A stretch of DNA of 64,000 bases from an uncultured Chlamydiales bacterium (GTDB lineage Bacteria > Chlamydiota > Chlamydiia > Chlamydiales > JAAKFR01), in assembly GCA_963699155.1 (NCBI GenBank), contig OY969414.1:363757-427756 (forward strand). The letters run 5' to 3'. The position numbers were made by a program, and so were the translations under genes. Within the stretch, counting starts at the first letter, position 1, and each line of letters begins with the position of its first letter. This document shows positions 1-64,000 of this stretch, in pieces. The notes below the pieces were generated by a model. It had not been told where the DNA came from. It made no database searches and saw only the letters and a list, made by a program, of their open reading frames with translations.

Positions 1-705
1 ACCGATCATAGAGAGTTTATGGCTATGCACAGGGGCTCCCGAAATTTTGGGGATAAAATAGTAGGCAGCTGCCAAACCCATCGGAGTGAAGATGAGACCG
101 ACAAGATTGTGCACATAAAAGAAGCTGGTGTTGACGCGTGAAATACCCTGTGGCACCCACTCGACTGCAAAATTGCCCACAATGAAGGTGAAGGTGGTCC
201 AGACCAATGTGCCCATGACATACCAGACAGAGACATACATCTGTTGGTGGCGACGTCTCAGAATGGTCATCATCAGATTGACCGCTATGAGAACCCAGGC
301 AAAAGCGATCAAGAGCTTGATGGGAAGAAAGCCAAAGAGCCATTTTGGCATCTCTGCATACTCCCAGCCAAAGTTGTTTCCTAAAGGAAGAGAAAAGGCC
401 CCTAGAATGAGCGTGGGCCACCATATAAAGCTGGCAATCGTGGCCAACTTTACACTCCATAGAGGGACGCCACATAGTCTTGGGATAAAATAGTACATCA
501 GTCCGATGTTAGAAGAGAGAAGCCATAATAGCGTGACCACAGTGACATGGACCGGCCGCACTCTGCCGAAATGGATATATTCGCCAGCAAATGTGTCGGG
601 CTTCAAAAATCCATTGTAGGAGAGAAAAATCCCGATGAAGAGGCCCACCAGTAAAAAGAGGATAGCTGGGTAGAGCATCTGTTTGACAGGCAGATCATTG
701 TACAT
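1..705 (-). CDS. ccoN: cbb3-type cytochrome c oxidase subunit I (N-terminal part; runs off window edge)
   Basis: Not in ORF track. Manual translation from ATG at 705: MYNDLPVKQMLYPAILF...HFGRVRPVHV...QMYVSVWY...FYVHNLVGLIFTP...YYFIPKISGAPVHSHKLSMIG, matching the CcoN FGRLRPxH and GHNAVG..YYFxPK motifs; start overlaps the upstream gene's stop. Confidence 0.88.
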   Translation of the reverse strand, partial: MYNDLPVKQMLYPAILFLLVGLFIGIFLSYNGFLKPDTFAGEYIHFGRVRPVHVTVVTLLWLLSSNIGLMYYFIPRLCGVPLWSVKLATIASFIWWPTLILGAFSLPLGNNFGWEYAEMPKWLFGFLPIKLLIAFAWVLIAVNLMMTILRRRHQQMYVSVWYVMGTLVWTTFTFIVGNFAVEWVPQGISRVNTSFFYVHNLVGLIFTPMGLAAAYYFIPKISGAPVHSHKLSMIG

Positions 706-3391
706 ACTTATCTTCCCATTTCGCTTTAAAATTGGTGTAGAGCTTTTTCTCCGCTTCGTCCCGAGCCTCTTCGACCTTCTTATCGAGTAGATCTGAAAAA
801 GCTTTACTTGAGCCTTTGCCTTCAATCAGCATGAGCAATGTTTGAATCACTTCGTCTGAAAAACCAGAGCTGATCGCTTGCTCGCCAAAGGCTGCGTAGA
901 GCTCTTTTTTACTTTTGATTGCGGCAATCTGCGTTTGATAATCTTCGCCCTCGCGATAATTTGCGTATACCTTTTGAATGGCGACATCAAATCGGTTGTA
1001 AAGGATCTCTTCGAGTTTGGTGCGCCAACAACCGGAGCGAGTCAAGTTGCGAATATAAAGAACGAGCTGCATACGTTGTGCAGCCGTTGTCTGATCCCCC
1101 CAAGGAGTCATCGCAGTGCCTGGAACGCCATATTTGATGGAGCGGAGTAGGCGCAGGTCATCCCTTGTTTGGATCCAGGGGAGATTGGTCAACATGCGCG
1201 GTTTTGCTTCCACCATGGAAGTGGCCCTGGGGCCTGTTCCTGTACCATCGTTGCCATGACAGGAGGCGCAATTGAGACCAAATAGCTGCTGGCCCGCTTC
1301 TAGATTGTCTGAGGTATAAAAGGCCTCTCGAATAAAGAGAGCGCCTGGGGATTTTTCTATAAAATAGCTAAGTTCATCATTTGGCTTAGGCAGCAGAAAA
1401 GACTTTTCCTTTTTCATCTCAGCCACGATATCCTCGGGCATATAGCGCCATTTGGCATCAGAGGCCACCTTTCGAGGGTCATAAGGGATGCCTTGATAGA
1501 GCCAATCGACGAGCTGCTCTGCTTGGGAGGTAGTGAGAACCCCTTTTCCCCATGGGGGCATCGGAGTGCCAGGGACGCCATGGAGCACCGATTCCACAGC
1601 TTTCTCTTTCGTCAAATGGGTTAAGAAGGTAGGATCCCGTAAATTTTTGGGAATCGGATAGATCCACTCCGCAATCACACCATTTCCTTGCCGCTGTCCC
1701 CCATGGCAGGAGCTGCAGAGCTGTTCATAGGCGAGGGCCGGGTTGAAGCCTTGCTCTTGGCAGACCTCCTGTAAAGCCTCTTGATTTTTCTGGCCGAATT
1801 GATGTAGCAGATGACTCAGCATATAGAACTTAGAATCGTCGAATGGTAAGGCGGGCATGATCGATCGCGCTGTGTAAGCGTTGGGATTACGGAAATGGCC
1901 AAGCAACCATGCATCATCTCGATAGAGGCCACTCCAATGAAGATGGGGAGCGATATCGCGTCCTAAACCATATTCTTCGATAAATGCGAGAAGCGCTCTG
2001 TGGAGCCGCTCTTGATTCTCATGATCCAATACCCTTGCAGCGTACTTGAAGGGGGTATAGAAGCTTTCAATCAAACCCGGGTGATGCGCATCGATCTCTT
2101 CGATCATGCCCTGCCGCTTGGAGTCGATATGAATGCGCGCGTCGATCTCTTCCGACAGATCAACCATTTTCTGGACTAACTGTGAACCCGAGAGCTGTTC
2201 GGGAAACTCTTCTCGAAACCAGGGGCGATCCGTGTTGACAGCGTTTGTGGTAAAGCCGCGCAGTTTATGGCAGGAGGCACATCCTTCACTGGCAAAGATC
2301 ATCTGCCCTTCGCGAGTGTCGCGGATGGCAATTGGGTTGACAGGCTCCTCCCAGGGCAGTTTTGCTCCTTTCTCCCATTCGCTCAAATGGATCGTATAAT
2401 CCATTTCAGATACCGCTTTGTTATTTCCTTTCTGAGCCATTAGGAAGGTCATCAGAGCAGCTATTTCTTCATGATCGAGCCGGAAATTGGGCATCGACGA
2501 TGAGGGAAGGTCAGCTTGAGGCCAGACGATCGACTCTTTCACATACCAGGGGTAGCTATTTCCCTCTTGAGTGAGCTCAGGACCGACAGAGGCACGAGAG
2601 TATCCAGAGATGCGGTGGCAACTGTAGCAGCCTTGTGAGACAAAAAGTTCTTTGCCTTGCACATAAGTGGGGGTCATTTGATCGACAACTTGACTTTTTG
2701 TAGGTTGGTGGCACTGGACACAATTGGCGGCGATGAGGGGCCCTGCCAAAATCGGCGTTGTTTGGAAGATGAGATCGTGGGAGGGCTTATCGTTGTACAT
2801 TCTGGAAAATGTAGGATCATGGTCAGGATCGACTTCAGTAAATTGTGGCTTGTGGCTACTATAAAAAGGCTTATAGGAGCCATCGTAGACGGGCCCATGA
2901 GCTCTTTCGGCGACGAGCGATCTTCCATTGCCGCTATGACAGCTGGAGCAGCCATACTGATCGAGCGGATGAAACTGAAAGGGGCGAGTCTCTCCTGGCA
3001 TCAGAGGGTGCATCTGCAGCACTTTTTCGAGATTCACAGGCTTCCCATCGACTTGCATGGTTTTGAAAGAGTCATCTACCCTATTCCAGATATAGTCGGG
3101 GGATGTTGGTGAAAAATGGGGAAGGTCGATGGCCACATGGCAAGAGGTGCAGCGATCGATTGTCTCAGGACCACCAGAGGGGTTATTGATCAGAATCTGT
3201 TTGATGCCTTTCTGAAAGGGAGCAGGCGCTTCACCCGTATAGGTAGAGCGGAATTTTTCAAGCTCGACATAGACATTCTGATACTTCTTATATTCGGGAA
3301 AGAGCTCTTGATAGACAAAGAGTCCAATCCCAATGACCACCAGGCCTGCAAAGAAGATGAGCGCGTATTGATAAAAGTTTTTTGTTTTCAT
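695..3391 (-). CDS. membrane-anchored multiheme cytochrome c (7 CxxCH)
   Basis: N-terminal TM helix; CTSCH, CSSCH, CVQCH, CYSCH, CASCH, CSSCH, CASCH; class I-like distal Met motifs (SSMP, SIMP, TPMP, TAMT). Confidence 0.9.
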   Translation of the reverse strand: MKTKNFYQYALIFFAGLVVIGIGLFVYQELFPEYKKYQNVYVELEKFRSTYTGEAPAPFQKGIKQILINNPSGGPETIDRCTSCHVAIDLPHFSPTSPDYIWNRVDDSFKTMQVDGKPVNLEKVLQMHPLMPGETRPFQFHPLDQYGCSSCHSGNGRSLVAERAHGPVYDGSYKPFYSSHKPQFTEVDPDHDPTFSRMYNDKPSHDLIFQTTPILAGPLIAANCVQCHQPTKSQVVDQMTPTYVQGKELFVSQGCYSCHRISGYSRASVGPELTQEGNSYPWYVKESIVWPQADLPSSSMPNFRLDHEEIAALMTFLMAQKGNNKAVSEMDYTIHLSEWEKGAKLPWEEPVNPIAIRDTREGQMIFASEGCASCHKLRGFTTNAVNTDRPWFREEFPEQLSGSQLVQKMVDLSEEIDARIHIDSKRQGMIEEIDAHHPGLIESFYTPFKYAARVLDHENQERLHRALLAFIEEYGLGRDIAPHLHWSGLYRDDAWLLGHFRNPNAYTARSIMPALPFDDSKFYMLSHLLHQFGQKNQEALQEVCQEQGFNPALAYEQLCSSCHGGQRQGNGVIAEWIYPIPKNLRDPTFLTHLTKEKAVESVLHGVPGTPMPPWGKGVLTTSQAEQLVDWLYQGIPYDPRKVASDAKWRYMPEDIVAEMKKEKSFLLPKPNDELSYFIEKSPGALFIREAFYTSDNLEAGQQLFGLNCASCHGNDGTGTGPRATSMVEAKPRMLTNLPWIQTRDDLRLLRSIKYGVPGTAMTPWGDQTTAAQRMQLVLYIRNLTRSGCWRTKLEEILYNRFDVAIQKVYANYREGEDYQTQIAAIKSKKELYAAFGEQAISSGFSDEVIQTLLMLIEGKGSSKAFSDLLDKKVEEARDEAEKKLYTNFKAKWEDKYVQ

Positions 3392-3429
3392 GTAAGAAAA
3401 TCAATACAACGTGGCAAAGGTTTTATTAA

Positions 3430-3536
3430 AAATTCAACGCAAAGACGCAAAGACGCAGAGACGCTAAGAAAAATAGGGCGCTTCGCGTACCCTCTTTCTT
3501 TGTGTCTCTGCGTCTTTGCGTCTTTGCGTTGAATTT
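3430..3536. repeat. REP/MITE-like palindrome with 33-bp perfect arms
   Basis: AAATTCAACGCAAAGACGCAAAGACGCAGAGAC (3430-3462) is the exact reverse complement of 3504-3536. Confidence 0.9.
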
Positions 3537-3561
3537 CCATATAGAATTACGGCTCGCTGCT

Positions 3562-4890
3562 TTAGTGTTTGGCAAAGTTTTCGGTCCAAGGCCAGATCCA
3601 GGCCCAATTGGGTCCTCTAAAAAAGACACCGATGACGACAAGAACCCCTTGCACAGTCATAAAGGCGGTGTAGAGAAAAATGGCGAGATAGCGGCTGCGG
3701 TGGAACCAGACCCCTTCACCGTAAGGGTTGCGATCAAAATAGGGGATGAGGGCGAGGCCGATGACAATGAGGGAGGGAATGGCAACGCCACCCCAGAAGG
3801 CATTATAAGCCACCATCTCCTGAAGTCCTAAGAAATACCAAGGTGCTTTTGCCGGATTGGTCGGCTTGGAGGGGTTGGCAATCTCCTCTAGAGGCGCATC
3901 AATGAAGAGCGAGAGAAGGAGCACCAGGAGAGTTGTGCCTAGAAATACGACGAGCTCCGCTCTTAAAAGGTGGGGCCAGGTAAAGATATAGTTTTCGGGC
4001 CCACGATCTACTGTTGGGCATGAACCGCGCACCAGCTCCATCAAGCCGTAGGTACGTCTAAGGCCCGGTGCAAAGGTCTCTTTGGTATCAGAGCGCTGCA
4101 CCACACGGTAAGGATCGGGGCGCACTTGATCGGGAGCTCTCGCTAATCCCCCATCTTTGCGGATGCGCCAAAAGTGAACACCGAGGAGGGTCCCTGCCAA
4201 CAACGGGAGCACCATGACATGGAGGACATAGAAGCGAATCAGGGCATCTTGGCCCACAGTTGTAGATCCTAAAAGCATCAATTTGTTGATGTTATATTGC
4301 ATGCCCGGGATTCCCGGCACATAGCCAGCAATTTCGGAACCGACAGTGATTGCCCAGAAGGCCAATTGATCCCAGGGGAGAAGATAGCCAGTAAACGAAA
4401 GAAAAAGGGTGACGACCATTAAGAGGACGCCGATCACCCAATTGAACTTGCGCTCTCCTTTATAGGCTCCCATATAAAAGACGCGGCTCATATGGAGGAA
4501 GACGAAGAGCACCATCAACTGCGCACTCCATCGATGCATATTGCGCCACATCATGGCAAATGGGGTGGTGTCGAGCCAATCGACCAAGATAAGATAGGCA
4601 CGATCGACGGCGGGGATGTAGAAGAACATGAGGACCACACCGGTGATCACTAAAATGAAAAAGAGAGAAGCGGTGATCGTACCGAGCCCTAGGGTGTGGA
4701 GAGGATCTGTTACTTTTTTGTGGCATTTGACGGGATGGATATGGAGAAAGAAGTTTTTAAAGATAACCTCCGACCTATCGACATCGTTGTTAGGATAGCG
4801 ATGTCGAAAAATGGAACGTAGAAATCTGACTGGAAAGGTCTCCACCAGTTCTAAGAATGATTCTTTTTTTCTTCCTTTAAAGGTTGCCAT
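3562..4890 (-). CDS. petB: cytochrome b (b6-like domain fused to subunit IV-like domain) of a Rieske/cytb complex
   Basis: MHRWSAQLMV..LHMSRV, SFTGYLLPWDQ, RFYVLHVMVLP..GVHF heme ligands; PAKAPWYF (PEWY equivalent); start set to ATG 4890, just after the Rieske stop. Confidence 0.92.
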   Translation of the reverse strand: MATFKGRKKESFLELVETFPVRFLRSIFRHRYPNNDVDRSEVIFKNFFLHIHPVKCHKKVTDPLHTLGLGTITASLFFILVITGVVLMFFYIPAVDRAYLILVDWLDTTPFAMMWRNMHRWSAQLMVLFVFLHMSRVFYMGAYKGERKFNWVIGVLLMVVTLFLSFTGYLLPWDQLAFWAITVGSEIAGYVPGIPGMQYNINKLMLLGSTTVGQDALIRFYVLHVMVLPLLAGTLLGVHFWRIRKDGGLARAPDQVRPDPYRVVQRSDTKETFAPGLRRTYGLMELVRGSCPTVDRGPENYIFTWPHLLRAELVVFLGTTLLVLLLSLFIDAPLEEIANPSKPTNPAKAPWYFLGLQEMVAYNAFWGGVAIPSLIVIGLALIPYFDRNPYGEGVWFHRSRYLAIFLYTAFMTVQGVLVVIGVFFRGPNWAWIWPWTENFAKH

Positions 4891-4894
4891 ATTT

Positions 4895-5389
4895 TTACAC
4901 CGTCGGTGAATACCATGCCTCATGGGCCAGAGCGACCTCCTGGCTTTTATCGACCAGGAGTTCTCCTGAAGCCCCTTTATAAATTTTGTAATAGACAAGT
5001 GGCCTTGGAGCCGGCCCTCCAGTATTTTTTCCATCTGTACTATAGGTGGAACCGTGGCAGGGACACTTAAAACCGGTCTCCACAGCATTGATGGTGCATC
5101 CCAAGTGGGTACAGATGGCCGTCATGCAACGGACGCGCCCTCGAGAGACTTCTAAAAAGACCTTTTGAGCAGGGAGAAAGACCCTTCCTTCCGACGAGAG
5201 CACATCAACAGGCCTGCCTATGGAGAATACACTGGGAGGGATCTTTAACGCATTGGGATAGAGAAAACCTAATATCGCTGCGCCCAAAAGGCCTCCGACG
5301 CTCGCCACAGCTCCCCAACCGATCAATGACAGGAAGCGCCGACGTGACATTTTGTTTTCATCGTTTAAGCTATTCCGGAATTTAGGCAT
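4895..5389 (-). CDS. Rieske [2Fe-2S] subunit
   Basis: Tat motif SRRRFL plus TM helix; CTHLGC and CPCHGSTY boxes; GGPAPRPL loop; start ATG 5389 (or 5350). Confidence 0.93.
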   Translation of the reverse strand: MPKFRNSLNDENKMSRRRFLSLIGWGAVASVGGLLGAAILGFLYPNALKIPPSVFSIGRPVDVLSSEGRVFLPAQKVFLEVSRGRVRCMTAICTHLGCTINAVETGFKCPCHGSTYSTDGKNTGGPAPRPLVYYKIYKGASGELLVDKSQEVALAHEAWYSPTV

Positions 5390-5525
5390 CTTCTTTCTCT
5401 CTAAACATTTGATATTTGGGATCTTCTGGATCTTCGAACTGCCCACGTCGGATGTAATAGAGGAAGACGAGGAGTCCGCCCAAACCACCCACTAGCGTCA
5501 AAAGCAAAAACCAGAACACTTCCAT
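5382..5525 (-). CDS. ccoS: cbb3 oxidase maturation protein CcoS/FixS-like (47 aa)
   Basis: Manual translation MEVFWFLLLTLVGGLGGLLVFLYYIRRGQFEDPEDPKYQMFREKEDA*; single TM plus GQF(E/D)D motif; TGATG coupling to upstream stop. Confidence 0.75.
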   Translation of the reverse strand: MEVFWFLLLTLVGGLGGLLVFLYYIRRGQFEDPEDPKYQMFREKEDA

Positions 5526-7357
5526 CAGCCTATCCACCTAAAAGAGTAGTTCATCAGATCCATCGTCACCGCTTGCGTGGGGCATTTTTCAGCGCAGAGA
5601 CCACAACGGATGCAGAGATCCTCATCTTTAAGCATGGCAGATCCAAGGAGATCCAATTCCTGTTCAGAGATCGCAGCCGAATCGATTCCATAGTGGTTGT
5701 CGACCGCTTTTCGTAACTCTCCATGGCCCAGATCGAGATTCATTTTTGAGAGCGGAATCAGCTTGAGACAATTGGTAGGGCAGACGTCGACGCAGCCATT
5801 GCATTTGATGCAGAGGCTTCCATCAAACACTGGCGAGACATGGCACTGCAAACAGCGCCCTGCCTGCTCATGCACCTCTTTGGGAGAATAGTTGTTTTCG
5901 ACCAAATTGAGATTGCGTCGTCTCAGGTGTGCAGGCTGGCCAGAAGGCAGTGCCCAGGAGGTGCGCAGGTAGCTCTTATCCCTTTGAGGAGGGATCGTCA
6001 TAAAGAGACCGACAAACTCTTGGTAAGGCCTTGTCCCTCTCAAATCAGCATCGATGGCCCTTGCCGCCTCTTGTCCATGGCGGACCGCAGTGATAAAAAG
6101 CGCCGGTCCAAAGGCTGCGTCGCCTCCTGCATAGATCCCTTTGACAGAGGTCCTTCCGCTCCCTTTTTCTGTTTTAAGGATGCCCCGCTCCATGGTCAAT
6201 TCACCTTTTTTGTCCCAACCATCGAAAAGGCTGAGATCCATCGCCTGGCCAATCGCAAGCGCGATCGTATCACAAGGGATGACATATTCCGTTTCAGGAA
6301 TGAATGTAGGGGCAAATTTCCCATCGGCATCGAAAAGAGTATAGACCCTTTGGACTTTGATACCACAAATTTTCCCCGCTCCATTCCTCTCGACATCGAC
6401 AGGGCCTACGCGATTGATCAGCCGAATGCCCTCTTCAATGCCATCCTCGATCTCAAATTCATCGGCTGTCTGTTCATTTCTGGATTCGAGGCAGATCATC
6501 GTCACCGATTCAGCCCCATTTCTCACAGAAGAGCGCGCCACGTCGAAGGCAACATTGCCGCCCCCCACAACAACGACATGTTTGCCAATTTTCCACTTCT
6601 CATGAGCATTGAGAACCCTTAAATACTCGACGCCGCGGATGACATCGGCCTCTTCGAAGCTGGGAATGGGCAGATCGCGCGATTTCCATAAACCATTTCC
6701 CAAAAAAATGGCATCGAACTGCTCTTGCAGCTCTGTGAGCGTGATATCGCGGCCCACCTTGGTGTTGTAATGGATTTTGGCGCCCAAATGCTCGATCGCC
6801 GCGCACTCATGGATGGGAATCTCATTTTTCAAGCGGTAATTGGGCACACCATAGACCAGCATTCCGCCCGGCATCGCCATCTGTTCGAAGAGCTCTACCT
6901 GATACCCCAAGCGCAAAAGATCGTGAGCGCAGGTCAGCGAAGCCACTCCCGCACCCACAGAGGCCACTTTCAAGCCATTTGGCTGAGGCTTTGTAGAACC
7001 CCTCGCATAGCTATATTCGAGCGACTTGATGTGGGCCTCCCTATCCAGCCCAAACCATTCATCCAGATACCTTTTCTGCGCCCGTATCGTCAGCGTCTTG
7101 TCAACCCGATCTCTCCGGCAGGCCATCTCGCACGGCGCCCCGCAGATAATCCCACAGACCGAAGCAAAAGGATTTGGCCCACGCGCAATCTTATATCCCT
7201 CCAACAAATTCCCCGACCGTATGGCCAACATATAGCCCCTACCATCGGTATTGACAGGGCATCCATCCCTGCAATCGATCTGTCGAATGAAATAGGCAAG
7301 ATCTGGGATGACTACATCATAAACTTCGCGGTAAGCCTTCTTAATCTTCTCATCCAT
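5525..7357 (-). CDS. FAD/NAD(P)-dependent oxidoreductase, GltD/DsrL-like, with C-terminal 2x[4Fe-4S] ferredoxin domain
   Basis: CRDGCP and CGIICGAPCEMAC Fe-S motifs; VGAGVAS FAD site; VVGGGNVAFD NAD(P) site; CIKCNGCVDVCP and CIRCGLCAEKCP. Confidence 0.9.
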   Translation of the reverse strand: MDEKIKKAYREVYDVVIPDLAYFIRQIDCRDGCPVNTDGRGYMLAIRSGNLLEGYKIARGPNPFASVCGIICGAPCEMACRRDRVDKTLTIRAQKRYLDEWFGLDREAHIKSLEYSYARGSTKPQPNGLKVASVGAGVASLTCAHDLLRLGYQVELFEQMAMPGGMLVYGVPNYRLKNEIPIHECAAIEHLGAKIHYNTKVGRDITLTELQEQFDAIFLGNGLWKSRDLPIPSFEEADVIRGVEYLRVLNAHEKWKIGKHVVVVGGGNVAFDVARSSVRNGAESVTMICLESRNEQTADEFEIEDGIEEGIRLINRVGPVDVERNGAGKICGIKVQRVYTLFDADGKFAPTFIPETEYVIPCDTIALAIGQAMDLSLFDGWDKKGELTMERGILKTEKGSGRTSVKGIYAGGDAAFGPALFITAVRHGQEAARAIDADLRGTRPYQEFVGLFMTIPPQRDKSYLRTSWALPSGQPAHLRRRNLNLVENNYSPKEVHEQAGRCLQCHVSPVFDGSLCIKCNGCVDVCPTNCLKLIPLSKMNLDLGHGELRKAVDNHYGIDSAAISEQELDLLGSAMLKDEDLCIRCGLCAEKCPTQAVTMDLMNYSFRWIG

Positions 7358-7423
7358 AAAGAGTGAAGACCATACCACAGGGGCCCGGTCATTTCAAATT
7401 TGAAATCACGGAGTTTCTATTTT

Positions 7424-9421
7424 CTATTCGGGGCCACCGAGACGGAGCTCGGTGTTGGTGAATTGGTGCATGAGGTCGCGGTAGCGGGCGGCATCTTCGA
7501 AGCGATACTCCTTGGCGGCCTGTTTCATCAGCCGTTCGTACTCGCGGATCTTTTGTTCGAGATCTTTTTGGGTGAGATATTCTTGGGGCTTCTCGGCAGC
7601 GAGAGAAGCTGCGCCGATGGGTACTTCTTTGGCGCCCATTTCGATGCCAAGGTCGCGTTTGATCGTTCTGGGGATGATGTTGTGTTCTTCATTATAAGCG
7701 ATCTGAATGCGGCGGCGTCTTTCGGTTGTGGTGAGGGTGCTTTTGATGGCGGTAGTCATCTTGTCAGCATACATGATGACGCGGCCCTCACTATTGCGTG
7801 CGGCCCGTCCGCAGGTTTGGATGAGAGCGGTTTCGCTGCGTAGAAAGCCCTCTTTGTCGGCGTCGAGGATGGCGACGAGGGAAACTTCGGGAAGATCGAG
7901 CCCTTCACGGAGCAGGTTGATGCCGACGAGAACGTCAAAGGTGCCGAGGCGTAGGTCTCGAAGGATTTGGACCCGCTCGAGTGTATCGATATCGGAGTGG
8001 AGATATTTGGCTTTGACATCGAGCTCGATGAGATACTTGGTAAGATCCTCGGCTAAACGCTTCGTGAGCGTGGTAACGAGGACGCGGCCTCCTCTTTCGG
8101 TGTGGGCGCGGATCTCTTCTAGGGCATCGTCGACCTGTCCATTGGCAGGGCGAACCTCGATGAGGGGATCGAGAAGGCCTGTCGGGCGGATGATCTGCTC
8201 GATGATCTCGCCCGCACTCTCGGCGACCTCCCATTTACCAGGCGTTGCCGAGACAAAAACGACCTGCTTCATCCTTTCATGGCTCTCCTCGAAGCGCAAA
8301 GGACGATTATCATATGCTGAAGGGAGGCGGAAGCCGAAATCGACTAAGGTCTGTTTGCGCGCACGGTCCCCATTGTACATGGCATGCAATTGGGGAATGG
8401 AGACATGGCTTTCGTCGATGACGAAGAGGAAGTCATTTGGGAAATAGTCGAGAAGGGTGGGAGGCGCATCTCCGGGACCTCTTCCCGAGAAGTGGCGGGA
8501 GTAATTTTCGATCCCCTTGCAAAAGCCGATCTCTTTGATCATCTCGAGATCGTATTGGGTCCTTTGTTGGATCCTCTCCCTTTCTAACAGCTTATGCTCC
8601 TGCTCAAAGAAGGCCATCCGCTCCTGAAGCTCCTGCTGGATAGTGATGTAGGCCTGCCGGCGTACATCTTCGGGTGTGACATAGTGCGAGCCGGGATAGA
8701 GGGTAAACTGGCTCAATCGCTCCTTGATTTTACCGGTGAGTGGATCGATCGCGCTGATCCTTTCGATTTCGTCGCCAAAAAATTCGATGCGGTAAGCGAG
8801 ATCTTCTTCATAGGCAGGATAGACCTCCAGGACATCCCCACGAACCCTAAAGATTCCCCTGAAAAAATCGTAATCATTCCGCTTATAATGCATCTCCACA
8901 AGGTGGAGGAGCATCTCATCGCGCCGTTTACTTGCTCCCACTTCGAATTCTAAAAGCATCTTTGCGTAGTGTTCAGGCAAACCCAAACCATAGATGCAAG
9001 AGACCGAGGCGACGATGATCACATCGCTCCTCTCGATCAAGGAGCGCGTCGCTGAAAGACGCATCTTGTCGATCTCATCGTTGATGGAGAGATCTTTTTC
9101 AATGTAGGTGTCTGTGCGAGGGATGTAGGCTTCGGGCTGATAGTAGTCGTAATAGGAGACAAAATACTCGACAGCATTCTCGGGAAAAAAGCCTTTAAAC
9201 TCCTGATAGAGCTGTGCAGCGAGAGTTTTGTTGTGGGCAAGAACGAGCGTCGGTTTCTGCACCTTCTGGATCACATTGGCCATGGTAAAGGTCTTTCCCG
9301 ACCCTGTTATCCCGAGCAACACTTGCGCTTTTTTGCCTTCGACAATGCCTTGGCTGATCTTTTCGATCGCTACAGGCTGGTCGCCGCAGGGTTGAAATTC
9401 GGTATGAAGTTTAAACTCCAT
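7424..9421 (-). CDS. uvrB: excinuclease ABC subunit B
   Basis: [40 protein letters not shown]-terminal UVR domain. Confidence 0.98.
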
Positions 9422-10466
9422 ACTCTCTAGCCACACGCGAAATCTTGTTCCAGCTACCCACCAAGCCCATCGCCGCGCGCATCTCTTTGACGGTCTCTGC
9501 AGCCACGTCGCGCATCTTTAAAGTTCCCTCGTAGATGACCTTCTCGATATAGCCTTTTCGACCTTCAAACTCTTTACGCCGTTGACGGAATGGCTCCAGG
9601 TATTGGTTGAGAACCTCTGCGAGGCGCGCCTTTATCTCGAGATCGCCGATCTTGCCCTCTCGGTACCGTTTTTTGAACTCCTCCACCTCGTCGAGGTTAG
9701 GGTTAAAGGCTTCGTGGTAGATAAAGAGAGGGTTCCCTTCCACTGTGCCTGCCACATGGGCGTGAATCCGATTGGGATCGGTAAACATCCCTCGAACCTT
9801 TTTTTCGACACTCTTGGCATCATCAGAAAGGAAGATGACATTGCCGGCCGATTTGCTCATCTTGCCCTTGCCATCAGTCCCGATGAGTGAAGGAGTTTCA
9901 CTGAGCATCACTTCAGGGGGAGGAAAGACATCTCCATAATATTGGTTAAAGCGGCGGGCGATATCGCGCGCCAATTCGATGTGAGCCTCATTATCTTTAC
10001 CCACAGGCACCAGATGGGCCTTTGGAAGCAAAATGTCAGCTGTTTGGAGGACAGGATAACCGAGGAGGCCAAAGGGAATGCTCTCTTCGGGGATATCGGC
10101 ATTGCGCGCCATCTCTTTCAAACTGGGTAAACCGGTGAGGCGGTTCACCGAAACCAGCATCTCGAAAATCAGATTCATCTCGTAAACTTCGGGAATGGCT
10201 GATTGAAGATAGATGGTGCAGCGCGTGGGATCGATCCCGCAAGAGAGCCAATCGAGAACGGCATCTAGGATATGGCTGCGCATCTCAAGAATCTGTTCAC
10301 GCTGCGGCTTAGTTGTCAGTGTGTGGAGGTCGGCGATAAAAAAATAACAGTCGTAAGCTTCTTGTAGAGCCACACGATTTTTGATGGAGCCTAACCAATG
10401 GCCAAGATGGAGTTTTCCTGTGGGCCTATCACCTGAAATAATTCTTTTTTTTGAGTTATTATCCAT
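9411..10466 (-). CDS. trpS: tryptophanyl-tRNA synthetase
   Basis: [35 protein letters not shown]. Confidence 0.97.
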
Positions 10467-11661
10467 AGGATCCAAAAACCTCAATCACTAACAAAAAGAG
10501 AGAGAGCGTAACAGTGCCGATGAGAAGTGGTTTCCCACCGGGGACCTGAAAAGAACTCTCTTCTTTGACACGGTACCTTTCAAACCATGCCATAAGAGCG
10601 GGCAGAAGCGCTAGAAGAATCACGACGAAAATTCCGGCATATTTCAAGGCCATAATAAAGCCTCGAGGGTAAAAGAGGGCGAAGAGCAAAGGGGGAATAA
10701 AAGTCAGCAAAACCAAGAAAAATTTTCCTAATTGCGTCTTGCGAATGTTTAAGCCATCAGCAAGGAAGTCGGAGAGACTGAGCGACACTCCTAAAAGTGA
10801 GGTAACGATGGCGAAAAAGGCGAAGGTGCGGACAGAAATTCCCACCCAGCGGCTCTCTAAAATCTGTTCTAAGAAGGCTGTCACCTGTAAGCCACCCTGT
10901 GTAGCAGCTTCTGTGAGGCTATGTTCACCGTAAACGGGAACAACTCCCATGACGAGCAATTGCCAGAGAAGATAGACGACAAAGGGGATCAGGCTGCCGA
11001 TAAAAATTGCCCTTTTGAGGAGTTTGACATCATGCTCTAGATAGGTTGTCAGGGTGGGAATGATGATGTGATAGCCGAAAGTGGTGAGCACGACCGACAA
11101 AGAGGGGTAGAGATAACTCCAACCGACATGGCTCAGCAACGTCGGTTTGATATAGCTGCTTCCTATAAAGATCAAAATGAGATAGGCGGCCACCAAACCA
11201 ATCATCATCAAGCGATTGAGAAAATCGGTGATTCCCGTTCCTAAATAAACAAAGGTTCCAAAAAAGATAAAAATGGCAATAGGCCAGCTCCTTTCAGGGA
11301 TCTGGAAGGAGAAGAGCTGTTGACAAACATCGCTCAGAATCTGGCTGCAACCTAAAAGGTAGGCCGAAGTGAGAGAGTAGAGGAGGAGCAAGTAGGAGAT
11401 CCAGGCAATAACCTCTCCGGGGCGTCCGAGAGTTTTACGCATCATTGAAATGAGATTGCTCTCTCCTTTCATTCTGAGATTGATCTCTAAGAAGTAAAAG
11501 GCGGTCAGCATCATGAAGAGCCAGATAGCCGTCATGATGGCAAGGGATGGCAAAAAGCCAGCGAGACCCGTTGTGACGGGTAGGGCCAACATGCCGGCGC
11601 CGATGGTAGTACCGGAGACGAGCAAAATGGCTCCCACCATTTTGTTGCGCTTGCTGATCAC
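10459..11661 (-). CDS. tyrP: aromatic amino acid permease (TyrP/Mtr family)
   Basis: [25 protein letters not shown], multiple TM segments. Confidence 0.9.
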
Positions 11662-12902
11662 GGAAGGAGCACCTCAGCTTCTTCCATAGGAATCAAAGAG
11701 AAGCCGCACTCTTGGGCACCTTCCAGAAGAAAAATGGAAACAGCGATAAAGATCACAGCAATCAAAGCAGGACGGCCCCAGGGATACATGGAAGCCATCT
11801 GCGCACGCCTTTTGTAGCGGAGTATCCAAACCATCAGTACTGGCATGACTCCAAAAAGGATGACGGCAGAAAAGCCTCCAGCTATATTCAAAGCGGTAAT
11901 GAAGAGACCAGGATAGGCAAAAGCAAAGGCAAAAGGAGGGATAAGAGAGAGCATCACCAGTAAAACCCTGCCCATTCCAACTTTAGGAATTTTCAATCCA
12001 TCGGAGAGGAAATCGACCAGCGAGAGCGATTGTGCCAGAAAAGAGGTCGTTATGGCAAAGAGGGCAAAAGCTTGGGCCACCGTGTTGATCCATGATCTTC
12101 CCACAACAGCACGTAGCGCCTCTGTCGCCACCTCTCCCTTATCGAGAGCCGATAAGAGCCCACTCCTTCCTTCAATCGGAATAATGCCCAGCATGACCGC
12201 CTCCCACAAGATATAGATGAGAAGGGGGATCAAGCTTCCTACCAATACCGTAATGCGCAACCGTTTGACATCTCCCTTCAGGTACATCGCAAGCGTTGGA
12301 ATCATGTTGTGGAAGCCAAAGGAGATCACCAATACAGGCAGCGCAGCAAACGAATATTTCCAGACATTGACAGCGAGATAACTTGCCTGAATATGTGCAC
12401 TTCCTAACAAAATCAGGATGCAGTAGGCAACGATCAACCCCACCATGAGAAGGCGATTCAAGTAATCGACAGGCTTTGTCCCCAAGTAGATGACAATGCC
12501 AAAGATCACAGTGAAGAGGATGCTGCCCCACATTTCGGGCAATTCCCAGCCGAAAAGGTCGTTAACAATGACCTTTAAAATGGAGCCACTCGCTGCTATG
12601 TAGGCGATGCTGAGCGAATAGAAGAGGAAAATGAAGAGAAGCCAGCACAAAAACTTTCCCGTTTTTCCCAAAGTGCGTTCGGCAATAGAAATCAGGCTCA
12701 GGTTATGGCCAATGGCCAAATTGGCCTCTAAAAGCAACAAACTGGTGCTGGTCATGAATAACCAAGCAATCAGCAGCATCACGATCGACGGTCCAAACCC
12801 AGCCACTCCGGTAATGACCGGCAGCGCCAACATCCCCGCCCCAATGCAGCTACCCGCAATGAGGAGGATTCCCCCTAAAACGCTTCCATGTTTTGTATTC
12901 AT
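11658..12902 (-). CDS. tyrP: aromatic amino acid permease (TyrP/Mtr family), second paralog
   Basis: [25 protein letters not shown], multiple TM segments. Confidence 0.9.
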   Translation of the reverse strand: MNTKHGSVLGGILLIAGSCIGAGMLALPVITGVAGFGPSIVMLLIAWLFMTSTSLLLLEANLAIGHNLSLISIAERTLGKTGKFLCWLLFIFLFYSLSIAYIAASGSILKVIVNDLFGWELPEMWGSILFTVIFGIVIYLGTKPVDYLNRLLMVGLIVAYCILILLGSAHIQASYLAVNVWKYSFAALPVLVISFGFHNMIPTLAMYLKGDVKRLRITVLVGSLIPLLIYILWEAVMLGIIPIEGRSGLLSALDKGEVATEALRAVVGRSWINTVAQAFALFAITTSFLAQSLSLVDFLSDGLKIPKVGMGRVLLVMLSLIPPFAFAFAYPGLFITALNIAGGFSAVILFGVMPVLMVWILRYKRRAQMASMYPWGRPALIAVIFIAVSIFLLEGAQECGFSLIPMEEAEVLLP

Positions 12903-12960
12903 CCCCAGCAGGATAGCAGAAATTTTGAAAAAAAACAAGGTTATCTGTAACTTCAGAAAC

Positions 12961-13036
12961 CCCCTCTGCGGTCTCTGCGAGCTCTGTGGTGTTTTTTTAT
13001 TTTACCACAGAGAGCACAGAGCACACAGAGCTGGGG
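12961..13036. repeat. REP-like palindrome (CTCTGTGGT...ACCACAGAG family), copy 1
   Basis: Inverted CTCTG/CAGAG sub-repeats; 32-bp core 12982-13013 is identical to 19770-19801. Confidence 0.85.
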
Positions 13037-13047
13037 ATCAGTCACTA

Positions 13048-13320
13048 CTATCTCAGAATCCCAAAAGTCGAAAAAGAGGAGGTGGGGGTTCGATATTTAG
13101 CCTGCACAGAGGTGATCTGGGCGGGACCCGAGCTAGACTGGAGAGCTGATAAAAAATCTTTGAGGGCTTGTTCGGAACCTTGAGCGATGACCTCGACAGT
13201 GCCATTAGAGAGGTTTTTGACAGTGCCGGTGAGTTGATATTTCTCTGCGTGATCGACGACGGTCCAGCGGAAACCGACACCCTGGACACGGCCTTTAAAG
13301 ATGGCGTGGAGCTCTAACAT
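13048..13320 (-). CDS. acyP: acylphosphatase
   Basis: GRVQGVGFR and GTVKNLSNGTVE motifs. Confidence 0.93.
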   Translation of the reverse strand: MLELHAIFKGRVQGVGFRWTVVDHAEKYQLTGTVKNLSNGTVEVIAQGSEQALKDFLSALQSSSGPAQITSVQAKYRTPTSSFSTFGILR

Positions 13321-13413
13321 AGGTTACAGGGGGTGGATATAGCTTGGATCTCTTGCATAGGCTGCAGGGGGCGGTTGTGGCGTGGAGTTCTAGGGAATCT
13401 CGCGAAGCATCTC

Positions 13414-14358
13414 TCATGGCTGGAAAGCGTGGATATATTGTTCGATCTCTTGGAGAGTGGTGGCGTGGCTGGCAAGGCCGCGTAGTTCACGGGCGCCCGG
13501 GCTATTTTTGAGATACCAGCAGCAGACTTTACGCATGTCGATGAGCGCTCCTCTTTCCGTTTTGTATTGGGTTGAGAAGGCAAAATGGTCGAGGAGGGCC
13601 TGCTTGTTTTCTATGGGGGTCTTCTCTGTATAGGAGTCGCCTTCGAGAAGCTTACGGATCTGATCGACAATCCAGGGCGCCCCCATCGTTCCTCGAGAAA
13701 CGAGGACGCCATCGCAGCTGGTATGATCAAACATTTTGAGAGCGGCTTCTGGGGTAAAAATATCGCCATTCCCGATCACCTGAATGGTAGTAGCGACCGC
13801 CCTACACGCCTTGATGTGATCCCAGTTGGCAGGGCCTGTATAGCCCTGTTGACGGGTTCTGCCATGGATAAAGACCGCCTGAGCACCGGCTCTCTCTGCT
13901 ATTTGGGTGATCATGGGGGCATTGATGCTCTCGTTATCCCAGCCGGCGCGGATTTTCACGGTCACCGGGATCTTGACGGCTGCCACCATGCTGGCGATCA
14001 TCTCACCAATTTTTTCTGGATTCTTTAACATGCCAGAGCCGCTTCCATCTTTTGTCACCTTATCGACAGGGCAGCCACAGTTAAAGTCGACCACATCGAA
14101 GCCTAAGTCTTCGATAATTTTAGCCGCAGGAGCTGCCAGGGCGGGATCGCTGCCACAGATCTGCCCGCCTATGGGGTGCATTTCGTCGGAATATTCGAGC
14201 ATCTGATAGGTTCCGGGGATCTTGCGTAGGAGGGCCTCCATCTTGACCATTTCGCAGAACATCAAATCGGGTTTGTAGCGCGCCGACATTTTGCGAAAGG
14301 GAAAATCTGAACAACCTGCTAAAGGGGCGTAGACGAGTCTGTAAGGAAATTTTTTCAT
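13414..14358 (-). CDS. dusB: tRNA-dihydrouridine synthase
   Basis: APLAG, DFNCGCP, VTVKIRAGW, HGRTR, GNGDI. Confidence 0.92.
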   Translation of the reverse strand: MKKFPYRLVYAPLAGCSDFPFRKMSARYKPDLMFCEMVKMEALLRKIPGTYQMLEYSDEMHPIGGQICGSDPALAAPAAKIIEDLGFDVVDFNCGCPVDKVTKDGSGSGMLKNPEKIGEMIASMVAAVKIPVTVKIRAGWDNESINAPMITQIAERAGAQAVFIHGRTRQQGYTGPANWDHIKACRAVATTIQVIGNGDIFTPEAALKMFDHTSCDGVLVSRGTMGAPWIVDQIRKLLEGDSYTEKTPIENKQALLDHFAFSTQYKTERGALIDMRKVCCWYLKNSPGARELRGLASHATTLQEIEQYIHAFQP

Positions 14359-14600
14359 TTAATAATAGCGATTAAAATCCACTGTATGATCTGGAGTGCG
14401 ATAAAGGCAAACATGGGACTGATGTCCATCATTCCGAGCGGTGGGATGATTTTGCGAAAGAGGTTGAGATAGGGATCGGTATAGAAGGCAATAAACTGCA
14501 TGAAACGGCTCTGGGCAAAAGAGGGAAACCACGATCCGAGCACCCGAACTAAAAGCAAGAGGGTGTAAGTTGTAAATAAAATATTGAGAATATAAAGCAT
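14355..14600 (-). CDS. yggT: YggT family membrane protein
   Basis: SWFP...TDPYL..FRKIIPPLG.MDISP. Confidence 0.92.
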   Translation of the reverse strand: MLYILNILFTTYTLLLLVRVLGSWFPSFAQSRFMQFIAFYTDPYLNLFRKIIPPLGMMDISPMFAFIALQIIQWILIAIIK

Positions 14601-14685
14601 TTGCTAAGAGTATAGTTTAGGGCTTTTTCTTTTGCCAGGAACATTTTCATTCATTATAATTCTTCCCAAATATTGAAGTGTATTA

Positions 14686-16089
14686 ATGTTTATTTCTGAT
14701 TCTCACTATGTTGGCTTTGATGTTACCAAAAGCGGTTTACGGATCGCTAAATTGCGCAAAAAACGCAACGGATGGGATATCCCCTTTATCAAAGAGGTAA
14801 GTGCGCAAGACAATGTCAAACTGCTTTACAAGCAGCTCGGGGAGGGTCTGACTCTTTCGGCAATCGAAACGAAGGATCTACTTTTACGCAGTTGTGAAAT
14901 CCCTTTGAAGAAGCCAAAAGATGTTTTTGCTGCCCTTAACTTTCATGTGGAGCCGCTTTTACCCTACCCTCTCGACAAGGCCATCATTCAGGCTGAGATT
15001 GCAGGCCAACAAGAGCAAGGAACCACAGTGACCCTCTTCGCAGTCCGCAAAGATCATCTCGAGCGCCATTTAAACGCCTTCGAGCAGTATCAAATCGAGC
15101 CAGAAATGATCACGACAAGAGTGCATGCACTTCTAGCCTTCTCCTCATTACTTCCTCCAATAGAAGCGCCTTTTCTCCTCATTCACGAAAGTGAGGAAGA
15201 GATCTCTGCTCTCTTTATCGAGAAGGGGAAACTTCTGGCGGCCCGCTCATTTGATCCGAAACGCAACCTCACCTCTGAAATTCAAAAAACCTTGCTGAGC
15301 CTATCCACAGCGCATAAAGGAAAATCATTCGATACACTCTACTTCATCGGGAAAAACCCCGAGTTAAAACAGGCTCTACAAACCATCAGTGGCAAGCCGG
15401 CACAACCTCCGACAAGCCCTTCTCTGAGCCTCACCCAAGATGAATTGATCCATTACTCTCTCGCCATTGGATGCGCTCTGGCACATAGTACAGTGAATTT
15501 TCGACAAAAAGAGTTTTCCTATCCGCACCCTTTCCGCCGCTTTCGGAAACCACTCTTGCTCTTCTTTGCGCTCTCCCTCTTTTTCACAACAGCTCTGGCC
15601 CTTTTTTCAGAGATGGCTTTAGCTCATAAAAAGGAAAAACTGGCTGAGGCCTATCTCTCACTCTATCGCACAGAGGGAAAAAATGTGGCTACTGCTCCTG
15701 ATAGAGCCAGCAACTATATGATTTCTTTGGCTCAGCTGGCAAAAGAGGTCCATGCACACCCAGAACGTTATCCACTGCTTCCTCAAGTACCGAAGGTGAA
15801 GGAGGTTTTAAGTTGGATTGCTTCACTACCGATCAGCAAAGGAATCGTGATCGAATCTCTGCAATACCAAATGGTTAAGCGCCCCGACATCAACAATCGG
15901 CGGGAAAAATATAAAGTGCGCGTGGAATTGGAAATGAGCGCCACTGATACCAATGCAGCACGTCTCTTCCAAGATGCTTTGAAATCGAGTGGACCGCTGA
16001 TCGATAGTCAGGAGGAGGTCCAATGGGTGCCTCTCAAAGGAAAATATAAAGCCTCCTTCTACCTCAAAGATAAAACGAAATATGATTAA
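14686..16089 (+). CDS. conserved chlamydial protein, PilM/GspL-like cytoplasmic domain plus TM and periplasmic domain
   Basis: N-terminal VGFDVTKSGLRIAKL resembles the PilM/actin-fold start; one TM near aa 290-310. Confidence 0.6.
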   Translation: MFISDSHYVGFDVTKSGLRIAKLRKKRNGWDIPFIKEVSAQDNVKLLYKQLGEGLTLSAIETKDLLLRSCEIPLKKPKDVFAALNFHVEPLLPYPLDKAIIQAEIAGQQEQGTTVTLFAVRKDHLERHLNAFEQYQIEPEMITTRVHALLAFSSLLPPIEAPFLLIHESEEEISALFIEKGKLLAARSFDPKRNLTSEIQKTLLSLSTAHKGKSFDTLYFIGKNPELKQALQTISGKPAQPPTSPSLSLTQDELIHYSLAIGCALAHSTVNFRQKEFSYPHPFRRFRKPLLLFFALSLFFTTALALFSEMALAHKKEKLAEAYLSLYRTEGKNVATAPDRASNYMISLAQLAKEVHAHPERYPLLPQVPKVKEVLSWIASLPISKGIVIESLQYQMVKRPDINNRREKYKVRVELEMSATDTNAARLFQDALKSSGPLIDSQEEVQWVPLKGKYKASFYLKDKTKYD

Positions 16090-16711
16090 AAAAGTGCTCC
16101 AACATACTCTGGAAAAGTTACCCTTTCAAAGGGTCGTTCTCTATTTAATCGTCATCGGGTTTTTACCGACTCTCTTCACAGGCCTTTACTATTTCAAAAA
16201 AAAGAGAGAGTGGGACGAAGTTTCTGAGGAGATCCGAACAATTCACTACTTAACAGAGACAAAGGCCCGCAAGCAGTACTTTAATACACTTGTCCGTCAC
16301 ATTTATGCAGAATCTGATCCACTTTATCTTGAAAACCAGCTGGAGCCCCTCGCCTTCCTCAAAAAGGAGAAGGAAAAGTTGGAACAGCTGCTTCAGAGCC
16401 CCACCTTCATCGGAAATGAGGCGGCGGAAAAGCGGTACGCCCACCTAACTTCAGCAGCAAATCACTTAGAATTTTTACAAGGAAGCCCTCAGATTGGTGA
16501 AGGGATTCAGGAGTCGATCTGTAGTTTAAGTCACCCTGTCCAGGTGGATTCCAATGACCTTAAGGAGATCCTAAGCCGCATCGAAGGGAATCGGAAAGGA
16601 AAACCTCAGCTGCTGATTACCGAGTTCAAACTGAGCAAAAGGCCCTTTCCTAGTGGGAATGAAGTTTTTGAGTTGAATGTCAAATTACTGAGGAGAGAAT
16701 TTCCTTCATGA
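16082..16711 (+). CDS. conserved chlamydial membrane protein (PilO/GspM-like architecture)
   Basis: N-terminal TM, coiled coil, C-terminal alpha/beta domain; coupled to neighbours. Confidence 0.55.
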   Translation: MIKKVLQHTLEKLPFQRVVLYLIVIGFLPTLFTGLYYFKKKREWDEVSEEIRTIHYLTETKARKQYFNTLVRHIYAESDPLYLENQLEPLAFLKKEKEKLEQLLQSPTFIGNEAAEKRYAHLTSAANHLEFLQGSPQIGEGIQESICSLSHPVQVDSNDLKEILSRIEGNRKGKPQLLITEFKLSKRPFPSGNEVFELNVKLLRREFPS

Positions 16712-17976
16712 AGCCATTGTCTATCTTCTCATTCCTTTGCTGCCTCCTTGTCGTTACAAGCTGCGGCTTTTCGCCTGAACAAATCCCCCCTGACAAGATC
16801 ACTAGCATCAACATTATCGATAGAAATGGCCTTTCAGAGACGATCAACGCTCGTGAGCGGCTCACTGCTTTTGAAAATACTAATTTTCTGGCTCCACAAC
16901 CCTATCAAAAGGTGATGCGCGTCTATGGCAAACAGCAAAATGGCGATGTCCGCTCCTGCATCACGAGCTACCACCCCAATGGTCAGGTCAAACAGCTACT
17001 CCAAGCGGTCAACAACAGGGCTCACGGCGCCTATAAGGAGTGGCATCCCAATGGAAATTTGAAAGTGGAGGCCACTGTCATCGGCGGAACAGCGGACGTC
17101 AATACTCAAGCAGAGCAGAGCTGGCTCTTCGATGGGGTGAGCAGAGCTTGGGATGATGATGGTCATCTTTTAGCAGAGATCCGCTATGCCATGGGGGAAT
17201 TACAAGGAGAGTCGATCTATTTCCACCCCAATAGACAGGTGTGGAAACGCACTCCCTATGAAAAAAATCAGATCCATGGCTCTGCCACGATCTATCTCGA
17301 AGATGGGACCCTTTTTCAAACAGTTACCTACCTAGAAGGTTTGAAAGATGGCCTCTGCTCCCGTTTGTGGGAAGATGGCTCAGTAGCTTTCCAAGAAGAG
17401 TATCAAAAAGGGCTTCTCAAAGAGGGTCGTTACTATGATCGGCGAGGCACCTCTACTGCTTCGATTCATGAAGGAAAGGGCTTCAGAGCAATCTTTGGGA
17501 GAAAAGAGCTTCAAGAATTGCAAGAATATCGCAATGGCCGTCAAGAAGGTGTTGTCAAGGCATTTGATGAAAAGCACAATCTGATCGCCCTCTATGCCGT
17601 GAAGGAGGGGGAAAAATCGGGTGAAGAGATCAATTATTATGAGGGCTCGCAAAATCCGCGACTTCTGCTGACGTGGCATCAAGGGATGCTTCAGGGAGCT
17701 GTCAAAACCTGGTTTGAAAATGGCCAATTAGAGAGTCAGCGGGAGATGAGCGGCAACCAAAAACATGGCCTATTGTCAGCCTGGTATCGCAACGGTTCAT
17801 TGATGCTTGTAGAAGAGTATGACACTGACAAACTGGTCAAAGGGGAATATTACCGCATGGGTGAAAAAATCCCCGTGTCGCTGGTAGAAAAGGGAAAAGG
17901 GATCGCCTCCCTTTTTAATTCAGAAGGAAATTTTTCTAAGAAAGTCCACTATCAGGATGGAAAGCCTATTGAGTAA
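16708..17976 (+). CDS. MORN-variant repeat lipoprotein (YwqK-like)
   Basis: Lipobox VTSC; repeated YHPNG/WHPNG/WFENG/WYRNG units. Confidence 0.85.
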   Translation: MKPLSIFSFLCCLLVVTSCGFSPEQIPPDKITSINIIDRNGLSETINARERLTAFENTNFLAPQPYQKVMRVYGKQQNGDVRSCITSYHPNGQVKQLLQAVNNRAHGAYKEWHPNGNLKVEATVIGGTADVNTQAEQSWLFDGVSRAWDDDGHLLAEIRYAMGELQGESIYFHPNRQVWKRTPYEKNQIHGSATIYLEDGTLFQTVTYLEGLKDGLCSRLWEDGSVAFQEEYQKGLLKEGRYYDRRGTSTASIHEGKGFRAIFGRKELQELQEYRNGRQEGVVKAFDEKHNLIALYAVKEGEKSGEEINYYEGSQNPRLLLTWHQGMLQGAVKTWFENGQLESQREMSGNQKHGLLSAWYRNGSLMLVEEYDTDKLVKGEYYRMGEKIPVSLVEKGKGIASLFNSEGNFSKKVHYQDGKPIE

Positions 17977-18502
17977 GGAGGAATTAAGGTTCCAATTAAA
18001 AGAGATGCGCGCGGCAATCAGCTCTGGTCGCCGCGAAGAAGCCTCTCACGCCTTAATCTTGGAGCTCTTACCCTCACTGGTCAGCGTCGATTTTGTTCTC
18101 TCCTTTGCCAGCATCCACTCTGAAATCGACACCTCACTACTCAATCTTTTTTTAGCTCGCACAAATCGCCTTTTACTTCCGAAAATCGAGGGCAAAAGCC
18201 TCACCATTTATCAGGTTCTCCATCCATCTCGGGACCTGAAGAAGAATCGCATGGGCTTACTGGAGCCCAATCCCAAGTTTTGCCCCCAAGTAGACCCTAC
18301 GATGATCTCCATTGCCCTTATTCCTGCTCTTGGCTTCGATGAGCAGAACCAGAGAATTGGCTACGGCTTCGGCTTTTACGACCGCTTTTTAAAAAAGCAT
18401 CCTCACATCCATACCATCGGCATCGGCTACAGGGAGCAGCTTCTCCCCTCTCTCCCCATCCAAGAACATGACACCCCCCTCGAGAAAGTAACCTTGTTCT
18501 GA
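17957..18502 (+). CDS. ygfA: 5-formyltetrahydrofolate cyclo-ligase
   Basis: KEELR, IPALGFD..RIGYGFGFYDRFL, HD motif. Confidence 0.93.
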   Translation: MESLLSKEELRFQLKEMRAAISSGRREEASHALILELLPSLVSVDFVLSFASIHSEIDTSLLNLFLARTNRLLLPKIEGKSLTIYQVLHPSRDLKKNRMGLLEPNPKFCPQVDPTMISIALIPALGFDEQNQRIGYGFGFYDRFLKKHPHIHTIGIGYREQLLPSLPIQEHDTPLEKVTLF

Positions 18503-18574
18503 CATGTCTCTCTTCCCAAGAAAGTTTCCATGTTCTGACACATCTCTTCTCCCGAGAAAGTTTCCTTGTTTTGA
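18481..18574 (+). repeat. 36-bp imperfect tandem repeat (~2.6 copies) of the ygfA 3' end
   Basis: AGAAAGT..C.TGTTYTGA recurs at 18483, 18519 and 18555. Confidence 0.85.
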
Positions 18575-18622
18575 ATGGGCCGATGGTCGAAAATGAGCCC
18601 AATTAAAAAAAGGAGAAGGATC

Positions 18623-19711
18623 ATGAGTCAGCAAGCTTCCTCAGACCGTAAAAAAGCACTTGAAGCCGCTGTGGCGCACATTGAAAAGCAATTTGGCGAG
18701 GGTTCGATCATGAGCCTCGGCAAACATTCCTCAACACGTGAAATCTCCACGATCTCAACAGGCGCCCTTTCTTTAGACATTGCTTTGGGAATAGGCGGTG
18801 TTCCACGAGGAAGAATCATCGAAATTTATGGACCTGAATCATCAGGGAAATCGACCTTAGCAACCCACATTGTTGCCAACGCTCAAAAAAAGGGAGGTCT
18901 CTGCGCCTATATCGATGCTGAGCATGCTCTCGATCCTACCTATGCCTCAAAAATCGGGGTCAATGTGAATGAGCTCCTCATCTCTCAGCCTGATTCAGGC
19001 GAAGATGCCCTCAATATTGCGGAGATGCTCGCCAGATCCAACGCGGTCGATGTGATCGTTATCGACTCCGTGGCTGCCCTCGTTCCCAAAGCGGAGCTTG
19101 AAGGGGAGATCGGCGATACACATGTCGGATTGCAGGCGCGGATGATGTCACAAGCCCTCCGTAAACTGACCGCAACCCTTTCCCGTTCCAATACGTGCGC
19201 GATCTTCATCAACCAGATCCGTGAAAAGATCGGTGTGATGTTTGGAAACCCTGAAACGACAACAGGAGGTCGCGCCTTGAAATTCTATTCGTCGATCCGT
19301 CTCGACATCCGCCGAATCGGAGGCATTAAGGGTAATAGCGAAACTGATTCTGATGTCGGCAACCGAGTCAAAGTGAAGGTAGCGAAAAATAAACTGGCCC
19401 CTCCCTTTAGATCGGCCGAATTTGACATTTTGTTTAATGAGGGGATCTCTTATGTCGGCACCGTTCTCGACCTCGCTGTCGAAAAAGGAATTGTCGATAA
19501 GAAAGGGGCCTGGTTTAGCTATCAGGAGACCCGCCTAGGTCAAGGCAGGGACGCTAGCCGCGAAGAGCTCAAGAAAAATCAGAAGCTCTGCGAAGAGATT
19601 GAGAATAAGGTGAAAGCCTCTTATGGCCTCATCTCTCCTCAAGCTGCCGCTAAAGAGGCCTCTCGCAACACTAAAGCTCAGGAAAAAGTGCCCGCCACAG
19701 CCGCGCATTAA
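18623..19711 (+). CDS. recA: recombinase A
   Basis: [46 protein letters not shown]. Confidence 0.99.
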
Positions 19712-19755
19712 AGTTCGCCGCGGCATTTTGCCTGAGCAGATGAAACTGTTCTGAA

Positions 19756-19817
19756 TCCCCCTCTGTGAACTCTGTGGTGTTTTTTTATTTTACCACAGAG
19801 AACACAGAGAACGGGGA
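19756..19817. repeat. REP-like palindrome, copy 2
   Basis: CTCTGTGGTGTTTTTTTATTTTACCACAGAGA identical to copy 1 core. Confidence 0.85.
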
Positions 19818-19867
19818 GATAGCTACAACACTTGTTTCTTTCTTTCCCTTTTGTTATCTAGAAAAAC

Positions 19868-20632
19868 ATGCGCAAAGGAGTGCTATTTTTAGCTGTTTGC
19901 TGGATGGCAACCCCTCTAATGGGGATGAATCTTCTCTGGCTTTGGGATCCCTGTCCTTACAACTGGACAGGCTTTTATGCAGGCGGATTTGCGGGTGGTG
20001 CATGGGGCACCCGTGTCAGAACTGAAGATAGGGGAGTCACTCCAGTTGGAGCCTTTCTAGAACCCTTCCCTTTTGGCTATTACTTGGGTGGTGCCGCGTT
20101 CGGTGGAGCTACCGTAGGCTATAACTTTCAGATTTGCACCTCTGTCGTCGGCTTGGAAAATGAGGTGGGTTATATCCATGGATCGGGCAGAAAATTTGAT
20201 CCTACCCCTCCTCTAGGTTTTACGATTCTATCGAGCGCTACTTTAGGGAATTGGTATGATGCTCTCACTTTGCGCTTAGGTTATACTTTTCATGGTTTTC
20301 TCTTTTATCTGAAGGCGGGGGCCACCTTTACACAAGTCTCTGGTAGATTGACAATCGAGACCACCAGGGGAGTGCCTGTTTTTAACGCATCCAAGCACCA
20401 TCTATCGACCTCTTGGGCCGTCGGAACAGGGATCGAATTTGCCTTTTGGAAAAGATGGAGTGCCAAACTGGAATTTCTCTCTCTCGGATCCCACAAGGTG
20501 CTCCTTTCTGGACCCCTAATAAGCACAACTCCTAATTTAGCGGATAGTTGGAAACACACCATCGATCAGATCTATACGGCCAAATTTGGCATCAACTACC
20601 GCTTCAACAGAGGCTGCTTCCGGTGGCTTTAA
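19868..20632 (+). CDS. outer-membrane beta-barrel protein (Omp25/RopB-like)
   Basis: Signal peptide; YNWTGFYAGG, GYNFQ, RLGY, GIEFAF, WSAKLEF, GINYRF. Confidence 0.85.
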   Translation: MRKGVLFLAVCWMATPLMGMNLLWLWDPCPYNWTGFYAGGFAGGAWGTRVRTEDRGVTPVGAFLEPFPFGYYLGGAAFGGATVGYNFQICTSVVGLENEVGYIHGSGRKFDPTPPLGFTILSSATLGNWYDALTLRLGYTFHGFLFYLKAGATFTQVSGRLTIETTRGVPVFNASKHHLSTSWAVGTGIEFAFWKRWSAKLEFLSLGSHKVLLSGPLISTTPNLADSWKHTIDQIYTAKFGINYRFNRGCFRWL

Positions 20633-20651
20633 CGCCGCCAAAATGGAAAAC

Positions 20652-21494
20652 TTACTTGGTCGTGGCTAGCCGCATTTCAATCAGTTGACCCAAAGCAAGT
20701 AGCTCTGCTGTTTCGATCCTCAATAGCTCGAGCAAGCGGTAGTAGTTGTGGAGCTCTGATGAAAGGATTCCAAAGGCCTTTTCTTCTCCGATGATACGCG
20801 GAAGGTTGATCTTTTCCTGGTCTTGCTCGATATCGAGAAAATCGTCGCTGATCTGAAAGGCCCTACCAAAAGAGCGCGCCGCCTCTTTCACCTGCTCCAT
20901 CAAGGTAAGATCTCCTCCTCCGTAAAGCCAGCCAAAGATAAAAGAGATTTCAAAGAGGGTTCCTGTTTTTTTATCGATGATATCGAGGATAGACTCTTCA
21001 TTGAGAGTAGCGGGAAAAAGATCTTGATATTGTCCCCCAGTGGCTCCCAAAATTCCTGTATTTAAAGAGGCATTTTCGATCGCAAGGAGGCAGATTTCAC
21101 TCCTGCCACTCTTCTCAGCTCCGATACGGATCCGATCGTAACCTGCTGCAATCAACGCATAGCTAGCCAAAATAGCCGTCGCTTCGTCAAAGGCTTTATG
21201 AAGTGAGGGGAGATGGCGCCTCTCATCATCATCGTCCATACAGGGCAGATCATCGGCAATCAGAGAGGCTGTATGGAAATACTCAACGGCAAGCGCCGCA
21301 TCGCTTACCCCTTTCTCATTCCCCAGCGCTTTTCCCATCAGATAGACGATGGCAGGACGGAATCTTTTGCCTCCATTTTTGAGCGCATATTCGACAGCAT
21401 CGCGCAATCCTGTCTGAGGCCCAAAAAAGGGCATATTTTCAACGATCGCCTTTTCGACAGGCTCTTTGTAGCGCGTAAGAAATTCTAAACTCAT
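20652..21494 (-). CDS. ispA: polyprenyl (farnesyl/geranylgeranyl) diphosphate synthase
   Basis: GGKRFRP, ADDLPCMDDDDERR, GGQ, KKTG, FQISDD; ATGA overlap with upstream gene. Confidence 0.93.
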   Translation of the reverse strand: MSLEFLTRYKEPVEKAIVENMPFFGPQTGLRDAVEYALKNGGKRFRPAIVYLMGKALGNEKGVSDAALAVEYFHTASLIADDLPCMDDDDERRHLPSLHKAFDEATAILASYALIAAGYDRIRIGAEKSGRSEICLLAIENASLNTGILGATGGQYQDLFPATLNEESILDIIDKKTGTLFEISFIFGWLYGGGDLTLMEQVKEAARSFGRAFQISDDFLDIEQDQEKINLPRIIGEEKAFGILSSELHNYYRLLELLRIETAELLALGQLIEMRLATTK

Positions 21495-22171
21495 AGCGAT
21501 GCCGAAACTATTTCGGGAGATTGAATGACCGTTTTTGATGGGATAATCCCTCGGGCGGTAGCGCAAGGAGAGAGAAAGCTTTCCTTGCCCATGATTGTCC
21601 CGGGATTGGTGACAGAATTGCATCCTGTTTGGGCAAAATCTCCAATAATCGCTCCAAATTTTCTCAAGCCACTGTCGATCCTCTGCCCGTTCCAGCGAAA
21701 AGAGATATTCTTATTATCAAAGCGCAAGTTGGCACACTTAGTTCCAGCCCCGAGATTGACTTGGTTCCCCAAGACTGTGTCGCCGACATAAGCAAAATGG
21801 CCGGCTTGGGCGCCATTGAGAAAGAGGGAATTCTTGACCTCAGTCGCATGGCCGATGACACACTTGTTACCCGCAAGCAGATCGCCCCGTATGTAAGCAC
21901 CATGGCGGACCTGACAATTCTCTCCAATCCAGCAAGGTCCTCTGATATAGGCGCCCGCCTCCACGACACTCCCTTTTCCGATAAAGATCAACTCTGGATG
22001 AACCAGATAGGCTCCCTCCTCCACTTCTCCTTCGATTTTACCTAAAGGCAACGTAAGTAGATAATCGTGAATCTTCTTTAGACAACTCCACACAGGCTCT
22101 TCATCAGATAAAAGAGCCTTATGCTGAAAATCTTTCAAATCAAAAAATTCTTTGGGAGAGAAGAGAGACAT
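21491..22171 (-). CDS. glmU: GlmU-related hexapeptide-repeat acetyltransferase
   Basis: Left-handed beta-helix repeats, HFAYVGD, NLGAGT, RKFGAIIGD; no pyrophosphorylase domain. Confidence 0.8.
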   Translation of the reverse strand: MSLFSPKEFFDLKDFQHKALLSDEEPVWSCLKKIHDYLLTLPLGKIEGEVEEGAYLVHPELIFIGKGSVVEAGAYIRGPCWIGENCQVRHGAYIRGDLLAGNKCVIGHATEVKNSLFLNGAQAGHFAYVGDTVLGNQVNLGAGTKCANLRFDNKNISFRWNGQRIDSGLRKFGAIIGDFAQTGCNSVTNPGTIMGKESFLSPCATARGIIPSKTVIQSPEIVSASL

Positions 22172-22198
22172 AGACACCTTTATAAGCTGCTCCACCAT

Positions 22199-22395
22199 TG
22201 CTGAAAAGGAATAAACTATATTTATATAATATTCTTCTTCTTCAGAGCCTGTGGAAATGTCAATAAATAGATTCTTTTCCGAGAAAAGAACCTCTTTCAT
22301 AACGGGTCAATCAGTATACCATAAAGAGCCACTTTTCAACAGCCGCGACTTATCAACAGAATCATCAACCACCTTGTAAACAGCTTTTCAACAGA
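22199..22395. promoter_or_regulatory. oriC: probable replication origin (DnaA-box cluster plus AT-rich element)
   Basis: TTTTCAACA 22333 and 22385, TTATCAACA 22350, TTGTAAACA 22374; reverse-strand TTATTGACA/ATTTCCACA pair 22250-22266 next to AT-rich 22211-22232. Confidence 0.6.
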
Positions 22396-22469
22396 TCGGG
22401 CGCGGGCGGATAGGGGCGGCACGGGCACACACACGGAACTTCCTGGCCAAAGTTTGTTTTGAAAAAATA

Positions 22470-22544
22470 TCTGGGTGAGAGGATTCGAACCTCCGACCCC
22501 TAGCACCCCATGCTAGTGCGCTAGCCAAGCTGCGCTACACCCAG
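22470..22544 (-). tRNA. tRNA-Pro(GGG)
   Basis: CTGGGTG acceptor stem, anticodon arm CTAGC-ATGGGGT-GCTAG, GGTTCGAATCC T-arm; CCA not encoded. Confidence 0.96.
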
Positions 22545-22554
22545 AAAGTAGATT

Positions 22555-22809
22555 TTAGATGGAAGTGAGCCCTTCGAACTGGAACTCACACTTTTTGAAC
22601 TCTTCGACTCCAATCCGGGCGCACTCTTCGATGATCTTTTCGAGGGGGTCGCCGGCATGCACCTCGGCGGCGTCGATATCGACCATGATGGAGGCGGTGA
22701 AGGTGGTGCCTCCACGAATCCCTTTCACTTTGAAGTTGGCGAAGATACCCTCTTTCTTCTTAGAAATATTTTTGAAACGGACCAGGTTATTGTGAACAAT
22801 ATCTTTCAT
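22555..22809 (-). CDS. conserved chlamydial hypothetical protein (84 aa)
   Basis: Clean ATG ORF filling the gap between tRNA-Pro and ung; protein-like composition. Confidence 0.75.
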   Translation of the reverse strand: MKDIVHNNLVRFKNISKKKEGIFANFKVKGIRGGTTFTASIMVDIDAAEVHAGDPLEKIIEECARIGVEEFKKCEFQFEGLTSI

Positions 22810-22884
22810 AGAGGGATATGATAGGGGCTGTTTGTCTTCTCGTCAATGTTGAAAGAATTTCTCCAAAGGAGGATCATCTTCTGC

Positions 22885-23574
22885 ATGACAATGCCCCCGC
22901 CACAGCTAGAAGAGAGTTGGAAAGAGGCGCTCAATCATGAGTGGTCGAAAAGATATCTGCTCGACCTGGTGAAGTTTATCGCTGAGGAGCGTGGAAAGGG
23001 AGCGGTCTTTCCAGCCAGAGCCGATGTCTTTACTGCTTTCAATTACACGCCGTTTGACCAAGTCAAGGTGGTGATCGTGGGGCAAGATCCCTACCATGGT
23101 CCTGGACAAGCCCATGGTTTGAGTTTTAGCGTTCCGCCGGGAGTGGCCCAACCCCCCTCTTTAAAAAATATCTTTAAGGAAATCGAAGAGGATCTGGGAA
23201 TTGTTCCCCCTACACATGGGAATTTGAGTGGATGGGCGAAGCAAGGCGTGTTGATGCTCAATGCGATATTGACGGTGAGTGCTCACTCTCCGCGCTCCCA
23301 CAATGGCCAAGGATGGGAGCAATTCACTGATGCGGTCATCACCGAACTTGCTAAACGCGAAGATCCTGTCATCTTTGTTCTTTGGGGAAAGGCGGCACAA
23401 GAAAAATGTCGCTCTATTCTCGAAACGACAAAGAATCGTCACTTCATTCTGATGGCAGCTCACCCCTCTCCCTATTCAGCTCCTTCTGGTTTTTTTGGCT
23501 GTAAACACTTTTCAAAAATCAATGAACTGCTTAAAAAACAGGGAAAAGAACCAATCAATTGGGCACTCACATGA
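22885..23574 (+). CDS. ung: uracil-DNA glycosylase
   Basis: GQDPYH, GLSFSV, GVLMLN, HPSPYS. Confidence 0.97.
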   Translation: MTMPPPQLEESWKEALNHEWSKRYLLDLVKFIAEERGKGAVFPARADVFTAFNYTPFDQVKVVIVGQDPYHGPGQAHGLSFSVPPGVAQPPSLKNIFKEIEEDLGIVPPTHGNLSGWAKQGVLMLNAILTVSAHSPRSHNGQGWEQFTDAVITELAKREDPVIFVLWGKAAQEKCRSILETTKNRHFILMAAHPSPYSAPSGFFGCKHFSKINELLKKQGKEPINWALT

Positions 23575-23792
23575 ATGATCTCTCAGGAATTTCAGGATCT
23601 CAAAGATTGACCTCCCAAACGCGTGTCTCGTTAGATTCGGCGCAGACAATTCCCGCCCTTGAGACTACCGCTGAAAGCCAAGCGATGGAAAAGCTTTCGC
23701 TGGAGATGGAACAGATGCAATATGGTTTGGCGTTGATGAAAGAGATCAGAGGCGCCCTCGAATCGGCGCTGAACGATCTTACACCTCGATAG
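23571..23792 (+). CDS. small hypothetical coiled-coil protein
   Basis: ATGA overlap with ung stop; helical C-terminus. Confidence 0.6.
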   Translation: MNDLSGISGSQRLTSQTRVSLDSAQTIPALETTAESQAMEKLSLEMEQMQYGLALMKEIRGALESALNDLTPR

Positions 23793-24375
23793 TAGAAAGA
23801 GATCTCTTCAACTTTTCTAAGGCTTTAGCGCGGTGAGAGACCCTGTTTTTACTCTCTTCGGTCAATTCACCAAATGTTTGATTGTAATCATGCTTAAGGA
23901 AAAGAGGATCATAGCCGAAACCATAGCCACCGCGCTCTTCAGTGGTAATTGTGCCTTCACAAATGCCTGTAAATGTCTTTTGGATCCCATCTGGTGAAGC
24001 CAAAGCGATACAGCATTCGAAATAGGCAGAGCGTTCAAGACCCTCTAAGCGCTGCATCGCGACGAGAAGCTTCTGTCGATTCTCTTTGTCGCTAGCTCCT
24101 TTTCCCGCATAACGGGCTGAATAGACTCCAGGAGCCCCTCCAAGGGCAGGCACCACTAAACCCGAATCGTCAGCAATGACCCACTTCTGAAAAGTTTGAG
24201 AGGCATGCAGGGCTTTAAGAGTCGCATTTTCCTCAAAGGAGAGACCCGTCTCTTCAGGCTGGACATAATCGGGAAAATCGAGCAGTGAATAGAGATCCAA
24301 GTTTTCAAAGGTGCGCAAAAGGGCACGAATTTCACGAATTTTATGCCCGTTTGTCGTCGCTAAAACGATATCCAT
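23779..24375 (-). CDS. rdgB: dITP/XTP pyrophosphatase
   Basis: ATTNGHK, ADDSGL, PGVYSARYAG, GFGYDPLF, SHRAKAL. Confidence 0.96.
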   Translation of the reverse strand: MDIVLATTNGHKIREIRALLRTFENLDLYSLLDFPDYVQPEETGLSFEENATLKALHASQTFQKWVIADDSGLVVPALGGAPGVYSARYAGKGASDKENRQKLLVAMQRLEGLERSAYFECCIALASPDGIQKTFTGICEGTITTEERGGYGFGYDPLFLKHDYNQTFGELTEESKNRVSHRAKALEKLKRSLSTIEV

Positions 24376-24413
24376 TGGAAAAATCAAACCAGAAAGTGGA
24401 TTATTTTTCTAGA

Positions 24414-24579
24414 TAACCTGAGTTTTGGGTTGGTCTTCCTCGTAATCAGGTGATTTTTATGAGGTTAGCTTGGGATTTTTTGCGAAGGTCATAGCGAAGT
24501 GTTATTACCGAGCAAAAAAGCACAAGATAAACCATAAAAATCCCTGAGGATGAGGGAGAACAACCCAAAACTCAGGTTA
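24414..24579. mobile_element. MITE-like ~166-bp imperfect palindrome with TA termini
   Basis: TAACCTGAGTTTTGGGTTG ... CAACCCAAAACTCAGGTTA; arms pair imperfectly over ~75 nt. Confidence 0.75.
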
Positions 24580-26740
24580 GGAAACTCTCAAATTTTTGGA
24601 CGGTATATTTTTCACCTTGGAATTCAAAGGTATCACCTTTTTTAGATCCGATCATCGCCTGTGCCAGTTTCGACTGGAAGGAGAGGATATTTTTGTCTGT
24701 ATCGGCATCCCAGGGACCTAAAAGCGTGTAGGTGATCTTTATTCCTTTGGAGTCGGTGAGATAGACAATGGCTCCGACGTCGACCTCATCAGCGCGGATG
24801 TCATTCTTTGTCAAGATGCGTGATTGGTTGAGCTGCTGGCTCAAAGTGCGCAGCTCAGCTTGAAGCCGGGAGCGTCTCTCTAGAGCAAATTTATATTCTG
24901 CATTCTCTCGTAAGTCCCCAAGGGCGCGGGCCGCTTCGATCTCTTTCGCATTATCGACCGTCTCCACAGTGCCCAAATGGTGAATTCTCTCTTGAAGTTT
25001 GACATACCCTTCGTGAGTTGTCCAAATGGTTTCTACTTTTTCCTCCTCCTCCTCTTTTTTCATTTTGGCGAGAGAGGGTTGAACGACTTCAGCTAAGTTG
25101 CGGAGGATCTTCAAATCCTGTTTGGTGAGAGATTGGCACTTGCTGGCTAAGAGAAGAAGCTCTTCGAGGTAGGGAATTGAAGCCTCTTTGATCAATATTC
25201 GGACAGTTTCATACCTTTTAGCGGTGATCTGCATCTGGATTTTTTTCACGAGATCACGCATATTGGGTTTGTCTTCGATAAAATGGAGGAGGATGAAGAG
25301 TCCTTCTAAGAAATTTTCGCGACCCTTCTTGTCGTTGAGAGGAACCTTTTCGTCGGCGATGATCTTTTGGAAATACCAGAAAAAGGCTTCGGGGTAGATG
25401 GTCATCTTATGCAGAAGCTCATCGAGCTTCTCCTTGAGCAGTCCCTTTGAGGTGGAGTCATTTTGTAGCTCTTTGAAAATGTAATCCCGGATGGGTGTTT
25501 GAGGGATCACAAATAAAAGATGGAGAAAGAGAGGGATCCAATCGGAGCGCTCTTCACGAATGACAGAGAGCGTCCTCTTTTTATAAGAAATAATATCGAT
25601 CAATCGAAGAACCGATTCTAGATTTTGCATTGGTTTAATCAAGTGGATTGCAGCATCTGGAAATTCTTCGGGGAAAATATCTTGTAAGAGGAAAGAGACC
25701 TGGATTTTACGGGCCATGCTCATGTCAGGAAGCTTTTCATCTGTTGCAAGCCCCTCCATCAACTCCCCTTTGAGCGGCTCTTTCAGATCGGAGTTTTTCG
25801 TGATTTCAGGGAAATCGCGAGTATAGCTGTAGATCAAAGCGACCTTTTCGTCGATACCCCGCGCCCGCTTCAACGCCTCTTTCAAGCGGGTATCATGAGT
25901 GACCTCCTCCGTGCGGAGGATAAAGTGATCTTTGGCTGTCTCTGGAGATTGGATTTTCGTATCTTTTTTGATTTTCGCCCGTGCTGTTTGCCACCATTTG
26001 GACCACTCCTTTTCAGGAATCACTAATTCAGAGAGCTCCTCTTTAATTTCTTGTGCGGTTTTAGGTCCCAAGTCGCTCAATAAAAGTCGAATTAACCCAA
26101 CTTGATCCGCTCTCCCCTCCTGCTCTAAGCCATCGGGATCGCCGAATCTTCGCGCAAGAAAATGGGTGCGTGGGAGAGGAATCAAGTTTCTGAAAGCATT
26201 GTCAAAAGAGAGATCTTTGACAGCTCCTGTCCCTTCAAATTCTAGGAGAACATGTTCCCTGAGGAGCGAAATGTCCATCACTTCACCTACGCCCCAGCCG
26301 CCGCTATGGAAAACAAACTGCCCTTTATCCATATGTGTAAGCAGTTCATAGTTGGAGATCGCTCCTTGGAACGATTGACGCGATAGAAGGCCAACGAGGC
26401 GCAGTTTTTGTGCAAAACTCCTCTCTTCGCCGTAACGTTTTTTTAGAAAGTCGGTAGCGATATCGGCAAGTAAAGAAGAATGAGTCGTTTCCAAATCGAT
26501 GATGAGCCTTAAAACATCATCAGCCGCTTTTTGTCCCTCAATTTTTTTCCAGAGAGGCAGAACAGTTTCGACAAATTGGCCAAAGGTAGGGGCGATAGTT
26601 GAGCCTTTGATCAGTCCAAGTAGCTTGGCAAGTTCGGGTCCATCGACCTCATCTGCCATGCAATATTCTTCCCAAAGCCGTAGAAAGTGAGCCAGCCGAT
26701 CGCCTTCGAGAAGCATTTGAAACTCATCTAAATAGCTCAT
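24572..26740 (-). CDS. greA: transcription elongation factor GreA, long chlamydial form
   Basis: C-terminal ARALGDLRENAEYK and ILSFQSKLAQAMIG; ~560-aa N-terminal extension. Confidence 0.93.
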   Translation of the reverse strand: MSYLDEFQMLLEGDRLAHFLRLWEEYCMADEVDGPELAKLLGLIKGSTIAPTFGQFVETVLPLWKKIEGQKAADDVLRLIIDLETTHSSLLADIATDFLKKRYGEERSFAQKLRLVGLLSRQSFQGAISNYELLTHMDKGQFVFHSGGWGVGEVMDISLLREHVLLEFEGTGAVKDLSFDNAFRNLIPLPRTHFLARRFGDPDGLEQEGRADQVGLIRLLLSDLGPKTAQEIKEELSELVIPEKEWSKWWQTARAKIKKDTKIQSPETAKDHFILRTEEVTHDTRLKEALKRARGIDEKVALIYSYTRDFPEITKNSDLKEPLKGELMEGLATDEKLPDMSMARKIQVSFLLQDIFPEEFPDAAIHLIKPMQNLESVLRLIDIISYKKRTLSVIREERSDWIPLFLHLLFVIPQTPIRDYIFKELQNDSTSKGLLKEKLDELLHKMTIYPEAFFWYFQKIIADEKVPLNDKKGRENFLEGLFILLHFIEDKPNMRDLVKKIQMQITAKRYETVRILIKEASIPYLEELLLLASKCQSLTKQDLKILRNLAEVVQPSLAKMKKEEEEEKVETIWTTHEGYVKLQERIHHLGTVETVDNAKEIEAARALGDLRENAEYKFALERRSRLQAELRTLSQQLNQSRILTKNDIRADEVDVGAIVYLTDSKGIKITYTLLGPWDADTDKNILSFQSKLAQAMIGSKKGDTFEFQGEKYTVQKFESFLT

Positions 26741-26867
26741 TTTAATTATCCTAATGCAAACCTTATGAAAAATATACAACCCTTCTCAAAAAAGAGCAAT
26801 AAAAACTTGATAATTGGCTTACAATATTAAATTTTTGTATGTACAATTAAGAAATCGGGAGGATGTT

Positions 26868-27275
26868 ATGACTAGTCGCAGTGAAGAAGAGATCAGACTT
26901 GCTTTAGAAGAAGTATTAAAAGTTTATGATATTAAATTAGAACAGACACCTCCCCAACCCAACGAGCCTAATGACTACTCAGAAGTCATAGGAAAAACTC
27001 AGGCACGCATCGATGATCTCAATGAGAAGGCGGAAGAGATATTCAAGCGGACGGGCATGACCCGCGAGCAGCTCGATGCCTATGCAGCCAATCCCAATAA
27101 TTTCTCCAAAGAGCAATGGGAAGCGCTGCAAAAAGTGAGAGAGGCATGTGAAAAGTATAAGAGAGAAGCCCGTAGCAAAATCCGCGATCCCCAATTTGAA
27201 CAGAAAGTCGAAACCACGCAGCGGGAAAAGCAGCCACACCGCTTCGCCAAGAAAAAGCATTGGATTCCCCTTTGA
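26868..27275 (+). CDS. conserved chlamydial hypothetical protein
   Basis: GGAGG RBS; GMTREQLDAYAANPNNFSKEQW; C-terminal KKHWIPL; lies between greA and nqrA. Confidence 0.8.
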   Translation: MTSRSEEEIRLALEEVLKVYDIKLEQTPPQPNEPNDYSEVIGKTQARIDDLNEKAEEIFKRTGMTREQLDAYAANPNNFSKEQWEALQKVREACEKYKREARSKIRDPQFEQKVETTQREKQPHRFAKKKHWIPL

Positions 27276-27331
27276 CTTTCTAATAATCATTGGATTCCCC
27301 TTTAATTTTATAGTGGCTATAGTCTTCTGCC

Positions 27332-28693
27332 ATGAAGATTACAGTCAAAAAAGGTCTCGATATTCCGATTGCTGGAAAGCCGGCAGGGCCTGTTAAAGAA
27401 CTCCCTAAACCTCAGCATGTTGCTCTAAATCTCACCGCTTTTGATGAACTCCGCTTTCGCTTGCTGACAAAAGTAGGCGAGAGGGTGCAAATTGGTCAGC
27501 CCCTCGTCGAAAATAAAGGGGTCCCAGGGCAAATGTTTGTCTCCCCTGGAGGAGGAGTTGTCAGTGAGATCCGCAGAGGTCATAAGCGGCAATTGGGGCA
27601 GGTTATCATCCAGCTGGATGCGGAGGAGAGTTTCTATCCCCACACTCCTCTCGACCCCGAAAAAGCGACACGAGAGGAGTTGATCGCTTCTTTGATGAGT
27701 GGAGGGCTCTTTCCTCACATCCGCCTTCGTCCCTTCAACTTGATTCCTGACGCTCGCTTTGTGCCACGCGATATCTTTGTCACAGCTGTGGAATCGCGCC
27801 CCTTTGAACCTCCCTTAGAGATGCAAGTAGAGGGTTATGAAAATTATTTTCAGGCGGGGCTCACCGCCTTAAGCCGATTGACCCCGGGGAAGGTTCACCT
27901 TGTCTCGAGAGAAAAGAGCGTCTTTGCCCCCTTTGTCCATGCGCAGCATATCGAAAAACATACCATAGAAGGGCCCCATCCCGCCGGCTCCTCTTCCCTC
28001 CATATCCACCAGATCGCACCCATCCGTCGTCCAGATGACCATGTTTGGGCCCTCACCGCACTCGATGCAGTGATTCTAGGGCGCCTGGTCACTGAGGGCA
28101 GATACCAGGCCGAACGGGTTATTGCGATCGCAGGGAATGGCGTCATCGAAGAAAAGAGAGGTTATTTCAGAGGGAGATCGGGCTATCCTATTGAGGAGCT
28201 CATGGCTGGAAGAGTGGCCAACCAGCTACTCTGTCTGATTTCGGGCAATCCGCTCACCGGCCACAGAGTGGATAGCGACCAATTTCTCGGTTTTGACCAG
28301 AGCTGCTTTTCGATCATTCCCGAAAATAGCAGTCGCGAGCGCTTCCACTTTCTTAGCCTTGGCCTCGATAAGTATTCGGCAAGCAGAGCCTACCTTTCAG
28401 GCCATATTCGTCCCCCTAAAGAGGGCTACCCCTTCACCACCAACCAACATGGCGAAGAGCGTGCCTTTATCGATGCCACAGTCTACGACAGAGTGATGCC
28501 GATGAGGATCCCCACCGTTTTTCTCATCAAAGCCATTCTCGCTGAAGATTTTGAGCTTGCAGACCAGCTCGGCCTCCTTGAAGTCACCCCCGAAGACTTT
28601 GCCCTCTCCAGCTTTATCGACCCCTCTAAAATCGAGATGGTCGATATCGTGCGCAAGGGCCTCCACCGCTACTCCAAAGAGATGGGATATTAA
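27332..28693 (+). CDS. nqrA: Na+-translocating NADH:quinone reductase subunit A
   Basis: MKITVKKGLDIPIAGKP, GPHPAG, ISGNPLTG, FTTNQHGEERA, PEDFAL. Confidence 0.95.
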   Translation: MKITVKKGLDIPIAGKPAGPVKELPKPQHVALNLTAFDELRFRLLTKVGERVQIGQPLVENKGVPGQMFVSPGGGVVSEIRRGHKRQLGQVIIQLDAEESFYPHTPLDPEKATREELIASLMSGGLFPHIRLRPFNLIPDARFVPRDIFVTAVESRPFEPPLEMQVEGYENYFQAGLTALSRLTPGKVHLVSREKSVFAPFVHAQHIEKHTIEGPHPAGSSSLHIHQIAPIRRPDDHVWALTALDAVILGRLVTEGRYQAERVIAIAGNGVIEEKRGYFRGRSGYPIEELMAGRVANQLLCLISGNPLTGHRVDSDQFLGFDQSCFSIIPENSSRERFHFLSLGLDKYSASRAYLSGHIRPPKEGYPFTTNQHGEERAFIDATVYDRVMPMRIPTVFLIKAILAEDFELADQLGLLEVTPEDFALSSFIDPSKIEMVDIVRKGLHRYSKEMGY

Positions 28694-28722
28694 AGGCTGA
28701 CCTGTTATGAATCTCTGGATTC

Positions 28723-30861
28723 ATGTTCAGATCTCTCTGTTTATTGCTCTTTTTGATGCCGGCGTTGCTCCTCGGGGAACAATCCTTGGAGGAGATGCTC
28801 TCGGCATTAGAGATTACGGCCTATTGGGATCGGAAGGTCTATGAAAGATTCCCTGTGACCTATAACCATCTGCTCTCTTGTGGCTACTTCACCACCCATT
28901 CGGCGCGCATGAGTGAAGAGGGTGAGATCGGTTTTGGTGTGGCCCATGTGCCGCCCTATCTCGTTTGGAATGGGCGGATCCAGCCCTTCTGCCATCTCGA
29001 ATTGAGCGCCAACTACCGAATCTTTCATGGCTTCAAGGATCCCGCATTAGGTCATCAGGGATTTGGTGACTTTGCCGACCGCGGGGCCAATTTCAAATGG
29101 GCATTGGTGACTCCTGAAGAGAGTGGCTACCGCTTCCCCGGAATCGCTTTTGGGATCGATGACTTCATGGGAACCAAGAGATTCCTCACCTATTATGTAG
29201 TAGGGACGCAGGTATTTCGTGATTATGGTGTCGAACTGAGCTTTGGTTGGGGTGCAGAAAGCTACACCCGAGGTCCGACTCGCGGTTTTTTTGGAGCGGT
29301 CAACTGGTTCCCCTTCTGGCCCTGCGACAATCGTTGGCTGCGGGGATTGGCCCTCACAGCTGAAATTGATCCAACAAACTATAAAAGAGATCCTCATCCT
29401 CATAGACCTCGCTCTAGGACGGTCTTCAATGGGGGGATCAAATATACCTATGGCAATCTGCTCGAGCTTTCCGCCAGTTATGTGCGTGGCGAGGTTTTTG
29501 CCGCAGCCGGTACGATCCATTACAATTGGGGGAAAACGCAAGGCTTGTTGGCGAAGGTCAAAGATCCGCTCCCTTATGCAGCTCCGATCGATCGTGAACC
29601 ATTAGGCTGCACGAGACCTTCTGAGTTGATGATCCAAGAGCTCTATTTTGCCTTCAAAGAACAGGGGTTTCAACTCACCGATGCGAGGCTACAACCTAGA
29701 GAGGATGGCAGATACAATCTCTGGCTGACTCTCTTCAACGCCTGCTACAGGCAAGAGCATGTGGCGCGGAAGCGGATCCAACAGATATTAGCGGCCCTTG
29801 CCCCTTCCAATATGGACGACATCATCGTGACGATAGAGTCTTACGCGCTGCCCTGTCAGAGTTACCTCTATCCCCGTGAGCTCCTTGTAAGTTACGCCTG
29901 TCAAGCCATCGGTCCCTTTGAATTTGATCTCTTGACGCCCAGGCGAGAGGCGCTCTTTGCCCCTCCCGATGCGCGGCCTATTTTTCATCGGTCGTGTGAT
30001 TTGTGGCGTTTTAAATTGAGCCCTCGCGTAGAAACTTTCTTAGGAAACGCAAAGGGCAAAGTGAAATATGATACCGGTCTCAAAGCAGCTGTCGATGGCT
30101 TTCTTCCCTTTGATTGGTATTATGATTTTCAAGTGAGTGTCACTGCATTTTCCTCAGCCAATCGAATCACCGATTTCGACTTCTTCCACCCCTCACAGCT
30201 GCCTAACGTGGCCACCGATTATATTCGCTACCGACAAAGTGGTCTCTTCACCTGGGATAAGCTCTATGCGCAAAAGAGTGACAACTGGGGGCCTGGTCTC
30301 TATAGTAGATTCGCTGCAGGCTATTTCCAAGTCAACTATGGCGGTATTGCAGCGGAAACACTCTGGTATCCCGCTCATGCCTGCTTTGCCATTGGTCTTG
30401 AAGGAGCTGTCGTTAAAAAACGGGAGTACAGCGGTTTGGGCTTTCAATCCAAGCTCCGCCATTTTGAAGGGCACCGGCCCGTTTATCGTCGTTATTCGAC
30501 TCTGCAACAAGCCTTCTTGAATCTCTATCTCGACTTTCCCAATCTCTGCTTTTTCACAAAACTGAGCTTGGGGCGCTTTCTCGCACGGGATAATGGGCTG
30601 CGGGTTGAAGCAACCCGCTACTTCAACAACGGGCTTCGCCTGACAGGTTGGATGACCTTCACCGATGCCTTCGATGTTATGCATGGCGAGAAATATTATG
30701 ATCGTGGCATCGCGATCGAAGTGCCCTTCGATTTCTTCTTTCAACGCAGCAGTCGGCGCGTCTGGAACTATGTCATGGCTGCTTGGCTGCGCGATGCTGG
30801 CTACACCACAACGACAGGGGTTTCGCTCTTTGAAACGATCAATCGAGAGCGCCGATGGTAA
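28723..30861 (+). CDS. YjbH-like outer-membrane protein
   Basis: Signal peptide; beta-barrel-like aromatic pattern; PGIAFGIDDFMGT, GRFLARD, RYFNNG..W, IEVPFD. Confidence 0.7.
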   Translation: MFRSLCLLLFLMPALLLGEQSLEEMLSALEITAYWDRKVYERFPVTYNHLLSCGYFTTHSARMSEEGEIGFGVAHVPPYLVWNGRIQPFCHLELSANYRIFHGFKDPALGHQGFGDFADRGANFKWALVTPEESGYRFPGIAFGIDDFMGTKRFLTYYVVGTQVFRDYGVELSFGWGAESYTRGPTRGFFGAVNWFPFWPCDNRWLRGLALTAEIDPTNYKRDPHPHRPRSRTVFNGGIKYTYGNLLELSASYVRGEVFAAAGTIHYNWGKTQGLLAKVKDPLPYAAPIDREPLGCTRPSELMIQELYFAFKEQGFQLTDARLQPREDGRYNLWLTLFNACYRQEHVARKRIQQILAALAPSNMDDIIVTIESYALPCQSYLYPRELLVSYACQAIGPFEFDLLTPRREALFAPPDARPIFHRSCDLWRFKLSPRVETFLGNAKGKVKYDTGLKAAVDGFLPFDWYYDFQVSVTAFSSANRITDFDFFHPSQLPNVATDYIRYRQSGLFTWDKLYAQKSDNWGPGLYSRFAAGYFQVNYGGIAAETLWYPAHACFAIGLEGAVVKKREYSGLGFQSKLRHFEGHRPVYRRYSTLQQAFLNLYLDFPNLCFFTKLSLGRFLARDNGLRVEATRYFNNGLRLTGWMTFTDAFDVMHGEKYYDRGIAIEVPFDFFFQRSSRRVWNYVMAAWLRDAGYTTTTGVSLFETINRERRW

Positions 30862-30896
30862 CGCTTAGTCGAGAGCGCGAAGGCAATCAACAACTC

Positions 30897-31907
30897 TCAC
30901 TCGAAAGCGCCGATGGTGATGAGCTCAGCCGCTTTGGGGGCCGCATAGGAAAAGATCATGTCGGCGCCGGCCCGCTTGATGCTCATCAAGCTTTCCAGAA
31001 GCACCTTATCGCCGTCGATCCACCCATTTGCTGCTGCTGCCAGAATCATCGCATATTCGCCTGAGACTTGATAGGCGGAGATGGGCAGATGGGTGCTCTC
31101 TTTCAGCTTGGCAATGATATCGAGATAGGGAAGAGCTGGCTTCACCATGAGAATATCGGCTCCCTCCTCGGCATCGAGCGCCCCTTCGCGGAGCGCTTCC
31201 CGCCAGTTGGCAGGATTCATCTGGTAAGTTTTTTTGTCTCCAAATTGGAGTTTGGAGCCCAGAGCATCGCGGAAAGGGCCGTAGAAGGCAGAAGCATATT
31301 TGGCTGTATAGGCATGGATGCTCACTTGCGAGTAGCCTGCTTGATCGAGAGCCTGGCGGATCGCTCCTACACGGCCATCCATCATGTCGCTTGGAGCGAC
31401 CATGTCGATCCCAGCCGCTGCTTGGATAAGGGACATCTGGACCAAGCTTTCCACCGTTTCATCATTCAAGATGTTACCAGAGGCATCGGCAATGCCATCA
31501 TGGCCATGAGAGGTATAAGGATCGAGCGCGACATCGGCAATCAGACAGATTTCGGGGAACTCCTCTTTGATTCTGCGGATGGCCTTCTGCAAAATCGCTT
31601 CGGGATTGACCGACTCTGTTCCTCTCACATCTTTCATTTCACGGGGGATTACGGGGAAGAGAGCGATCGCTGGAACGCCGAGCTCAGCGGCTCTTTCTAC
31701 CTCTTTCAAAATGCCATCGAGACTCAACCTGAAAATCCCCGGCAAACTTTTGATCGGATCCTGGATTCTCTCACCCTCAAGCAAGAATAGGGGATAGATC
31801 AAATCACTCGGATGGAGCCGTGTCTCTTGGACCATCGCACGCACCGCCGCTGTCTTGCGATTCCGGCGCGGCCGCTGTAAAAAATAACTTTCCGAAACTG
31901 TTAACAT
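30897..31907 (-). CDS. hemB: porphobilinogen synthase
   Basis: RPRRNR, DVALDPYTSHGHDG, APSDMMDGRV, MVKPAL, AYQVSGEYAM. Confidence 0.98.
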   Translation of the reverse strand: MLTVSESYFLQRPRRNRKTAAVRAMVQETRLHPSDLIYPLFLLEGERIQDPIKSLPGIFRLSLDGILKEVERAAELGVPAIALFPVIPREMKDVRGTESVNPEAILQKAIRRIKEEFPEICLIADVALDPYTSHGHDGIADASGNILNDETVESLVQMSLIQAAAGIDMVAPSDMMDGRVGAIRQALDQAGYSQVSIHAYTAKYASAFYGPFRDALGSKLQFGDKKTYQMNPANWREALREGALDAEEGADILMVKPALPYLDIIAKLKESTHLPISAYQVSGEYAMILAAAANGWIDGDKVLLESLMSIKRAGADMIFSYAAPKAAELITIGAFE

Positions 31908-31980
31908 CTTATCCGCAATCCAGTTTAATCTTTTTCTCTTGATCCTTCAAACAAAATTATGGCACTCTCGATGACGTTTT

Positions 31981-33606
31981 ATGCAAGACTACGAAGAATT
32001 CTCAGAAGCCCAGCTCCGTATTCTCGACCGTTATGTCACGAGCACCTCGAGCAACGTTTTCGTTTTGCGCAACCTTCCAGAGGTGATTAAAGGGGCTCTT
32101 TTTTCCCGCTATTCACGCTCGAGTCTCGGCCTCCGCTCTCTTCTCTTAAAGGAATTTATCCAGAGTGAAGAGACGGCCTTCAGCGCATTGGCCTGTCTGG
32201 GCGAAGATAATGCCGAGAATCAGCTTCTCGCCTTGCAAAAGGCACAGAATTTCTATGACCGCATTCTAGACGGCTACGGCGATGATTCAATCGGAGAGCT
32301 CGGTGGCGCCCACGTCGCCATTGAAAATGTCTCGATGCTTGCCGCCAAAATGATCGAAGATAGCCGGATCGGCGGCTCTCCTTTAGAAAAATCGACCCGT
32401 TACATCTACTTCGACCAGAAAGTGAATGGTCAATATCTCTATTATCGCGAGCCGATCTTGATGACCTCAGCTTTCAAAGAGAGCTACCTGAAAACGTGCG
32501 ACATGCTCTTTGAGACCTATTCCAAACTGATCCCTCCATTGACCGAGCTAATGGAGAGAAAGTTTCCCAAGGAATCCGAGAAGTCAAAAGGGGCTTACAC
32601 TGCCGCCTTAAGGGCAAAAGTTCTCGACTGCTTAAGAGGACTTCTCCCGGCGGGCACTCTCACCAACATGGGAGTCTTTGGCAATGGCCGATTTTGGGAA
32701 AGCCTCATCAACAAGATGGAGAGCCATAATTTAGCCGAATTGCAGGAGATTGGTGGTCAACTCTATGGCGAGCTGAATAAGGTCATTCCCTCTTTTGTCA
32801 GAAGAGCCGAGCCGCACCATCGCCATCACGAAGCTTTTGCCCTCTTTACAGAGTCGATGCGCGTACAGCTGAAAAATATTGCCGACCATCACAAATTGCC
32901 CCCTAGCGAATGCCAAATAGGGGCCAGGCTGATTGGCTTCGACCCCGATGCCCCCTTCAAAGTGGCAGCAGCCCTTCTCTACCCTTATGAAACAGCCAGC
33001 TTAGAAGAGCTGACTAGCTACTGCCAAAGGCTTCCTCAAGAGGAGCTCGCCAAAATCTTTGATACTGCCAGCTCCACGCGAGAAAATCGACGCCATAAAT
33101 CGCCTCGCGCCCTCGAGCATGCCACCTTCACCTTCGATATTCTGGCCGACTTTGGCATCTACCGCGATCTGCACCGCCATCGCATGCTCACCCAGCAGCG
33201 CCAGCTCCTCACCACCGATTATGGCTACTGGATTCCCGACGAAATCCTCGATACACCCCTCGAAAAAAGCTACCGCGAAGCACTAGAAGAGGCCCGAGAC
33301 GTGCACCAGCGCATCTACGCAGACCTTCCTGAAGAAGCTCAATACATCGTCCCTATGGCCTACAACATTCGCTGGTATTTCCACGTCAACCTCAGAGCCC
33401 TCCAATGGCTCTGTGAGCTACGCTCTCAAGCCGCCGGCCACCCCGGCTACCGCCATATCGCTCAACAGATGGCCTCCCAAGCCTCCAAAGCCATCCCCCT
33501 CTTAGAAACCTTCTTCAAATTTGTCGACTACGACGGCTACGACCTCGGCCGCCTCGACCAAGAGCAGCGCAAAGCCGACAAATCCAATCAACCCCGCTCG
33601 TTATAA
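31981..33606 (+). CDS. thyX: flavin-dependent thymidylate synthase (long tandem form)
   Basis: FSRYSRS, GYGDDSIGEL, EKSTRY, RDLHRHRM; 541 aa. Confidence 0.92.
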   Translation: MQDYEEFSEAQLRILDRYVTSTSSNVFVLRNLPEVIKGALFSRYSRSSLGLRSLLLKEFIQSEETAFSALACLGEDNAENQLLALQKAQNFYDRILDGYGDDSIGELGGAHVAIENVSMLAAKMIEDSRIGGSPLEKSTRYIYFDQKVNGQYLYYREPILMTSAFKESYLKTCDMLFETYSKLIPPLTELMERKFPKESEKSKGAYTAALRAKVLDCLRGLLPAGTLTNMGVFGNGRFWESLINKMESHNLAELQEIGGQLYGELNKVIPSFVRRAEPHHRHHEAFALFTESMRVQLKNIADHHKLPPSECQIGARLIGFDPDAPFKVAAALLYPYETASLEELTSYCQRLPQEELAKIFDTASSTRENRRHKSPRALEHATFTFDILADFGIYRDLHRHRMLTQQRQLLTTDYGYWIPDEILDTPLEKSYREALEEARDVHQRIYADLPEEAQYIVPMAYNIRWYFHVNLRALQWLCELRSQAAGHPGYRHIAQQMASQASKAIPLLETFFKFVDYDGYDLGRLDQEQRKADKSNQPRSL

Positions 33607-33693
33607 CGACAAAGAAGAACTCAACTTTTTATTTAAAAATAACAGTCACAAAGCTAGAGTGTTTTTTTTAAATTAATTTAAGAGGGTATTTCT

Positions 33694-34950
33694 ATGAAAT
33701 CTATGATGCGCTGTTGGACCTTTCTTCTATTCTTTATCTGCAGCCCTATTTTTGGAGTACAGTTTGCTTATGTGACAAATTTTGCCAGCAATACAGTTTC
33801 AGTCATCGATACAAGCAGTAATACTGATATTGCTACAATTACTGTAGGGACTAGTCCGAGTGCAGTTGCAATTACCCCGAATGGAGCCTTTGCTTATGTC
33901 ACCAATTCTGCAGTAAACACTATTTCAGTGATCAGCACACTTTCAAATTCTGTAGTCGCCACTATCCCACTTCTTCCCAGCGCTAATCCTCAGCCACCCC
34001 AAGCGATTGCGTTTACGCCCAACGGTCAATTTGCCTATGTCGCCAACTTTGGGGATAACAGTGTCTCTGTGATTAATACCAGCACAAAGATGATTCAAGG
34101 GAACCCTATTTCTGTTGGCACTCAGCCAGAGGCCATTGCAATAACACCCAATGGTCTCTTAGCTTATGTAACCAACAACGTAACTAATACTGTCTCGGTC
34201 ATTGATACAACTACGAATCTAGTCATAGCGTCTCCTTTGATTAGCGGCGCCGGTGCACCTATTGGTCTAGCGATCACTCCAAATGGTCAATTTGTCTATG
34301 TGGTTAATAATGCGGGTGAAAGTCTCACTGTAATTAGCACCACGACGAATATGATTACGGACACAATTAATCTTCCTGGAGGCACCATGCCTACTGGAAT
34401 TGCAATTACACCCAATGGCCAATTTGCTTTTGTGACTGATACTGGCTCTAATGCCGTCTCACAAATCAATCTCTCTAACAATAGTGTTGTGGGGAATCTG
34501 ATCCCTGTTGGCCTAGGTCCACTAGGGATAGCGATCACTCCTGATGGACGCTTTGCCTATGTTACAGATAATGGTGGCACCACTCTCTCTGTGATCGATA
34601 CGAGTTCGTTGCTAGTTGTAGCTACAATAGCAGATGGAAGTGGTCCTGCTGGAATTGCGATTTTTACATCGGTTCAAGCTCCTACAAGTGGGAGTTTCAC
34701 CCAAGCGGTAGAGAGCTTTCTCACCCAAGTCTGTTATGAGAACACTCTCACTTGGTTGCCTGGAATTGGCGCAGCTCCTGTCTCCTACATCATCTTTGCA
34801 GATGCTGCCTTGACGCAGGTGCTAGGTACAGTTCCAGCAACCGGTCCCCTTGTCTTTCAGGTCTGTTCTACGCATAAGCATACTACCTATTACATTGTGG
34901 CTGTCGCTGCCGATGGGACTCTCTCTGCACCGCTGGTCATTACGACGTAG
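33694..34950 (+). CDS. secreted YVTN beta-propeller repeat protein (YncE-like)
   Basis: Signal peptide; ~7 repeats of AITPNG.FAYVTN...NTVSVIDT. Confidence 0.9.
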   Translation: MKSMMRCWTFLLFFICSPIFGVQFAYVTNFASNTVSVIDTSSNTDIATITVGTSPSAVAITPNGAFAYVTNSAVNTISVISTLSNSVVATIPLLPSANPQPPQAIAFTPNGQFAYVANFGDNSVSVINTSTKMIQGNPISVGTQPEAIAITPNGLLAYVTNNVTNTVSVIDTTTNLVIASPLISGAGAPIGLAITPNGQFVYVVNNAGESLTVISTTTNMITDTINLPGGTMPTGIAITPNGQFAFVTDTGSNAVSQINLSNNSVVGNLIPVGLGPLGIAITPDGRFAYVTDNGGTTLSVIDTSSLLVVATIADGSGPAGIAIFTSVQAPTSGSFTQAVESFLTQVCYENTLTWLPGIGAAPVSYIIFADAALTQVLGTVPATGPLVFQVCSTHKHTTYYIVAVAADGTLSAPLVITT

Positions 34951-36376
34951 GGCTGAGCTGGGTCTCTTCCTCGCGGGTGAGGAGGGCAGTGGTCCAGATG
35001 AGGGCAAAGCTGCAGGCGAAGCCGACGATGATGGGGTCGATGGAGGTGGCGAGCTGGCTGTTGATCCAGGGCCAGAGGGCGGAGGAGAGGCTACCGGAGA
35101 GGATGGCTGCCCAAGCGATCTTTTTGTTGCGGCGCTTGGAGTAGAGGGAGTAGATGAGCAAGGGGCCGAAGGCGGCGCCAAGACCTGACCAGGCAAAGAG
35201 GACGAGAGAGTAGATGCTGCTGATCTTGAAGTAGGCGATCAGGAAAGCGATGAGTGAGACAAAGATCACACCTGCTCGGGAGATGAGGAGGAGCTCTTTG
35301 GATTGGGCCTGGGAGCGGAAAAGCTTTTTGTAGATATCTTCCGTTACCGATGAAGTGAGGACGAGGATCTGCGAGCACATGACATTGATGCTGGCAGCGA
35401 AGATGGCGCAGAGAATCAGCCCAATGAAGAAGGGTGAAAAGGAGCTCTGCACGAGATGGATGAAGATCATCTCGGGATTCCCGAGAGACCCCTGAAAGAA
35501 GGGAATTCCGATTAGGCCGACGAGAGTAGCTGCGAGGAGAGAGATGACCATCCAGCTCATACCGACATACTTCGATTTGTGGATGTGGCTGACATCTTTG
35601 ATCCCCATAAATTTGGTGATGATTGCAGGTTGGCCAAAGTAGCCAAGTCCCCAGCCGAGCATGACGAGAATGATGCTGAGGAAGCTTCCAGCGCTGAAAT
35701 CGGGCATGAGAGAGGTGGGGATGTGATAGGTGGCCGCTGCAGTGTGAATGCCGCTCCAGCCGCCGATGTGGGTCATCAGGTAGAGGGGGACGGCGACGAT
35801 GATCAACATGAGGAAAAACCCTTGGAAGAGGTCAAGCCAAGCAAGAGTGCGGTAGCCACCGATGAGGACATAGGGGAGGGCGATCAGAATGCTGATGGTG
35901 ATGGCTGTGTGGAAAGAGAGGTCAAAGAGACTTTCTACGAGAAGACCGAGCCCTACAAGACCTGCTGAGATATAGATGGTATAGAAGACAAAGCAGATGA
36001 CCGCGGTGAAGATGCGCAAGAGACCGGAGCGGTCGTCGAAGCGATGTTCGAGATAGGAAAAGAAGGTGAGGCTATTGAACTTTTCGGTCGCTACCCGGAT
36101 TTTGGGGGCAATAAATTGCCAGTTCAAATACATGCAGAGGATCAATCCCACCGCGATCCAGATCTTACCTAATCCAAAGACAAAGATCGCCGCAGGATAG
36201 GCCATGAAGAGCCAGCTGCTCATGTCGCTGGCGTGGGCGGCTAGGGCTGTCACCCAATAATTTAAAGAGCGGTTGCCCATGATAAAATCGGCGGAGTTTT
36301 GATTTTTGGAATAGGAAAATATTCCAATCATCAAGACGGCAATAAAGTAGAGAATGATGGCGCCGAGTTCCTGCAT
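34940..36376 (-). CDS. putP: sodium/proline symporter
   Basis: ALAAHASDMSSW, GWGLGYFGQP, AWSGLGAAFGP. Confidence 0.92.
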   Translation of the reverse strand: MQELGAIILYFIAVLMIGIFSYSKNQNSADFIMGNRSLNYWVTALAAHASDMSSWLFMAYPAAIFVFGLGKIWIAVGLILCMYLNWQFIAPKIRVATEKFNSLTFFSYLEHRFDDRSGLLRIFTAVICFVFYTIYISAGLVGLGLLVESLFDLSFHTAITISILIALPYVLIGGYRTLAWLDLFQGFFLMLIIVAVPLYLMTHIGGWSGIHTAAATYHIPTSLMPDFSAGSFLSIILVMLGWGLGYFGQPAIITKFMGIKDVSHIHKSKYVGMSWMVISLLAATLVGLIGIPFFQGSLGNPEMIFIHLVQSSFSPFFIGLILCAIFAASINVMCSQILVLTSSVTEDIYKKLFRSQAQSKELLLISRAGVIFVSLIAFLIAYFKISSIYSLVLFAWSGLGAAFGPLLIYSLYSKRRNKKIAWAAILSGSLSSALWPWINSQLATSIDPIIVGFACSFALIWTTALLTREEETQLSPTS

Positions 36377-36378
36377 GG

Positions 36379-38892
36379 CTACCCTAAATTCTGGCCAAGG
36401 ATGGAGGCCAGCTTAAACATGTTGATGGGTTGGGAGGAGCCAAAAACTTTTGCGAGCGCGTCATCAGGAACTATTTGTCTTTTGTCATTGGGATCTTGGA
36501 GATTGTTGGCTTTGATATAATCCCAGATTTTTTTCGTCGCTTCACCCCGGCTGACCGCATCCTCGCCGATCACAGCGGCTAAGGCAGGAGAGGGCTTCAG
36601 CTTGCCACGAACTTTTCCACCCCCCTTCCCTTTTTTTCCACCCCCCTTGACTGCTTTTTTCTGATAGGCAGTTTTGGGATGGTTGACATACTTTTCTTCC
36701 AATTGGTCGAGGTCATTGACGATGACGTCGCAGTCGGGGAAGTTGGTGCAGGAGTAGAAGGTTTTGCCATAACGCGATTTGCGGGCGATGATCTTGCCAT
36801 TACAGCCGATTGCAGGGCAGTTGGGAGCGTTCTCCGTGGAAATCGCCACCTCTCCCTTTTTTGGAATGTTGACGATCCCTTTGCAATTAGGATAGTTTGT
36901 ACAGCCTAAGAAGGGGCCAAAACGGCCATGGCGGCGTTTCATCGGGCTGCCGCAGACCGGACAGAGCTGATCCCAGTTGAAATCATCTGCATAGAGACTC
37001 TTATCGAAGTTGAGCTCTTCGTTCGAGGCGGTGAAATCGCAGTCAGGATAGAGTGAGCAGCCATAAAAGTAGCGCGACTTGGACCAAATTTTTTGCAATT
37101 TCCCTTGGTGACACTTGGGACAGTCGATCTCAGTCATCACTTTGGGAACAAAGGCCTCTTTTTCGGCCACATCCACAGTCGGGATAAATTGCCCCCAGAA
37201 ATCTTTGATGACCTCTTTCCACTCTTTTTTATTGTCCGCGACCAGCTCTAAGGTATCTTCCATCTCGGCAGTGAAGCCGACATTCATGATCTGCTTGAAA
37301 TTATCCTCGAGAAATTGGGCGATGACGCAGCCAAGCTCGGTGGGTTTGAGCCTCTGATTCTCTTTGACGGTGTAATCACGGCTCTGAATTTTGTTCATGA
37401 TAGAGGCGTAGGTCGATGGTCGGCCGATTCCCGATTTCTCCAGCTCTTTGACGAGAGAGGCTTCCGTAAAGCGTGGTGGAGGCTTTGTGAAGGACTGTTC
37501 AGAGGTCACCTGAATCAGATGGAGCGGCATGCCCGCTACGAGAGGAGGAAGAGAGATCTCTTCAGCCTCTTTTTCTTCATCTTCCTTCTCTTCATATAAG
37601 GCGAGAAAGCCCTTAAACTTCATTGTCGAGCCGGTGGCCCGCAAGCTAATATTTTGATCGGTCTCGATGTCTGCTGAAATAGTGTCATAGACAGCAGGGT
37701 TCATTTGCGAAGCGATAAATCGTTTCCAGATGAGATCATAGAGGACATGCTGTTCCCGCGTGAGATACTTTTTCATCTTCTCAGGAGTATGACGCAGGTT
37801 GGTGGGACGGATGGCTTCGTGTGCATCTTGCGCCGATTTTTTGGTCGCATACGTGCGTGGAGCGTCGGGGAGGTGCTCCTTGCCGAAGTTCTCTTTGATG
37901 TAGCTACGTGCCTCTTGGAGAGCCTCAGGAGCCAAACGAACCGAGTCGGTACGCATGTAGGTGATGAGACCTTCTGCGCCCTCACTATCGAGGTCCACCC
38001 CTTCGTAGAGTGTTTGAGCGACGCTCATCGTTTTCGAAGAGGAGAAGCGGTAGTGGCGGCTTGCCTCTTGTTGGAGTGTCGAGGTGATGAAGGGGGGTTC
38101 TGGATTGCGCTTCTTCTCCTTCTTTTCGACTTTGGCGACCTGATATTGGGCTTTCTCCAATCGCTCGACGACAGTCGCGGCGCTCTTTTGATCAGGGATC
38201 AGATAGAGCTCTTTCCCCTCCTGCTTCTCTTTATCCCACTTCAGCCCATCGACAGAGAAGAGGCGCGAAGGGAATTTTCTCGAAGGTTCGCCATCTTGGA
38301 GAATAGCGCCGATATTCCAGTATTCGACAGGCCTGAAGGCTTCGATCTCTTTTTCGCGGTCCACCACCAGTTTGAGTGCAACCGATTGAACGCGTCCTGC
38401 AGAGACTCCATTCCTTCTCTGGATTCTGCGCGCTAAGATCGGAGAAATTTTATAGCCCACGATGCGGTCAAGAAGGCGTCTCGCCTGTTGTGCGTTGACA
38501 AGAGCCATGTTGATCTCTTCAGGGTGGGCGAGCGCTTCCAAAACCGCATCTTTCGTGATCGCATTGAAAGCGGTCCTTTTGATCTTTGTTTTGGGAGGCA
38601 GAAGAGAGGCAATATGCCATGCAATGGCCTCCCCTTCTCGGTCGGGATCGGGAGAGAGGTAGACCATTTCGCACTCTTTGGCAGCCGCGCGCAGTTTGGC
38701 AATGACCTCTTTTTTGTCTGGGAGAACTTCGTATTGAGGCTCGAAATCGTGTTCCACATCGATCCCAAAGCCTTTTTCTGGCAGATCGCGGACATGGCCT
38801 AGCGAAGAGGCATAGAGATAGCCCTCACCTAAAAACTTTTTAAGTGTTTTGATCTTCGCAGGGGATTCAACGATGATGAGAGCTTTTTTCAT
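36379..38892 (-). CDS. topA: DNA topoisomerase I with zinc ribbons and C-terminal SWIB domain
   Basis: IVESPAK, DPDREGE, SAGRVQS, ITYMRTDS; C-terminal IWDYIKANNLQDP (SWIB). Confidence 0.98.
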   Translation of the reverse strand: MKKALIIVESPAKIKTLKKFLGEGYLYASSLGHVRDLPEKGFGIDVEHDFEPQYEVLPDKKEVIAKLRAAAKECEMVYLSPDPDREGEAIAWHIASLLPPKTKIKRTAFNAITKDAVLEALAHPEEINMALVNAQQARRLLDRIVGYKISPILARRIQRRNGVSAGRVQSVALKLVVDREKEIEAFRPVEYWNIGAILQDGEPSRKFPSRLFSVDGLKWDKEKQEGKELYLIPDQKSAATVVERLEKAQYQVAKVEKKEKKRNPEPPFITSTLQQEASRHYRFSSSKTMSVAQTLYEGVDLDSEGAEGLITYMRTDSVRLAPEALQEARSYIKENFGKEHLPDAPRTYATKKSAQDAHEAIRPTNLRHTPEKMKKYLTREQHVLYDLIWKRFIASQMNPAVYDTISADIETDQNISLRATGSTMKFKGFLALYEEKEDEEKEAEEISLPPLVAGMPLHLIQVTSEQSFTKPPPRFTEASLVKELEKSGIGRPSTYASIMNKIQSRDYTVKENQRLKPTELGCVIAQFLEDNFKQIMNVGFTAEMEDTLELVADNKKEWKEVIKDFWGQFIPTVDVAEKEAFVPKVMTEIDCPKCHQGKLQKIWSKSRYFYGCSLYPDCDFTASNEELNFDKSLYADDFNWDQLCPVCGSPMKRRHGRFGPFLGCTNYPNCKGIVNIPKKGEVAISTENAPNCPAIGCNGKIIARKSRYGKTFYSCTNFPDCDVIVNDLDQLEEKYVNHPKTAYQKKAVKGGGKKGKGGGKVRGKLKPSPALAAVIGEDAVSRGEATKKIWDYIKANNLQDPNDKRQIVPDDALAKVFGSSQPINMFKLASILGQNLG

Positions 38893-48363: not shown

Positions 48364-49033
48364 GAGAGCTGATATCTCAGTTGTTGGAGTCTCCAAAAGC
48401 TTTAAGCAAGGTGGTGAGGTCCAGCAGGTCCTTCGTGATGTTCACTTTCATGCCCATTGTGGCGAACTCATCCTGATTGTGGGGCCTTCAGGAAGTGGGA
48501 AAACAACGCTCTTAAGTGCCATAGCAGGGACATTGAGTGTCGAAAAAGGAAAAATCCGACTTTTTGATTTCGAGCTTCACCAAAAATCCCCGCATGAAAT
48601 TGTCTCTTTTCGTCGTAAAAATGTGGGGTTTATCTTTCAGCAGTATCACCTGATTCCTACACTCACCTGTGGTGAAAATGTTGGGATTCCCTTAATGCTC
48701 AATGGCTGCCCCTACGAGAAGGCGCTGGAGCTTGCCCGCCAAGGTTTAGAGGAAGTTGGTTTAGAACAAAAATTCCATTCCTTGCCCAAAAACCTGTCAG
48801 GAGGTCAACAGCAAAGAGTTGCAATCGCTAGAGCGCTTATTCATAAACCTTCTTTAATCATTTGCGATGAACCTACGGCCTCTCTGGATGCCGATTCAGG
48901 CATCAAGATTATGGATTTGATTCGATTGCATGTCAAAATACCAGGGCGCATTGTAATAATTGTGACGCACGATGATCGTATTTTCAAATACGCAGATCGA
49001 ATTGAAAAAATGGATGATGGTCGGATGATATGA
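48356..49033 (+). CDS. ABC exporter ATPase (DevA/LolD type)
   Basis: GPSGSGKT, LSGGQQQRVAIARAL, DEPT, VTHD. Confidence 0.93.
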   Translation: MDKRADISVVGVSKSFKQGGEVQQVLRDVHFHAHCGELILIVGPSGSGKTTLLSAIAGTLSVEKGKIRLFDFELHQKSPHEIVSFRRKNVGFIFQQYHLIPTLTCGENVGIPLMLNGCPYEKALELARQGLEEVGLEQKFHSLPKNLSGGQQQRVAIARALIHKPSLIICDEPTASLDADSGIKIMDLIRLHVKIPGRIVIIVTHDDRIFKYADRIEKMDDGRMI

Positions 49034-49932
49034 AACGTAAAAGCTATATATTTATTTTGGCATTTCTTGGAATTCTTTCTGCTGTCTGGGCAATTAAAAA
49101 TGGGCTCACGCCTCAGCCAGAAGCCGCTCCTATCATTTCCCCAGTAGAGAAACCCTATTCACAAACGATTGCAGCTTCTGGGATCATAGAAGCTCTTGGA
49201 AACAACCTCTCAATCGGATCTCCTGCGGATGGTATTGTGCAGGAGATCTATGTTGAAGTGTGGCAAATCGTCAAAAAGGGAGATCCTCTTTTTAAACTCG
49301 ATAGTCTTGAACTTGAGGCGGAGCTCAAAGTTGCCGAAGCAAAAGAAAAGGTGGCTGCAGCCACTTACCAGCGAGTCCACGACCAACTGATGAGGCTCAG
49401 TTCTGTCAAGGATATGCGCGCGATCAGTCAGGAAGAGCTGCGGTCAAAGGAAAATGAGTCTCAAGTCGTCCTAGCTCAGCTTGAGCAGGCACGGAGCGAA
49501 AAAGAAAAGATCGAAGTGCTTTTAAAGCGCCTCACTGTAAAAGCTCCCTCTGATGGTATGGTTTTACAAAAAAATATACGTGTAGGTGAATATATTGCCT
49601 CTTCAAATACGGAGCATCCTCCTGTAGTCATCGGTAATACTTTACAGCTCCAAATTCGGACAGATATCGATGAACATAATGCCCTACACATTTCCAAGAT
49701 TGCTGAGGCAGTCGCCTATCCAAAAAATAGACCTGATTGTGCGATTCCTTTGGCATTTGTGAGAATTGAACCCTATATCATTCCAAAGGTCTCTTTGACT
49801 GGCTCCAGTCGGGAAAAAGTGGACACACGTGTGCTTCAGATCATTTACAGTTTTGAGCCTGCTGAAGATATCTCTCTATACATCGGTCAACAAGTGGATG
49901 TTTACATTAAGCGAGATGAAGAAAAAGCATGA
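49030..49932 (+). CDS. periplasmic adaptor (HlyD/DevB family)
   Basis: TM anchor, VKKGDPLFKLD, coiled coil, APSDG, EKVDTRVLQIIY. Confidence 0.9.
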   Translation: MKRKSYIFILAFLGILSAVWAIKNGLTPQPEAAPIISPVEKPYSQTIAASGIIEALGNNLSIGSPADGIVQEIYVEVWQIVKKGDPLFKLDSLELEAELKVAEAKEKVAAATYQRVHDQLMRLSSVKDMRAISQEELRSKENESQVVLAQLEQARSEKEKIEVLLKRLTVKAPSDGMVLQKNIRVGEYIASSNTEHPPVVIGNTLQLQIRTDIDEHNALHISKIAEAVAYPKNRPDCAIPLAFVRIEPYIIPKVSLTGSSREKVDTRVLQIIYSFEPAEDISLYIGQQVDVYIKRDEEKA

Positions 49933-51341
49933 GGTATCTTCTTTTCTCTCTTATTCTACTCACAGGGTGCCATTGCTACCGCCCCGTTTTACCAGAAACC
50001 GTGCCCCCACCCTGTTGGAAAGAGGAATTTCCCTTCGATCAGACTTTTCTAGAGAATAATCGATTCTGGGAACTTTTTGAAGATCCTCTATTAAATCAAC
50101 TCATAGAAGAGGCAATCACTGCTAATTTTGATCTGCAGTTAGCTAGATCTCGAATAATAGGAGCCCATGCTTTGGTCTTAAAAGAGCGTGGAAATCTTCT
50201 GCCTAACATCGATCTTGTAGCCTCTGCTTTTGAAGATGAAACTCTCATTAAACCTCGTGATTTTGGATCACCTGTAAAACATCTGGAGAGAGTCAAACAG
50301 CAGCAATATCGAATCCTCGGCCTATTTTCTTATGAATTAGATTTATGGGGTCGTCTTAGGGATGCAAAAAATAGTGCTTGTGATCGACTGAAATCTTCGC
50401 AGTGGGAATGTGAATTCATCTATCAGAGTCTTGTCAGCGACGTGGCGATTCACTACTTCACACTGCTTTCACTAAAAGAAGAGATCTGCTTTTTGAGGCG
50501 TGTGATTGCTTTATGGCAAGATGCCATTGCGCTGCATGGCTGCAGAGTGGATTGTGGACTCGATTCAGAGATTGATCTCTCGCGTGCTAGGCTTGAACTC
50601 GCTCTTGCTCAGGTCGAAATCGAAAAAGTCTCTTGTCTCTACTCTCTTGAAGAGAATATTTTATCCACACTACTTGGGAAACCACCCACCTCGTTACCGC
50701 TTTTTGAGAGATCCCTTCCAGAACTTGTCCCTCCTCTGCCCATGGTTTTACCCTCTGAGGTGCTAATGAGAAGGGCCGATATTCAGGCTGCCGCGGCTCT
50801 TGTTTCAGCTGGCAGATATGATGTGGATGTCGCAATAAAAAGTTATTTTCCCTCTTTCCCATTATTAGGGACGCTTGGACTTTCGAGTCCACTCTTCTCC
50901 CATTTTTTTGAATGGCAAGCCCGTTATTGGAGTTATACTCTAAGCGCGCTTCAAAATCTCTTTGATGGGGGGAGAAGAAAGGGAGAGGTAACTGCTGCCA
51001 AAGCTCAGTTTGCGGAAAATTTCATCACCTATCAAAACACCGTCAATCAGGCCTTTAAAGAGGTAGAAGATGCATTATCTATTTTGCGCTACACCCACCT
51101 TCAATTTGATGCTCAGGAAGTGGCCTGGAAGGCAGCCTCAGATACATTAGGTTTAGCCCAAGAACAATTTAAGTCGGGTCTTATTTCCTATCTTCTCGTG
51201 GCCGATGCGGGGGTGAGTGCAATTGCCATAGAACGGGAGCTGATTTCTCTAAAGGGCGAGCAGATCGTTGCCTGGATTCAACTGATACAATCGTTAGGGC
51301 TCCAAGTCGAAGAGGTGCTATCGCCAGAGGCTCTATTTTAA
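49929..51341 (+). CDS. outer-membrane efflux lipoprotein (TolC/NodT family)
   Basis: Lipobox LTGC, WELFEDPLLNQLI, YELDLWGR, RRADI, AFKEVEDAL. Confidence 0.9.
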   Translation: MRYLLFSLILLTGCHCYRPVLPETVPPPCWKEEFPFDQTFLENNRFWELFEDPLLNQLIEEAITANFDLQLARSRIIGAHALVLKERGNLLPNIDLVASAFEDETLIKPRDFGSPVKHLERVKQQQYRILGLFSYELDLWGRLRDAKNSACDRLKSSQWECEFIYQSLVSDVAIHYFTLLSLKEEICFLRRVIALWQDAIALHGCRVDCGLDSEIDLSRARLELALAQVEIEKVSCLYSLEENILSTLLGKPPTSLPLFERSLPELVPPLPMVLPSEVLMRRADIQAAAALVSAGRYDVDVAIKSYFPSFPLLGTLGLSSPLFSHFFEWQARYWSYTLSALQNLFDGGRRKGEVTAAKAQFAENFITYQNTVNQAFKEVEDALSILRYTHLQFDAQEVAWKAASDTLGLAQEQFKSGLISYLLVADAGVSAIAIERELISLKGEQIVAWIQLIQSLGLQVEEVLSPEALF

Positions 51342-51351
51342 TGCGCTTTCA

Positions 51352-54300
51352 TTAAGTTTTGGGAATGAAGCCGTAGCGGTGGGTATCGATGCTGAGGGCT
51401 ACCTCGCGCAGGTAGTGGAGCAGCTCGATGCGGCCGTTGGCGAGCACGGGAGAGTCGAGGAGGATGGTCCCCTTCTCGGCGGCTCTGCTCTGGAGGGCGA
51501 AAGAGGGTTTGGTGAGAAGGCGGATGCGGGAGGGATTTCTGCTGAAGAGGTCAAGCTCCTCTTCTTGGGTGACGGTGATGCCGGGGATCTCGTTGAGAGG
51601 GAGGGGGATTGCAGTAGAGATGTCGAGAGGGGTTCCACAGGCCAGACAGGCAGCTACGACCTGTAGGAGGCTGAGAAGGTTTTCGGGTCGTTCATAACGG
51701 ACAGAGGCTTTGGAAAGGGGGATGAGGTAGAAATAGTTATCTTGTCCATAGAGCGAGGAGGGGTCTGTAGGCTCTTTGAGAATGGGTGCCCAGTAGGCAT
51801 AATTCTCAGCGCTTCCTTGCCAAATTTCGCATGCTTTTGGGGATAAATCGAGCGTTTTGATTTTTGGAAGTAGAGGGAGGAGGGCAGGTGGAAGAGAGGC
51901 TTTCTCATGAGGCATCTCTCTCTGAAGCGGGCGAGCCAATTGGTGCACATAATTGGGTCCTCCAGCTTTAGCACCTGATCCAAAACTACTGGCTTTACAA
52001 CCCCCAAAGGGCTGTCTGCGGACAATGGCGCCTGTAATGCCGCGATTGATATAGAGATTGCCAGCTACGATCTTCTCTTTCCACTTCTCCTGCTCCCTCG
52101 GATCGAGACTGTGGAGACCACTTGTCAGGCCATAGGGTGTACCGTTTGCGAGACGGATCGCTTCGTCGAGGGATGCAGCTCTCATCACCCCGAGAACGGG
52201 TCCAAAGAGCTCTGTTTGATGCGTGAAGCTATTTTCTGAAACGCCCCATTTGATGCCGGGGCTCCAGAGGTGAGGATTTTTGGGATCAGCTTTGGGCTGA
52301 AGAAGCCAGCTCTCACCTGGTTCTAGGGTGGTTAATCCCCGCAATAGCGGGCCCATGGGAGGGCGAATCAAAGGAGTGATTTTAGCAGTGGGATTCCAAG
52401 CTGTTGCCACTTTTAGGCTGCTCGCTGCATCTAGAAGCTGCCTTTTAAAGTCGGGATCATCGTAGATTTCGGCTTCAAGGATAGCCAAGCTGCAGGCGCT
52501 GCATTTTTGCCCCGCATGACCAAAAGCAGAGAGGACAATGTCACGCACCGCTAAATCACGATCGCAGAGAGCGGTAGCGATGATGGCATTTTTTCCTCCT
52601 GTTTCCGCATGGAGATCGATTCCAGGACGGAGGTGCATGAAGTGAAGGGCTGTCTGTGTGCTGCCGGTAAGGATGACGCTGCTGATGCTCGGATGTTTGA
52701 TTAAATAGCTTCCCACAGGCTCGTCAGGGCAGTTAATAAAGTGAAGCGCCTCTTTAGGAATGCCGGCCTCCCAAAAGGCTTGGACTAGCTGCCAACCCAC
52801 TAAAACCGATTCAGGTGCCGGTTTGAAAATAACGATGTTTCCTGTCGTCAGAGCAGCTGCAATCCCGTTCACAGGAATCGAGCAGGGGAAGTTCCAAGGT
52901 GGAGCTACCAGAACAGTGCCTTTAGGTTTCCAGCCCAGATCCCCCATTGCCAGCTGTTTTGACCAGTTTTTTCGGTAGTAATCGATAAAATCGATCGCTT
53001 CGGAGACCTCAGGGTCAGCTTCTGAGACCGTTTTCCCCGTATCGGCAATCATGGCGCCAATCAAATCCTCACGCTGCTTTTTCAGCTGCCCAGCTACCTT
53101 TCCGAGGAGGTGTGACCGTTGATCAAAGGGAAGAGAGGCCCACTGCTGCTGATATTGAGAGGCTGCTACAAGGGCGCTGTCGACGTGTGTAATATCGGCG
53201 AGGCTATATCTATAATAGACTTGGTGAGGTTTGGAAGGATCGACTCCTTCACCCACCTGCTCTGTTTGGATCTCTTTGCCACCGATGACTAAAGGGATCT
53301 GAGTGAAGGTTCTCTTTTCCCATTTTTCAAAGATCTGAGAGGCCCATTTGCGATTTTCAGGCAATGAGAAGTCGGTATCGGCTTCATTTTTAAATGACTC
53401 AGTGTCCGAAGGAGGAATAGCTGGGAGAAATCGATTCTGTTTGCGCTTTTTTGCATGCGAGAGAGAATCGATCTTTTTGGAGGCCTCTTTAAAGCGCTCC
53501 GTCTCCTGTCTCCAAGTGGCATTGCCCGGTTGAAGCTCATAAAAGTGGCGCAAGAAGTTTTCAGGGCCACTATTCTCATCGAGTCTGCGAATCAGATAGG
53601 CAACTGCCGTATGGAAATCCTTTCGTTTGGCTTCTGGACAATAGAGGAGTATGCCACCTGCCAACTTCTGGACCACCCTCCTTAAAGGGTTCGCCATCCC
53701 TTCCAGCATTTCGAAGGTGATGAATGGCTCGGTACGATGTTCAGATCTTAAGATAAAGGCGTAAGCAATTTCGAAGAGATTGTGGCTTCCCACCCCAATA
53801 TGAACGGCTTCGGCATGCTCAGGTTGACAAGCATACTCGAGCATCTGTTTAAAATGGGCATCAGTTTCCGCTTTATGGTCGTAAGTGGCCAGCTCCCATC
53901 CTTTGACAGAACTTTCGACACTTTCCATCGACATGTTCGCCCCTTTGACGAGACGGATCTTGATCGGGCCCCCCCCTTTCTGCTTTCTTTCGATCGCCCA
54001 CTCTGTTAAGTCGACCAGAATAGGAAAGGTGTCAGGAAGATAGCTTTGAAGAACGATGCCTGCTGGCGTCTTCCACTGATCGGGCTGGCTGAGAACTTTC
54101 TTAAAGAGATCCACGGTCAGAGCAAGATCCTTATACTCTTCCATATCGAGGTTCACGAATTTGGAGACTTGATGGCCATTGGGAAGTCGGAATGGATGCG
54201 CTTTTGCAGCATCGTAAAGCAGCTTGAGCCGTTCTGAAAGGGTTCTCAAGTTGTCATCGTAGCCCACCATGTTGATTTGGCTGAAAATGGTCGAAATTTT

Positions 54301-54891
54301 GACAGAAACATACTCGATATCTGGGTTTGCGAGGTCTTCGAGATAAACTTTCAGTCGACGCATCGCCTCCTGCTCTCCGAGAATGGCTTCACCGAGATGG
54401 TTGATGTTGAGGCGAATATTCTCTTTATGCGCCTGTTTAAAAAAAGAGGCCTGATCCTTGGGATCTTCCGGGAGAAGCACCTGCTTGGTCTCTTCGGTGA
54501 TCTGCCCACGGATCAATGCCATCAAAAAGTCAGGAAAGCGCTTTCCAAACCACTTAAAGAGGGTGAAGCGAAACCGATCCCATGGTGAAAGAAAGGAGGG
54601 AATCCCATATTTCTTCAGCAGATATACAAGAAGGTCAGCTGTTTTTTTAGCAGAATGGCTGCGGAATACTTGATCTGTCATCTGAGTGGTGAAAGAGCGG
54701 CCTTGTGGATCATTCATCATCCGTGCTAGCCACGCTTCCTGTTTTTTCTCAGCATGGCTCTTTTCTTGAATCGCTTCTTGGAGCAGGAAGGAGGCTAACT
54801 CTATCGATTTCTCAACTCGTTGTTCACGTGTCAGCGAAACGCCCTCAACAGTACGAAGAAGTTCTTTTGCTTGGTTCAAAGGATCAGCCAT
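51352..54891 (-). CDS. putA: bifunctional proline dehydrogenase / P5C dehydrogenase
   Basis: NLDMEEY, RLVKGA, SHNLF, PWNFP, ETGGKN, GQKCSAC, ELFGP, QPFGG. Confidence 0.95.
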   Translation of the reverse strand: MADPLNQAKELLRTVEGVSLTREQRVEKSIELASFLLQEAIQEKSHAEKKQEAWLARMMNDPQGRSFTTQMTDQVFRSHSAKKTADLLVYLLKKYGIPSFLSPWDRFRFTLFKWFGKRFPDFLMALIRGQITEETKQVLLPEDPKDQASFFKQAHKENIRLNINHLGEAILGEQEAMRRLKVYLEDLANPDIEYVSVKISTIFSQINMVGYDDNLRTLSERLKLLYDAAKAHPFRLPNGHQVSKFVNLDMEEYKDLALTVDLFKKVLSQPDQWKTPAGIVLQSYLPDTFPILVDLTEWAIERKQKGGGPIKIRLVKGANMSMESVESSVKGWELATYDHKAETDAHFKQMLEYACQPEHAEAVHIGVGSHNLFEIAYAFILRSEHRTEPFITFEMLEGMANPLRRVVQKLAGGILLYCPEAKRKDFHTAVAYLIRRLDENSGPENFLRHFYELQPGNATWRQETERFKEASKKIDSLSHAKKRKQNRFLPAIPPSDTESFKNEADTDFSLPENRKWASQIFEKWEKRTFTQIPLVIGGKEIQTEQVGEGVDPSKPHQVYYRYSLADITHVDSALVAASQYQQQWASLPFDQRSHLLGKVAGQLKKQREDLIGAMIADTGKTVSEADPEVSEAIDFIDYYRKNWSKQLAMGDLGWKPKGTVLVAPPWNFPCSIPVNGIAAALTTGNIVIFKPAPESVLVGWQLVQAFWEAGIPKEALHFINCPDEPVGSYLIKHPSISSVILTGSTQTALHFMHLRPGIDLHAETGGKNAIIATALCDRDLAVRDIVLSAFGHAGQKCSACSLAILEAEIYDDPDFKRQLLDAASSLKVATAWNPTAKITPLIRPPMGPLLRGLTTLEPGESWLLQPKADPKNPHLWSPGIKWGVSENSFTHQTELFGPVLGVMRAASLDEAIRLANGTPYGLTSGLHSLDPREQEKWKEKIVAGNLYINRGITGAIVRRQPFGGCKASSFGSGAKAGGPNYVHQLARPLQREMPHEKASLPPALLPLLPKIKTLDLSPKACEIWQGSAENYAYWAPILKEPTDPSSLYGQDNYFYLIPLSKASVRYERPENLLSLLQVVAACLACGTPLDISTAIPLPLNEIPGITVTQEEELDLFSRNPSRIRLLTKPSFALQSRAAEKGTILLDSPVLANGRIELLHYLREVALSIDTHRYGFIPKT

Positions 54892-54945
54892 TCTTTCCTT
54901 TTACTCACTCGACATATATTTTCAAACAGCATAACCTCCTGTCAG

Positions 54946-56184
54946 ATGATTCTTCGTTTCTTTCTCCTATTTCTCTTACTTCCAATCCCACTACTTGCGA
55001 TCACGCAGGTGGGAGCGGATCGGTTATTCGAGAGCAATTATTTCATGCTTTTGAAAGGCAAGAGAATAGGGGTGATCACCAATCAGTCAGCTCTCAATAA
55101 CCAGCTCAAAACCACTTTTGATTTACTGAAAGAGCGGCAATCGGAAGGCTACTCGCTCACCGCAGTTTTTGCTCCAGAACATGGCTTTTTCGGCAGCGCC
55201 TATGCTTGTGAAACGGTCAAGGATCAGAAATTGGGCGAAATTCCCCTCTTTGGACTATTTGGAGAGCGGCGCCGGCCGACAGCAGAGATGTTAAACAAGG
55301 TCGATCTCTTGATCTATGATATTCAGGATATCGGAACGCGCTCCTACACATTTATATCGACCCTTTTCTACTGCATGGAGGAGGCGGCGAAACAGGAGAT
55401 TCCACTGATCGTACTCGACAGGCCCAATCCGATGGGAGGCCTCGTGGTCGATGGCCCTCTCGTGGAAGAGGCGTGGAGATCTTTTCTAGGTTATGCTGAG
55501 GTTCCCTATTGCCACGGCATGACAACAGGAGAGCTGGCGCACTATTTCAACGAAGAATACAGTATCGGGTGTCAGCTGACTGTGATCCCGATGAAGGGGT
55601 GGAAGCGTGGCATGTCTTTTATGGAAACGGGACTCCCTTGGGTGCCGACCAGCCCCCAAATTCCTGAGCCTGATACCCCCTTTTTTTACCCAACCACAGG
55701 ATTGATTGGCCACTGCTCGATCGCTAACATCGGCATCGGCTATACCCTCCCCTTTAAGCTGGTGGGAGCGCCCTGGATCAACGCCGAAAAGTTTGCAGCT
55801 GCCCTTAACGACCAGGAGCTGCCAGGCGTTTTTTTTCAGAGCTATTATTATCGCCCTTTCTTTGGAAAATTTAAGTCTGAAAATTGTCAGGGGGTGCGGA
55901 TGATTGTGACTGAACATAACCAGTTCTTACCCATGACGACTCAATTTGTAATCATGGGAACCCTAAAAAATATGTATCCTAAACAGTTTGAAGAGGCTTT
56001 TGCAAAAATGGTCGCCAGTGCAAGCTCTAAAGATGTCTTTATCAAACTGAGTGGGGGCGAGACGATCCTCAACATCATCTCTAAAGAAAAATTTATCATC
56101 TGGAAGTTGAGAGATCTCTGTGTTGAGGCACGCAGCCAATTTCTGCCGATCCGCGCTAAATACCTGAATGCTACATACAATTAG
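54946..56184 (+). CDS. exo-beta-N-acetylmuramidase NamZ (DUF1343/YbbC)
   Basis: Signal peptide; FAPEHG, YDIQDIGTRSYT, LDRPNP, HGMTTGELA, WVPTSPQIP. Confidence 0.9.
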   Translation: MILRFFLLFLLLPIPLLAITQVGADRLFESNYFMLLKGKRIGVITNQSALNNQLKTTFDLLKERQSEGYSLTAVFAPEHGFFGSAYACETVKDQKLGEIPLFGLFGERRRPTAEMLNKVDLLIYDIQDIGTRSYTFISTLFYCMEEAAKQEIPLIVLDRPNPMGGLVVDGPLVEEAWRSFLGYAEVPYCHGMTTGELAHYFNEEYSIGCQLTVIPMKGWKRGMSFMETGLPWVPTSPQIPEPDTPFFYPTTGLIGHCSIANIGIGYTLPFKLVGAPWINAEKFAAALNDQELPGVFFQSYYYRPFFGKFKSENCQGVRMIVTEHNQFLPMTTQFVIMGTLKNMYPKQFEEAFAKMVASASSKDVFIKLSGGETILNIISKEKFIIWKLRDLCVEARSQFLPIRAKYLNATYN

Positions 56185-56207
56185 CACTCGCAAGTCTGTT
56201 TTGCTAA
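56181..56207 (+). promoter_or_regulatory. CIRCE (HrcA operator)
   Basis: TTAGCACTC-N9-TTTTGCTAA upstream of groES. Confidence 0.88.
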
Positions 56208-56224
56208 AATCCATCCTTTCCCCC

Positions 56225-56254
56225 TTGACAAGAATCGCTTATCTTTCATAAAAT
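56225..56254 (+). promoter_or_regulatory. sigma66/70-type promoter of groESL
   Basis: TTGACA-N18-TAAAAT. Confidence 0.7.
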
Positions 56255-56291
56255 TCTGTTTCTATTTCTTAAACCTAGGGAGAGATATCCA

Positions 56292-56585
56292 ATGATTAAG
56301 ATTAAGCCTTTAAACAATCGCGTCTTAGTGAAACGCTTTAAAGCACAAACTTCAAAAGGTGGCATTATCCTACCTGACACTGCGCAAGAAAAGCCGAAAG
56401 AAGGAGAGGTCTTGGCAGTAGGCCCTGGAGTGCGTGACGAAGAAGGAAAGGTGCATCCTCTGACAGTGAAAGTAGGCGATCGCGTCCTCTTCACCTCCTA
56501 TGCGGGGACTGAAATTAAAGACAAAGAGAGTGATGAAGAGTATCTCATCATGGCAGAAGAAGATATTTTAGGCGTTCTCGCATAA
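56292..56585 (+). CDS. groES: co-chaperonin GroES
   Basis: [34 protein letters not shown]. Confidence 0.98.
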
Positions 56586-56591
56586 GGATAG

Positions 56592-58277
<1,686 letters not shown>

Positions 58278-58329
58278 AATTCGAGCGCGAAGCGCTCCCA
58301 CGAGTGCTTCGCGATCAATTTGAGGGAAG

Positions 58330-58563
58330 ATGCCTACATACGACTATTCTTGTGACAGCTGTCAGCAGTCTATGGAGATTTCTCAAAAAATCACCGAGTC
58401 TGCACTGAAAACCTGCCCCCATTGCAAAAAAGAGAGCCTCAGGAGAGGGGTGGGAGGCGGCCTCGCCACTTTCCGCTTTCTCGGTGAGGGTTTCTACATT
58501 ACCGATTCTAAGAAAGAGTGCTCAGCCAAGCCCGGAGGCTGCTGTCCCTGTGATAAGAGCTAG
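58330..58563 (+). CDS. FmdB-family zinc-ribbon protein
   Basis: MPTYDYSCDSC...CPHC...GEGFYITD. Confidence 0.88.
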   Translation: MPTYDYSCDSCQQSMEISQKITESALKTCPHCKKESLRRGVGGGLATFRFLGEGFYITDSKKECSAKPGGCCPCDKS

Positions 58564-58751
58564 GGTAAGATCACGTGGCTGACTGAGCCGTGTGGGACAT
58601 AGATCAGAGCCAACGCAAAACCAATACAAGCAATAATGACAAGGGCCGATCCGATCGTTGGCAAAAGGGATGGGGAACTACCCTTATTTCCCTCTACTTG
58701 AGTTAGCTCAGACCTACCATGATGAATGGCTAAAAAACCGTGTGCTGACAT
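58560..58751 (-). CDS. small hypothetical membrane protein
   Basis: AAGGAG RBS; one hydrophobic segment. Confidence 0.55.
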   Translation of the reverse strand: MSAHGFLAIHHGRSELTQVEGNKGSSPSLLPTIGSALVIIACIGFALALIYVPHGSVSHVILP

Positions 58752-58810
58752 AATTCTCCTTTTTTTAAAGAGAATTATAACACATCATTATTAATTTATT
58801 ATTAATTTTT

Positions 58811-59302
58811 TTAATTAGTTTGCCTGCTACTGAAAATAGGTAAAGCTTCCTTAAAACTATCTCTTTGGCCCTGATCTATAAAGAAATGCAATTCTTTCTT
58901 TTCTTTAGTAGAGAGTGAAACCCAGTAGAGGTTCTTTTCTATGATGTTATCATATCTTCCTCCAGCTTCGATGTGGCCATCTACTTCAGCAAAATCTCTG
59001 CTGGGTTGAAAATCTTTGAAGAATCTGATTAGGGGTTGGCGCTCTCGGAAGTGTTTGATCACAAATACCCCTGCGGTGATCAGGCTAGCAACCGCAATGG
59101 CCCCTCCTCCATACAATAAACTGTCGGCAGCAGCCTGAGAGAGAGTGCCAATCTGAGGCCAAAAATTCAGCAGATGGTCGCGATGTAAAAGAGCGAGTGC
59201 CCCAAAGGCGCTGGTGATGGTGCCCCCCGCTCCCAAGAGAGGGAGCACAATCTTATGAGGGGTATACCATCCTGTATGATAATGGATTTCTGGACTAATC
59301 AT
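58811..59302 (-). CDS. hypothetical protein with two hydrophobic segments
   Basis: AGGAGG RBS; hydrophobic hairpin aa ~17-80. Confidence 0.65.
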   Translation of the reverse strand: MISPEIHYHTGWYTPHKIVLPLLGAGGTITSAFGALALLHRDHLLNFWPQIGTLSQAAADSLLYGGGAIAVASLITAGVFVIKHFRERQPLIRFFKDFQPSRDFAEVDGHIEAGGRYDNIIEKNLYWVSLSTKEKKELHFFIDQGQRDSFKEALPIFSSRQTN

Positions 59303-59446
59303 TTTCCTCCTACAAACTAAGAGAAAAGCTTAAGCCTTAGGTGAGTTTTCTTGCGAGTCATTAGTTTGGGCGCCAGAAAGCGGGGCGATCGGGATTCTTT
59401 TCCGGGACAAAGACTCAGTGCTCTAGGAGGTAGTTTACTTTTAACC

Positions 59447-59710
59447 CTCTGTACATGACAATTTTTTTTAGAGGGAGACATAAAAAGTCCGCAAATATGG
59501 CATGATTCTGGACATCACTCTGGAGGCGTCATGAAACATATCTGCGAACTGAAAAGAATTTTAGAACAACATTTCGATTGGAACAAGTCAAGATTGACTG
59601 TGTTAGTCAATTTATTGATAGGGCTATTTATAGTTAGAACAGTAAATTTGTCTGATCTTTCAACGCTTTATTTAGTGAGGCAAAATAGCGTCTAATCGTA
59701 AGAGTCCGCC
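59447..59710 (+). mobile_element. IS4-family (ISAba1/IS10-like) insertion-sequence remnant
   Basis: IR-like CTCTGTACATGACAA at 59447; ORF 59531-59695 MKHICELKRILEQHFDWNKSRL...VRTVNLSDL resembles IS4 transposase N-terminus, then truncates. Confidence 0.75.
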
Positions 59711-59837
59711 GGAGCTCTTTCGAGGTACGCGCACGTAAATGTTTTTCTTCAATGTTTTTCTTCTCTAGGGCGGTTTGTTCTGGTACAATTCACTCACCTT
59801 TAAGTGGCTCACTTTAGATAGGCATATTGAGTGAAAA

Positions 59838-64000: not shown

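Follow-up and report, generated by a model that had tools for sequence, protein, structure and literature searches.

We read the locus analysed here as the chlamydial version of an ancient respiratory operon, conserved and comprising eight or nine genes, that leads from menaquinol to O2. We regard it as very likely that these genes form an operon and encode a quinol-to-O2 chain, and sequence comparisons make it probable that the flavoprotein encoded by the first gene is a bound subunit of the Rieske/cytochrome b module. From the sequences we infer, in addition, a coupling to NAD(P)(H), a physical association of the flavoprotein with the membrane complex and a direction of electron flow; taken as a whole, a menaquinol-to-O2 operon with a bound flavoprotein and bifurcation to NAD(P)+ is the reading that we favour, with moderate confidence. 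As stated in a preliminary description of the window (that is, of the whole stretch of 64,000 nucleotides), six genes encoding a flavoprotein, CcoS, a Rieske protein, a fused cytochrome b6/subunit IV, a 7-haem cytochrome c and CcoN are present, intact and co-oriented on the minus strand, and family matches bear out the identities assigned to them. To the left of the window edge, ccoN runs to its end and is followed by a long ccoO and by two small ORFs for membrane proteins (Table 1).

Table 1. Features of the operon and its uvrB flank (positions in the window, or contig coordinates of the source genome, G000).
Feature	Position	Strand	Size and remarks
uvrB	7424-9436		45-66 bp upstream of the flavoprotein gene
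GltD/NfnB-like NAD(P)-FAD iron-sulfur flavoprotein	5525..7357	-	610 aa from Met8; ORF to 7378
ccoS (FixS), cbb3 assembly factor	5382..5537	-	51 aa; overlaps end of flavoprotein gene by 13 nt
Rieske [2Fe-2S] protein	4895..5350	-	151 aa from likely start Met47 'MSRRRFL' (5350); ORF to 5488
Cytochrome b, b6-like four-helix part fused to subunit-IV-like part	3562..4890	-	442 aa; ORF to 5088
Spacer separating the cytochrome b gene from the cytochrome c gene	3392..3561	.	170 bp with ~105-bp palindromic repeat dispersed through the genome
Membrane-anchored 7-haem cytochrome c	695..3391	-	898 aa; one N-terminal hydrophobic helix
ccoN, 5' part (C-family haem-copper oxidase subunit I)	1..705 (start about 705)	-	continues 707 nt past left edge
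ccoN, whole ORF	G000:C1:363049-364581		510 aa
ccoO	G000:C1:361832-363175, outside window		447 aa; FixO domain, one CXXCH (residue 303)
FixQ-like ORF	after ccoO, outside window		53 aa; weak FixQ match (13.9 bits, E 0.053, cut-off 29)
Conserved membrane ORF	after FixQ-like ORF, outside window		65 aa

The source genome is one closed chlamydial contig of 2,399,326 bp (~2.4 Mb), rated 100% complete, and the position of the cluster directly downstream of uvrB was confirmed. The possibility that the assembly is chimeric at ~7400, or that a foreign island was recently joined to uvrB there, has nothing in its favour beyond the caution voiced in the preliminary description. A chimera is unlikely because another assembly of the same genus (G002) exhibits the identical trpS-uvrB-flavoprotein order, and together with (i) the single complete contig, (ii) a G+C content of 0.48-0.53 along the cluster and over the uvrB junction versus 0.475 for the genome, (iii) the Chlamydia-specific genes (CT_584-like and UPF0137) on the opposite flank, and (iv) the grouping of the orthologues as one chlamydial clade, this renders chimera and island alike very improbable. 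The uvrB-adjacent position is limited to this genus and is the only aspect of the locus that is genus-specific.

The Rieske protein matches PF00355 and comprises the cluster boxes CTHLGC and CPCHGSTY, a twin-arginine motif (SRRRFL) and a single membrane helix. The Ser/Tyr pair in box II, encountered in 22 of 22 chlamydial loci and likewise in the source genome, has been tied to potentials of 300-350 mV (PMC3509893), so that the protein is assigned to the high-potential type, which is unusual along with menaquinone; it is two MqnA/D-family genes in the genome that point to menaquinone as the quinone. For cytochrome b, Met67 (4890) was taken as the start since relatives align only from residue 64-67. 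The protein matches PF00033 (128.8 bits) and PF13631 and remains under both NCBIfam equivalog cut-offs for the Geobacter b-type cytochromes ExtP/ExtQ (NF040969/NF040970; 232.2 versus 290 and 70.7 versus 150). Its best PDB matches are cytochrome b6 (query residues 69-247 correspond to b6 residues 36-210), and the four histidines of helices B and D that serve as ligands to both b haems (H119, H133, H224, H239) are invariant in 32 sequences. Equally invariant in 32 sequences, from 8 phyla, is His50 within a highly conserved 68-residue N-terminal extension. The cysteine of haem cn/ci (Cys35 of b6) is absent: at position 68, each of the 20 aligned chlamydial sequences carries Gly, and the non-chlamydial ones have Gly (8) or Tyr (4) and no Cys. 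The sole Cys nearby, C56, is specific to chlamydiae. The AlphaFold2 monomer of cytochrome b is of moderate confidence (mean pLDDT 64).

The module thus resembles cytochrome b6f and the 'green clade' menaquinol:cytochrome c reductases, group A2 of which includes Parachlamydia and Waddlia (PMC3509893), in that b6 chains are the best solved relatives of cytochrome b, the C-terminal part is subunit-IV-like, and the Rieske protein is most like PetC. However, b6 and subunit IV here form one polypeptide which carries the N-terminal extension with its invariant His and lacks the haem cn cysteine, a multihaem cytochrome c takes the place of cytochrome f, and a flavoprotein, presumably attached, is added.

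The 898-aa cytochrome c contains exactly 7 CXXCH motifs (residues 81, 148, 224, 255, 371, 559 and 708), a number that recurs in 18 of 20 relatives, and consists of a multihaem N-terminal part followed by CcoP-like class-I domains. Three stretches match Cytochrome_CBB3 and one FixO in Pfam, next to an MtrC-like domain; the C-terminus matches TIGR00782 (ccoP), and CcoP chains are among the PDB matches. A search past the left edge, as advised in the preliminary description for ccoO and ccoP, yielded ccoO but not a separate gene for a dihaem CcoP, which is absent from the operon, PF14715 (FixP_N) being without a match at the locus. CcoO matches PF02433 with 78.6 bits (cut-off 29.6) and TIGR00781 with 63 bits, under the cut-off, and has at its N-terminus ~250 additional, unexplained residues that recur in each of the 20 chlamydial loci. 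CcoN matches PF00115 (285.9 bits) and TIGR00780 (272.7 bits, under the cut-off of 583), its five PDB matches are all cbb3 CcoN chains, and alignment with 3mk7_A places the histidines of haem b, haem b3 and CuB as well as the helix-VII cross-link tyrosine in register (RPvH, HN.vG, Y...G.HH, GH.H). CcoS (PF03597, 33.1 bits, cut-off 23.1; TIGR00847, 21.7 bits, under the cut-off of 28.35) is encoded at the same position in 20 of 20 chlamydial loci. Overall, CcoN, CcoO and the flavoprotein all score under the NCBIfam equivalog cut-offs.

Compared with the cbb3 oxidase CcoNOQP and its factor CcoS, as represented by Pseudomonas stutzeri (3mk7), the CcoN ligands and tyrosine, the FixO-domain CcoO with one CXXCH and ccoS are shared. 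In contrast, the CcoP-like class-I domains here end the 7-haem protein instead of forming a separate CcoP, CcoO is extended by ~250 residues, CcoQ is only weakly recognisable, and scores fall below the equivalog cut-offs. The feeding of a cbb3 oxidase by a Rieske/cytochrome b complex is likewise seen in the bc1-cbb3 supercomplex CIII2CIV of Rhodobacter capsulatus (6xkw, 6xkx and 6xkz, which are among the PDB matches). There, the two enzymes are separately encoded and joined via cytochromes c2/cy; here, one operon and one 7-haem protein provide the link, and an NAD(P) flavoprotein is added.

The genomic background of the chain is consistent with such a link. A CcsA gene of system II cytochrome c maturation scores over its cut-off (74.4 and 72.1 bits) and has upstream of it a 350-aa membrane protein with a ResB match of just 19.7 bits (cut-off 24.6); CcmE was looked for in the genome and not found. 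The genome also encodes NqrA, two other haem-copper oxidases, which are Cyo-type quinol oxidases by best match (CyoB scores 996 and 944 bits, slightly short of its cut-off, 1020, and one set has CyoA and CyoC scores that exceed the respective cut-offs), and, as fourth oxidase, a cytochrome bd. Since class-I cytochrome c domains (PF13442, searched across the whole genome) were found solely in the 898-aa protein, the other haem-copper oxidases are Cyo-type and the fourth is a bd oxidase, the chain appears to be hard-wired, which supports the earlier proposal that the Rieske/cytochrome b complex is wired to an oxidase of the cbb3 type.

The operon is by no means restricted to this genome. Among 401 sampled Chlamydiota genomes, orthologues were identified for the flavoprotein in 85, for cytochrome b in 88 and for CcoN in 95, such that roughly one genome in five, spread over many families, has the module, with 70-91% identity for flavoprotein and cytochrome b, and the gene order is conserved in all 20 chlamydial loci inspected for it. 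A chlamydial Rieske/cytochrome b complex was listed already in 2012 (PMC3509893), and cytochrome bc (PetBD) and cbb3 (CcoO/N) of Chlamydiae are discussed in the excerpted text of PMC9816063. Because the cluster occurs in about a fifth of the genomes and has been published, it is largely both described and widespread in Chlamydiae, and the earlier notion of a new energy-metabolism module for this lineage has to be abandoned. What is poorly described is only the flavoprotein link: the literature searched contained no publication on it for chlamydiae, and the respiratory scheme in the excerpts of PMC9816063 makes no mention of the flavoprotein, the 7-haem link or the missing CcoP. In agreement with the view that Chlamydiaceae do without a bc complex, flavoprotein, cytochrome b and CcoN are without matches in all 30 genomes of one family with genomes of 1.0-1.2 Mb, presumably Chlamydiaceae.

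In the flavoprotein and cytochrome b trees, the chlamydial sequences constitute one clade on a long stem, which confines horizontal acquisition, as had been proposed, to a plausible single ancient event preceding the split of the families and argues against a recent one. The operon in the present genome hence reflects ordinary inheritance and no new acquisition. Within the phylum, the bc part was repeatedly lost with ccoNO retained, and the cbb3 oxidase can thus outlive the bc module: 9 of the 95 CcoN-positive genomes lack a match for flavoprotein or cytochrome b, and five bc-less loci that were inspected comprise three with ccoS-ccoN-ccoO alone (one with a Rieske remnant), one which also retains the 7-haem gene, and one with ccoN alone.

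It is then of central interest whether the flavoprotein belongs to the bc module. Met8 (7357) is its likely start, since alignments with relatives begin at residue 7-15 and the gene product on record is 610 aa long. The protein comprises Fer4_20, Pyr_redox_2 and two Fer4 domains, scores 389 bits against NCBIfam PRK12771 (cut-off 516), and has as its best solved matches chain A of 9bov/9bp5 (279 bits), followed by NfnA/NfnB and GltD. Its Cys motifs are invariant across 35 aligned sequences, and it is devoid of hydrophobic segments, which suggests a cytoplasmic location. The names given to it in databases are generic. With NfnAB/NfnABC and GltD it shares the N-terminal 2-cluster domain as well as the FAD and NAD(P)H domains (181-279 bits); it differs by a C-terminal 2x[4Fe-4S] ferredoxin domain, by an invariant CxxC pair at 509-512, and by its probable partner, which would be the membrane cytochrome b and not NfnA or GltB.

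Flavoprotein and orthologous cytochrome b occur together in 84 of the 401 genomes (source genome included), the flavoprotein alone in 1 and cytochrome b alone in 2, one of the latter being located at a contig end and the other represented by a match that begins at base 3 of its contig. Both genes lie on one contig in 80 of the 83 other genomes (median gap 694 bp), and the flavoprotein was lost along with the bc part in 4 of the 5 bc-less loci. Beyond chlamydiae, 30 loci distributed over at least 11 phyla likewise have the flavoprotein gene beside Rieske/cytochrome b, and in a single Ignavibacteriota MAG and a single Holophagaceae MAG the module shares one operon with its terminal oxidase, as it does in chlamydiae. 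Finally, the trees of flavoprotein and cytochrome b resolve the same main groups. Co-occurrence, fixed order, the 30 non-chlamydial loci, the like trees and the joint loss together suggest that the flavoprotein is part of the bc module. One might consider it instead a separate soluble enzyme, perhaps acting as NADPH:acceptor oxidoreductase or as redox sensor, which is co-transcribed and not bound to cytochrome b. Such an enzyme would accord with the missing membrane segment, with the generic database names, and with close relatives at two Capsulimonadaceae loci (L059, L111) that have no Rieske/cytochrome b nearby, and yet it appears improbable given that the gene adjoins Rieske/cytochrome b in at least 12 phyla and disappears with the bc genes, that both trees are congruent, that precisely these complexes show strong conservation of the cytoplasmic extension at the N-terminus of cytochrome b, and that homologous subunits are counted within the complexes of Kuenenia (excerpts of PMC12954380).

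The parallel with anammox bacteria drawn in the preliminary description holds, as Kustd1480 and Kuste4569 match the Rieske protein best among solved structures (9rk3 and 9rk4 being its best PDB matches). On anammox complexes of Rieske protein and cytochrome b that include an NAD(P) oxidoreductase as a subunit, Kartal 2013 is cited in PMC12954380. According to the excerpted text of PMC12954380, Kuenenia stuttgartiensis encodes two such complexes (Kuste4569-4574 and Kustd1480-1485), the flavoprotein subunits are treated as components thereof, the 9bp5 entry is a structural homologue of Kuste4570, and the function of the NAD(P) oxidoreductase has been a matter of debate ever since its proposal. 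As far as these excerpts go, the likeness extends to a cytoplasmic FAD/Fe-S NAD(P) oxidoreductase whose gene accompanies those for a Rieske protein, for a b6-like cytochrome b with subunit IV, and for a cytochrome c of the multihaem kind, and both flavoproteins match 9bp5, the Kuenenia protein being likened by its description and this shared PDB match; Ser in Rieske box II is common to both as well. On the other hand, and with the same restriction to the excerpts, b6 and subunit IV are fused here, 7 haems are present versus 6 or 8, an HAO-like subunit is missing, the flavoprotein gene comes first, and the exergonic acceptor is O2 via a co-encoded cbb3-type oxidase rather than nitrite. The Kuenenia models (PMC12954380, excerpts) include haem cn and an extra haem at the N-terminal His43/His62 of cytochrome b; since residue 68 is Gly and the Cys for haem cn is missing here, the electron wiring may differ. 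The flavoprotein of one Planctomycetes MAG (L092), which we guess to be of the anammox kind, is placed on a long branch outside the Rieske/cytochrome b-linked clade.

Based on these comparisons, the Tat-exported, high-potential-type Rieske protein and the fused cytochrome b6/subunit IV would oxidise quinol and pass electrons to the membrane-anchored 7-haem cytochrome c, which would stand in for cytochrome c1/f, any soluble carrier and CcoP. The final acceptor would be the cbb3-type oxidase (CcoN, extended CcoO and CcoQ-like peptide), with CcoS aiding its assembly. The flavoprotein, predicted to be a cytoplasmic NfnB/GltD-type protein that carries FAD, a site for NAD(P) and four or more Fe-S sites, would dock at the cytoplasmic face of cytochrome b and swap electrons with the low-potential b-haem chain, possibly with participation of an extra haem on His50, by analogy with the Kuenenia models. 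Quinol oxidation might then be bifurcated at the outer quinol site: per menaquinol, one electron would travel from the Rieske protein via the 7 haems and cbb3 to O2, and the second, in the most far-reaching version, from the b haems via the extra interface haem, four Fe-S clusters and FAD to NAD(P)H, so that the downhill electron pays for the uphill one.

A net direction towards NAD(P)H is, on its own, a tentative suggestion for which the odds are somewhat below even, and there is no apparent reason why heterotrophic chlamydiae should require electron flow in reverse. The same complex may be read in reverse, with the flavoprotein as input, such that NAD(P)H would reduce FAD, Fe-S clusters, the inner b haem and finally quinone at the inner site, and the complex would operate as a built-in NAD(P)H dehydrogenase supplying its own Q cycle and cbb3 oxidase. 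The path from NAD(P)H via menaquinone to O2 is downhill throughout (potentials as quoted in the excerpts of PMC12954380), the carriers are NAD(P)H-rich heterotrophs (chlamydiae, Acidobacteriota, Verrucomicrobiota), and all of the linkage evidence fits equally well. However, the genome already encodes NqrA for NADH oxidation, and combining a Ser/Tyr high-potential-type Rieske protein with menaquinone, from which a very low-potential b haem has been argued (PMC12954380, excerpts), suits the making of a very low-potential electron that an input module does not need. We thus consider the reversed complex rather unlikely, if still deserving attention. To return to bifurcation, it is tempting to speculate that the complex is an O2-driven, quinol-bifurcating NAD(P)+ reductase that makes NAD(P)H without spending membrane potential, and of which the anammox design is one branch; in this complete form, the proposal is itself on the unlikely side.

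Anammox bacteria are difficult experimentally. The same three-part module occurs in heterotrophs, aerobic or microaerobic, across many phyla, and in chlamydiae and the two MAGs named above it shares an operon with the terminal oxidase; this offers tractable systems with O2 as a defined exergonic partner, in which electron bifurcation to NAD(P)+ by these complexes can be put to the test. Should the speculation hold, the anammox design would represent a single branch of an aerobic device that is widespread (in chlamydiae, Acidobacteriota, Verrucomicrobiota, Ignavibacteriota and others) and open to study in culturable aerobes. The published chlamydial respiratory schemes with PetBD and CcoO/N, as far as excerpted here, are refined by the flavoprotein, the 7-haem link and the lack of CcoP.

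Two interruptions of the operon weigh against the favoured reading. The first is the spacer that parts the cytochrome b and cytochrome c genes, whose palindromic repeat gives 142 HSPs when the genome is searched with blastn. In 17 of 20 other chlamydial loci these genes overlap or lie next to each other, no more than 26 bp apart, and they are separated by 42 bp in L030 and by 514 bp in L024; the repeat-bearing spacer is an insertion in this lineage and stands outside the conserved module. The second is seen in a relative of the same genus, in which the operon is broken up by three genes on the opposite strand.

Judged by its sequences, the operon represents an oxygen-linked version of a Rieske/cytochrome b complex of a known but biochemically uncharacterised kind. 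The six co-oriented genes that the preliminary description had placed beside uvrB were recovered on the minus strand of window positions 1-7378, with family matches for their parts (see table). The flavoprotein probably starts at Met8, because the alignments of its relatives begin at residue 7-15 and the stored product is 610 residues long; a 508-residue ORF for cytochrome b was discarded as an over-extension, the alignments of relatives beginning at residue 64-67. On the whole-genome contig, ccoN is followed by a 447-residue ORF (ccoO), the C-terminal third of which consists of a FixO domain bearing a single CXXCH motif, then by a 53-residue ORF with a sub-threshold FixQ match, and finally by a 65-residue membrane ORF for which neither a family nor a relevant Pfam match was found. 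Beyond the operon, genes for an OTU protease, tatC, a CT_584-like protein, a UPF0137 protein (pGP6-D family), parA and thrS lie on the opposite strand. Promoter-like sites (6 vs 8.3 expected) and terminator-like sites (10 vs 10.4 expected) were no more frequent in the scan than by chance.

Features of the operon, its surroundings and associated loci (window coordinates unless a locus or contig is named)
Feature	Position	Strand	Description
ccoO	L002:13832-15175	-	N-terminal extension, about residues 45-290
ccoN	starts near 705, runs out of window	-	whole ORF 510 aa; PF00115 285.9 bits
7-haem cytochrome c	695-3391	-	898 aa; single N-terminal helix; exactly seven CXXCH motifs
Palindromic repeat	3392-3561		between cytochrome b and 7-haem genes
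Palindromic repeat, further copy	G000:C1 (genome contig), around 361282-361590		downstream of operon
71-aa ORF	3426-3641		rejected as a gene
Cytochrome b	3562-4890	-	442 aa; b6-like part joined to subunit-IV-like part
Rieske protein	4895-5350 from Met47	-	SRRRFL, CTHLGC, CPCHGSTY
ccoS	5382-5537	-	51 aa; PF03597 33.1 bits, above cut-off
Flavoprotein	ORF 5525-7378	-	Fer4_20, FAD and NAD(P) Rossmann domains, C-terminal two-cluster ferredoxin domain; Met8 at 7357
uvrB	7424-9436		operon directly after uvrB
Two Trp/Tyr permease genes	10459-12938	-	tandem
PutA	51352-54891	-	1179 aa
Carotenoid oxygenase homologue	61860-63362	+	RPE65 family, 386.6 bits
Two Cyo-type sets (L014, L015)	G000:C1:2160248-2169641		5 kb apart; CyoB-like proteins 657 and 652 aa
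Split in same-genus operon	L018 (genome G002) 10133-15178		three opposite-strand genes

The assignment of the single proteins is supported by their solved relatives. All five PDB matches of CcoN are cbb3 CcoN chains, with which it aligns at the cross-link tyrosine and at the histidines for haem b, haem b3 and CuB. The best PDB match of cytochrome b is b6 (130 bits), in an alignment that begins at b6 residue 36 and query residue 69, and Gly68 sits opposite Cys35 of b6, the haem cn ligand. Its 68-residue N-terminal extension is almost invariant among chlamydiae, and His50 and the four canonical haem histidines are invariant across the whole alignment of 32 sequences, 12 of which come from other phyla; in an AlphaFold2 monomer (mean pLDDT 64, pTM 0.69) the N-terminal helices are of moderate confidence only. 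The two best solved relatives of the Rieske protein, 9rk3 and 9rk4, are Kustd1480 and Kuste4569 of Kuenenia (PMC12954380). For the flavoprotein, 9bov/9bp5 chain A ranks first (279 bits), ahead of NfnA, NfnB and GltD, and 9bp5 is given as a structural homologue of Kuste4570 (PMC12954380). Since the best solved relatives of both proteins tie them to the Kuenenia complexes, the analogy with anammox bacteria drawn in the preliminary description holds.

The C-terminal domains of the 7-haem protein match CcoP, and no separate ccoP was found, either with PF13442 on the genome, where class-I cytochrome c domains do not occur outside the 898-residue protein, or with FixP_N on the small ORFs downstream of ccoO. 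By these searches, the c-type cytochromes comprise only the 7-haem protein and CcoO, and CcoN is the sole enzyme needing them. The 7-haem protein is much shorter here than in 20 chlamydial relatives (898 vs 1078-1390 residues); the difference falls between haem domains, and all seven CXXCH motifs are kept. The N-terminal extension of CcoO, of about 250 residues, is conserved in 20/20 chlamydial loci, where the protein comprises 392-447 residues vs 190-220 in two non-chlamydial loci; the extension had no Pfam match, and the best ESM Atlas scores (0.77 and 0.76) were uninformative.

Elsewhere in the genome, a CcsA gene (74.4 bits) is immediately preceded by the gene for a 350-residue membrane protein that matches ResB weakly (19.7 bits, cut-off 24.6); Pfam ResB gave no match above threshold on the whole genome, and CcmE was not found in the genome search. 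Quinone synthesis is represented by two MqnA/D-family genes, and quinone reduction within the window by nqrA and putA. PutA, a proline dehydrogenase fused to an aldehyde dehydrogenase, likewise feeds the quinone pool. The other terminal oxidases are cytochrome bd and two Cyo-type quinol oxidase sets; together with the cbb3-type enzyme, this endosymbiont genome of 2.4 Mb thus holds four.

One sample of 401 Chlamydiota genomes (source genome included) was searched three times, yielding the flavoprotein in 85 (E <= 1e-20; full-length orthologues 70-83% identical), cytochrome b in 88, two of which carry a different type at 36-37% identity, and CcoN in 95 (E <= 1e-15). Module-bearing family groups of this sample include f1 (15/22 genomes), f21 (37-42/46), f24 (6/6), f27, f31 and f20. 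Genomes of f19 (0/30), f8 (0/90), f22 (0/35) and f36 (0/17) gave no match to any of the three; those of f5 gave no match to flavoprotein or CcoN (0/69), and 2/69 have the different cytochrome b (36-37% identity). Flavoprotein and orthologous cytochrome b occur together in 83 other genomes, on the same contig in 80, where the median gap is 694 bp (80 genomes; 71 gaps <=1 kb; for three fragmented genomes the piece on the shared contig was used). Among 20 loci from 14 families, picked for having all three matches on one contig, every one shows the order flavoprotein-ccoS-Rieske-cytochrome b-multihaem c-ccoN-ccoO-small ORF; seven CXXCH motifs are present in 18, are split 6+1 in one and number six in another. 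In the same-genus locus, an aconitase gene and two ORFs that match no Pfam family, all on the opposite strand, split the operon between the 7-haem gene and ccoN.

It has been inferred that cbb3 (CcoO/N) was present in the chlamydial ancestor, and that a cytochrome bc complex (PetBD) was gained before the ancestor of Criblamydiaceae, Waddliaceae and Parachlamydiaceae (PMC9816063). Given these published inferences, the matches in 85-95 of 401 genomes and the gene order fixed in 20/20 loci, the proposal of a module new for the lineage is not supported. The word stem 'chlamyd' is absent from PMC12954380, and a term search of main texts outside subscription journals found no paper in which an NAD(P) flavoprotein is connected with the complex of chlamydiae. 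Respiratory genes of Protochlamydia are reported to be induced at a late stage (PMC5451489).

Nine CcoN-positive genomes are without both flavoprotein and cytochrome b. Among five such loci, three retain ccoS-ccoN-ccoO, one of them along with a Rieske remnant, one adds the 7-haem gene, and one has ccoN alone. The genes for flavoprotein, Rieske protein and cytochrome b were lost together, and ccoS-ccoN-ccoO preserved, in L124, L125, L127 and L128 (genomes G085, G175, G234 and G118, respectively), the Rieske remnant being that of G085 and the 7-haem gene being retained in G175. In G374 (L129) only cytochrome b is lost, and in G191 the contig ends ahead of the flavoprotein.

Outside the phylum, representatives of 50%-identity clusters include only one chlamydial flavoprotein cluster (72% identity); the next match is at 45%, and one of the ten nearest non-chlamydial clusters is from Nitrospirota. 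Scanning genomes with these distant flavoprotein relatives, aligned, gave 80 loci, two of them chlamydial. In 30 non-chlamydial loci the flavoprotein adjoins Rieske and/or cytochrome b, usually with a multihaem cytochrome c next; their titles name Acidobacteriota, Verrucomicrobiota, Planctomycetota, Ignavibacteriota, Nitrospirota, Actinomycetota, Zixibacteria, Eisenbacteria, Abyssobacteria and others, and two of them, L038 (Ignavibacteriota) and L048 (Holophagaceae), also hold ccoN and ccoO. Five further close relatives lie at contig ends or alone (two Capsulimonadaceae loci), and the remaining 43 loci encode GltD-like proteins of other kinds, for the most part much longer (770-1,500 residues in most, as called ORFs). 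A free-standing flavoprotein is less likely, since its gene shows this linkage in many phyla and was lost along with the bc genes; we infer instead a bound cytoplasmic subunit that would exchange electrons with the b haems.

In quick maximum-likelihood trees of flavoprotein (21 rows) and cytochrome b (20 rows), the chlamydial sequences form a single clade with a long stem (SH-aLRT 100 and 99, respectively). L038 and L048 are among the rows nearest to it, with weak support (82-86), and Verrucomicrobiota are placed elsewhere. The horizontal acquisition suggested previously is not borne out as a recent event by these trees; the topology would fit one ancient acquisition from a donor that the trees do not name. 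The cytochromes b of Parachlamydia acanthamoebae and Waddlia chondrophila have been placed with Kuenenia 1 and 2 in group A2, and such cases were attributed to lateral transfer (PMC3509893).

Beyond the established gene set, cofactor motifs, conservation, linkage and absence of other cytochrome c partners, electrons would pass from quinol to the Rieske protein, the seven haems, CcoO, CcoN and O2. Box II of the Rieske protein has Ser/Tyr in 22/22 chlamydial loci; of the non-chlamydial loci, 26 have Ser/Phe and 4 have Ser/Tyr. As a rule, Ser/Tyr corresponds to 300-350 mV (PMC3509893). Bifurcation of quinol electrons towards NAD(P)+ is the favoured reading, because a Rieske protein of high-potential type is combined here with what is probably menaquinone, and because the same logic has been published for the anammox homologues of the complex. 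PMC12954380 covers the complexes of Kuenenia and their NAD(P) oxidoreductases, sets out the proposal of bifurcation and gives AlphaFold3 models that include an additional haem at the interface. The reverse direction, in which NAD(P)H feeds electrons into the complex, is nearly as likely as bifurcation.

The genome comprises one contig of 2,399,326 bp (G+C 47.5%, completeness rating 100%). Its chlamydial marks include the CT_584-like and UPF0137 genes, a topoisomerase I-SWIB fusion, a 735-residue GreA and duplicated Trp/Tyr permeases, and close homologues carry the names Chlamydiales, Protochlamydia, Parachlamydiaceae and Waddliaceae. An assembly chimera at ~7400, considered earlier, is made unlikely by the order trpS-uvrB-flavoprotein shared with the same-genus assembly G002 and by a base composition that is smooth across the junction, which is supported by both; among the 20 fetched loci, uvrB lies upstream of the operon only in that genome. 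Among public sequencing runs, none of RNA was listed, and three soil-metagenome contig sets from one study had small shares (0.09-0.15); their pieces measure 36-258 nt, many being identical to the window, and no short piece spans 7378-7424.

The tandem permease genes adjoin trpS, upstream of uvrB. The palindromic repeat of ~105 bp, whose arms are GCAAAGACGC-type units, could form a hairpin inside the operon. The 71-residue ORF that sits on it has no family, overlaps cytochrome b and was not accepted as a gene. Genome-wide the repeat gives 142 blastn HSPs, and it yields spurious ORFs with 'TQRRKDA...' and 'SLRLCVFA...' peptides.
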